From contig OX442314.1 in the NCBI GenBank assembly GCA_949358305.1, forward strand, positions 26,474,001-26,538,000: a stretch of 64,000 bases of DNA, read 5' to 3'. The DNA comes from Strigamia acuminata (Eukaryota). Positions within the stretch are counted from its first letter, which is position 1. The number at the start of each line of letters is the position of its first letter. Below, piece after piece: positions 1-64,000 of the stretch. The position numbers and the translations under genes are program-made. Under the pieces are notes generated by a model, which had not been told where the DNA came from, made no database searches, and saw only the letters and a program-made list of their open reading frames with translations.

Positions 1-3000
1 TAAACGTACGAAAATTACGATATCTTAAATAAATAATTAATAAAAGTAAGTCAATTTTCATTAATTGTGTTTAAAATTGTATAATTTTGTGTAAAATTGT
101 ATATTTTTGTCTATAATTTTATATTTTTGGTAAAATTGTATATTTTTTGTGCGTTTTCGACTACAAACTGCATTTTTAGCTTATAAAAAGCCTTTATGAG
201 GTTATAAGCTGCATTTTCGTGATTAAAAACTGCATTTTCGTGATTAAAAACTGCATTTTCGTGATTAAAAACTGCATTTTCGTGATTAAAAACTGCATTT
301 TCGTGATTAAAAACTGCATTTTCGTGATTAAAAACTGCATTTTCGTGATTAAAAACTGCATTTTCGTGATTAAAAACTGCATTTTCGTGATTAAAAACTG
401 CATTTTCGTGATTAAAAACTGCATTTTCGTGATTAAAAACTGCATTTTCGTGATTAAAAACTGCATTTTCGTGATTAAAAACTGCATTTTCGTGATTAAA
501 AACTGCATTTTCGTGATTAAAAACTGCATTTTCGTGATTAAAAACTGCATTTTCGTGATTAAAAACTGCATTTTCGTGATTAAAAACTGCATTTTCTTGC
601 TTAAAAACTGCATTTTCGAGCTTAAAAATAATCTTTCGAGGATAAAAGTTATATTTTTAAGCATAAAGTTGCATTTTCGTGCTTAAAACCGACTTTTTAA
701 GACATAAAATATATTTTCTCCGTAAAATTAACATTCCATTTTCCGACCCAAACGTACACACCTTTCAAAGTCAAACGCGCGTACAGTTCCATCCAAAGAA
801 GACGACACAAGAAACTTGCCACTTTTACTAAAAGCAATCCCCGTGATGCTCGCCGCGTGTTCCGAAAACGTTTTAAAACACAATCCCGATGTCGTATCCC
901 ACAATTTGACTTTGCTGTCGTCCCCGCCCGTCGCCAACCGCAGACCGTTGGGCGAATACGCCACACACCGCATGCAATTAACGTGTCCCTGTTGATTCAT
1001 CACGTACGACTCGCTCTGCCACTCCCAAACAACTAGTTGACCCAGAGTGGGACAAGCCAACGCGATCCAATCGCCGCTATTATTAATACAAATACTCGAG
1101 ATCATCAATTGATCTTCAATGCTAAAAAAAAAAATTAAAATTAAAAATTAATTTTCTTAAATGATAATCAAATTTCGCACCAGAACGCATAAAGTAATTT
1201 CACTTCCGGCATTTCGTGAAGGAAAAACGAGCCGTTTGAGAAGCCGCAAACGAGAATGTCCATCTTCTTGCTGTAATCGACGGCCGATAAATGAATATTC
1301 GCTCCTTGTTTACGGACCAAATCGCCCAAATAATGGCGCGCTTTTCTCTTGTAATTCACGTTTTCTATTTCGAATTCTTTGCCGTTGTTCTGGCTCAACT
1401 GCTCCTTGGTTTTCATTATCAATCCTTTGAAACCAGCGCTGCAAACCCACACGCACACTTGTCCGTTGCGACTGATGCTGTAGACCTGCAATTTAAAACA
1501 ATGTTTTTCTAATGGTAAGGACTGAATTTGGTGATTCTACGTACGTCCATTGAGTTTTTCTTAAAGAAACAACCCTTGATCGAGTCGGTGTGGCCGGCGA
1601 GAGTGATGCAAAGTGGGAAATTGATAAATTTCTCGATGGAATAAACTCGCGAAGTCATGTTTTTCGATCCGACGGCTAAAAACCTGATTTTAATCAATGT
1701 TAATTAATAATCAATGGATTTTTTCAATTTTAGATTTATTCGATTTACCTGGAGTCTGATGACCAATCGAGACTCACGGTGTCGTCGTAAAAGTCTTTGA
1801 TGATTCTATCTATTGTGAAATGCCCGTGGATATTGGGCGCTTTAAATACGGTCACGAAACTGTCTTTGGTAACTGCGTAGTACCTACGGATGAAAATAAA
1901 ATATTATGAAGGAATTTTATATATATTTATTAATTTCGCACCTTCCATCAGGACTGAATTGAATCGCGCGGATTTTCTTATTGAATCTGTGCGTGCCAAC
2001 AACTGTACGACTTTCAAGATCGATAAACGATGCATCACCCTCTGAAAAAATAGTTAAAATACCTCATTTAAATTACTATTACAATTCAAATACAATTCAA
2101 TGACTTTTTATAAACACTGCATTTTTTGTACATTATGGCTTTAAAAATGTATTTGTTTGCTTAAAAAGTGCATTTTTTATATACTTTGGCTGTTAAAATG
2201 CATTTATACGCTTAAAAAACACATTTTTTGTACATTTTAGCTGTTAAAATGCATTTATACGCTTAAAAAACACATTTTTTGTACATTTTAGCTGTTAAAA
2301 TGCATTTGTACGCTTATAAAACACATTTTTTGTACATTTTAGCTGTTAAAATGCATTTATACGCTTAAAAAACACATTTTTTGTACATTTTAGCTGTTAA
2401 AATGCATTTGTACGCTTATAAAACACATTTTTTGTACATTTTAGCTGTTAAAATGCATTTATACGCTTAAAAAACACATTTTTTGTACATTTTAGCTGTT
2501 GAAATGCATTTATACGCTTAAAAAACACATTTTTTGTACATTTTAGCTGTTAAAATGCATTTATACGCTTAAAAAACACATTTTTTGTACATTTTAGCTG
2601 TTAAAATGCATTTCTACGCTTATAAAACACATTTTTTGTACATTTTAGCTGTTGAAATGCATTTATACGCTTAAAAAACACATTTTTTGTACAGTTTAGC
2701 TGTTATTATAATTTAAAGATTAATTTTTGTCTATAAATGCTCGATGTCCGTCAGAATATTTACCTTCATTCACTGCAATGAGATTAGTACCATGCGTATC
2801 CAATGCCAAACACGTTAGATTAAATCGTCCTTCGAAAGGCAATGTTTGCGACGTATTACTAACAAAAAAAAACAAATTAAATAAAAAAGACTTTTAATTT
2901 TTAACACACAAAATAATAATTACTTCTTGAGATCAAATAACGTAATTCGGTTGCCAACAGGACTAATAACAACATTTCCATCATTACTGAAGATCACATT

Positions 3001-3114
3001 TCCTTTCCGGTACACCGATCCCAACAGACTCGAAAACTAAAAAAAAAACCAACAAAAATTAACACTAAACATCAATTCTCAACTGAAATAACCAAAAACC
3101 TTAAAATTAAACAT
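1..3114 (-). CDS. PWP2: Periodic tryptophan protein 2 (UTP1), WD40 SSU-processome subunit; multi-exon, 3' part outside window
   Basis: ATG at 3114. Exon 1 MFNFK (3114-3100) splices GT..AG to FSSLLGSVYRKGNVIFSNDGNVVISPVGNRITLFDLK. Later exons give GQLVVWEWQSESYVMNQQGH...ATGGDDSKVKLWD...SSSLDGTVRAFD, and an exon at 23-1 gives RYRNFRTF. All are PWP2 hallmarks. Confidence 0.95.
209..625. repeat. 21-bp minisatellite (CTGCATTTTCGTGATTAAAAA)n, ~19 copies, in PWP2 intron
   Basis: Directly visible tandem array; explains spurious ORFs 194..664 and 219..686. Confidence 0.95.
2170..2705. repeat. 51-bp tandem repeat in PWP2 intron, ~10 copies
   Basis: ACATTTTTTGTACATTTTAGCTGTTAAAATGCATTTATACGCTTAAAAAAC recurs at 2221, 2272, 2323 and onward. 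Confidence 0.9.
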
Positions 3115-3254
3115 ATTTCTTCCACGCTTTCAAAAGCGTGCTTTCAAGCATAAGTCTCCCGTTAACCTCTTCGCGCATGCGCACTGACGTCAACAAGAAC
3201 CATCCTCCGTGTAGCAAAAAAATCACAACGAAACCAGAGGCACCCAACAAAAAA
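3115..3254. promoter_or_regulatory. Bidirectional promoter PWP2/HDAC3
   Basis: Only 140 bp between divergent ATGs. Contains palindromic NRF1/ewg-type GCGCATGCGC (3173-3182) and CRE TGACGTCA (3185-3192). Confidence 0.75.
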
Positions 3255-6219
<2,965 letters not shown>

Positions 6220-6369
6220 AACTTTTTTTTAAAATTTTTTAATCCATTTTAATTATTTTAATTAATCCGGTGTAATGAACTTCATTTCTGTAAATACACG
6301 CTTTTTATATATCACATAATCTCACTTTTTTTACACAATAAAATTAAAAAAAAAAAATAATAATTTTTT

Positions 6370-8443
6370 TCAATCGCTCCAATCATCGTTGGTCACATTC
6401 ACACGTTTGCCGTCCCCATTTTGAAGATAATCGCTGTACGACTCCGCCTGATCGTGATACGGAGTCCAGACCAAAATATTGTGGTCGTTGGCGCCGCTGT
6501 AGAGCTCGGGATTAAACGGATGCACCACGCAGCAATTGACGCTGTTGAAGTGCCCCACGAGTTTGTTTATCAAGAGTCCATTGTGCGTTTCGTAGGCGCA
6601 AATTCGTCCTTGACAGGGCACGAACACGACGCCCGGGTGCGAATTCCTCGTCAAGTCGAATTTAATCGTCTTCCGACTCTCGTTTTCGATTTTTCCGAAG
6701 TTGACGGTCTCCTTGCGACCCGTGGACAAGTTCCAGGCGAACAAATTGTTGTCGGTGCCGTAGGAGTAGAGGGAAAAGCCGTCGTGGCTGAACGCCAGGC
6801 CGTTGACGCGTCCGTTGTGCGCGCTGCACACTTTGCGCGACGCGCCGCTCTTGTTGTGCGGATCGAAGCGGTGCAGGACAGATTTCGGGGTGCGGATGTC
6901 CCAGAGCAGGAGCGAGTTGTCGCAGCTTCCGGACGCCAGCATGAATTCGTGGTTCGGGGACCATTTGACGCACATGACCATTCCTGAGTGGCCGCGCAGC
7001 TCGTGGGTGCTGCAGCCGGATTTTAAGTCGACTAAGGTGACGTGAGCGGTCGTGCGTGCGGCTGAAATTGGAAATTTTTGGGTCATTTTGTTTTAATTTT
7101 GTTTGTTTTTTGGTTTACCGGCGATTAGGTTGTGCGAGGTGGCGATGGTGGATATGTGGTGTTGGTAAATGCGTTTGAGGAGTTTGAATTCGCCGACGGT
7201 TTTCAGGGTGTTTGTGTCCCAGATTTTTAAACTTCCGTCCAAATCACTCGAAGTGAACATGCCGGTGTCGATCGGCGACCATTGGACCGTCTCGACGCTA
7301 AATTTGTGGCCTTTTTTGTAATTTCTTCAAATAAAAACGAAAACGTTGTTATCGATAATGTAGAAATTAACCGTATTTTACCATGTGAATACATGCCCCG
7401 ATTAAACGCCGCACTCCAATACAAGCAGTGACGTCTAATCAGTAAAATACGGTATTTAACTTGTGATAAATTAGTGTAAAAAACCATAAAATAGCGCAAA
7501 ATACTGTACAAATCCGTGAATTACGATAAAATAGCCTAAAATACTGTGAAATACGATATAAAAAAATTAAATACATGAATTGTAAAATGCAATAAAATTA
7601 AGTAAACTATTGTAGAAGACAATAAAACAGCTTAGATTAATGTAAAACACTGAGAAATACGATAAAATAGCGTAAAATAATGTAAAATACTGTAAAATAC
7701 AATAAAATAGCGTAAAATAATGTAAAATACAATAAAATAGTGTAAAATACTGTGAAATACTGTAAAATACAATAAAATACTGTAAAATACAATAAAATAC
7801 TGTAAAATACAATAAAATAGCGTAAATTAACGTAAAAGACGATTTAAAAAAGGTAAAACACGAAAAATGCAATAAAATTGAGTAAAATATAAAATATTAA
7901 AAAAACAATAAATTTTAAAAACAATCTGATAAACACGGTAAAATACAGTAAAACACGGTAAAACACAGTAAAATACAGTAAAACACGGTAAAACACAGTA
8001 AAATACAGTAAAACACGGTAAAACACAGTAAAATACAGTAAAACACGGTAAAACACAGTAAAATACAGTAAAATAGGATATTTATACCAAAAAATATAAA
8101 CTACCTATCTATTTTCGATATTACTTGGCACGTATAGTCCGGTTTACCTCGTAGATTATCTGTATCGTGAATAACTACAGTTCCATCAGAACTCCCCGAC
8201 AGCATACTAAAAAAAAATTGTTTATCGTAAATGAATTAGAAAGTATTTATTTGGAATTTTGTTTACTTACTACCGGCCTTCAATCGACTCGATATCCAAC
8301 GTGTTAACGCCTGCAGTGTGCGCTTGTTCCACGTCTACATACTTGCTCAACTCTATGGAATAACTTCTACGCGTACTTTCAGCATAAATTAATGCTGTCG
8401 GGTCTAACGTCCCATTTCTTATGTTATCTAAAAACCGCAGCAT
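6370..8443 (-). CDS. ERCC8: DNA excision repair protein ERCC-8 / Cockayne syndrome A (WD40 DCAF)
   Basis: ATG 8443: MLRFLDNIRNG...AESTRRSYSIELSK...GVNTLDIESIEGR/YMLSG. Last exon LVDLKSGCSTHELRGH...AHNGRVNGL...ELYSGANDHNILVW...DDWSD*. Confidence 0.93.
7640..8075. repeat. 10-bp-unit tandem repeats (TGTAAAATAC / AAACACAGTA variants) in ERCC8 intron
   Basis: Units align with the 10-nt blocks; higher-order 30-bp unit at 7950-8070. Confidence 0.85.
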
Positions 8444-9592
8444 CTTTTCACAACAACAAACCAGCAGCGGCCATCTTGGATTTGTTTCGGAGCGCCATTT
8501 ATTGACAAAAATTGACATCACCGAAGCTGATCGACTCGGGAATTATTATTGAATCGAATTATTATTGTGATTTGAAATTACTGTTTTTATTTTTTCAGGT
8601 TATAATTTTAATTTAACGGTTCTTGCAAAATGAACATCAAGAATTAAAACCGGAAACTGGACCCATTACATCGTACACTCAAAACTGCCATTCAGGTTGC
8701 CTTGGTTACTAACAAATGCAATTATTATTACTACAGAAAATCCACTTTTACATTTCCATTTTCATTCCAGCTGGAATTCAATGTTGGCAAATTTCCATCA
8801 GAAAAGTCTAACCAATCCACCACATTATTAATCCAATTAATGTTTTGAAATTGAAGAAAAATTAAAAATTAAAATTAAAAGATTTTCTTCTTCTTTTCTC
8901 TATGTGAGTAAAAATATTGAACCAACAAAGCAAGGACAAGAATAAAGTGTATTTACAATCACTTTTTTTTGTATAATTTTTGTATTTTTTGCTTTTTTTT
9001 TTTGGTTTTTTTGTGTCCCCTCCATTTTAATTTATACAAAATTTTATTTTTGCACAACTTGCTAGGATTTTATTTTTAAATTTTTTAAATTTTTCAATTT
9101 TTTAGCTCCGATAAATTCATTTTTCACGTTTCCCCGCCCACTAATACAATATATCGAATTACAACAAAACAAATGGACATGACAAATTTAAAACTTGACC
9201 CTTTTTGCTTTTAATTTTAATTTAAAAAAAAAAAAATAAAATAGAAAAAAAAAATAGAGAAAAAAAAAATATTTTTAAAAAAAAAATATTTTTAAAAAAA
9301 AAATATTAAAATAATTTCTTGTGCAGCTTGGAACAAAATCAATCCTCTTTTTCATCTATAATAAATAAAAGATTTAAAAAAGAAAGAAAGATCCAAATAA
9401 TTAAATTTTAAAATTTAAAATTTAAAAAATTTAAAATTTAAAAAATTTAAAATTTAAAAATTTAAAAATTTAGAAATTTAAAAATTTAGAAATTTAGAAA
9501 TTTGAAATTTAAGAAAGTAAAAATAAAAAAATTAAAAATTGAAATGAAGATTGGCGTACGGAGAGCTTACATTAGTAAGCCCAGAACCAGGG

Positions 9593-12500
9593 TCACACGC
9601 GAAGAATTTCCAAGCAATTATTATAACAAATAGCAATCCAATCTGGTTGTGTACACGCCCATTGGATTTGATTAATTTCTCCTTCAGCCGTATACGCAAG
9701 AATAGGATCCTCGATTGCACGGGGCATCTGTTGAATATCCCATATAAGTGCTTGGTGGTCATCCGCTACTTAAAAAAAAAATACAAAATCAATTTCTCAT
9801 GTTGAAGGAGGCAGCTTGTTTACAGTTGTAAACAATTTTTTTTTAAAAATAATTCTATTTTTGTTTAAAAATAATTCTATTTTTGTTTAAAAAAAATCAA
9901 TTTGCTTTTAAAAAATTAAATTTTTTCTTATAAAACTTAAATCATTTGCAATAAAAATAAAAAAAATTTCTTAAAATTCAATATTTACCGCGGCAACAGT
10001 GTACCGCGACACTAAAATTCAATTTTTGTCACTAAAATTCAATTTTTGTCACTAAAATTCAATTTTTGTCACTAAAATTCAATTTTTGTCACTAAAATTC
10101 AATTTTTGTCACTAAAATTCAATTTTTGTCACTAAAATTCAATTTTTGTCACTAAAATTCAATTTTTGTCACTAAAATTCAATTTTTGTCGCTAAAATTC
10201 AATTATTATCACTAAAATTCAATTTTTGTCACTAAAATTCAATTTTTATCACTAAAATATAATTTTTATCACTAAAATATAATTTTTATCTTTAAAATTT
10301 AATTTTTCTAACTAAAATTAATAAAAATTAATAAAAATAATTTAAAAAAATAAATTTTTCTTCTAAAAATTCCATTTTTTGAATGTTTACTTTAATGCCG
10401 GTCACTTCCAACTCACTTTCCCATTAAAAAACTCACAATTAATGCAATCTATCTATCAACTCACCTGCAGTACAGATATGACATGATGAATGTGGTGCCC
10501 ATGCAATTCCATTAACGCACGCTCTGTGATTATTTAACCGAGCTACAGGTGTGCACGGTACTCTTACATCCAATATAATTACCTAAAAATAATTTGAATT
10601 CAAAAAAATAAAAAAACAAAAACAAAAAATAAAATAAAAAAAATTACTTCGCATGCATCCATCGCCATTGTAGCTAGATAATTTGGGTCCTGTTTATTCC
10701 AAGCAAGTCGCAACAGAGGATGATGTTGTGGATCTTCGTAAATTATCGTCGAATGCTCCAAATGTCTCAAATCGAACATTCGAACTGAACCATCAGCACC
10801 TATTAAACTTCGGCTTTAATAATGGAATAATAATAATAACATGGCTGTTTCAAAGCGTACCAACACTTGCAAACATATCGCGCCCGCCACCTGCTCGACT
10901 GAACGCGATGTCGTAAACTTCCTTATCGTGAGCTATCAGTTGTGTTTTTACGTGACCAGAAACTAAGTTAACTCTTCCGAGAACTTGACCCGTCTGCAAA
11001 TCATAATTTGTTACACAATATTGAAAAAAATTAAAAAATCTTGTTTTAGGCAAAAATTTTATATTTTTTTACCTACAAATTGTATTTTTTAAAGCCAAAA
11101 ATTGCATATTTCACGTGAAAAATTCAATTTTTAGACAAAAAATGAATAATTAATGAATAATTAATGAATAATTAATTTTCTTGGAAAAAAATTGCATATT
11201 TTTAATTAAAAAGTTGAATTTTTCCAAGTAAAACTAAATTAAATTGTAAAACTAATCAATTTCAACGCGTTTACCAACAAATTGCATTTTTTAAAGCCAA
11301 AAATTGCATATTTCACGTGAAAAATTCAATTTTTAGAATAAAAACTGCATTATTTTATGTCAATAATTAATTTCTTTAGAAAAAAATTGCACATTTTTAA
11401 TTAAAAACTTGAATTTTTCAAAGTAAAACTAAATTAAATTGTAAAACCAATCAATTTGAACGCATAAAAAGCCTAAATTTACTTCTAGTCCCCAAATGGT
11501 ACATGTTGTATCGATGCTCGAGGTTCCTAATAAATTCGGATCCACTTCATTCCAGTCAAAAGATGTTAAAGGTGCACAGAAATCAGAATTTTTATTCTAC
11601 AAACAACCAAACGAAACGATTAATTTCCCACAATTGATCCATTATTAAAAAAACAAACAAACCTAACAAACTTACATTGTTTAAAAGACATTCCAATCTT
11701 GTTTCCGGATCCCCAGATCTCCATACACGCAGATAATCACCACTAGTGGCTAGTAGATCAGGATAAACGCCCTTCTACGAAGAACGCAAATCAAATTAAA
11801 ATCTTAACGTTTCGAGCTGCGATTATTCCGCAATCATCAACATACACTGTCTGGAATCCACATAATTTTTGTCGTAGGATACGGGTGATCAAATGTACTT
11901 TTGGCTGTGAACTCTGAAGTGTCTTCATCCAAGGATACAATTTGAACCTGACGAAACGAAAGTTAGCTCATTGATTTTTGTTTAAAAATTACTCTTAATT
12001 TCATGTTTGCTAGGATTGCCAGGCATAAAAAGACAACTCAATAAAATTGATTAAAGTGCACACTTCTTTACAATTTTTTTTTCCTGCAAATTTGAGTTGT
12101 TTAATATTTACTACAAACATTGCGTTTTTTTTTTAGAAAAATAAAAATTACCTTTTTTTAAACAAAAATTATATATTTTTATACGAAAATTGTAATATTT
12201 TAGACGCAAATTGTAATTTTTTAGACATAAATTGTAATTTTTTAGACATAAATTGTAATTTTTTAGACAAAAATTGTAATGTTTTAGACGCAAATTGTAA
12301 TTTTTTAGACAAAAATTATTTTTTTTAATTATATTTTTATACGAAAATGTATCATGAAAAAGTTAATTTCGTATCATATAAATATATACTGTAATAAAAA
12401 AGATAATTTCGTTTAATATAAATATATAATAAAAAAAGTTAATGTCGCATAATATAAACATATAATAAAAAAAGATAATTTCGTATTTTAAAACCTAAAT

Positions 12501-12922
12501 TGTATTCTTTAGACTAAAATTTCGTTTTTAGTACATTTTAACATCTAAATTGTATTTTTTAGACAAAAATTCAATTTATTTTAAACCAAAATTCAATTTT
12601 TGCCCAAAATTAAATTTTCTTTACACCAAAAATTATTTTTTTTTACTAATTAATATTATATCATTTCTTTATTTGGGCACCCTCACCCTTCCCCATGCAA
12701 TCCTTCCATTTCACTGCCCCAAAGACCTCACCAAAAACCCCTAAAACCCGGCAATCCCAACACCACAATCCATACTTTGTTATTGTATTCTTCGACGAAA
12801 CTTCCGAGGGCTAATCGAAACCTCTTGTCAGGCCTCACACTCCAATTCATGCTATAAACTGTCCAAGGTGCTTCATACTTGTAAATTTCTTTACGTTTTG
12901 TTGGAGCTCCATGAACAGCCAT
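9593..12922 (-). CDS. DCAF7: DDB1- and CUL4-associated factor 7 (WDR68/HAN11)
   Basis: [84 protein letters not shown]; last exon [24 protein letters not shown]...[11 protein letters not shown], stop at 9595-9593. Confidence 0.97.
10011..10300. repeat. 20-bp minisatellite (ACTAAAATTCAATTTTTGTC)n in DCAF7 intron
   Basis: ~14 near-perfect tandem copies. Confidence 0.95.
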
Positions 12923-13539
12923 TTTGAATTTTTCTCCTATTTATTATTATGATTAATACTATATTTTTTTTTTCAACTTTGCAGTTAGAATCCTGGTCTA
13001 CAGTCCGTTCTCAAGAAAAATTTGTTGCTTGTGGTATTTAATTTTTTTTTCTTTAATTTTCCGACTTCATTCAATCTAAAAATAACAAAAAACAAAATAA
13101 TGTTTTTCAAAAAAAAAAAATAAAAATAAAAATATCGAAAAAATCGAAAAAATAAAATATAAAAAATCCAAAAAAAATATTTTTTTTTGAAAATTTAAAA
13201 AATTCAAACTAACTACGACGGTTAAAAATGTTACAAACTTATATTTTTTGCAATGAATTCCATTAAAAAGAGAAAAAAAGAGAAAAAAAGAGGAGAAATG
13301 GTTTTTATCAGTTACTTTTACCAGTGCGGACTTCACGCAGTTGATCCATGTTGATGTTTACGTGATTTTGGACATGAATTAGACCTGACGCCCACCAATA
13401 CAGCGATGAAATTATTAAAAACTTCTATCCATTTTAATTTTCCTTCTCAAATCATCTATTTTCGCTAGAATTCCGACCGATCACTTACGAGAAGACGGAC
13501 TGTATCCAGACCAGCGGAATCTCTTCTAGGGGAAACAAA

Positions 13540-13700
13540 CAATAGCAATAGCGAATATGGCCGCCTTCAACCGCACCCGCCATCTCGTGTCATAACCTCG
13601 CATCGCTGCTGACATTCAAATACATCATGGTGCATGCGCAAAGAAAATGGCGGCTAGAAAATGGTAGGGGTGTGTTTATCCTGCGTGTTTACAACTTCTC
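13540..13700. promoter_or_regulatory. Likely divergent promoter region DCAF7/LMBRD2
   Basis: Locally GC-richer segment between divergent genes, with YY1/pho-type AAAATGGCGGC (13644-13654) and NRF1-like TGCATGCGCA (13631-13640). Confidence 0.5.
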
Positions 13701-13858
13701 CTTCATTCCTCTCGCGGTTAAAATAGAGTTAAAATACAGTTTGAACAATGGAATCATTTAGGAATTAAATATCTCAAACATCCAAGGTGATTTCGATTTT
13801 GTTTCAATATTTAAAGAGGAAATTTCGATTAATTTATGTATTTTTCATCAATTAACAG

Positions 13859-16800
13859 ATGTCAGTGGTGCCGCTCACCGTGGAAATTGTGTCCATGTTT
13901 GCACTAGCAGCTTTTCTTATTCATAAGTATGGGAATGTAGCGCGGCAACACGTTGCTGTGACAATTTCGGTTCTTGTGGCTTGGTATTTTTCATTTATAA
14001 TCATCTTCATCCTTCCTCTTGATGTTTCTTCTGTAAGTGGTATAAAATAAAATGGTAAAATATTATTATTCATCTTTGTTTTTTGTTTTTTCTAAATTTT
14101 CTTTAGACTATATACAGACAATGTATGCATAATAATGCCATGTCTATGTCTACTATTGCACCACCGAATATCAGTTCAGAAAACTCTACAAACGTTACTG
14201 AAACACCACCAGGTTTGGAAATTTTCCACTAAGAGTTCGTGCAAACTGCAACACGACTTAAAATTAATTTTTTGTTTCGAATTAAGATTTGACCCCGGCG
14301 TGTCTGGTTCCATGGAGTCACGTTCCGGAAAATGTCTTACCAAATTTATGGAGAATCGTGTACTGGACATCGCAAGTTTTAACATGGTAATATTTCATCA
14401 AGACATGGCCCTTTTTGGTAGGGTAACCTGAACTTAAGATTACAGTAGAACCAAACGATGGTTTAAATGAAAGACGGGTTAACCTTATCCGTTTTTAGCA
14501 AAGTTGACAAAATGAGGATTTTCATCAATGTATTTCAATGCATCTCTCAACCAATCACAGTGAGTCATGAAAATAATACGTTCACGTCGGACGTGAACGT
14601 AGCCACGTCGATGTATTAAACATTTTTCCCAAGGGATATGTGCACCATCGGTTAAGAAGCGCTGGGTTAAGCAAACAGCGGAAAAAGGCTGATTTTATTT
14701 TTCCTGTAATAAGCTTAGTACTCATATGCAGTTTCCTACGTAAGAAACCAGTCTGCCCACAGAAATTTTGCCTACAGAAAAAACTGGTACTCACTAGTTT
14801 TATTCCAGTCTTGGAATGTCTGTGAGATATGTTCTGTGACATAAAAAATTAACTTTCTGGCACGTCGATGCAACGGAAAGCTGATTTTCGTTTCCAGATA
14901 CAGAAACTTCAGTGGCACAGAAAGTAGCGATAGGTCTTGATAATTGGTGACCGGTCGTAATTTTTTTATATATGGCAGCAATCAGTTCTGCTAACAAATG
15001 CAAACAACTGTATATTCTATTTATAAAAATAGATTATTAGTTTATAAATAAAATTAAAAACAAACTAGCAAACTTATTCATCCTAACTCCAAAAGAAGCC
15101 TTAAAATTTTTTATTGGCATCCATCTTGTTTCTTTTTCATAGCCATTCACCATTTCTCTTCTGTTGCATAGAGCTGTGAGTACCACACAAAGTCTGGTTT
15201 GACAGACTGGCACATGTTCTGCGACGAGATGATTCTGATAGACTTTTCTGTCAAGTCTATACACACAGAAAAGTCTGCGTGGCCCGATCTATCCAGATTT
15301 CCCATTACTAAATTTGTTCCCAGTGCAGCCCTGAGCGATATCGGGCAAGGGCTTTTCTTGTAGTGCTCTGGCAAACATTTTGCCGCGCGTATCCAAATTA
15401 ACTTTATTCTACGGTATATGTTTATGTTTCAGGTGAACTATTTTTATTTGGTCAACATATTTTTAATTTTATTTATTTTTGTCCATCATAGGATTATTCT
15501 ACCGCTAATGCAGTCGTATTCTCAAGCCGGCGATTTCAACGTAGCTGGAAAGTTGAAATCTGCTTTGATAGACAACGCTATATATTACGGCAGTTTCTTG
15601 TTGATCTTTGGCGTTCTTTTGATCTACATAGCCGCAAGACCCGATGTTCCATTAGACACGTAAGATCACTCAGGTTGCCATCTGACAAAACCGTTTGAGT
15701 TTGAATATTTATCTTTTAGTGGGAAAAAATTAAAAATTATCTGCATCACTGCAAGTAACACCTGGGGACTATTTCTCTTGGTCCTTTTGTTGGGTTACGG
15801 GCTAGTGGAAGTGCCGAGAACATGCTGGAACAATTCTAAGCGAGGATACATGCTGAATTACAACTACTTCAAAGCATCCAAGTTGAGCATAGAGAAAATG
15901 GAAGCGGAGGAAGCGCTCGAAGACACGCTCGACGACATCGAGCGGATCGCAGAAACAATTACCCAGAGTCATCCGCTGCGGGCAAACTTGGATACCATCT
16001 TGGAAAAGGTTTGTGTATCATATCAGAGCCACATGGTAGCAGGGCCGCCTTGTGGGTGACAGGCGCCTTTGTGCAGGGTCGTATTTCAGCGCCCCATCTT
16101 GCCTGTTGACAGGGCTGGCGCAAGGGGTGCGGCGGCATCTGTGGGCGCACTATACTCTGACCATGTGTAAGTTTGGTCTAAATCCGAGCCTTTTCCCTGG
16201 TGTAGTGATACAAGAAAATAGATCCAAACACCAGGATTGCAACCGATCTACTGAAAATAGTAAGCGAACGTTCTAAGATTTTTGGAAGAAGCAAGCAATA
16301 AATTCTGAACTATTTTTCCTGGTGGCAGCACAGAGTGAGTTATGAGGCTCGGATTTAGGCCAAACTTACACATGGCCAGAGTATAACCGATTTTTCCAAA
16401 AAAAAATTCTTTTACTGTTTAAAAGGGTGGCATATGCCTTGCTCGCCTCAGGTGGAAATATGTGTTGCACCGGATCTGCCTGTTGATCAGGAGCACACCG
16501 CACGCGGCGGCCCCTTCATGATGGCACCGTTCTGTATTACCGTAAATGAAGTAAGATGTTCTAAAGCCAATTTGTCGTACAGTGTCCAGAAGCGCTACAA
16601 AACAGGCTCAACAACCCGAGTTTGCGTCCGCCGAGCGAAGTGCCAGCGCAAGTTGGGTCTGACAAATCATTAGTCCGACTACATCGTCAACTCATCAAAA
16701 CCATGAAAACGCATCATCGAACCCAAACACAGTGGAATAATTTAATCGACAAGGCACTGCATCTGGAAGATGTCGCCCGCAACGAAGGCAGTAACGAGAA

Positions 16801-18647
16801 ATACTTCAAAGCCGCATTCCAAACGCAGAGACCAAGTTGGATAAGAGTGTTTTACACGCCGAGGATCGGTAGGGTTTGGCACGGATCCGGTGCGGAGTTG
16901 AGCTTATTTTGAATTTTTTTATATTCGCTAGAGTGGTATTGGAAATGCTTGTTCCGCGGTTGGGTTTTACGCGGCCTGGCCGTTTGCATGGCTGTGATGT
17001 CCTTCATTGTTTTATGGTCCGAAGTGACTTTTTTCAATAAGGATCCAGTTCTATCCCTTTTTGCGGTGTTTGTGGATTTGGCGAAATCATCATACAATTA
17101 CCTCCAGATTGAGGTAATAATTACAATTTCCTATTTTCTTGGTGCATTTACAATGTCTTTTGTTTGGTGTCCGTACAGATTGTTTCCATCATTACTTTAG
17201 CGTATTTGTGCGTGTGCACGTACTACACCGTGTTTAAAATCCGAGTTCTTAATTATTATTACTTGGCACCGTGTCACCAAACGGATGAATACAGTTTAAT
17301 TTTCAGCGGAACACTGTTGTGTCGTCTTACGCCACCCATGTGCCTCAATTTTCTGGGGCTCATTCACTTGGATAGTCATGTAATTAGTGATAGTAGCATG
17401 GAAGAAACATCTTATACACAGGTATGATTTCTCCATGTGTTACGTGCAATTTTTATGTCTGTTTTTGTTCTATTTCCTTTAGATTATGGGTCACCTGGAT
17501 GTAATTTCTGTCATATCCGACGGAGTCAACATATACCTTCCAATTTTGATTCTCCTGCTTTGTCTGGCAACTTATTTTAGTTTGGGCTCCAGGTTTCTCC
17601 ACTTGTTGGGTTTTCAACAGTTTATCGGAGATGATGACATGACGACTGATCTTATCGATGAAGGCAAAGAACTTATAAAACGAGGTAGGTACATGATAAT
17701 TTACAATCCCATATGCACGCTCTGTTCTGGTTTAAACATACCCAAGGCACTATGCTAGCATGGAAAAGCAAAGCCCTAGGCAAGCGTGGGAACAAGAAGC
17801 TCTAGGCTTGCATGGGAATAAGAGACCTCAGGCTCGCATGGGAATAAGAGACCTCAGGCTCGCATGGGAATAAGAAGCCCTAGGCAAGCGTGGGATTAAG
17901 AGACCCTAGGCAAGCATGGGAATAAGAAGCTCTAGGCTCGCATGGGAATAAGAGGCCTCAGGCTCGCATGGGAATAAAAAGCCCTAGGCAAGCGTGGGAA
18001 TAAAAGACCCCATGCAAGCATGGGAATAAAAAGCTCTAGGCTCGCATGGGAATAAGAGGCCTCAGGCTCGCATGGGAATAAGAAGCCCTAAGCAAGCATG
18101 GGAAGTGCAAGGCCCTAGACAAGCTTAAAAATGTGTGGCCTTAGGCAAGCTTATATGTTACTGTTTCACTGACAAGTGAGTTGTGTCAATGTCTGTAACA
18201 AGCTTTTGTTTGTGTGGTAATTATCAGAAAAGAGAAAAAGACAACGAACTGAAGATGGCATTAACCGACGGAAGCGGTTCAACGAAAAATTGAGTGGAGC
18301 GGCCGTATACAGGAACTCGTCTTCGGCAACTAGATGTAAATTTGAAACATTGTATAGTTCTTAATGCAAATGTAAATGATTTGTTGTCACTTTTAGCCGA
18401 GAGGTTTTTACGCAGAGGCGACTCTGCCGAATCCACCCATACCGAATTGCTAAGGGACGTCGAGCCGATTGATTACACTTCCGTAAGCGAACGGGAAAAG
18501 TTATCCGAAGACCCTTTGTCAGCTTCAACAAGGCGCATTGCCAGTGGAAATTCATTGTACCAATCAGACTCTGATCCAACACAATGGACAAATTCTTCAA
18601 GAAACTGGACAAGAAATCCACCACGAGGAATATTCGACGACGTGTAA
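13859..18647 (+). CDS. LMBRD2: LMBR1 domain-containing protein 2, multi-exon
   Basis: [11 protein letters not shown]...[32 protein letters not shown]...[57 protein letters not shown]-terminus PPRGIFDDV*. Confidence 0.95.
16153..16383. mobile_element. MITE with ~38-bp TIRs and TA TSD in LMBRD2 intron
   Basis: TACTCTGACCATGTGTAAGTTTGGTCTAAATCCGAGCC ... GGCTCGGATTTAGGCCAAACTTACACATGGCCAGAGTA, TA on both sides. Confidence 0.85.
17755..18125. repeat. 26-bp minisatellite (GCATGGGAATAAGAGACCTCAGGCTC-like) in LMBRD2 intron
   Basis: ~13 degenerate tandem copies. Confidence 0.85.
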
Positions 18648-19719
18648 AAAGAAGTGTGCCATATTGAAGCATGTTTATTGTATAGCCATATTTTTTATTT
18701 AAGCAATATTACAACCATTTACTATAGCATTGATGATAAATTATGTAAAGATCTAGATTTTCTTCCGTTCCTTGGTGTGCAATTTTGTGACAATCTCATT
18801 TGTAAAGAAAATAATTTCATTACATTCCATGCAATAAGCGTGCAATGAATCTTCAAAGCTTAAATAAAACATTAATTTAATCTGGCTGCCTTTTTGAAAT
18901 GCTCTTGCGGTTTTTGTTACACTGCGCTAATAATTCATTTTGCTGTTACTCAATTTAGCTGTAGGTATGTAATCCCGTACAAAGTGCACGAAACGTGTTC
19001 AAAAATGTCCATATCTCAATGTTGCGTGAATTTTTGCTTACGTGACCGGTTTAGGGGAATGGGGAATAAACGCAAAATCGATTTTATTTATTACAGTCGT
19101 TACTGATTGACTGCAGCCAATTTGACCAAAGTAAATAGGTGTCACCAAGCAACCAGTACTTTTACATAATATTGTTAACTGATAGAAAATAGAAATATCA
19201 ATACAAATAGTTTGTTGCTCACCCCAAAAGGTGAGTGTGGACTGGATTCTCATTCATATTTCAGCAAACGGGTCACAGTGTTGCCATTTAACCTTGGGAG
19301 TTGTCAACGTGTAGTTTTCTATCCGAGGAAGTTGTCGGTGGCGGAATTACTGGATACAGAACGTCGCGATAGGATAGTCTACATCACATGTGGTGTACCA
19401 TAGCAGAAAAACCATAGTTTAAATGTAAGGTGGGGCCCAAATTATATTTTTGCAGAGGAGTCGAAAATTTGAAGTTCCGCCACAGGAAGTTGTTAAGCAA
19501 TTTCAATGTCTCTTGAGACAAGCAGTGCGTGTGTAGTTCTCCTCGGTGATATTGATTGAGCTACAACAAAAATACTTACTAGGCACAACTATAATTAAGT
19601 GTAATTACTATAATAATGTTAATGACAATTTTGGACTTTTCAGGTAGTCAAGCCGTCAACGAAACGATTGACATTGGATGAATGTGACCATAAACATCGT
19701 ATACATAGCAGAGTTGAAA

Positions 19720-22700
19720 ATGGTTGTATTGAAAGTTTTTGTCCTCGAGATCATTTATTTGTTCACTATTCAATGCCGGAATTTGAATTCAAGTAAAACC
19801 ATGTTTACTTTGGTAAATCATGTAGTAAATAGTGAATTCGAATGACTTTTTTAGATGTTGGTGAAACAAATAGCTTGTATTATTTGAATCAAATGTGTAA
19901 GGCTGTAAATGTAGTGAAATTGGTAAATGCAAGAAGCGTTCTATTCGTTTACGATGAAGGTAAGTGAAGTTTTAAATTCATATTTGAATCAATTTAAATG
20001 AGAATGGTCAACAGCAATTGTGGATCATGGTATTTGGGGGCTCCAAATTTATATTAATAAAATTAAACCAAAATTTGCCAAGTTTTTATTTTATTTAACT
20101 TTAAACTATAAATCTGGGACCCTGAGCATGTATCAAATTTGCCCATACAATGGATGATGCATCTCTGGTTACCGGTACTGGTAGTACAGAGCACTAGGAT
20201 TTGGTTGATAGCAACAAAATCGACATAACCTCACCAGATTAAGGGGAGGAACAAGGAGGCAATTGGCCTTGGGCTCCCTGGTACAGTGTGTATAAAGAAT
20301 GCATGTTTTTATCCAAAAACAATTTTTTTTGGGTCTAAAAATGCATTTTTTTTGTCTGAAAATCCATTTTTTGGACTGAAAATGTATTTTTTTAGACTGA
20401 AAATGCATTTTTTTTGGGTTTGAAAATGCATTTTGTGGTCTGAAAATGCATTTTTTGGACTGAAAATGTATTTTTTTAGACCTAAAAGGCATTATTTTTG
20501 GGTTTGAAAATGCATTTTTTCGTCTGAAAATGCAGTTTTTGGTCTGAAAATGCATTTTTTGGTCTGAAAATGCATTTTTTGGTCTGAAAATGCATTTTTT
20601 GGTCTGAAAATGCATTTTTTGGTCTGAAAATGCATTTTTTGGTCTGAAAATACATTTTCATTTCTGAATATTCATGGACTCCCCTGTCGTAAATGCTCCG
20701 GAACCCCCCGAAGCCTCAATCCGGCCCCGTTGGGTCGACAGGATGTGACAAGCATGAGGTCGATAAAACGTGACAGGTAATAACTTAATTAGCCTAATGC
20801 CAGACATTACTCTAGCATAGCGTGACTTATCAATCCAATGCTTGTCATTTTAAGTGGAGTGTAATTTACCGGTAGTCGTAAAAAAAAAAAAAAAAAAAAT
20901 TGAAGGTTTGAAAAATCAACCGGTGCAAAATTGTTTTCTAACATGATTTGTGAAATATTTCTACAACTTTAAATATGTTAAACTGAAAGTGAACAACATT
21001 TTTTATTTTTGTATATTTTGAAACATTTTCATATTCTGTCAAGTTTTTTATTGTAACATCAATATAGTATTTTGATGTATCATTAAAATTGAACAATTTT
21101 GCTGTTTACTGTATCTCACTAACATATCCTTTTTTTATCCCAGATTTTCTGTCTTCTGCATTTCTTAATTGGCCATACACAGTTAAGCTTACATCGTTAC
21201 ATCTGTCTGGTAACAAAAACACATCAACAATTTTAGCAGATGGCTGCTTTGATTTATTAATTATCTGGCTCAGACTTCCTACTGATTGGACAAAGATACT
21301 TGAAAACGAAGTAGTCGATACTAGTTTTTAACATTATAACACTCACTATTTTCTTTTAATGCATTTTTTTTCAGATACCTCAATCGCATTTTGTAATCAA
21401 GAAAAAAACCATTATTTTTATGTCAGAGGATTATTCTCAAGAAGATTTCACTATGAGTACACAAGACTTGTTAATTTGGAAGCAAAACCAGATAATTTTT
21501 CTTAACTACGACAAAAACCGCGGATGTCAGGTTCAAATACTTCAACATCAAGTGCAATCAGTGTTAATCTTAATTGCTGGTCACCTGCTCTCATTAGAAC
21601 ACAGAAATTAAGCAGCATTGAGCCTGGAAATCTCAGTTGTGATTGGCTTACGGTACTGTTTCTTTGGCAAGAACATGTGCCGTCCACATCCAACTGCATT
21701 TTCTGTGGTTTTCTCTGTTCTCGGTATTGTTGAGTAATCAAATCCTGTTCTAATGTCTGGTGTGGGTGGAAAATTAAAGTTTATTTACAGTTTGAATGCT
21801 AATTATCTAAGTTTAACATATCTAAGCTAAAAGTTGGCAATGTTCAGTACTTTGAGTTATCTTGGACATTTGCATTTGGGGTTCCTTGATGGCATAATTC
21901 ACTACACTAGTTTTTTTAGCACAAGTAGGTTGCTTAGGCGATGGGAACTGCATCTGGAGATGGTCACAGTGCTGGACTGGTCCGGCGGGCTACCAGGAGT
22001 TTCCCGGTGGCCCGTGCCCGCTGTGGCCTGTCCCGACGACATTAATTGTGGCCCGGACACCCAGATTTCCCGGCAATAAATTTGTTCCCAGTCCAGCCCT
22101 GGATGGTCATAAGTAACGTTTTACGCGCGTTTACAACGGAGATCGGCAATCACAGCTCACCGCCCTCTATTTCCATCTATTTCCACCACCAGACCGCGCA
22201 AAATTCAATTTTGCCATTTGTCGTGCATGTTTTTTTTATCGCCGGAATGCGTGCCGTACGGTACTGATTGAAAACGACTATTCAAGGTAAGATCCATTTT
22301 TTGATTATATTTAAAAATTTTTTATGAAATATTTGATTTTATGATGTCTTATTCAATATTTTTTGATTTTTGAAAGGAAATATTAGATTTTTGAAAGGAA
22401 ATATTAGATTTTTGAAAGAAAATATTAGATTTTTGCAAAGAAATATTAGATTTTTGAAAGGAAATATTAGATTTTTGAAAAGAAATATTAGATTTTTTAA
22501 AGGAAATATTAGATTTTTGAAAGGAAATATTAGATTTTTGAAAGGAAATATTAGATTTTTGCAAGAAAATATCACTTTTTGAAAAGAAATATCTGATATT
22601 TGAAAGAATTGAATTTTGTGCAGTCTGGTGGTGGAAATAGATGGAGCGACAAGATTGGCTAAATGGGAGGTGAGCTGTGATTGGTGGCGCCGATCTCTCT

Positions 22701-25537
22701 CATGTGTAAAACTACGAATTCTTCGGTCCACGTGGCTGGTCCACTGCATCTTCGTTCTGGACGTCTGATCAGTCGGAAGCTGGATTCATAAGTGTGGCAA
22801 AAGCTGTGATTGGCAAGAGATCAATGGCTTTTATATCAGGACTGCACTTCCTGTTTAGGGAAGAGCCTTCCTGATTGGGCCAGATCAATCTTGACCAATC
22901 ATTCTGGATCTACCAAAATTTGCATATTCTCCCCCTGGAAGTGGCCGCAATTGGCAATTCTCGTCGTCTGCTTTGTACTTGTGCATTGTCTCTGTCTGTG
23001 GCCATTGTCACAATGCCAAAGTACGAATGAAAGGTTGGGTCTTCAAGAAAGTTGTCCCACAGATTGCAGCTTAATGTTTAACACTCAGTGCACTTGGTTA
23101 TGCCAAGTTAATTTATTTGTGGTTATATTTTTTATTATTTTCTCAGAATTTTACCGTCTTTCGCGTGAAATATTTAAAACGATCAAATTGCATTACAAAA
23201 TCCGAACTACAAATATCATGTGCAGAAATTAATTGCATTTCAAACGTTACCGACAATCAAATAATCCCATCCTACCATCCTACCATCTCTATAGGAATCT
23301 TTCCTGTAACTATAAAATATCTGTGTATCCAGTTGAAGCGGGCAAAGTTTATGTTGCTCTTTTGAACAGTAGAACCGTTAATGTGGAAATACATTTTGAT
23401 TTATTTACTTTTAGTACGTACCAGCAGCGACTGTAATCAAACAATATGACAACGGAACACGTTTATTTCGTGGATTATTTTATGACATAATTATTATATA
23501 CCTCTGTCCTATGATGAATTTAAGGTACCATACTCTCTTAGTACTTTGTCGAAGTACCCTAAACCCAAAATCTGTCTTTCTTACGAGTAGTGTGAATGAA
23601 ATATATGGAGACAATTTAACTAATGAAGTCATATACGAAATGATCATTAAAAAGGTAAATCATGACTTTAAGCTGCACAGACAAAAAGTGGAAACGTAAG
23701 AGAGCGGGTAAAATTTACTTGAAAAAACGGCTAAAAACTCGCCGGTTTGAGCAAACACATTTTTATTCAAAGCTTTGCTTTGAAGCGAGCTTGTACTCAC
23801 CCGCTCCGATCAAACTGAATTAGATTTACCAGCTTCAAGCTTGCTGGTGTTTTGGTCATGTGACTTTGACAGCCAATCAGAATCGTGAGGAAATTTATGA
23901 AGGAGATTATGGCAGGAATTTCTGGCAGCTAGCTTGAGTTCGCCAGTTAAGCTGGTAAGTCAAAAGCGGATCAAATGAGCACGTAAATGAAATGACTCCC
24001 TCTTTAAACGTGTACTAGCAAGCTTTGGAATTTTACACGCTCCCTTGTGTTTCCACCTAAAGGCATTGGTTGATCGTTAAGCCTTTGTGGATTGCTTGGC
24101 ATATTCCAAGCTTTGCTGATTTTTCGATATATGTCGGTACTTCTTCAAACATCAAGTCAAGTAATTATTATTATAGGAAGTAGATACAAGCACTACGCCT
24201 TACATAATGACATCGGACAGGATTGATTATCTGGACGGTACAACTTTGTATATGCAATCAGATAGATATGGCATTGCAATAGCAGCTGGAAAAGAAATTG
24301 AAAATTTCATCTGGTTAACATTCATCAAACCATTGAGTCGCAACATGTGGATTTGCACCATTGTTATCCTCCTTGCACTTAAATTAATCATTAAAAGAAT
24401 TGACAGGATAATGACATTACACCTCATACAAGGTTGAACCAATTGATTTATTGTAGCTTATTGCTCAACTGAGACAATTTTTTTGTTCATATTTTACCTT
24501 CAGATTTAACCAATTCCGTTAAAATATTCAGTTTTTTGTTTTATCTTTTGTACTTTTACATCACATCAGTTTATGGTTCGGGGCTTTATATTACATTCAC
24601 TGTAAGACCAAGCAGATATACAATCGAGACTTTAGAAGATTTAATAAAAGATGGAGGATACATGTTCTATGCCCATAAAGATTTCGAAATTCACGATATT
24701 GCAAAAGTAACTTTTATTTTTATTTTCTTAAATCTTTTGATTTTCTCATATTTTTTTAGCATGCCAAAGGAGGCAACCTCAAAGATTTGCATCATTTACT
24801 GAGTAAAAGTCCAAATGGTGGGATAATATCCGATTTCAACGAAATTTATAAATCCCTTTTGTCCAAACCAAATGCATTCGTTCACTACATGAGTTTACTT
24901 CAATTCGACCTTCAACACGATTGCAGACATTATCTAATTAAAATGCCTGATAGAATTGGTCTACCAATAGTGTTTGGTAAAGGATCAAAATTTGTCGAAG
25001 TGTTCACCCAAAAGTAAGTGAAGGAATCGATCGATTCGTTTATACATTTCTCAATTTACTCGTTTCTAGATTGATATTAATTCGAGAGTATGGTCTTCTG
25101 GCCGCATTGGAGTCGGATTACACACCAGAGAGACATTGCGAAACTAATTACAATTTGTTTAAACCATGTACAATACGTCAAACAATAAGTGCATTTATTG
25201 TTTTGTTGGCAGGGATTGGTGTTTCTCTTATCCTTCTTTTAATTGAACAGGTAAAAATAAATAAATTAATTAATTAATTAATAATTTAATTCTTTTTCAT
25301 AAGATTAGAGAAGTACATCCAGAATTAATAGAGAAGCTGAAATCACTTCCGTTTGATCTCATCAAAGTGATTAGATCAACTGCTATTTTCTTACACAAAT
25401 GCACAAGTGAAGTAAAATTTACAACAAAGTTGTGTTTTATATACTGTAATAGCAATTGTTATGATGTTTAGGTGTTTGAAAACATCTACAGATGCATGTT
25501 TAAAAGCCATTGTGCTAAAGACAGTGCAGCCCAATAA
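19720..25537 (+). CDS. Divergent ionotropic receptor (IR/iGluR-like) copy 1, ~14 exons, apparently intact
   Basis: Signal-peptide exon MVVLKVFVLEIIYLFTIQC; S1-like FRGLFYDII and EVDTSTTPYIMTSDRIDYLD; pre-M1/M1 FIKPLSRNMWICTIV; M3-like SVYGSGLYITFT...IETLEDL; M4 TISAFIVLLAGIGVSLILLLIEQ. Exon boundaries shared with copies 2 and 3. Confidence 0.75.
20320..20665. repeat. 20-bp minisatellite (GGTCTGAAAATGCATTTTTT)n in IR copy 1 intron
   Basis: Perfect copies 20540-20650, degenerate upstream. Confidence 0.9.
21967..22101. mobile_element. 135-bp hAT-type MITE
   Basis: TIRs CAGTGCTGGACTGG / CCAGTCCAGCCCTG; perfect 8-bp TSD GATGGTCA at 21959-21966 and 22102-22109. A related end occurs near 15310-15333. 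Confidence 0.85.
22115..22715. mobile_element. Foldback-like element: ~100-bp imperfect inverted arms around a 21-bp tandem array
   Basis: AATCACAGCTCACC...TCTATTTCCACCACCAGAC vs GTCTGGTGGTGGAAATAGA...GGTGAGCTGTGATT; internal (TGAAAGGAAATATTAGATTTT)n at 22370-22600. Confidence 0.65.
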
Positions 25538-26129
25538 CCATCACCAGTATTATTGCATGGATAAAACAACCAAATACGTATGAAATTCATACAATACATG
25601 AATCTATAGTTATGCAACCTGCTGCATCAAACAGGAATAAAGCAAAGTGCACAAATGTCAACAATCAAGAGATACTTTTAAAATGCTTTGACAAATGGTT
25701 GGCTGTAACTACAAATTCTTGAAAAATAATTACAAAAAAAAGTAAATTGAGAAACAGAAAAATAAAATTGTTAGCTCCTCCTTCTTAATGTACACTAACC
25801 AAAAATATATTGTAACACTAAATTCCCACTAGTTGCCCAGAACATTTAACCTAATGGCTAACCAAAATGTTGCTAGTTTAGGCACAGAGCTGAAACTACC
25901 AAGTTTACATGAATTGAGTGCTACCTGCTAATCGGCCTACTACCATGTACAATTTATAGGTAATGCATTCATCAGTTTAATAGTTTTTCTGTAGTTCTGT
26001 GAGAACCGAGACTTGTAAAGATGAAGCAACTAATTAGTTTATTTCAGGCTGAATTTTAAGGAAGGGTTGGGCAAAGTACAAGTGAAAAGTACAAGAATTT
26101 GTTATTTGATATTTTAAGCAATAAGGCGA

Positions 26130-26340
26130 TAATATTCGATATTACTAGCGATATTATTCGATATTACTAGCGATATTATTCGATATTACTAGCGATATTA
26201 TTCGATATTACGAGCAATATTATTCGATATTACTAGCAATATTATTCGATATTACTAGCAATATTATTCGATATTACTAGCAATATTATTCAATATTACT
26301 AGCAATATTATTCGATATTACTAGCAATATTATTTGATAA
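26130..26340. repeat. 22-bp minisatellite (ATATTACTAGCGATATTATTCG)n
   Basis: ~9 tandem copies. Confidence 0.9.
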
Positions 26341-28116
26341 TGCATTTAACTACACAATCGATAAAACGATATAAAATGTAATTATTATATAATTTCCACA
26401 AGTTCGCATTCACAAGAAATAAATTACTTATTTTTAGTACTCATTGGCAGTTGGAACAAACTGTGTGTAATAACTTGCTGCAAAATTTTAGAAAGTGTTT
26501 TCTTTGTAGCCACCGGAGTGATTGGATAAGTCAACTATAAAAGGTATAAAATTGTGGTGGCCTATTGTTACATGCCCAGACCACTAGATGGCGTCACCTC
26601 ACTTATGCACTTGACACCATCAGATCAGTCAACTTGGGGCTGCAGGGGGCAACAAAGTTTACCTCTTTGGCACCAGACTCAAACAACAAGGCAGATCTGC
26701 TCTGAAACTCAAGCTGTGTCTTTTGCTTGTCTCATGTTCACTCTTTTGGTCTTTTGAGACTGGCACCTTTAGCGCCTGGGCTCTTTAGCCAAAGCCTTAA
26801 AAAAATCGAACACCGCTGTTCGGTTAATCAGACGTTCATATGACCGCCGTTGGGATAACTGTTTAAAAAAAAAAAAATCAGCAAATTGAAATTTTTTATT
26901 CTTGTGAAAATAAAATAATTTAGACATTAAAAAAAGACAGTGGTTTTTCTTGTTTACTTGCATAATAATGCAAATTTCAATACATTTATTGAAGAAAATC
27001 AGTACTTTTGTAGTAGAAATTTAATTTTTTTCCACAATGGCTGGCTTTATTTCAGCTGATTTGTTTTCATTTTAAAACGAAAACATTTAACTTAAGATGA
27101 CTAAGATAAGTTGGATAGTACTAATTTGATGGTGCTCTACAACTTTGTAATTGGAAATTTTGCTCTATCTCAACCAGATAACGAGTTAGCGAATGAAAAG
27201 TGCATTGTTGCATGTCTGGCATAAAATTTGATTACACTATTGGATTTGTCATCCCTACTTTGCTGTAGGCTAGTCTGTTTGGTTTTTTGAAAAAGCATAT
27301 ACTTATTCTGGAAATTGACTGTAACGTCTTAAACGAAACACCCTGTATATCAAGCTCTAGCCCACTGTAATTTACGAGTAAACACCTTGCCATCCATGAT
27401 TTCATATCTGCTGTTTTATTCCTAACTATATTGGACATAAGTATACACATACTCGCTTTAGTTAAACATAAATAAAAACTGCCATTTCAAAATCTACCAG
27501 CATGTTCCAAATGACCCCTAATAATTTAATATACTAGTCTATTCCTCACATGTAATTAACCATAAAAATAAGATTGATTGATTTTTTTATTGTATCGTTA
27601 CAATAAATAAACCAAGCGTCACCTGCAAAGTGATGGTGTATTGATTTTCTGTCAAAACTAACTGTACTTACCTCCCATGAAATTAATTCCCATGGAAAAG
27701 AGCTGCATCCAGTGGTCACTGTGTTATGACTACCGGTAAGTGTTGTATGAAATCCGTATTGAACTATGGCCGTGTTTAAACTATTTGTTAGCAGCATTCT
27801 GTATCTGTATTTTGTTCGATGTTGGAATGTATATTCAGGTAAGTGTAATTAAATTGATGAATTCATTTCACACGCATCTTCTGTTGATGCAACTTCCACA
27901 ATGTACACAGAAATCCGAATTTTTTACATTTTTAGGTGTTGATGATATAAAAAGCAAACGTTATTTGCATTTTCATCTGACATGTAAGGCTATAAACATA
28001 GTGAAAATGATGAATACCAGAAGTGTCCTACTCTTCTATGATGAAGGTAAAGTCATTTTCAAATTTGTCAGAGATTAGTGTTTCATAAGCTTATATCTCG
28101 TGTAATATATTGAGTG

Positions 28117-28494
28117 TGTGAGTGTTCAGACGGACGCCACGTGGTCAGGGGAGGGCCACGAGGCGTTGGACGCAACACACAACGTACGGCGGACGTGGCG
28201 CAATTGGACGCTCAGGTCCCGATGGGTGACAGAGTCACCACGCCGATCGTTTGGTCCGTTTGGGTCGTGCGACCGTCTGGCTTGCTGGCTGTTGGACAAC
28301 TCGTGGACCACTACAGGGTCCATCCACTTCCGGAAGGGCACTTCTGGGCCCTGATTCTAATAATCAAGGGCCTGCAGCTCCACCTGATTGCAGAGGACCG
28401 CAACAGGCTGCGCAAGAGACGAGAGGCGCTGGAGCTGCGCCAGGTGCATTGCTGTTGCAGTGCAGTGATCAGCGCGCAGGGGCAGCTGGTCACA
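28117..28494. mobile_element. Probable solo LTR (378 bp) in intron 2 of IR copy 2
   Basis: TGTGA...TCACA termini, 4-bp TSD AGTG, GC-rich. The paralogous intron of IR copy 3 (62340-62368) shows the empty site. Confidence 0.7.
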
Positions 28495-29966
28495 AGTGGC
28501 AAATGTTAACTCAGCAATAATTCAAATATCTCTTCTGATTAATGACTTATTCTATTGGAAATTGATCATCTTGTGTTTGTGAGTGTGGATGCAATATTAT
28601 TTCATCCTAAATGTGATAAGCCCAGAACATGTTCAAGTATACCAGGATACTTTTGCCTATCGCAATGGACATTTAGACCAAAAATGTTTTTTCCTGAATT
28701 TGCAGTACGCACAATTCTGTTCTTAAACGGTGGATACATTCCAGAAAAAAACATGTGAAAAAAGAAACTAGCTAACTGCATTTAACAAGTCGTGTTGTAA
28801 GTGTTGTAGGTGTTTGTGTTTTTGTTTTGTGATGTTAAAAGACACAAAACCAAACACCAAAAACATGACTTGTGAATGCAGCTACTGTTTTTTTTTAAAA
28901 AAAACTCTTTATACAAAATTTACAGAGAGACATAGTAGTTACTATGCCGCAACATAGAACTACATTCCGGCAGGCCGCTAAGAGTTATTGTCGTTTGTTT
29001 GTGTTTTTGCTATCAGTATTAGTCTGTGGTGAGAGAACTAAGAAATGTGTCTGTGCACATTGGATTATGTATGTTGTTTAAGTGCCATCTCTTCTGCCAT
29101 TGTTGTGCCATTGTGAGGTTTGCTTGTCAACTTGTGGTTAGATTAATGTTTTTCTACACTTGGAATTTGCACCAGTGGCTATTTCCGTTGCTGGCGCTGG
29201 TTTACATTTCCGCCAAAAAGAACTGTCCTCTTAGGACGTAGTTCTACGTAAAAACCGTGTTAAATCAAAATAAATTGTGTAAAAAAAGTATTGAATTACT
29301 CTTATACTGTAGACCGTGTAAAAAAAAACAGAATTAGATGTATTTCAAATTGAAAAAAAAATTATTTCTTATGTTTCAGAATTTGTTTCTCCTGCATTTC
29401 TGAAATGGCCATACACAACTAAACTTACAACATTACAATTGTCTGGTAACAAAAACACAACAGCAATTTTGCCAGATCATCGCTTTGATTTATTACTTGT
29501 CTGGTTGAAACATCCAATCAACTTGATGAAGATATTTGAAAATGAAGTAATCTGTACAATACTTTACAAATCGAAAACCATATCTACACATTCTATTCCA
29601 GGCATTTCGATCACCTTTTGTGATTGAGAAGAAAACAATCTTGTTTCTGTTAGAAGATTATTCTCAAGTGGATATCACTATGACTACACAAGACCTGTTA
29701 ATTTGGAAGCAAAACCAAATCATTTTTCTTACCGATGCAAAAAACCACACTTGTCAGGTTATACTTCAAAATCAAGTGCACTGAGTACAACTAGAATAGT
29801 ACTAATTTGACTTTTCAATTATAAAAAATTATTTTTATAACACTACACTGCCATGCTATTAACGATTAATTTCTGTGTAATTTTGATTAATTTAACAGAA
29901 TTTTAATATGATTTCAATGAAATATGTGAAAAACTTACACTCCCTTAGAAAATGTGGTATACAAAT

Positions 29967-30962
29967 TGTGGTGACCCGACTGGGGTGGGGCACGAAGAGT
30001 TTCTCTCGTGGCCTACATACGGGTAAAGAAGGGGAGTCGCACGCGCGCCTCCCTTCCCTCAGAGCATTGACATCCAGTCAATGGACGGGCGTCTGCCCTG
30101 GGGGAGTGGGGGAGATTCGTCTTCTCCACTATTGGGTGGCTTTAGTCACCTGTCACCCCCCGCTTTGTGCAAAGGAATTCGCCTTGCACTGAGCGGAGAG
30201 AACCAACACAAAAATCAACCAAGATACACGTAAAAGCCAAACGTCCTAAAACGATCAAGCCTAAGTACAAAGACTTCAGGAGTGACCTAGGACAAGGGAC
30301 TTTCAACGTGAGTACGATTGATTTGTGTTAACCTCCGCAGAGTAACCTGCGAAACAAGATTACCACACTATTTTAGCAAGCCAGCTAGAAATAGTAAACC
30401 TACTCCAATTTAGCGAGTTGTGCAGACAAACGGTCGCACAAGCCTAAATTGCAGTAACCACGACGAGCGTTCCCGCCGCTGTGTGTATCGCCGGGAACCA
30501 CCAAGCGTCCGCCGCTGTGTGATCGCCGGACACCTACAAAAAACCCTAAACCTAGACAACAGACCAGAAGTAAGACCTTTCAGGCATTCACTCGCGCCCG
30601 ACCAGCGTGAGCCCGAAGGACCGAACGAGAAACGTGAGACGAGGACGCCATTCATTGCCACGCCGGCCCAAGACGACACCACGTTGCCACGCGGACGCCA
30701 TCTTGGATCCACAGCGACAAAGGACGACCTCGACCAGTTTCCCGCCAACTTCACACCCCTTTCCTTTTACCTTTTTATTCCCTTACATATTTTATTCCCT
30801 TTTAACTGTATATTCCCGTATAATAAATACATTTATTATATTTACCTTTTACATTGTCTTGCCGTGTTACATTATTTGGGTAACCGCTTGAGTAAAGCGG
30901 TATTGCGAGATCAGAGAGTGACTCATACCACGTATCAGCGACAGACCGAGTTGAGCGCGACA
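29967..30962 (+). repeat. 5' LTR of element 1
   Basis: Direct repeat of 42493-43488; TG...CA ends; AATAAA near 30822. Confidence 0.97.
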
Positions 30963-31030
30963 CGTGGGGGCCTGTCCGGGATCGATTTAAACGACTCGAA
31001 TAGAACTTGAGATCATTTTCATACCCAAAA

Positions 31031-34000
31031 ATGGCAGACAATATCCGAGTAACGGATTCCGACTCCGACGCGAACAAGAGAGCCGGCAGTCGTAAAGGCG
31101 CCGACTATCACTTGCGATCTGGAGGTCCCTTACCCAAAGCCTCAGCGCACGAAGCGAGGCAAAAACGGCGCAAGCCTAAACCCGATCGCAGAAGCGCATC
31201 AGAGGCATCGCACCCGTCTCGTTCCGAGACGAGGCAGCGATTGGACGAGACAGAGCGGGGTGAAGAGCAATCTCACTCCAAACTGCCGCGTTCTAACCGT
31301 GACGGCGAGACGAGCGGAAACGAGGTTTTATCCCGTAACCCATCGCCTCGTCTAACGCACGACACCGAGGTGGGCAGTCCGAAAGCGGCGTCTCCGATAC
31401 AAAAGACGGCCTCAAACACGACAGCTAATTCGGCACTAAACACGCCAATTACGCAAAGCCGCCCAGCTTCGGTCAGGTCCGAAGGACACAAGTCCAATGC
31501 GTCAAAAACTGAGCGTGTTCCGAGCCAGCCTTACAGCGTCTCGGCCACATTGGTTGACACGATGCAGTTGGCACAGGCAGAAGGTGTACGATACACTCTG
31601 CCAACGGGAAAAATAACTGTGTACGAAACATTACAAATCGTACGTGCAGCTTTAAGAGCGCACAGGTTATCCCCAGAAATCACCGTTGTTGAAGACGCAT
31701 ACGCTCAACAAATGGTAGACTCCGCTCAATTCGAAGCGGATGCCGAGAATGAGGCCCGACAAGCCATCCGCGAGAGAAAGCGGAAGCTGGCGGAAAGAGA
31801 AGCGCGAGCTCTCGAGTACGGCAAATCCCAGCGCGTTCCGACTACTCCAGAAGAAGTCGAAATAGTTGATCGAGCCTTACATGCACATCGTTATGCATTC
31901 CGTTCTCAACAAGAAGCTGAACAAGCTTTCATGACTAGGCTGCAACGAGACAAACCAAAATCCGTTCGCAAGCCAGAAGTTAGCTCGTCCGAATTGTCCG
32001 ACGAGAGCGTAGAAGGCGACCCGAAGCGCACGCCGAAGGTCAGCCCCAAACCCGAGCGAAAAAAGGAAGTGCCAGTCACTCCACGCAAACGGGAAGTCTC
32101 GACCGAACAACGCGTTCGACCTCGCATGATGGCGTTAGACGATAACACTAACAACGCTATCAACCGATTAATAAATGCGAACAACGCGCGTCGTAACGAA
32201 GAACAGACTCACACGAGCCGACAACGCGACGACCCGCGGGGTAACGACTGGCAACAGCCGGTACCCATCCTCAAAGACGACGGACCTTCGAGAAAACCTT
32301 CCGAAGACCGCACATCGTCACGAGAGGAACGTCAACGCGAAAGAGGACAGCAACAGTATCACTACGGAAACAGTGATTCGTCGTCGGATGAACTGGAGTC
32401 GAATGCACCCAGTCATCACGATTCGGAGAGAGGTTCCGGAGAAAGACGAAGGGAAAGAGAACGCGATGAACGCAGGGAAAGGGAACGTGACGACCGTCGT
32501 AGGGGCCGGAAAGAGTCAAACTCTTCACGGCGCAACCCGCCACGCCGCTCACCGTCTCCTGACCCCAGCTCCGACCCCTCGTCCAACGACGACAGACGAA
32601 ATGATAAGTCAAGTAATCGCCGGAAGAGATCCAACTCTCCGCGCGATAGAGAGAAACGACGTCGATCGGAAAATAGCGACCACCGACGGGAGGAGTTTCA
32701 GGACCTTCCCCGACAAAGCGCGTTTACCGATTCGACGGGTCGGCAGTATACGATGGGAGAGCTTGGAAGAGCCCTGCTTGGCTCGTTAAAAGCCGAAGGA
32801 ATCGATCTGAGCAAACGAAATGATCGTAATCGTAACACTGGTGACCGCGTAAAGAAAAAATACGCTGTCTCCCGACGTGACACCATGAGTGTTACCGGGA
32901 ATATTAGGTGGCAATTTTATATTCAGAACCGTTTCGACGGGTCATGGAAAGCGGGAGATCGCTTCCTTGACGAAGTAATTCGGATTAAGACTGCCACTAA
33001 AGCCACCGTAGGAGACATGCTCACCCACGGTATTGTCGAGCTAATGACAGGCTCGGCACGTGAGTGGTACCAAGGATTGAAAGGCGTCAATTGGGACGAC
33101 TTTTTAATGAGATTCGACCTGCGCTACGGCGAGACACCCGAAGAGGTGAGCCGAAAGATGCGAGGTCTTCGCCAGATGCCTGGTGAAACCATAATGGATT
33201 ACGACATTCGCGCCAGATTGTTGTTCGAAAAGGCCCCGATGGAATTTCATGCCACGGGATTCAACCTTTTCTTTCTCGGCGGTTTGTCGGAATACTCGCA
33301 ACGGGTGCTACTTGAAGAAAGGGCACCGACAGGAGGCAGCTACGAAGAAATGAGCGCCTTCCTGTTCGAGAACACGATAGATATCGAGAAGAGATATTAT
33401 TCCGCTTTACCAGAAGCGGAGAAAGCAGCAACCGCTAAACGTCTCAAGTTGAGTGCGGAAAGATATGGGGCGACAGACAAAATCATGCGCCCTACTGAAT
33501 ATCTTAGCGGTATAATGGAGCTGGCAGAAGCTAGCGTTGGTTTACAAATAAAAAATAAACTGACATCCACGCTGCCTTCCAACCCATTGGCCGCCCCTAA
33601 AAAGGCACCGACAGCGTCAGCCATGCAAGCGACACTGGAGGAGGTCAAGGAGGGGGAGGAAGCCGAACAAAATGTCGGAAAATCAGACGAAAAAGAAGAA
33701 AAAGACGATTATTCGACGGACGAAGAAATACGAAGCTATCGCGATACCTTATCAACGGGTTGCGATGAGGAAGGACCGCTAGTACATCTCATCCATCGAG
33801 ATAGAGCGGTAGAAGAATTTCGCGCCAGGTTAAAACCAAATGCCGGCCGAATTCCGAAGTATTTTCGAAAAAATTACACGCCACCGTCGAAAGTAGACCC
33901 TGAAAAAAAGAAATCGATTGAAGCCCCAAGAGACAAATCAAATATTCGTTGTTTTAAGTGTAACCAACCGGGTCACTATTCCAATGAGTGCCCAAGAACA

Positions 34001-34111
34001 GCGAAAGAAGACGCTAAGTTTGACGCGATAATGAAGCAGATGGCAGAGATTAAACTCGCCATGGCAAAAAACGAGTCAAAAAACGAGTCAGCGCAGGCGG
34101 CGAAGAAATAA
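31031..34111 (+). CDS. gag: Gag, ~1026 aa (long disordered N-terminus, capsid domain, CCHC knuckle)
   Basis: ATG at 31031; capsid-like LMTGSAREWYQGLKGVNWDDFLMRFDLRYG..LRQMPGETIMDY; CFKCNQPGHYSNEC. Confidence 0.92.
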   Translation: MADNIRVTDSDSDANKRAGSRKGADYHLRSGGPLPKASAHEARQKRRKPKPDRRSASEASHPSRSETRQRLDETERGEEQSHSKLPRSNRDGETSGNEVLSRNPSPRLTHDTEVGSPKAASPIQKTASNTTANSALNTPITQSRPASVRSEGHKSNASKTERVPSQPYSVSATLVDTMQLAQAEGVRYTLPTGKITVYETLQIVRAALRAHRLSPEITVVEDAYAQQMVDSAQFEADAENEARQAIRERKRKLAEREARALEYGKSQRVPTTPEEVEIVDRALHAHRYAFRSQQEAEQAFMTRLQRDKPKSVRKPEVSSSELSDESVEGDPKRTPKVSPKPERKKEVPVTPRKREVSTEQRVRPRMMALDDNTNNAINRLINANNARRNEEQTHTSRQRDDPRGNDWQQPVPILKDDGPSRKPSEDRTSSREERQRERGQQQYHYGNSDSSSDELESNAPSHHDSERGSGERRRERERDERRERERDDRRRGRKESNSSRRNPPRRSPSPDPSSDPSSNDDRRNDKSSNRRKRSNSPRDREKRRRSENSDHRREEFQDLPRQSAFTDSTGRQYTMGELGRALLGSLKAEGIDLSKRNDRNRNTGDRVKKKYAVSRRDTMSVTGNIRWQFYIQNRFDGSWKAGDRFLDEVIRIKTATKATVGDMLTHGIVELMTGSAREWYQGLKGVNWDDFLMRFDLRYGETPEEVSRKMRGLRQMPGETIMDYDIRARLLFEKAPMEFHATGFNLFFLGGLSEYSQRVLLEERAPTGGSYEEMSAFLFENTIDIEKRYYSALPEAEKAATAKRLKLSAERYGATDKIMRPTEYLSGIMELAEASVGLQIKNKLTSTLPSNPLAAPKKAPTASAMQATLEEVKEGEEAEQNVGKSDEKEEKDDYSTDEEIRSYRDTLSTGCDEEGPLVHLIHRDRAVEEFRARLKPNAGRIPKYFRKNYTPPSKVDPEKKKSIEAPRDKSNIRCFKCNQPGHYSNECPRTAKEDAKFDAIMKQMAEIKLAMAKNESKNESAQAAKK

Positions 34112-37100
34112 CTTCTCGACCGTCTGCGCCATTCATGAAGAAGAAGGGGTTTAACAAAGGGTTCGATAAACCGCCACCAGTCAAAGAAATGGGTAGTGAC
34201 ATAGCTAACGCCCAGATCCAAGACAGGGCCAACAACGCTTTGCAGGTAATTACCGCAAACGCTGAGGCTGAGGCGGAAGAACCAAACCTACTGCTTGAAG
34301 AATTACCTCAAGTAGTCGAAGACACAGAAGAATTTCGTGTTTTCATGTGCAACGTGGCGGTCGAATATACCAGCCGCCTATGTATGCTGCCCATGACAAT
34401 AGAACGCGAAAAAATTATGGGACTGCTAGACTCGGGAGCAGATCGCTCGTTCGTTTCCGAAGACATAGTAGCATCATTGGGTCTCACCGATAAGATAAAA
34501 GGCGTTAATAAAAATGTACGTCTAAAAACCGCCAACGGAATGGCGCGTCCAAAAGGAGTTATAATATTGACCATGGAGTGGCTCGGAGGGGTAGAACAGC
34601 ACCCTTTCCTGGTCCTGCCCACGTGCGACAGAATTTTTCTGTTGGGCTTAGACCTCATGGCGTCAATGGAAATACAACCAAATCCAATAACGAAATCTTG
34701 GAATTATATCAGAAATGATAGAGAAAGACCCGCAATTGTCGTGCCACCAGCTCTTATCAAAGAAGCGGCCGACAAGACACAGTGGGAGAAAGGCCTAAAG
34801 AAATTCGTTCAAGACTACAATTTTAAAGCATTCGTAGCAGAATTGCAACGGGACAATGTAGTGGAAACGCTTGTCGCCGACGCCGCTTTAGAATTAAACG
34901 AAGCGGCAGCCCTACGAAGGGTCCTACTTAAATATGAGGGGATCCTGTCGAAAAAACCGGGCCGAACGAATAGGGCTATTCACGAGATTAAATTGACGGA
35001 TAATAAACCTATACGAGTTGCGTATAAGGGAATGAACCCGCAAAAACGTGAAATAGTACAAAAAATGTGCCAAGAAATGCTAGACAGTGGCATTGTCTCC
35101 GAGGCCCAGGGAGAATACGCGACGCGAGTTGTGCTCGTGATGCGCCCGGGCTCGGACCCACGCCTATGCATTGATTACCGCCCATTAAACGCGGTGACAG
35201 AGATAGATCCCATACAGATGCCGTCTATCGAATCCATTTTGAGAGAGCTTAGCCCCTTTTCTTGGGTTACGACGATGGATCTGTCGAAGGGATACTGGCA
35301 AGTTGAGATGAGGCCAGAGGATAAGCTAAAAACAGCATTTTACTCGCCAATTGGACGGTTGATGTTCAACGTCATGCCGTTTGGTTTAGTGAATGCTCCC
35401 AGTACCTTTCAGAGACTAATCGAAAGCGTATTGGGTGATATCCTGCATCAGTTCGTGTGGGCATACCTAGATGACATAGTTATTGCCTCTAAAACATTCG
35501 AAGAGCACATTGAGCACATCGACCAAGTGCTCACCCGGCTGGCGAAAGCTGGGTTACACGTTCATCCGGGCAAGAGCAAGTTCTGCCGAAAGGAGCTTGC
35601 CTTCCTGGGTTATCGCATTGGAGTCAACGGTTTAGCTATTGGCCCCGAAAAAATCGATGCGATTAATCGTTTCCCACCACCCGAGGACGTTAAAGGTGTC
35701 CAACGGTTTATGGGAATGATAAACTTCTTCGGCAGGTTGCTACCGGGTCTAGCTGAAGTGGCAGCCCCAGTTACCGACCTCCTGAAGAATGAAAACGAAT
35801 TTGTATGGTCAAATGAGTGCAACATCGCATTTAATGCGATAAAGAGGATGCTGACGGAAGTCGGCGTAATGCCTCTACCCGACTTAAACCGGCCGTTCAT
35901 ATTACATACGGACGCCAGCAGAGTTGGGTTAGGAGCGGCGTTGCTCCAAACACACGTGCGCGACGGAGTCGAACAAGACCTGCCGTGCATGTTTATAAGT
36001 CGCAAACTCCAAGGCGCTGAAAAAAATTACAACGCCACAGAGTTGGAGTGTTTGGCAGTTGTGTGGGCTATAAGGAAATTCAGAGATTATCTCGAATATA
36101 CCAAATTTGTAGTCCACACAGATCATCAAGCGTTACAATGGCTGATGAAATTAAAGGAGCCAGCCGGTCGACTAGCCAGATGGCAGTTAGAACTGATGGC
36201 ATGCGACTTGACCATTCAATACAAGCCCGGCAAATATAACGTCGTGGCTGACGCTCTATCAAGGGCACCAGTGTCAGATCCTATCGACGCTGACGATGAT
36301 GGCGAGGATGATTCCCGCATCATTTACTGCCCGACGAGTTGTCACCGTTGGGATTTAAGGAAAATAAATGAAATTCCCACCGCGTCTCCAGCAGATGTAA
36401 AATTCTGTGGATTCTGGACGCGGTTATACCAACCAGCTGCTGACAATTACCCAAATGCAAAGAAGGAACTTAAGCTAGAGCGGAGAATAAATGACCCGCT
36501 TCTAAGCGCCTTCCACACTCATGTCGGCAAGCAAATGCGAAGCAATCCCCCGACAAGGGAGGAAATAATTGTGCAACAAAAATTAGACAAGAAATGTCAG
36601 GATAGAGCTAGATTCGTACTGACAGGAAAATATCCGCCCAACTTAACCAGAAGGCAGAAGCGTCGTTATGCACACGAATCCATAGATTACCTATTGGATG
36701 ACGGCCTTTTGGTGAAACATCACCCAAATCACCAAGATGACTTGAGTGAATCGGACACCGCAGTAAAGGTAGTAATACCTGCTTCCTTAATCGGTCGCGT
36801 GCTGTGGTTGTTACACGGGCACCCGCTTGCGAGCCATGCGGGAGTAAGCAGAACACTCTATCGTGCTACACAGCTTTTTCACTGGACAGGGATGAAAAAA
36901 GATATTGCTCTTTTTGTCCACCAATGTCAGCGATGTCAAGCGTGCAAGCCGAGGAGTAAATCACCATTCGAAACTATTTTCTTAGGGCCTTACGCGCCTT
37001 TTGATTGTTTAAGTGTCGATGTGATGGGCCCAAAACCCGTTACGGGAAATAAAAATGCGTACATTATCGTTATAATGGACGTGGCGACTCGTTGGCCCGA

Positions 37101-38205
37101 GTTGTACGCCGTCGCTAGACCTTCAGCAGAAAAAATCGTTGAATGTATCTACGACGTAGCGTTACGTTACGGATTTCCACGTAAAATGATATCCGACAAC
37201 GGACCCCAATTTATCTCGAAAATTTGGGGTAAGTTTTGTGAGAAATTCGGGATTGTGGCGTCACATACTTCGACCTACAATCCCAGAACAAATCCCGTTG
37301 AGCGACTCAACAGGGACATTAAATATGCACTAAGTATATTCACTGACATCCACAATAGGTGGGATGAATACTTGAGGGAGATCGCGTTCAGCATACGAAC
37401 AACAGTCTCGAGGACGAGAGATTTTTCTCCGGCCTACCTCAACTTCGCCCGGGAGCTACGAGTGCCTTGGGACCCACGAGTGGCAGAGTCAGTAAATGTG
37501 GTGGACCCCGAGAAACCACATGAGTACGTGTATAAATTGGAGCAAACCATCTCCAACACGTACAAGCACATGATGGCGCACATTTTTAACATGCGCGACC
37601 GCATTTTACAAGATAAAAGCGGTGGAAAATTCGTGAATTTCGAGATTAATGATTTAGTGTGGAAGGACACACACATCCTCTCAAATGCAGCGAGAGGAAT
37701 CACCGCCAGCTTGGCCGACAAAAGAGACGGTCCGTATGTGATCATCGGCAAGCATGGCGGTAACGCGTATAAATTACGTAAGCTCGAGGACAATACCGAG
37801 CACAAATCGATCCAGGTACGAGAGTTAACTCCGTACATTCCGGAATTCCCGCAAGAAATGTGGGCCAAGGGCCAAGTCAAGTCAAAAACTGACGGCCAAA
37901 TCGTCGATATGTTCGCTGGCGAGTCGGAAAAAGCACCGCCAAGTGACAACGAGGAGTATTTCGACGCCCCTTCACCACCGGTAAACGAGATAGTTGAATC
38001 CGTTCCGGATCCAATTTTGGTCGGGGGGGAAACAGGAGAAACTCCTGAAACAAACACAAAAAACACGGATAAAAAAGAAAACAATAATGAGGAGGTACAG
38101 ACACAAAAAACAACAAAAAATATCGTACCTGTCTCGACTCATCACCTGCGGCCCCGTGGAAGTAATCCGTTTATAAAAGACGGAAAGGTCGTAGGAAAGG
38201 AGTAG
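34054..38205 (+). CDS. pol: Pol (protease-RT-RNase H-integrase), -1 frame relative to gag
   Basis: LLDSGA; MPFGLVNAP, YLDD; LHTDAS, ELECLAVVWAI; HGHPLASH...CQRC; DVMG/SDNGPQF/VERLN; GPY. The open frame begins at 34054 and overlaps gag. Confidence 0.97.
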   Translation, partial: TRHGKKRVKKRVSAGGEEITSRPSAPFMKKKGFNKGFDKPPPVKEMGSDIANAQIQDRANNALQVITANAEAEAEEPNLLLEELPQVVEDTEEFRVFMCNVAVEYTSRLCMLPMTIEREKIMGLLDSGADRSFVSEDIVASLGLTDKIKGVNKNVRLKTANGMARPKGVIILTMEWLGGVEQHPFLVLPTCDRIFLLGLDLMASMEIQPNPITKSWNYIRNDRERPAIVVPPALIKEAADKTQWEKGLKKFVQDYNFKAFVAELQRDNVVETLVADAALELNEAAALRRVLLKYEGILSKKPGRTNRAIHEIKLTDNKPIRVAYKGMNPQKREIVQKMCQEMLDSGIVSEAQGEYATRVVLVMRPGSDPRLCIDYRPLNAVTEIDPIQMPSIESILRELSPFSWVTTMDLSKGYWQVEMRPEDKLKTAFYSPIGRLMFNVMPFGLVNAPSTFQRLIESVLGDILHQFVWAYLDDIVIASKTFEEHIEHIDQVLTRLAKAGLHVHPGKSKFCRKELAFLGYRIGVNGLAIGPEKIDAINRFPPPEDVKGVQRFMGMINFFGRLLPGLAEVAAPVTDLLKNENEFVWSNECNIAFNAIKRMLTEVGVMPLPDLNRPFILHTDASRVGLGAALLQTHVRDGVEQDLPCMFISRKLQGAEKNYNATELECLAVVWAIRKFRDYLEYTKFVVHTDHQALQWLMKLKEPAGRLARWQLELMACDLTIQYKPGKYNVVADALSRAPVSDPIDADDDGEDDSRIIYCPTSCHRWDLRKINEIPTASPADVKFCGFWTRLYQPAADNYPNAKKELKLERRINDPLLSAFHTHVGKQMRSNPPTREEIIVQQKLDKKCQDRARFVLTGKYPPNLTRRQKRRYAHESIDYLLDDGLLVKHHPNHQDDLSESDTAVKVVIPASLIGRVLWLLHGHPLASHAGVSRTLYRATQLFHWTGMKKDIALFVHQCQRCQACKPRSKSPFETIFLGPYAPFDCLSVDVMGPKPVTGNKNAYIIVIMDVATRWPELYAVARPSAEKIVECIYDVALRYGFPRKMISDNGPQFISKIWGKFCEKFGIVASHTSTYNPRTNPVERLNRDIKYALSIFTDIHNRWDEYLREIAFSIRTTVSRTRDFSPAYLNFARELRVPWDPRVAESVNVVDPEKPHEYVYKLEQTISNTYKHMMAHIFNMRDRILQDKSGGKFVNFEINDLVWKDTHILSNAARGITASLADKRDGPYVIIGKHGGNAYKLRKLEDNTEHKSIQVRELTPYIPEFPQEMWAKGQVKSKTDGQIVDMFAGESEKAPPSDNEEYFDAPSPPVNEIVESVPDPILVGGETGETPETNTKNTDKKENNNEEVQTQKTTKNIVPVSTHHLRPRGSNPFIKDGKVVGKE

Positions 38206-38685
38206 AAAACGTTACGAGTCGATGGCGACGCTGAAAAACAAAAAAATTGACCGATCGACAGCGCTAGCCATCAAAATCCGAGACTCTGAAAATTTCGCTA
38301 AGTCCAACAAAGCGGATATCGGTCGAATTCGCGTCACGAGATGGCGTGGAAACGCGGGACCCGTAGCAAAATTATCGGCACGGGTCGGATACCGCGTGCA
38401 AAAGACCCCGTAGCAGCGATCGCGCACGGGCGTAGAAACAAAGGAGCCCCGTAACGTAACATGCGCACGGGCTGTTGCGCACAGTCATAAGCACCTGGTT
38501 CTGGAGTAAAATTACCCAGAACCCACCACGATTGCCTCGTTTTCACCCGGACTTCCGCTAAAATCAGCTGATCGTCGTCCGCACGTGATACACAGCGAGT
38601 GCATTTTTAACCAAGTTTTTGATCCATTTTACGAGAAGTTTTCAAGTTTTTTAATCGTGGTCTGACTGAACGCGCAATCCTCACG

Positions 38686-41600
38686 ATGGATGAGGAAGGA
38701 GGGGACGAGGAAATGCTTGAAATACAGCATCATGACGAGAATTGGGACCCGGACATAAACGTAGTTCCACCCGATCAGGTAGTAGTCGGCATCGCCGCAC
38801 GAGATTTAGCTCCGTGCGGTCGAATTAAAGATACACTTGACTAATACTTGACATGAACGCTCTGCGTTCGAAATAGTGTATAATTATTATACTAATATCC
38901 ACGATCGCGAGAGCGATTGTATTTTCTCCTATTATTTGTCTTCAAGGACGCGATAGCAGACAAACTGTCGCCTCGCTCCTTGAAGATGACTCACGACAAT
39001 TGACACGAACGAGACAAAGGAAACGAGCTTTCTTTTTATATTCCAGAAATGGGAATAATTTATTGGATGGATTTTGAAAGAATTTATAGAACGTTGTTTC
39101 TATTTTTATTTGCTATTTTATTTGCGAATTTTTTCCCGATGACACTAATTTATTATAGATTCGTTTTTTAACTCGACTTTAACTCCGAATTTTTGGAGTT
39201 ATTATTAGACAAATTTATTTCTTTACAAGTTAATTCACGACAAGAACATTTGTTTACATGTTCTAAAATTGTTATTGGAGATTTTCACGAACGATTTCGC
39301 GAATTTATTGGTTTAAATACAAATTTACAGTTTAATTTTAAATTAAGCAATCCGAAGAAAAATTTCCGGATTAATACGCTCGATTCCGTCTCGTGGTTAT
39401 CATTGGACGTGAACCAGATGTGCCAAGAAGACTCTTTTCTTCCTGACAAGGACGAATCAATGAACAGGAATAGGACTCGACGAGCGGTCGCACGTTTCAG
39501 CGACGTTCCTCGAGCCCACCCCCTATTTATCTCCGTGTTATTGGCGATTTCATTAATTATTTTGTTTCCATCATTGCAGATGGAGCTCCGAGACACATGG
39601 GGAGCGCTCAGCCCCGCATGCATAGTGCGAGCGGGCATATATCGAGGCGTACTGCCCGATTTTCTGCGCCGCTGCTTTGGCGAAGATGCGAAGCCATACC
39701 GCCTGCGCGTATTATTTTCGCGCGCCCTCGCCAAGCGTTGGGTTAACGATTGTACACTCCTGGACGCGTTCCCGGAGTCGGTGCGAAACGTCGTCGCTGC
39801 AGAGCTCGCTCGCATCGATGACCCGAAGTCACCAATCTTCCACCCGGCCCTGTCGAGCCAATACTCCGGCAGGCCGGCGGAGGAGCATGTGTTGTTCGCG
39901 TGGCAAGCGGCCGAGACCGAGGAGGCCCGCGAAGAAGTGTATCAACACTACCGCCAGCAGCTAATCGACACTGCGCCGGCGGTTGCAGAGCGGATTTTGC
40001 AAGACGACGGAATGAGCACCGCCGATATACATCTGTGGTGCGAGCAGATTCGGCAGGGAGAAGTTACGCCACAGTGGCGACCGAGAATGGGGATTCTCAC
40101 GTCACAAGCTGAAATGTGGCAACTCCACTATTTGGGAATTCTCGGCCCCAAATATAATTTCCCAAGGAAGCGCAAGCGCTCCAAGGGAACCGGGGGCAGC
40201 GAATCGCGCTCCCCGGGACGGTCGAAGAAACAGTGCGTCGAACAGCACTCGACCGTCAACGATGGAGCGGGAACGTCAGCGCAGCCACCGCGCGACCCCG
40301 CGAATTACACCAGACCAAGGGTGTTCGTCAACCGTCAGATGAAAGACGGTAAAGAGACTCGAGAAGTCTGGATTTCGGGTGACGAAGAGCGAGTCTCTCG
40401 TCCCCGTGTCGGCAGACATCCGCTAACTCATCGTGAGCAGCGGAAACGAGACCGCAAAGAGCGGTATTTCGCTCGCTGCGAGGCGCGAGGAATTCCCCTT
40501 CCCGAACACGCTCTCAAAGCAATCGAAGCGAAGGAAGCGAGAGAGGCACGATCGAAGTCGAGTGGCCGATCTTCCGGGGAGCGTCGCGTCCTAGCGCCAG
40601 ACACGCGGGACCTTCGCGAGATCATCACCCAGATGAAACGCAAGAAATTGTCTCGTTTCGACCCCGCGATGCAGTTCGCTCGCAAGATGGGCGTCGTCGA
40701 GCATGGTACCGTGATTCCACACGAAGTGGCACGGTGGTTAAGCGAATATGTCAATTCGCGACCGCGTGTAGAAAACGCGCCTACGGCCGTCGTTCCACCG
40801 ACGAGTACTGTAAGCCAGCTCCCGGCACTCCAAGTCACGCCGACTGGAGTGCAAGCGACGCTGCCACCGCCAACACAACAGTCTTTGACGTTGCTGTTGC
40901 CGACGCAGTCATCAACGTCGCAACCGTTGCCAGCACAGCAGTCCCTGACGCTGCCGCCGCCGACACAGCCGCTGCCGCCGCCGACGCAGCCCCCGCCGCC
41001 GCCGCCGCCGATGCCGGGTTCGAGCACTACGCCGAACTTGGCCGTCGACGACTCGGTGATGTTGCCCGTTCACCAGAGCATTGCGCGGGAATGCCATAAC
41101 GCCCGATTCGGAGAATATTACCCGAGCAAGGCAAGACACGACCGCACCGCGATGTGGTATGAACAGCGTGACGAAAACGCACGGCTGGCTCGAGAAGCAG
41201 CCAATCCATCGATCGAAGAGCTCTTGGCCTTCGCATTTGTGATGGAGGACCCGAGAGCCGCCGCCGCTGCTCTGCAGGGCGCCGACGTCACTCAGCGCCA
41301 TTTCATCGAGTGGGGGATTTCGATGATGCGGCACCACTCGCGCGCGTTCGCTGCAGATCCTGATCGCAGCAACCCTGTAAATCGGCGCAGTCTACAGCTG
41401 GCTTTGACGAAGATCATGGTCCAGTTATTGACCCCCTCGCTCTTTGGGGTCGGACGACAGGCGATGGCCTGTTGGTCCGTAGTCGACAGAGAGGGTGTGC
41501 AGATACCTCGCGCACTCGTTGGGGAATGGAGCGCCATTCTCCCCAACCCGGCGATGACTCGCTTCGAGCTGACCCGGGACGTGGTGAACCCCGAATGGGA

Positions 41601-42453
41601 GGGGTATAAGTTGCGGAGCATGGCCTTCCGCCACGCCGTTACCACGTGGGAGCCAACACCGTCAGCGCAGTCACACGCAATGATGGTCACGAGTGAAGAG
41701 CCGATGGAGAGCGACGCCGCCTCTTCGACTGCTTCACGTGGAGCCCCAACTCCACCTCCGCCGCCACCGCCGCCACCGATGCCACCAGCGGCGACACCAC
41801 AGACACCCGTCCTATCAAATGCGGCGGGTAGACCCAGACGCTTGTTATGTCGGACGCCACCAACGATGTCCGCCGCTCGCCAGAGCCTGACGCCTCCCGC
41901 AGCCCAACAAGCGCGGGAAGAGACTGTCCAACAAGCGGTAGTTCCGAAGAGCGCCAAGCCAGCGAAAGCGGCGAAGCTTCAGACGAACTATTATGAGAAG
42001 TTGTGTGACGAGTTCTCTCAGCTGTCGATGACGACGGCGACGCGCAAATTCATCCTCGCGCAGAGAGACAAGGGGAAATCGGTATTCGTTTGGCTACACA
42101 ACCAGGTGCGCCAGACCACCGATTTGATCCTCCATCAGCGTTTGCTGAGGGCCCACCGTGCGCCTCGAACGGCCGCGGAGGCGAACGCAATCCGGCACAC
42201 CAATTCCGGGTTTTCGGCGTTCATTCCGCGGGTTTGGCTGCATGAGAGGAGGCGTGCCCCGTACGAGCCAGCCGGCGGCCACGATTTGTGCTTTATTTCC
42301 GAGCACAAGGACCCCCGCGACCAGTCTTCAGCCTTGGTTGGAGATCTGGTTTTGCCGCCCGGCGCTGTGCCGCCCGGCGCTGAGCCGCCCGTCCCTGGAG
42401 TGAGTTTCGCCCAGGCGATGGATCCAGCGTCGGGTCCCAGCAAGAAGGATTGA
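38686..42453 (+). CDS. Uncharacterised non-Env accessory protein of element 1 (main exon 39580-42453, 957 aa; putative acidic upstream exon 38686-38778)
   Basis: Long intact ORF ending just before the PPT. Homology to the element-2 ORF begins exactly at acceptor TTTCCATCATTGCAG|ATG (39580). The upstream exon is inferred. Confidence 0.75.
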
Positions 42454-42492
42454 TCGCTCCGAACACCGGCGGTCAGAGCTGGGAGGGGGACG

Positions 42493-43488
42493 TGTGGTGA
42501 CCCGACTGGGGTGGGGCACGAAGAGTTTCTCTCGTGGCCTACATACGGGTAAAGAAGGGGAGTCGCACGCGCGCCTCCCTTCCCTCAGAGCATTGACATC
42601 CAGTCAATGGACGGGCGTCTGCCCTGGGGGAGTGGGGGAGATTCGTCTTCTCCACTATTGGGTGGCTTTAGTCACCTGTCACCCCCCGCTTTGTGCAAAG
42701 GAATTCGCCTTGCACTGAGCGGAGAGAACCAACACAAAAATCAACCAAGATACACGTAAAAGCCAAACGTCCTAAAACGATCAAGCCTAAGTACAAAGAC
42801 TTCAGGAGTGACCTAGGACAAGGGACTTTCAACGTGAGTACGATTGATTTGTGTTAACCTCCGCAGAGTAACCTGCGAAACAAGATTACCACACTATTTT
42901 AGCAAGCCAGCTAGAAATAGTAAACCTACTCCAATTTAGCGAGTTGTGCAGACAAACGGTCGCACAAGCCTAAATTGCAGTAACCACGACGAGCGTTCCC
43001 GCCGCTGTGTGTATCGCCGGGAACCACCAAGCGTCCGCCGCTGTGTGATCGCCGGACACCTACAAAAAACCCTAAACCTAGACAACAGACCAGAAGTAAG
43101 ACCTTTCAGGCATTCACTCGCGCCCGACCAGCGTGAGCCCGAAGGACCGAACGAGAAACGTGAGACGAGGACGCCATTCATTGCCACGCCGGCCCAAGAC
43201 GACACCACGTTGCCACGCGGACGCCATCTTGGATCCACAGCGACAAAGGACGACCTCGACCAGTTTCCCGCCAACTTCACACCCCTTTCCTTTTACCTTT
43301 TTATTCCCTTACATATTTTATTCCCTTTTAACTGTATATTCCCGTATAATAAATACATTTATTATATTTACCTTTTACATTGTCTTGCCGTGTTACATTA
43401 TTTGGGTAACCGCTTGAGTAAAGCGGTATTGCGAGATCAGAGAGTGACTCATACCACGTATCAGCGACAGACCGAGTTGAGCGCGACA
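42493..43488 (+). repeat. 3' LTR of element 1
   Basis: No difference from the 5' LTR noticed by eye; the ORF-track peptides from both LTRs are identical over the shared region. Confidence 0.97.
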
Positions 43489-45722
43489 AAATATCTTGTA
43501 CAGCAAAATTATGTACCCCAAGCATAATTTCAACTCAAATAATTCCTTCTTTCCATTACAATATCTCTATAGGAATTGAACCTGTGAGTAAAATACAAAT
43601 AATGTAAACTTTTTATTTCTTTTTTAATCATTTATTTTTAGTTTATGCCTGATGCAATTGTGATTAAAAAATATGACAATGGAACAATTTTGTTTCGTGG
43701 ATTTGTCTATGACTTATTGATTTCTTACCTCTGTCCCACAATGAAATTAAGGTTTGTGTCATTAAATAGAGAAACTACTGAACTAAAATTAATTTTTTTT
43801 TGTAAATAGTGTGATCGAAGTGTATGGAGACCATTTAAATAATGAAGCAATCTATGAAATGATAATTAAAAAAGTAAATATGGGTCATAGAATGTAAAAT
43901 GCACTATTTTTCCATATAGTTTAAAGAAATTTCTTAAAACGGGATGCGTCTTAACCCTAACAGTACAAACCTAAAATGCCTACTCACCCAACCGGGTCAT
44001 TTCGATGATTTTAGTAAAAAAAAGTTAGTTTGGACCAACAAAAGACATTTTGGACCATAACAAATGACATTTTGGGCTACAACAAATGACATATTCTACC
44101 TAAAAATTATGTTTTTCTTTTAAAATCCAAATAATGTCTAATTATTATTTTACGTGTTTTCTTAGAAAATTGATACAAGCACTACACCCTACATTATGAC
44201 ATCATGTCGAGTTCCCTATGTGGACAGTGTGGCTTTAGAAATGAAGCGTGATAATTTGGCAATTGCAGTAGTACTTTCATCTCAAATCGAAGACTTCATG
44301 TGGTTCACATTCATCAAACCATTCAGTTGTAACATGTGGATTTGCTCAATTTTGCTTAGTCTTTTGTTAAAATTTATTTTTGAAGCAATTCTTCGTACAA
44401 AGAAATTGGACAATTCAAATACTCGTAAGTTATATTGCTTGTTGACACAGACCAAGCAAGCCAGCTCTGAACATTCAATCCAATTGATGCGGCGATCCGG
44501 GTTTTTACTTAATAAATCGGGGAGACTTATAAAGCAATCGTCGTAGAAATGCCGTACAGGACTTCTACTCTGTGGCCAAATGTTTGTCTAGGGGAATGAT
44601 TTTACACAGAGTAAAGGAAAAATTAGATAGTTTTAATCGTTCAAAATACAAAGGAGGTATTATTTAAAATGTTTGGGGTCGATCTGGCTTCTTCTTCAAA
44701 TGTACACTCACAGTTGACCGTTGGCTCCAAGATGGCGTCGATGGCGTCGTGTGAGCGCGGGATTTTAGCGGAGTAAACTCAACGCTAAAATACCTTGCTG
44801 AATATACTAAAATCCTCGTGGAGCACGCTCGACACGAGAATACGTCTTGCACACAGCGGTTCGATTATTACGGAGCAAGCTCGACGTAACAATCGGTCTT
44901 TACACAAATCGCTTTGTGGAGTTAAACTCGACACAAAGCCTTCAAACTAACAGAGTAAACTCGATGTTAGTTTCACACAGAAATGGCTTAAATTACGCGT
45001 AGTAATTCAAGCTAGAAAGTTGCTATTCCGTACAGTGGGTACAGACCAGCGATGAAACTCAATTCGTCCAAGAATCACAGATCACACTTTGCAGTTTTGG
45101 CAGAAGTTTGACACGGTTGTGAACAGTTTGGAGGTAGAATCAAGAGTGCGGGAAGAGTGGGCCAAAACCGTTTGGCTCACTTCTAAATCTGCTCAGAAAA
45201 GCTGCGCAGATGACGAGTTGCACAAAGATCACACACGGCCGCCTTCGGGTCGTGTGCAACAATTGAGCCGGGCACGCGCGAGGGGAAGGGATGCTCCGCC
45301 CAGGCACACGCCTAGCAGCATCATCAAAGCAATGCACGCTGCAGCGTGATTGGTTGACGCTGTTGCTGGGCCAAAACTTGCTGCAAAACACAATATTATT
45401 TGGGTAATATTGTGTCTTGTTTTATATTTTATTAATGTATGTTTTATTTCAATTTACATTGAAACAAAACATATAAGCTTGTTGAATATGTTTATAAGAC
45501 AATTTGGAAATATGGTGCGCACTCAAATAGGAATATTTGAGGTCACCACACTTCCCCCCCTTTTAAGAAAGAATCTTATTCTTTTCCAAAAAGAGACAGG
45601 TAAGTATAGGAATAAATACACAAGGTTTCAAAGTAAAAATGGAACAGGATATTTATTCTTTTTTATTACAGTAAAAAAAAATAAAAAAGGAATTATTTTT
45701 AATGAATGGGCATGTTCCCTAA

Positions 45723-48558
45723 TTATTTAGGCAACATGTCCGTTGAATGATCGTTTGGATCTTTGTGCTCTGTGACGGTGCACAAAGATCGGCCGGCGTT
45801 TGGTCCTGACCGGAAGCCAGGGTTGATGTGGAGCCACACTTGCTTTATGCGGTCTACACCATCCCTTCGTCCAAAACCCATCTCGAAATACTCCTGCGGG
45901 TCTTGAGGCGTAATTCGGGCGAACACCAGGCGTTGATGTAGGATCCACGGCTGTTGTTCCTTGATGTGGTTTTCCAGCCACGCGAGGACTCGGTTGCATA
46001 AATCTTCGCTGTTCTGGAGAATCGTTTTCGTCGCGCTCGTTATGTAGCAAAAGGCGTATAACGAGCGCAAACGTTGATAGGCGGTGAGGTGGGTGGCCAT
46101 ATTTGATCCCCTATCTCTCGGCGGCGAATCCTTTGGAGGAGGCGGCGGTGGTGGCGACTTCTTGCAGATCGAGAGGGATCTGGATCTGCGCGAAGCCGGG
46201 GCGCGCGTCTTTGGTCTGGCACCGCTGGCCACAGGCACGACGAACTCGCGATCGTCGCTGTCGAGCCACTCCATTGGAGACGAGATGTTGCAACTCGGTG
46301 CCTCGGTTGCACGGGAAACACTCGACGTTGCCGTGATGGCAGCGTGGAGTGGAGCTGCGGATGACGGTGGTGCGCCAGCGGGACGGGCGGTGGCTCGTTC
46401 CGTTGTGCGCTGCTGCTTCAGTGTAGCCCATTCCTGCCGTAGTCGAATGGCGGATCCAGCCGGAGTTTCGCCAGTCGCCTCGGCTTGTTGCGTCAATTCG
46501 GCGAGCATCGTTGGAGGATCGGGGCGAACTGACTCCCAATCGCCCAGCAAGGCTCGTGGAAGCCCTAACGGCACGGTCCACAATCGAGTGGCGGCCGCCA
46601 GAGCAATCTGTGGGTCGGGAAAGACTCCTTGGAACAGGATTCGAAGAAGTCCCTCCGACAACTTCCTGTTCATCTTCTGCAGCGCCCGTTGCAGTTGCTT
46701 GTCGGACTTGCACGACGCAAGCTCTCGCGCAAGCCATTGCCATTCCTTCTCACCTTCGCGGATCTGAGCGAGTTGGTATTCGTCCAGATGCGCGAGGTAC
46801 ATCGCTTGGGCTGTCTCGGGAAACGATGAGAATCGCCTCCAGAGATCAGCGCACTCCTGTGCTGGAAATGGTTCGGGAGGAACGTATCCCTCGAAACGGA
46901 TGACAGTTGTCACTTGTGGCACGGGCACAGACGTATCGGGTCGCATGTCGCTGGTGACTGGACGGCAAGCGAACGGCAAAGAGGTGTTGACGTCTCCTTG
47001 ACCGGCTTACAATGCGGCGATGCGTTGATCTTCTTTCGCTATCTCGTCCGACCAGTCAATCCGGCCGGAGGAGGAAGCGCTAAGCTGTGAAGCGTTGGAC
47101 CTTTCTTCACGCGACGAGAGTGAACTCCTCGTGGAAGATTGGCGCGATTGCACTCGAGGTCGGCTTCGGGATGTGGGTCTCGACACGGACTTCGAATGTC
47201 TTTTTGGCGGCGTCGACTCGCGTCGGTGATGTGAGCGATGACGAGCTTTCTGGAGTGGAGGTAACCCTCCAATGGCGCCTTCCCCCGACGACTGTGTTGG
47301 GGAGGAGCGACGGCCACTGTAGGGCGACCTCGATGATCGTGACCTCGACGTGGAGCGCGGTGGCACCACGTGGATGGTGGAAGCGACCTGTACCCGGGGC
47401 TCGGGCTCTGGATACGGGTTTGGCACGAAATCAGCATGGAAACATCCGCCCATGGCTAGTTGATGCATCTCCGATTGGCATGTCGGCACCCAACGTTTCT
47501 TTCCGTCTGTGGTTGGCCGGAAAGATTCGTGGTAGAGGCGCACAACCTCGGCCTTGGTTTGATCAAGACGTTGGAAAATGTCCTCCAAAATCTGTCGACG
47601 CTCCCACGCAGGAGCGTTGAAATAACGGCGATGGTCTCGCGTTTCTTGAGCGATCACTACGAAGGCGAAGTCGAGCAACACGTTTCGTAGTGGTCCGAAG
47701 GTGTCGCGCTTCATTGCCCATTCGAGGGCGTCGCGATGACCGAATCCATCGATTAAATAGGCGATCCGAAACTTTGTTCCCCATCGCTTGTTTAAGGCTT
47801 TGGAGAATTTGTGTCGGGCCGCCCAAAACGTCAGTCTTCCTTTAGACTTGATGATTTCTGGCGGCAATGCATGTCGCCAGACTCCAGGAGCTGTTGGAAC
47901 ATCGGGGTGCAGTTCGAGATGTGTTTCCCGAAGCTGGATGATCTGTAAAATATTCGAAGAAATAATTAAAATCCATTTTTTCGCTAAAATTAATTATTTC
48001 CGAATTTTCAGTGAATAAAATCACGGGTGAGATTTCATTCGACGGTTTAGATTCGTTAAATTTTTCAAAACATTTGAAAAATCGTGAAAAACGTTGTCTC
48101 TGACGGCTATGTTTCAGTGTTTGGAGCGTTACCGTAGCAACGCCTCAAAAATGAGACACAGCGCCATCTGATGGTAAAAATGGCGGCGTCTTCTTGCGAA
48201 GACGTTACCAACGAACTTTTTGCTTTTTCCGAGTGAAAATGCACTTTTAATTACTTTTCATGACTGAAAGGTAATTTTATTTTAAATTATTTACCCGTTC
48301 GTGTCTCTGTGCACGAGTTTCGCCGTTTGGATCGGCGAATAGGCCTCCTCGTAGTTGTGGTCGGGGCGGCGTGACTGGCAAACGGGCTGCAGCGTCGGCC
48401 AGAGCGGCTTGAGCTTCGGCTGACGCTTCGGCGGATGCCTCGGTGACATCCACGGATGCATTCGAGGTGTTTGCGGAACCAAGCAACGTCGAATTTGTTT
48501 CTAATTCGAGGCTGTTGGCGCCGGCTTCGCTTCCTTCTTTCGGTTCCTCTTCTTCCAT
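45723..48558 (-). CDS. Accessory protein of element 2 (exons 48558-48295 and 47942-45723; in-frame TAA at 47009-47007)
   Basis: Phase-0 donor CGG|GTAAAT (48294) and acceptor TTTTACAG|ATC (47942). ORFs 47007..47867 and 45723..46979 share a frame, and both align by eye to element-1 ORF3. Confidence 0.7.
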
Positions 48559-48764
48559 TTGAACGACTAATCCAAATGGAAAAGAAAAACGAAAATTAAT
48601 TTATTAGTTTTTCCTTGGAAAATTCCAAAGAAAAAACTACTTACAATCGGAGATTCTGGGACAATTAATCCTGTCGTTTCGCTTTTGGTTTGGGATGAGC
48701 ACTTAACACACGTGTGAGATCGAAGTGAACTCAGACGCGAAGTGATCAGTTCAAATACCGGAAG

Positions 48765-51700
48765 TTACGTTTGGGTAACGTCGCGGTTAGTGACGTCATC
48801 CAATCTTATTGTTTGATTGGTTTGCGTATGGCTTGGGGAATTGCTCCTTACGTCATACGGCTGATCCCTGGATCTCGAGGTTATCGAGGGGAGAAGACAC
48901 ATGTTGTTTTTTCCTCTCGGTTTACGAGTCCGAAGATTATATCTCTTTGTCGGTGAGGGATTTATTGTATTTAAATTGCCGTCTTCATTGTCATCGGAGA
49001 CTGAGTCAGATGAGTCTTTTATTTCAGATGTTTTTTGTTTCTTTTCTAAAAACACCTTTTTATTTAATTTTTTAGCAATTTCAAGCTTTTTGAAACTGTC
49101 ACGAAGTTCAACGTCGTTATTCACGAGGTCTGACTCCATTTGTGGTTTGGATGAATTATCGACAGGTATTTTCTTTAATTCATCGTCATCTAACGTGTTA
49201 ATTATATTTTCAGTCTTTTGACCGACTTCCTCGCCTTCTAACCATACTTCCTGATCGAAACTCGGGAAATACGGAGTTAATTCAGACGAATGGACAGCTG
49301 GAAATATTTCGTTGTTTTCCAGCTTTCTCAATTCCACCGAACCTCCCTGTAATACTTTGGTTATTACATAAGGTCCTGTTCTTTTATCAGCGATGCCAGC
49401 TGCAATGCCGCGGGCAGCGCTCGACAAAACATGAGAATCTCTCCAAACTAAATCGTTTAATTTAAAATTGGAGAACTTCTCACCTTCTTTTTTAAGATTA
49501 ACTCGTCTACGCAAATCTAACACGTGTGACATCCTGTGCTGATATGTTTCGGCGATAACGGCTTCTAATTTTTGCACGTATAAATGTGGGTTTTTTGGAT
49601 CTACGACCAAAATTCCTTCAGGTATTCTTGGATCCCAAGGTACTCTGAGTTCGCGAAAAAAGTTAAGAAATGCGGGAGAGAAGTCTCTTCCTCTCGTCAC
49701 CGTAGTTCTCAAACTAAATGCAAATTCACGCAAATATTCGTCCCATTTGGAATGAACAGATGAATAAATTGCAACCAAATATTTGATGTCACGGTTAACC
49801 CTTTCAACCGGGTTAGCTTGTGGGTGATATGTTGAAGTTGGTGTTGGAACCATCTTGAACTTTTCACAAAATTTTTTAAAGACTTGGGCACAAAATTGCG
49901 GGCCGTTGTCAGAAATAATTTTACGAGGGAATCCCATGCTCATGGAAAGGTGATAAATGCAATTTGCTACTTTTCCAGCAGTGGGGTTACACATTGGATA
50001 TAATTCTGGCCAATGAGTTGCCACGTCAAGTATGACTAAAATATGTGTGTTGTTTTTGCGCGTCCGAGGTTTCGGGCCGGTCAAATCAACACTTAGACAG
50101 TCAAATGGGCTGTAAGGACCCATTTGCGCTGCTTCAATTTGTCCTTTCGTTCGAGGTTTGCAAGCTTGACAACGCTCGCAATGTCGAATGAATCTCGTAA
50201 TGTCAGATTTCATGCCTTTCCAGGTATAAATTCGGCGTGCTCGATAAAGAGTCCTTGCAATTCCTGGGTGGCCAGAAAGTGGGTGGCCATGCATTAGCCA
50301 AATAATTTTATACTTCAATGTCTGAGGTACAAAAACTTTGAGTGCTCTCCCATCCTCCCCCAATTCATCAGACATTGTGGGATGAAATTGCATTAATAAG
50401 TCATCTTCAATTAAGAAGGTGGTTGCGTGTTTTCTATATTGTTTCCTCTGGAGTCGCGTTGTGACGTCAGGCGGAAATTGATTACAGTTTAAAAAATTAC
50501 GCATTAATTGGCAAACTTTATCTTCTTTTTGGGCCTTGATTATGTCTTCCCTTGTAGAGGGTTCACAATCAAGACGCTCTACAATTTTGGCGACAAATGC
50601 TTTTATTAAAACATTTGACGAAGGAATTTGAAATTTCTTTGAAATTTGCGCTCTTATGACGTCATCTGATTCTTCAGAGGGGTCATAAATTTTAGTCCAA
50701 TAATTGACGAATTCGTGATCTTCCTTTTCCTCCAGCGTGGAGACAGGAAGTTCATGAAATTTTCCCATTTTCCAATTTCGTTGAGGTGATGGACAGTAAG
50801 ATAATAATTCGTCATTATCTCCATCATCTTCAGGATTTTCCGGTTTGTCAATCGGTGATCTGGATAAAGCATCCGCTAAAACATTTAGTGGACCTTTAAT
50901 ATATTGTATTTCGAAAGAGTAGCGCATCAGCTCCATTTGCCAACGTGCTAACCTTCCGGCAGGTTCGTCTAACTGCATCAACCATTTTAGTGCTTGATGG
51001 TCAGTCCTAACTATGAATGTGGTAAATTCCAAATAATGTCGAAATTTACGTAATGCCCAGATTACCGCAAGGCATTCTAATTCTGTGGCGCTGTAATTTA
51101 TCTCAGCAGGTTGCAAACTTCTGCTGGCATAAACACAAGGCACTTCGATATTTTGATCATCGATTTCCCTCATTTGCATAAGCGCGGCGCCTAGTCCTTT
51201 CCTGCTAGCGTCGGTATGCACAATAAATGGTTTGACAGAACAGGCATGGCCATTGTTTCTGCATTCGTTAAAGCATCTTTTATTTGATCAAAAGCTTCTT
51301 GATGAATTTCTGACCAAATAAATTCCACATCCTTTTTGAGTAAAGGACATAGAGGTTCTGTCATGACTGCCAGATTCTTGAGTAATCGGTGAAAAAAGTT
51401 CACCATTCCCAAAAATCTTTGCAACTCTTTCAAATTTGAAGGAGCTGGCATTTCTTTAATGGCGGCGACTTTTTTAGGGTCGACACTAACTCCGTGAACA
51501 CTTAACTTGTAGCCAAGAAAAGTTAATTCTTTTCTGCCAAATTTTGATTTTTCTGGATGAACATGAAGATTTGCATTTTCAAGTTTACTCAGAATTTCTT
51601 CCAGATGAATCATGTGTTCTTCAAAATTTTTAGATATAATAATTATATCATCGAGGTATGCCCATGCAAATTTTCGATAGGCGTCCCCCAAAATTTTTTC

Positions 51701-53245
51701 TATCAACTTTTGAAAAGTTGACGGCGCATTTACGAGGCCAAAGGGCATGACTCGAAATTGTAGTCGACCCAAAGGGCTCCAAAACGCAGTTTTCGCACGG
51801 TCGTTCGGATGAACCTCTATTTGCCAATAGCCTTTTGACAAATCTATTGTTGTGACCCATTCAAACCTTCCGAGTTCTCGCAAGATTTCCTCAATGCTCG
51901 GCATTTGAGGAGGGTCGTATAATGTATGTGCATTGAGTGGTCTAAAATCAATGCAGAGTCTCGGATCACAATCCGGACGCATCACTAGAACTATTCGCAT
52001 TCCATAGTCTCCAGTGGCTTGTTCGACGTACCCATTATCCAACATATCTTGACAGATTTGACGGATAATTTCACGTTTCTGTGGATTTACGCTTTTAAAC
52101 GGAACTCTAATTGGAACTTTAGTGTCCAGTTTAATTTCATGCCTAACGAGGTGTGTTCTACCTGGTCGGCGTGATAAAATCTTTTCATGTTTCTTTAATA
52201 CTCTTTCAAGCATTAAATTATTTTTCATTGACAAATTAGCGTCGCTAACAAGTCTTTGTACTACATTTTCTTCATCGGCAACTTTAGCTTGACATGCAGT
52301 GGCGGAACCAGCTTTCATGTGATTTGCTTTAATAAAGTCGCGTTTCATGATTTCTTCGGGTGGATCAAGGAACTCTTGATAACGATCAAGAATCGCTTGA
52401 GGAACAAAAGGTAAATCTTCTTTCAAAGACTTGACAAAATTCCAAGACATGGTCTTAGGATTTGGTTGAATATTGAGTCGATTCATGAAATCACATCCTA
52501 ATAAAATAATAGGATATTTATTTCTTAAAATTATGAATGCATGACTTAACATCCCGTGTGTCCACGCAAAAGAAAGTAGGAGAGTTCCTTCAGGGACTAC
52601 ATCTTCTGAAGCAGTCGTAACTCTCACATCTGGTCCAATTGGTCGAATTTCATCTTCCAGTTTCAGCGAAATTACTACGGAGTAGGCCATGAAGCTTCGA
52701 TTAGCTCCAGAGTCTAACATCCCTGTTATCATACCGTTTGCCGTCTGCAATCGAATCGTCGGCAAATCATTGCTGTTTGGTATGTCCGCGTATTTGCATT
52801 TAAAACGTCGCGGTGGCTTAATTTCTATCGGCGGATCCAATGGTAATTCGTCCAATAAATCATTAGTGACTAATGTTGTAGCCATTAATTTTTCAATACA
52901 ATCGTCAAGACCAGGTAAATCAATTTTATCTGACCTTTCAACAATTTCAGGTGTGGGCCTAGCTTTTCCATCTAGTAAAGTAACAGCATCTTTTATTTTA
53001 GATTCCCAATCAACTTTTATTTGTTGAACTTTTTCTTTAAAAAATTCCTCAGTGATGTTTTCATTTTGCAGCACAAGCCTTAAACTGGAAACATCAATTT
53101 TTGGAAATACTAAATTATTTTCAAATTCTAGTTTAATCTGAGTATTTAAAAATTTATCTAAAATCTGAGATGGTGTTAGTTCGTTTTCCGAGGCGTTAGG
53201 CGTCGCATCCACTAGACCGTCTGGATGCGCGCTTACAAGTTTTTT
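48765..53245 (-). pseudogene. pol: Pol of element 2, with 1-nt frameshift near 51232
   Basis: MLDSGA, MPFGLVNAP, YLDD in 51191..53212; HTDAS, HGHPLSGH..CERC, SDNGPQF, GPY in 48765..51221. Restoring one A gives MPVLSKPFIVHTDAS. Confidence 0.92.
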
Positions 53246-56130
53246 AGAAGTTCGCCGATTGATTTCATCGATTTTTCGAACTCTTCCAAAATCTTGTCTT
53301 TGCTCGTTTTCCTATCAGGACATTCTTTAGCCCAATGTCCCAATTTTTTGCAGATGTTACCTGGATCAGTAGCGGGCGATTTAGCGACTTTTGGCGAAGG
53401 CGAACTTGAACGTTTGGCTTCGTCCTTTTTAGGGGTCGGCGACTTCGATCTACTGAGCGCGTCTGTCTTTGGTGAACCAAAAGTAACGTTTTTAGGCGCC
53501 ATCTTTGGTCCAAATTTTCGAGCTACTGCGTTATTACGGGCTAATAAAGCAGCTGCAGCCTCACTTTCTGGTTCCGAGTCAGATTTCTCTGGTTCAGAAG
53601 CAGTTTCCATTTCTGTCACTTCGGCTAAGTGAGCTTTAGGGGTTGGATGTGGATTTTTCCCATCCGATCCCTTTTTAGATTCCTTAGCAGTCTCTGCCAA
53701 AAAATCTCCTCGTTTTGGGGGTTGCAAAAGAGGGGTGTTAGCAAAACGTGTGTCTTTAGCCAACTCCTTTCTCCGTTGCTGTCGCTTAGCGTACGCAACT
53801 TTTTCATCAGCTGGTAAGTAAGCTTTGTAATTTTCGTCAATCCTTATCTGATTGGCTCGCATAAATTTGGCTAATTCAGCAAAACCACCCGGATAAGGTG
53901 CTCGTACGGAAAGTAGAACATTTTTTGAATAATCTGTCAATCCACGTCGGAATTGACGATCAATGGCTGCGTCTCCCATCGTATAAGGGAGAGTTACCAA
54001 TAAATCTTCAGTCCTTCTTAAATAAGAGCGAAGACTTTCGCCTTTATTTTGAGAAAGATTATCCCACATTTGTAATAAGTCTTCACTTGACTCTCCATAC
54101 TCAGTCATGAATTCTTCTACAAAGTGGTTCCAATTTTGAAATTGTTTAGAATAAAACCATTTCTCAGCTCGGTCTATAAGAGCTTTTGGTACTACTCTTT
54201 TCAAAGCAGTGTGACATGCAATGCCATTCAACCTTGAAATTCGTAAAACTTCATCTAAAAGAGTGGATCCAGCTTCCCATTCTCCATCGAATAAAGCGGG
54301 TTTGATGTGATCCCATCTAATAGTCCTTTCATCAACTAGATCGTGAGTCCAGTTGATTGCAGTATATTGTGCAATTTTCTGTCGTAATGCGATGTCAGCA
54401 TTATCGGCAGTAGCGTCAGATCGATCGGAAGATCGACGATCAGCTAATAATCGATCAATTTCTTCAGCAGTGTAATAATGTGTATTACGCCGAGAAGAAT
54501 GGCCTCGATGTCGACGTCGATGAGATCGATGTCGATTATCGCGTTCTTGTTGCGCATTCACATCAGAATCCGACCTTGAATCAGATTGTGAATTTGAAGG
54601 CGTGTTGAAATGTGGCGTTTCAGGTGGGTCGGGTGGGTCGCCGTCACCATCGTCTGGCGGTCGGCGTCCACCTCCAGGTGGTCCATCTCCATGTCCATCT
54701 GGATTTCCTCCATCTGGCGGATTTCTCCTATACTGACCCCCACCTGGCGGGCTTTCATGTCCGTCGGGTGGTTCGCGTGCTGGATTCGTGTCTCGTCGAC
54801 TTCTTTTCGACGAGTCTTGCTGTTGAGCCAGTGGTATCGTTCGAGTAACATGAATACCAGTTTCATGCCGTCTATTTCGATCGTCTACCATTCCCAACAG
54901 TCGGTCACTGTTGTGAAAAATAGGATTCCGATTACCAGGGAGTGGATTGCGATCAGCTCTCCTTTCCTCGGAATCTGAAGGACGTTTTCTTTTTGAGCGA
55001 TGGCGGCGACGCGAACGTTGGTCGTCATCACTCGATAATCCAGATTGGCTACTTAACTCTGAAACAACAGAAATTGTTATTGTTTCGGGAGTCAAAATAA
55101 GAACAGTTGGCGCAGCCATTTCTGGTTGCACCAATTGGTCAGTATAATTTCTTGCTTGCAAACGATCTTTCATTTCTGCAAGCTCTTCTTGAGCGCGCAA
55201 CAAATCAGCTCGGAGAATTTCATTCTCTCTTAGTTGATTGTCCGCTTCTACGGGTGGTGATTGATCAGCAGGGTTGCTAAACTTGACTTGTCCGCTCGTA
55301 CCGGGTTGGTCCAGCGAGTGGAAAATCTCGTCTTCGCGCCTTGCTATTTTACTTTCGCGAGTACGCTGTGTTTTAGCACGTGTGTCTAATTTAGCAGCAT
55401 ATCTCACTAGTTGATTATGATTGCGTTGGTAGTGATCTGCCAAATCAATCAACTCTTTATTTTTCAGCTCCAACTTACTTTTGGTAAGTTCGAGTTGTTT
55501 TCGCGCCTCTTGGTGTGAGCGAATTGAAAGTTCATTTCTAACATTCATTTTAGAAAGATCTTCCACTTCACCTTTTAGTCTGTATTCTCTAGCTTTCTGG
55601 GCTAGAAATTCTTCGTTTTGTCGATTGAGTTCCATGTGTTGGAGCTCAACCTCCGCTTTTTGTTGTTGAAGCTCAGCTTCTTTTCGTTCCATTTCAAATT
55701 GTAAATTTGAAACGGCACGATCAGTGTGAAGTCGTATCATGGCGCGATGAATCTCTTCCACCGTCATGTCGTCCGTTATGTGGGCGCCATCCTGGCGTGC
55801 TTGATTTCTCAAAGCATCCAACATGGTCATGCGAGGAGGTGATTCGTGAGACGATTCACTTTCCATTTCACGTAACGTATTTTCCACTTCCTCCAGTGGA
55901 AGTGGCGGGAGTTCTTGTTCGTTAGAACTCGCACTTGATGCGCTTAATGCTCTAGTGACTTCATTTTCAGCATCCTTAAGTTGTTTCGGATCTGGAACTG
56001 GTATTATTTCCTCGGAAATAATTTTCTCCACAAGCATTTCAGGCTCGAGAGCCGGCAAAACCGTCGCTGCTCGTTTCTGAGTGCTTGGTCGACCTCGCTG
56101 TCGTTTTACAATTTGCATTGGCGTCGCCAT
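53233..56130 (-). CDS. gag: Gag of element 2, 965 aa (coiled-coil/disordered N-terminus; knuckle lacks first Cys)
   Basis: FDGEWEAGSTLLDEVLRI..AEKWFYSKQFQNWNHFVEEFMTEYGE is homologous to element-1 Gag; knuckle reads GNICKKLGHWAKEC. Confidence 0.9.
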   Translation of the reverse strand: MATPMQIVKRQRGRPSTQKRAATVLPALEPEMLVEKIISEEIIPVPDPKQLKDAENEVTRALSASSASSNEQELPPLPLEEVENTLREMESESSHESPPRMTMLDALRNQARQDGAHITDDMTVEEIHRAMIRLHTDRAVSNLQFEMERKEAELQQQKAEVELQHMELNRQNEEFLAQKAREYRLKGEVEDLSKMNVRNELSIRSHQEARKQLELTKSKLELKNKELIDLADHYQRNHNQLVRYAAKLDTRAKTQRTRESKIARREDEIFHSLDQPGTSGQVKFSNPADQSPPVEADNQLRENEILRADLLRAQEELAEMKDRLQARNYTDQLVQPEMAAPTVLILTPETITISVVSELSSQSGLSSDDDQRSRRRHRSKRKRPSDSEERRADRNPLPGNRNPIFHNSDRLLGMVDDRNRRHETGIHVTRTIPLAQQQDSSKRSRRDTNPAREPPDGHESPPGGGQYRRNPPDGGNPDGHGDGPPGGGRRPPDDGDGDPPDPPETPHFNTPSNSQSDSRSDSDVNAQQERDNRHRSHRRRHRGHSSRRNTHYYTAEEIDRLLADRRSSDRSDATADNADIALRQKIAQYTAINWTHDLVDERTIRWDHIKPALFDGEWEAGSTLLDEVLRISRLNGIACHTALKRVVPKALIDRAEKWFYSKQFQNWNHFVEEFMTEYGESSEDLLQMWDNLSQNKGESLRSYLRRTEDLLVTLPYTMGDAAIDRQFRRGLTDYSKNVLLSVRAPYPGGFAELAKFMRANQIRIDENYKAYLPADEKVAYAKRQQRRKELAKDTRFANTPLLQPPKRGDFLAETAKESKKGSDGKNPHPTPKAHLAEVTEMETASEPEKSDSEPESEAAAALLARNNAVARKFGPKMAPKNVTFGSPKTDALSRSKSPTPKKDEAKRSSSPSPKVAKSPATDPGNICKKLGHWAKECPDRKTSKDKILEEFEKSMKSIGELLKNL

Positions 56131-56774
56131 TTTGTCAAATTGAAAAAGAACAATGGAAATAAAGGATCTTTTTGCAAAAATCGGATTTTAACAATCAAAA
56201 CTATCCCGGACGGGCCCCCAAGTGCGGCGATCCGGGTTTTTACTTAATAAATCGGGGAGACTTATAAAGCAATCGTCGTAGAGATGCCGTACAGGACTTC
56301 TACTCTGTGGCCAAATGTTTGTCTAGGGGAATGATTTTACACAGAGTAAAGGAAAAATTAGATAGTTTTAATCGTTCAAAATACAAAGGAGGTATTATTT
56401 AAAATGTTTGGGGTCGATCTGGCTTCTTCTTCAAATGTACACTCACAGTTGACCGTTGGCTCCAAGATGGCGTCGATGGCGTCGTGTGAGCGCGGGATTT
56501 TAGCGGAGTAAACTCAACGCTAAAATACCTTGCTGAATATACTAAAATCCTCGTGGAGCACGCTCGACACGAGAATACGTCTTGCACACAGCGGTTCGAT
56601 TATTACGGAGCAAGCTCGACGTAACAATCGGTCTTTACACAAATCGCTTTGTGGAGTTAAACTCGACACAAAGCCTTCAAACTAACAGAGTAAACTCGAT
56701 GTTAGTTTCACACAGAAATGGCTTAAATTACGCGTAGTAATTCAAGCTAGAAAGTTGCTATTCCGTACAGTGGG

Positions 56775-58670
56775 CAATTGTGATTAAAAAATATGACAAT
56801 GGAACAATTTTGTTTCGTGGATTTGTCTATGACTTATTGATTTCTTACCTCTGTCCCACAATGAAATTAAGGTTTGTGTCATTAAATAGAGAAACTACTG
56901 AACTAAAATTAATTTTTTTTTGTAAATAGTGTGATCGAAGTGTATGGAGACCATTTAAATAATGAAGCAATCTATGAAATGATAATTAAAAAAGTAAATA
57001 TGGGTCATAGAATGTAAAATGCACTATTTTTCCATATAGTTTAAAGAAATTTCTTAAAACGGGATGCGTCTTAACCCTAACAGTACAAACCTAAAATGCC
57101 TACTCACCCAACCGGGTCATTTCGATGATTTTAGTAAAAAAAAGTTAGTTTGGACCAACAAAAGACATTTTGGACCATAACAAATGACATTTTGGGCTAC
57201 AACAAATGACATATTCTACCTAAAAATTATGTTTTTCTTTTAAAATCCAAATAATGTCTAATTATTATTTTACGTGTTTTCTTAGAAAATTGATACAAGC
57301 ACTACACCCTACATTATGACATCATGTCGAGTTCCCTATGTGGACAGTGTGGCTTTAGAAATGAAGCGTGATAATTTGGCAATTGCAGTAGTACTTTCAT
57401 CTCAAATCGAAGACTTCATGTGGTTCACATTCATCAAACCATTCAGTTGTAACATGTGGATTTGCTCAATTTTGCTTAGTCTTTTGTTAAAATTTATTTT
57501 TGAAGCAATTCTTCGTACAAAGAAATTGGACAATTCAAATACTCGTAAGTTATATTGCTTGTTGACACAGACCAAGCAAGCCAGCTCTGAACATTCAATC
57601 CAATTGATGCGGCGATCCGGGTTTTTACTTAATAAATCGGGGAGACTTATAAAGCAATCGTCGTAGAAATGCCGTACAGGACTTCTACTCTGTGGCCAAA
57701 TGTTTGTCTAGGGGAATGATTTTACACAGAGTAAAGGAAAAATTAGATAGTTTTAATCGTTCAAAATACAAAGGAGGTATTATTTAAAATGTTTGGGGTC
57801 GATCTGGCTTCTTCTTCAAATGTACACTCACAGTTGACCGTTGGCTCCAAGATGGCGTCGATGGCGTCGTGTGAGCGCGGGATTTTAGCGGAGTAAACTC
57901 AACGCTAAAATACCTTGCTGAATATACTAAAATCCTCGTGGAGCACGCTCGACACGAGAATTAGTCTTGCACACAGCGGTTCGATTATTACGGAGCAAGC
58001 TCGACGTAACAATCGGTCTTTACACAAATCGCTTTGTGGAGTTAAACTCGACACAAAGCCTTCAAACTAACAGAGTAAACTCGATGTTAGTTTCACACAG
58101 AAATGGCTTAAATTACGCGTAGTAATTCAAGCTAGAAAGTTGCTATTCCGTACAGTGGGTACAGACCAGCGATGAAACTCAATTCGTCCAAGAATCACAG
58201 ATCACACTTTGCAGTTTTGGCAGAAGTTTGACACGGTTGTGAACAGTTTGGAGGTAGAATCAAGAGTGCGGGAAGAGTGGGCCAAAACCGTTTGGCTCAC
58301 TTCTAAATCTGCTCAGAAAAGCTGCGCAGATGACGAGTTGCACAAAGATCACACACGGCCGCCTTCGGGTCGTGTGCAACAATTGAGCCGGGCACGCGCG
58401 AGGGGAAGGGATGCTCCGCCCAGGCACACGCCTAGCAGCATCATCAAAGCAATGCACGCTGCAGCGTGATTGGTTGACGCTGTTGCTGGGCCAAAACTTG
58501 CTGCAAAACACAATATTATTTGGGTAATATTGTGTCTTGTTTTATATTTTATTAATGTATGTTTTATTTCAATTTACATTGAAACAAAACATATAAGCTT
58601 GTTGAATATGTTTATAAGACAATTTGGAAATATGGTGCGCACTCAAATAGGAATATTTGAGGTCACCACA
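56775..58670. repeat. 1,896-bp direct duplication of 43655-45550 (IR exons plus full LTR)
   Basis: Constant offset of 13,120 bp; ORF-track peptides are repeated (44196/57316, 45089/58209). Confidence 0.95.
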
Positions 58671-60094
58671 TTGATAACCTTGTCATGTTGCTAATAAAGG
58701 TACACTGGTGTGCCTGCAATGCTTACTTGGTCGACTATCACTGCCTATTATAATAATCTGATAATTTCATTTTAGACTTCAACAACTCGAGCAAAATATT
58801 CAGTTTATTGCTATTTCTATTCACTTTTTGCATCATGTCAGCTTATAGTGCAGTTCTGTACGCTTCTTTTACTGTAAAGCCAAGATTCAATGCGTTCGAA
58901 ACTTTAGAAGATTTAATAAAAGATGGAGGATTTATGTTCTACGCCCATCAAGAATTTCAAATCCATGCAATTGCAAAAGTAACATTCATTTTCTTTTTCC
59001 AAATTTTTTTTTAACCGTGACTATTTATAGCATGCCAAAGCAGGCCACCTCAAAGTTTTACATAATTTAATGAGTCTAAGTCCAAATGGTGGAAAAATAT
59101 CCAATTCCAAAAATATTTATGAATCTGTCATATCCAAACCACACGCATTCGTTCACTACATGAATTTATTCAAACATGACCTGCGACACGATTGCAGACA
59201 TCATCTAATTAAAATGCCCGATAGAATCGGTCTGCCAATAGTGTTTGGTAAAAGATCAAAATTTGTCGAAATGTTCAACCAAAAGTAAGTGGAAGAAACG
59301 ATCGATTCGTTTATACATTTCTCAATTTACTCGTTTCTAGATTGATATTAATTCGAGAGTATGGTCTTCTCACTGCATTGGAGAAGTTTTACACACCAGA
59401 AAGAAATTGCGATGTTGATTACAATTTGTTTAAACCATACACAATACGTCAAACAATAAGTGCATTTATTGTTTTGTTGGCAGGGATTGGTGCTTCTCTT
59501 ATCCTTCTTTTAATTGAACAGGTAAAAATAAATACATAAATAAATATATACATAAATAATTTAATTCTTTTTCATAAGATTAGAGAATTACATCCAGAAT
59601 TAATAGAGAAGCTGAAATCACTTCCGTTTGATCTCATAAAAGTGATTAGATCAACTGCTATTTTCTTATACAAATGCACAAGTGAAGTAAAGTTTTCAAC
59701 AAAGCTGTGTTTTATACAGTATATTGTAATAGAAATTGTAATGATGTTTAGGTGTTTGAACACATCTGCAGATGCATGTTTAAAAGCCATTGTGCTGAAG
59801 ACGGTGCAGCCCAATAACAATCACCAGTATTATTGCATAGATAAAACAACCAACCGCGACCCCTCTGTTAAATTTGAATAAACAGTTATTTTAATTTCCT
59901 TACACACAATGGCTGCTTCTTTAACACACTAGATCGTAATCGACTTCCATCTTTGTTTGGAAAACAATAATTACATTTTTTCGAATTGGTTTAATGTAGC
60001 GGGAATTGATTTTTTTTAACTCTCTAGTGCAGACATGTGGCATTTATCCGGACCAGAGAGCGTATACTGTCAGGGCGACAGAGAGTACACTGTA

Positions 60095-60096
60095 TA

Positions 60097-60139
<43 letters not shown>

Positions 60140-60660
60140 TTATTCTTCTCAAAGATAAAATTGAGTGGGTGCCCCCCAACAGCCAAAGGCCTACAGGGAG
60201 GGGCACCCCAACAAAAGTAAATCAAAAGAAACAAACAACAAACAAAAGACAAAACCACCTAACCTAAACAAACAGATTAGAAAAACACAAACAAACATCG
60301 CGCAGAGAGCAGGAAAAAAATCCAAACCCACTAAAAAACTGTTACAGTTGGTCATAATGCGGCCCACAGGGAGGTGCGAATCCTCAACTACAAAAAGCTG
60401 CGGGGCTCTACGCACAAAAAAAGAGGCCGGTAATCTCAAAGAAAGCAGAGCCAAAACATCTGGGGCTGTAATACCACCATGGAACAAGCGAAAAGCAAAA
60501 ACACAATCGGCCCTGGCCAAAGCAGAAGAGATCGGGATTGAACCCAGACGCCCCAACGCAGCAGCATAAGAACATTGAAAGGAGGAGCTCAAAAATCGAC
60601 GATACATGGCCCAAACAAATCGCCTCTGGACCCCTTCCAGGCCCATCACTGCGATGATAC
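60095..60660 (-). mobile_element. 5'-truncated non-LTR retrotransposon (CR1/L2-like) 3' end with (ATT)n tail
   Basis: Peptide LEGVQRRFVWAMYRRF...SYAAALGRLG...LDFF resembles a LINE ORF2 C-terminus, followed by a 3' UTR, AATAAA and an (ATT)n microsatellite. Confidence 0.7.
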
Positions 60661-61956
60661 CGGTGTAATTCGATTTTTTTGTGTATATTTTGTATACTTT
60701 TAATTAATAATAATAAACATTTAGATTTTTTACTAAACAATTACTGTGAATTGCTTAAACAATTCACTCGCTGTATAACGAGTGGCGCTAAAATTGGGTT
60801 GCGGTATTTCTTTATCGCTCAAAATCGATTCGCGGAAAATCGATTCGCTGAAAATTGATTCGCGAATTAAATTTACGCGCTAGATGACACACGCCCCATA
60901 GTAAAATGCAAGATAGTTGTCAACACAGAGCTCCCATAGTTTCCCCTGCCTACAGTTGACAAGGTTACTTTATTAATAAAACAGTCTGCCACATTGAAAG
61001 GTATCGGGCAGACGATTTTTTTTGTACTGAATTGAAGTGCACAGGAAACAGGTAAAACCAATGTGATTTATTGTTTTAGTGTTTTATTTACTGCAGGCCA
61101 AGAGTTTGATTGAAACTTTTTAAATTCATAAGTATTTTCTTGTGATGATATGGTTGTGACCGCCAGGCCACCTAGGTGACCTGCGGCACTGCCACACACC
61201 ACCGTGCGGCCCCAAAGGTCAACCCCTACGTGGGTAGTTGACCTAGCCCGGGGAGGAGGGAGTGGAGTGGTGTGGTGAGGAGGGAGTGTGTGAGAGAGTT
61301 GAGTGTTGGACACGGCCTGAGAAGGACGTGCCTGCAGCAGCTCCCCGAGAGGAGAAGGTGTTCATCTGGGAGGGACAAGAAGTGTCCCGGTTTGACTCTG
61401 TACTCCTCACCATTCACCACGATGATACTCAGTACGACGGTTCCCACCGTTGTGCAGCCTCCATGAGTGGACGCGTGGGTCGTAGGTAAGTACGACACGA
61501 ATGTTAAGTCGAACCGACCACGCCACGCATTGGGTTCCCACCCAGTGCGCGGCGGGTCGGTTGCCGGTGCGGTGTGCCTTCGTGGCACCTCTGCAGCGGG
61601 TGACGGGTTTCCCCATACCCCTAGACAACGCAATAAAGGCCAACCAACCAATATTGTGGGAAGTCTCCGTCATTTACGTGAAGTATGCGTCCCTACCAAG
61701 TGTTCTCAGTCCCCTGACTACACTGGAAGAGACCATAGCAGTCACATGGTTTATTATTAATTCCATTTCAAAATACAACAGCAACGTGCAACTGACTCCT
61801 AATATTTCTCTTGCCAAAAAAGCAGTCACTTTAGTGTTTCCCACTTGTGAAGTGATATTAATATTCTTTATTCTAATTCCAGTGGTCATTGTGTTGTACT
61901 ACAATAAAAAACGTATGTCTTTCAGTCTTTCAGTGCATGTTGTGCAGGATTGAAGT

Positions 61957-62261
61957 ATGGATATGTTTAAAGTTTCTGTTACAACGATTCTTTATCTATA
62001 TTTTATTTCATGTTGGAATTTTAATTCGGGTAAGTGTCATTAAATTGATAAATTCATTTTAAACAAGTGTCCTCTGTTGATGCTAACTTCTACAGTGTAC
62101 ACAAAAATTTGATTTTATGTTCTAGTTAAACAATGCAATAACATTTTTAGGTGTTGCTGATACAAAAAACCGACATTATTTTCATTTTCATCAGACATGT
62201 AAGGCTATACACATACTGGAAATGTTGAATGCCAGAAGCGTCCTACTCATCTATGATGAAG
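61957..62261 (+). CDS. Divergent ionotropic receptor copy 3, exons 1-2 (continues beyond window)
   Basis: MDMFKVSVTTILYLYFISCWNFNS|GVADTKNRHYFHFHQTCKAIHILEMLNARSVLLIYDE is paralogous to copies 1 and 2. Confidence 0.75.
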
Positions 62262-62368
62262 GTACAGTAAATACAGTTTCAAATCTGACAGAAGTTAGGG
62301 ATAATGATGAAACACTGGCCCATTTATCTGATGTGATCTATTGAGTGTCAAACATTAACTTAGCAATA

Positions 62369-62781
62369 AGGGTGCGGTCGAATAGGATACAATCCGACCA
62401 AATCAAATTCGGATTGAATTGAGTCGGATTCGGATGGTCCCAAATCAATCCGATTTTTTTTATCGAATTGGATAATTCAAAATTTTATCCATACATTCTG
62501 GATAGGATTGGGGGGAGAAACCGAAACCGATCCATATAATCCAAAATTCAAAAAATCAATTTATGCAGTTTATTTTAAATTTTTATGTTTTTTTCTCACT
62601 TTATTCGACTTTTTTGGTCAGTTTTGCACCTAATTCATCCTTTTTTTGGTCATATTTGCTCTTTTTAAACTTTTTTTTGGTCACTTCTGCACATAATTCA
62701 TCAGTTTTTGGTCATTTCTGCACATAATTCATCAGTTTTTGGTCATTATTCACTTAATTCATCAGTTTTTGGCCATTATTC
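62369..62781. mobile_element. MITE, same family as 4843-5436 (inverted), interrupted by LTR element 3
   Basis: Begins TA|AGGGTGCGGTCG; reverse-complement similarity to ~5030-5436. Confidence 0.8.
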
Positions 62782-64000
62782 TGTGGAGTTTGGGATTTCG
62801 ACAGGCGACAACGGTCGCCAGGGGGCGGGCGGACAAACGCGAATATGTCCGATAGACGTTTTGGGGGTAGACAGCCAATTGGGGGCTGTTCCTTGTGGTC
62901 AGCCAATCAGGGCTGACCAGTCTCATATTTAAATGTAATAATTTGTAATAAAGATCACTTTGAATTTAACAAGCTAGTGTGTGCGTCGCGGACCAGCGGG
63001 TCCGCCATTTTGTTTATTTGGAGTCAGCTAGTAATAGTTTACATCAGAAGTGGGATAGACGAATTCGATGCGACGATAAAGTAGACGAAAGTAGACGAAA
63101 AGTAAAAGGCGATTGAGTTTGGCGACGGAAGCGAGATTCGGAATTCGGGGTAACAAATAGCACGTGGACAGGTCGGGAAACGAGAGTCGGTTCGCCAGGA
63201 CAAACACGTGTTACGAAGGTTAGCCGAAGTACGATCGAAGATGGCCGTAGCAAAAGCAATCGTAGCGAAAATCAGACGCGGGGCATTTCCAACGGAGGCC
63301 GAGTGGGACAAACTGAGAGCCAAAGATGTCCAGCCACTATTGATAGAACGGAATATCGTGCCGCCGAGATTAAAGCGAGAGATGATAATCACGTTGCGAC
63401 AAGCCGTGCTCGCAGAGTTAGGACTCGTAGATGAAGACGTGAATCAGGATGAGGTAGAGGAAGACGACAAAGAAGACGACAAAAACGACGAGAAAGACGA
63501 AGAGAAAGTAGAAGACAACGATCCGGAGATAGAAGAAAACCCACCGGTACAAGCGATGATGAACGGCGGATTTAGTGCGGATCAAGTACAAGAGATGATG
63601 AAGCAAATGATGGCGACGATGCTAGCGATGCAGACGAAACCAGAGGCGCCGAAAGAGCCGAAGGAAGTGAAAAACGCGCCAAAGCTGCCACGATTTTCGG
63701 GAGACCAGAACGAGTTGCGGACAACGACGCAGTGGTTGGCGGACGTTCACGAATACGCGAAAGAATACAAGTGGACGAACGCAACCAAAGTAACGACGGC
63801 GGCGGCGGCGTTGGATGGTCCGGCGAAGGTATGGCACGAAAATTCCGGAACGACGATACGGAAATTTGACGCGTGGGAGGCCGAGTTGAAGAAGAATTTT
63901 CCGGATCAACGACTAACATACGACGAGAAAGAAAGGTTGATTCGGGCACCGCAGAAGAACGACGAGACGGCCGAAACCTATTTACGACGGAAATGGGCCA
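62782..64000 (+). mobile_element. LTR retrotransposon element 3, 5' end (mdg3/micropia-type PBS)
   Basis: Putative 262-bp LTR TGT...TTTACA (62782-63043) with AATAAA; PBS TCAGAAGTGGGAT directly adjacent (63044-63056); gag follows. Confidence 0.8.
63241..64000 (+). CDS. gag: Gag of element 3 (truncated by window edge; absent from ORF track)
   Basis: Open from ATG 63241 (MAVAKAIVAKIRRG...) through capsid-like LPRFSGDQ..QWLADVHEYAKEYKWTNATKVTTAAAALDGPAKVWH..QKNDETAETY. Confidence 0.85.
   Translation, partial: MAVAKAIVAKIRRGAFPTEAEWDKLRAKDVQPLLIERNIVPPRLKREMIITLRQAVLAELGLVDEDVNQDEVEEDDKEDDKNDEKDEEKVEDNDPEIEENPPVQAMMNGGFSADQVQEMMKQMMATMLAMQTKPEAPKEPKEVKNAPKLPRFSGDQNELRTTTQWLADVHEYAKEYKWTNATKVTTAAAALDGPAKVWHENSGTTIRKFDAWEAELKKNFPDQRLTYDEKERLIRAPQKNDETAETYLRRKWA

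What the first reader, a model, noticed from the sequence alone, without database searches (positions are those of the whole stretch)
39580..42453. Large non-Env accessory protein conserved in two divergent gypsy families
Seen: both elements carry a long sense ORF between pol and the PPT (element 1 39580-42453; element 2 47942-45723). Their LTR interiors look unrelated, yet three protein blocks align by eye. N block: ELRDTWGALSP..GIYRGVLP / QLRETHLELHP..GVWRHALP; FSRALAKRW / FSKALNKRW; SQAEMWQL / CQSEMHQL. Middle block: IPRALVGEWSAILPNP..ELT / LPRALLGDWESVRPDP..ELT. C block: TATRKFI..VFVWL..ILHQRL..RVWLH..LCFISEHKDPRDQS / SATKTIL..VLAWL..ILHQRL..QVWLH..LCTVTEHKDPNDHS. The blocks are separated by non-conserved Arg/Ser- and poly-Pro-rich linkers with NLS-like basic runs (PRKRKRS). 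I see no signal peptide or TM anchor in the homologous region. Known: the usual third ORF of gypsy elements (errantivirus Env) is a membrane glycoprotein. Inference: this is a selected, soluble and probably nuclear accessory factor of unknown fold, e.g. an anti-silencing factor, a transactivator, a Rev-like RNA export factor, or an enzyme using the conserved H/C/E/D residues of the C block.
Basis: partly seen in the sequence, partly recalled or inferred. Interest (0 to 1): 0.88.

Follow-up and report, generated by a model that had tools for sequence, protein, structure and literature searches.

The report
Intron-split orphan gene in gypsy retrotransposons
Two related, recently inserted jumping genes in an animal genome carry, where a viral envelope gene would sit, a large conserved gene with no known relatives that is interrupted by an intron (shown for one element, predicted for the other), and its protein likely helps the element control the splicing or export of its own RNA.

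Summary
The three blocks align above chance (0 of 500 shuffles each) at 29-30% identity, like Gag capsid (31%). Variants among element-1 copies are 22 synonymous to 9 non-synonymous (pN/pS 0.13-0.18). The 'ORF' is exon 2 of a spliced gene. Both elements have an upstream acidic exon 1 in phase 0, and contigs of both available runs skip the predicted 352-nt GT..AG intron of element 2 exactly; no such joint was seen for element 1. The elements are sisters (RT 62%; best database RT 41-44%), so sharing is inheritance. Sequence searches (up to 1.84 billion proteins) found no true homologue, and low-confidence models found no fold match. Best mechanism (about 35-40%): a CERV/Rev-like regulator that keeps genomic RNA unspliced, since about 99% of depth retains a spliceable intron. 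Non-env third ORFs are a known class; this is a new, orphan, intron-split variant.

The parts
29967..30962 (+). Element 1 5' LTR (996 bp, TG...CA), 4-bp TSD AAAT
   Evidence: 100% identical to 42493-43488; ends and TSD
30965..30982 (+). Element 1 PBS, tRNA-Pro-like (label recalled, from no call)
   Evidence: same motif in element 2 at 56220
31031..34111 (+). Element 1 gag (Retrotrans_gag, CCHC knuckle); A AAA AAC slippery-like sites at 34066 and 34078
34054..38205 (+). Element 1 pol PR-RT-RH-IN, intact, in the -1 frame to gag
38551..38587 (+). Candidate internal promoter motifs ACTTCCG..CTGATC..CACGTG, 135 nt upstream of exon 1; picked post hoc
   Evidence: the flanking regions do not align above chance (77 of 500 shuffles as good)
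38686..38778 (+). Element 1 predicted exon 1: ATG-led, 31 codons, 12 acidic, ends in phase 0 at a GT donor
   Evidence: the only listed indel in it is 3 nt
38779..39579 (+). Element 1 predicted intron (801 nt, GT..AG, GC 0.37)
   Evidence: 10 of the 12 listed indels fall here; no spliced joint among 12 joints
39580..42453 (+).
42481..42490 (+). Element 1 polypurine tract
42493..43488 (+). Element 1 3' LTR
44488..45550 (-). Element 2 3' LTR (1063 bp), PPT just upstream on the minus strand, TSD TCAA
45723..47942 (-). Element 2 exon 2 region, homologous to element 1 exon 2; in-frame TAA at 47009-47007
46951..47010 (-). Candidate 60-nt second intron (GTAAG donor overlapping the TAA, frame-neutral); unproven
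   Evidence: not seen skipped in the listed rows
47943..48294 (-). Element 2 intron (352 nt, GT..AG, GC 0.34), skipped exactly in contigs of both runs
   Evidence: predicted; joint 47942->48295, CT..AC on +, X1 depth 915 and X2 depth 235
48295..48558 (-). Element 2 exon 1: ATG-led, 88 codons, acidic and Ala-rich, phase 0
48567..48644 (-). Candidate 78-nt 5'-UTR intron of element 2; its acceptor lies 8 nt before the ATG; untested
48709..48765 (-). Element 2 copy of the candidate internal promoter motifs
48765..53311 (-). Element 2 pol, broken in this copy by a frameshift near 51,200-51,290
53233..56130 (-). Element 2 gag; slippery-like site at 53245
56223..58670 (-). Element 2 5' end: full LTR (58670-57608), 834 nt of duplicated flank, then a 552-nt LTR end before the PBS

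Best explanation
This is a conserved, non-envelope accessory gene of one Ty3/gypsy lineage, split by an intron (shown for element 2, predicted for element 1), and its soluble protein likely acts in the nucleus on the element's own RNA to keep the genomic transcript unspliced and get it exported, as CERV does for Cer1 and Rev for HIV. Shown: coding constraint, no membrane segment, shared exon-intron layout, exact intron skipping in element-2 contigs, and intron retention in about 99% of the summed depth there. Inferred: a short transcript (internal promoter, or a spliced LTR transcript) is spliced from the acidic exon 1 to the N-M-C exon. The protein has about 990 residues in element 1; in element 2 it has about 810 or 400, depending on the candidate second intron. 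Its Arg- and RS-rich linker binds RNA. It protects full-length RNA from splicing, so most new insertions keep the intron and only rare copies lose it.
For: Constraint: 22 synonymous vs 9 non-synonymous variants in E1 exon 2 (31 of the 40 rows shown, of 169; pN/pS 0.13-0.18; p<1e-5). At most 4 of 16 indels lie in the exon, which is 73% of the stretch (p=7e-5). E2 has 7 synonymous of 12 (p=0.03). Block identity is 29-30% vs 31% for Gag capsid. Gene structure: two phase-0 exon 1s and acceptors sit at the same place before the N block. The E2 intron predicted was then found skipped to the base in both runs. A diverged E1 relative aligns again from 39547, the acceptor region, onward. The two introns do not align (237 of 500 shuffles as good), yet their position is kept. 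Regulatory problem: the intron lies downstream of pol, so a spliced genome would still encode Gag, Pol and the accessory protein, yet the skipped form is about 1.1-1.3% of summed depth. Composition: RS/SR dipeptides 15 (E1) and 25 (E2); basic linker in both. Precedent: CERV is a large spliced-mRNA product with three domains joined by flexible linkers, required for export of unspliced Cer1 RNA (PMC10309623, sections 9 and 15 read).
Against: No functional or RNA data. No spliced joint was found for element 1 among 12 listed joints. The kind of the two runs is not on record, they come from one study, and the tool warns that summed depth is no copy number, so the 1% is rough. Intron retention can be achieved by cis-acting RNA elements without a protein (MPMV, PMC10309623 section 15), or can follow from needed sequence inside the intron. 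Element 2 has no classical NLS. Gag in these elements is also Arg/Ser-rich, so that signature is not specific. The M block has no invariant Cys, unlike CERV's Cys loop. The conserved His/Cys/Glu/Asp set of the C block is not explained by this model.
Confidence: 0.37

Rival explanations
1. Anti-silencing factor: the protein is made early from an internal promoter and blocks piRNA, RNAi or chromatin silencing of the family, in the manner of plant VANC proteins or viral RNAi suppressors (both recalled).
For: Both families look abundant and recently active: LTRs 100% and 99.9% identical; single 0-2-difference contigs at depth 4500-5800 against 100-165 for flanking single-copy DNA in X2. Fast-evolving linkers, an acidic N-terminal exon and shared promoter-like motifs fit an independently expressed host-conflict protein.
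Against: The structured blocks are under purifying selection (M block 9 syn: 1 nonsyn). The model does not explain why the intron is kept. There is no GW repeat pattern (2 and 1 GW/WG). Weak structural rows to Ebola VP35 (Z 3.6-4.2, about 55 residues, rmsd about 3) are at background level.
Confidence: 0.23
2. The C block is a small metal-binding enzyme (nuclease, deaminase or hydrolase) carried on a scaffold, like the DEDDy and GDSL ORF3s of bdelloid elements.
For: Invariant H53, H89, C105, E109, H110, D112 and D115 in the two-sequence alignment. The model gives helices followed by two strands. Enzymatic ORF3s are known (PMC5408684, passages read).
Against: No Pfam, PHROG or PDB sequence hit. 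Two sequences cannot separate catalytic from structural residues. Two of the four listed C-block variants are non-synonymous.
Confidence: 0.15
3. Transactivator of the LTR, expressed from an internal promoter, as in foamy-virus Tas (recalled).
For: Acidic exon 1 (12 of 31 and 16 of 88 residues), Pro-rich stretches, a basic region, and candidate internal promoter motifs in the same order in both elements.
Against: The promoter motifs were chosen post hoc and the regions do not align above chance. The LTR interiors are unrelated while the blocks are conserved. No DNA-binding family hit.
Confidence: 0.12
4. Cytoplasmic or particle-associated helper (assembly scaffold, transport or cell-to-cell transfer aid without a membrane anchor).
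For: It sits in the env slot and evolves at the rate of Gag capsid. Poly-Pro runs could recruit cytoskeletal or trafficking adaptors (inference).
Against: Element 1 has NLS-like runs. The poly-Pro runs are not positionally conserved. There is no TM, unlike sORF2 (PMC11952523, passages read).
Confidence: 0.09
5. A diverged Env or fusogen, or a non-coding artefact of GC-rich DNA.
For: Env position behind a splice acceptor. The open frame upstream of the E1 ATG (39172-39579) has a hydrophobic stretch (KD 2.46) that could mimic a signal peptide.
Against: That hydrophobic stretch is the polypyrimidine tract, and family members carry frameshifting indels in that frame (39190-39519). No TM, few sequons, no Env Pfam hit. 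Selection excludes an artefact.
Confidence: 0.04

Closest known systems
CERV of C. elegans Cer1 (PMC10309623; abstract, sections 9 and 15 read)
   Same: Large accessory protein of a Ty3/gypsy element, made from a spliced mRNA, three predicted domains joined by flexible linkers, no homologues outside its lineage, element keeps canonical splice sites in its genome.
   Different: CERV (517 aa) shares exons 1-3 and their frame with gag, has a Cys loop and a G-protein-like domain, and has a shown function. Here both exons lie downstream of pol, the M block has no invariant Cys, and function is untested. No direct sequence comparison was run.
Non-env ORF3s of bdelloid LTR retrotransposons: DEDDy exonuclease, GDSL esterase (PMC5408684; passages read)
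   Same: Family-specific sense ORF3 between pol and the 3' LTR in an animal, not Env.
   Different: Those have recognisable captured folds. This one has no Pfam or PDB sequence match and has its own intron.
Errantivirus Env (PMC13524379, passages read; general features from established knowledge)
   Same: Position between pol and PPT; expression through a splice acceptor.
   Different: No signal peptide, no TM, few sequons. The env intron removes gag-pol (recalled); here the intron is short and leaves gag-pol intact.
Plant additional ORFs: Retand TRP28, Grande, Athila env-like (PMC7264820 part 1 of 3; PMC11963269 abstract)
   Same: [quoted passage not shown]
   Different: Those are antisense or carry TM segments, occur in plant lineages, and gave no Pfam match here.
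MDG1 sORF1/sORF2 (PMC11952523; passages read)
   Same: Env-less insect gypsy elements with selected accessory ORFs.
   Different: Those are 70-110 aa, lie upstream of gag and are unspliced, and sORF2 is a membrane protein.

Membership tests
Ty3/gypsy LTR retrotransposon (host elements) | LTRs, PBS, PPT, TSD | tested here: met
Ty3/gypsy LTR retrotransposon (host elements) | gag, then pol in the order PR-RT-RH-IN | tested here: met
   Pfam
Env (errantivirus F-type, gB-type, retroviral) | C-terminal TM anchor | tested here: not met
   max KD19 1.39 and 1.20; hydropathy scan only, no dedicated TM predictor
Env (errantivirus F-type, gB-type, retroviral) | N-terminal signal peptide | tested here: not met
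   exon 1 is acidic; the hydrophobic upstream frame is hit by frameshifting indels; SignalP not available
Env (errantivirus F-type, gB-type, retroviral) | Sequence or fold similarity to fusion glycoproteins | tested here: inconclusive
   no Pfam hit; fold searches used low-confidence models
Additional (non-env) ORF3 of LTR retrotransposons | Extra ORF between pol and the 3' LTR, kept across copies and families under selection | tested here: met
CERV/Rev-type RNA export factor | Made from a spliced element mRNA | tested here: inconclusive
   exact intron skip in E2 contigs of unrecorded kind; none for E1
CERV/Rev-type RNA export factor | Conserved Cys loop in the multimerising M domain (CERV) | tested here: not met
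   no invariant Cys in the M-block alignment of 2 sequences
CERV/Rev-type RNA export factor | NLS and NES | tested here: inconclusive
   NLS pattern 3 hits in E1, 0 in E2; the NES pattern is degenerate
CERV/Rev-type RNA export factor | Required for export of unspliced genomic RNA; binds it | not testable with these tools
   needs experiments
CERV/Rev-type RNA export factor | Sequence homology to CERV | not tested
   no CERV sequence was returned by any search; it did not surface or 41
DEDDy exonuclease / GDSL esterase ORF3 | Pfam-detectable catalytic domain | tested here: not met
   no such family up to E=1 (whole proteins) or E=10 (blocks)
sORF2/FAST-like fusogen | Short protein with one TM segment | tested here: not met

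The most novel reading that the evidence does not exclude
A previously undescribed gypsy lineage has evolved a complex-retrovirus-style regulatory cassette: an intron-split gene downstream of pol, with its own promoter, encoding a new three-domain protein family. The protein suppresses splicing of the genomic RNA and thereby preserves its own introns through retrotransposition. In element 2 a second, stop-containing 60-nt intron switches between a short N+RS product and the full N-M-C product. This would be an independent origin of Rev-like control with a new fold.
Probability: 0.2. Interest if true: 0.85.

Novelty: new variant of a known kind. Interest (0 to 1): 0.6.

Why it matters
Retrotransposons copy through RNA, so a spliceable intron whose loss leaves gag and pol intact should be lost quickly (inference). 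These two sister families have kept one at the same position while its sequence diverged beyond alignment, and rare intron-less copies indicate that the site can be spliced and copied. That makes the question of how an element keeps its genome unspliced directly testable. The protein is also an orphan family with three conserved blocks. If it is an export or splicing regulator, it is an independent parallel to Rev and CERV; if it is an anti-silencing factor, it would be a rare animal case. The general class, a non-env third ORF, is not new.

Tried and rejected
Homologue searches. C block vs the 5.8-billion set: 0 of 205 candidates passed, 526-1675 aa only. C-block profile vs 1.84 billion representatives: 2 hits, both rejected as repeat artefacts, a bacterial Ig/cadherin repeat protein and a tandem-repeat translation. 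N-block profile, longer proteins: 0 of 6064 at E<=1, weak evidence by the tool's own note. The M block got no large-database search. Viral contigs 0 of 35 pattern matches, metagenome contigs 0 of 76 (C block) and 0 of 598 (pol RH-IN region). PDB sequences: best E 0.73 and 0.45. Pfam and PHROGs on blocks and antisense frames: nothing above a curated cut-off; best E 0.068 (Bcl-2, E2 C block only) and 0.011 (phrog_9723, E1 only), rejected as not shared. None of the 120 fetched gypsy polyproteins holds an N- or C-like stretch (best E 0.36). ESM Atlas gave no result. Folds. AlphaFold2 mean pLDDT 41.7 (full length, single sequence) and 52.0 (C block, 2 sequences). Foldseek viral and PDB, and VIA-align, gave only generic helical matches, best Z 6.5 (57 aligned, rmsd 2.8) and 6.9 (52 aligned, rmsd 2.3); this shows neither a known nor a new fold. 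Complex of three M blocks: no verdict, score 0.00. Expression: no RNA holder listed. No whole genome is held for this window, so copies could not be aligned in full. Rejected readings: a signal peptide from the upstream open frame; horizontal sharing between unrelated families; a conserved promoter by alignment (77 of 500 shuffles as good). Literature: no description of this lineage or protein appeared in 9 searches. The library lacks most subscription papers and Repbase, and no supplements were read; the errantivirus tables of PMC13524379 could bear on the clade. Passages of PMC13269885 and PMC6431247 were read and added only general context.
Full report
Setting. The window is animal DNA with short introns: five junctions picked by eye in host genes measure 60-74 nt. 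It holds two convergent Ty3/gypsy elements. Element 1 (E1, 29967-43488, +) has identical 996-bp LTRs, a 4-bp TSD, and intact gag and pol. Element 2 (E2, minus strand) has 1063-bp LTRs that are 99.9% identical, a pol broken by a frameshift near 51,200-51,290, and a rearranged 5' end. Both share the first ten LTR bases, a PBS that I label tRNA-Pro-like from recall, and A AAA AAC slippery-like sites at the gag-pol junction.

The observation. E1 has the 957-codon ORF as stated. E2's stated ORF has an in-frame TAA at codon 312 and no start codon. The three blocks are real: N z=7.0, M z=9.6, C z=27.6, each 0 of 500 shuffles; BLASTP gives E=1e-16 for M+C and 8e-4 for N. Their identity (29, 30, 29%) matches that of the Gag capsid region (31%). 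Neither protein has a hydrophobic window above 1.4. The ORFs are GC-rich (0.61, 0.57; GC3 0.67, 0.59) against pol (0.47; 0.38-0.40).

Relationship. The RTs are 62% identical. The best of the 120 database proteins listed (of 3275 passing among 7976 scored) reach 41-44%. In a tree of 39 rows (E1, E2 and the 37 of 120 hits with at least 250 aligned columns and 40% identity) E1 and E2 pair at 100/100 on a long stem. The gene is therefore most simply inherited within one poorly sampled lineage. I could not name the clade, because no named reference RTs were on hand.

Gene structure, the main new result. Both ORFs begin directly behind a pyrimidine tract and CAG. Upstream, each element has an ATG-led acidic mini-exon ending at a GT in phase 0: E1 38686-38778, E2 48558-48295. 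After this prediction, contigs of two public runs were laid on the region. Both runs hold a joint 47942->48295 that skips exactly the predicted 352 nt with GT..AG ends (depth 915 and 235; sides 52 and 60 nt; the tool marks the letters between as 'not known'; 15 of 36 joints were shown). The runs' kind is not on record. They cover introns and single-copy flanks like DNA, so the joint is most likely a genomic copy made from spliced RNA. It is about 1.1-1.3% of summed depth, a rough figure because depth is no copy number. For E1 no such joint appears among 12 joints; this counts against, or at least fails to confirm, the E1 intron. Indirect support is strong, however. Of 16 indels, the 12 shown are all upstream of 39580: ten in the predicted intron, one before the ATG, and one 3-nt insertion in exon 1. 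At most 4 lie in exon 2, which is 73% of the stretch (p=7e-5). A diverged relative aligns again from the acceptor region at 39547. E2's TAA overlaps a GTAAG donor with an in-frame AG 60 nt on, a host-typical length. It is not among the 40 highest-share variant rows of 517, so it is probably not private to this copy. The segment is GC-rich and has an earlier out-of-frame AG, so this second intron is only a candidate. The motifs ACTTCCG..CTGATC..CACGTG precede exon 1 in both elements and occur in that order nowhere else in the window, but I picked them post hoc and the regions do not align above chance.

Selection. Among the 40 best-supported of 169 variant rows for E1, 31 fall in exon 2: 22 synonymous, 9 non-synonymous, no stop; pN/pS 0.13-0.18; p<1e-5. 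The M block has 9:1; the N and C blocks have only 2:2 each, so constraint on them rests on the between-family conservation. Both listed exon-1 variants of E1 are non-synonymous. E2 gives 7 synonymous of 12 (p=0.03), and 2 of 3 in exon 1. These are high-frequency contig variants from one study, not a codon-model dN/dS.

What the protein is. No true homologue was found for the C block among 1.84 billion representatives (2 hits, both repeat artefacts), nor for the N block, nor in Pfam, PHROGs, PDB sequences, or viral and metagenome contigs. The M block was tested only against Pfam and PHROGs. Models are low-confidence: N and M come out helical, C as helices plus two strands. Fold searches are uninformative. 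The C block keeps H-Q-R, W-L-H and C-x3-E-H-K-D-P-x-D, a possible metal site.

Mechanism. The intron lies downstream of pol. A spliced full-length RNA would still encode everything and can apparently be copied, yet nearly all copies keep the intron, and both families keep it at the same place although its sequence no longer aligns. Something keeps genomic RNA unspliced, or selection keeps the intron. Cer1 solves this problem with CERV, a large three-domain nuclear protein from a spliced mRNA (PMC10309623, sections 9 and 15). The basic and RS-rich linker here would suit RNA binding. I put this at 0.37. Against it: cis-acting export exists, E2 lacks a classical NLS, Gag is just as RS-rich, and the CERV Cys loop is absent. 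Rivals are anti-silencing (0.23), a C-block enzyme (0.15), a transactivator (0.12), a particle helper (0.09), and Env or artefact (0.04). It may work like CERV; it is not filed as a CERV.

Novelty. Non-env third ORFs are known in bdelloids (PMC5408684, passages) and plants (PMC7264820 part 1 of 3; PMC11963269 abstract). Five unchecked notes of this scan report such ORFs in other genomes, which lowered my novelty estimate for the class. None matched this protein by sequence. Nine literature searches showed no description of this lineage (listed under Tried and rejected). What is new is an orphan three-block family plus a self-contained, intron-split gene downstream of pol with rare intron-less copies. 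Verdict: new variant of a known kind, interest 0.6.

Noticed in passing
window 56223-58670 and 43654-45550: Element 2's 5' end reads full LTR, 834 nt of flank, then a 552-nt LTR end; the same LTR plus flank recurs at the 3' end (99.9%). This is a duplication followed by LTR recombination, or an assembly artefact.
   Followed up: partly
window 41008-41754 and 42144-42367: Two low-depth element-1 copies carry internal deletions in exon 2, removing the M block or part of the C block; both are frame-neutral. Two of two could be chance (1 in 9).
   Followed up: partly
window 63154-63999: Start of a third element's gag (Retrotrans_gag, E 0.006), unrelated by tblastn to the E1 gag; runs off the window.
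   Followed up: no
window 38200-48800: Both families look abundant and include subfamilies about 80-88% identical, with exons conserved and introns diverged.
   Followed up: partly
window 700-7500 and 15300-18700: Host genes that look like PWP2, HDAC3, ERCC8/CSA and LMBRD2 (labels recalled from the translations, not tested), with introns of about 60-74 nt.
   Followed up: no
window 24521-25573 and 58793-59853: An 86% identical duplicated segment on either side of the two elements; its translations resemble ionotropic-receptor exons (label recalled).
   Followed up: no
window 76-733, 2018-2807, 9930-10379, 20300-20680, 22299-22634, 26082-26383: Many AT-rich minisatellites with 20-22, 26 and 51-nt units, several sharing an AAAA-TGCA-TTTT core.
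   Followed up: no
window 30414-31010 and 42940-43527: A 195-codon open frame inside element 1's LTR, no Pfam hit; LTR indels in the family suggest it is non-coding.
   Followed up: partly
window 36250-36800 and 50400-50900: The RNase H-integrase linker is long and conserved between the two elements; it could serve as a lineage marker.
   Followed up: partly
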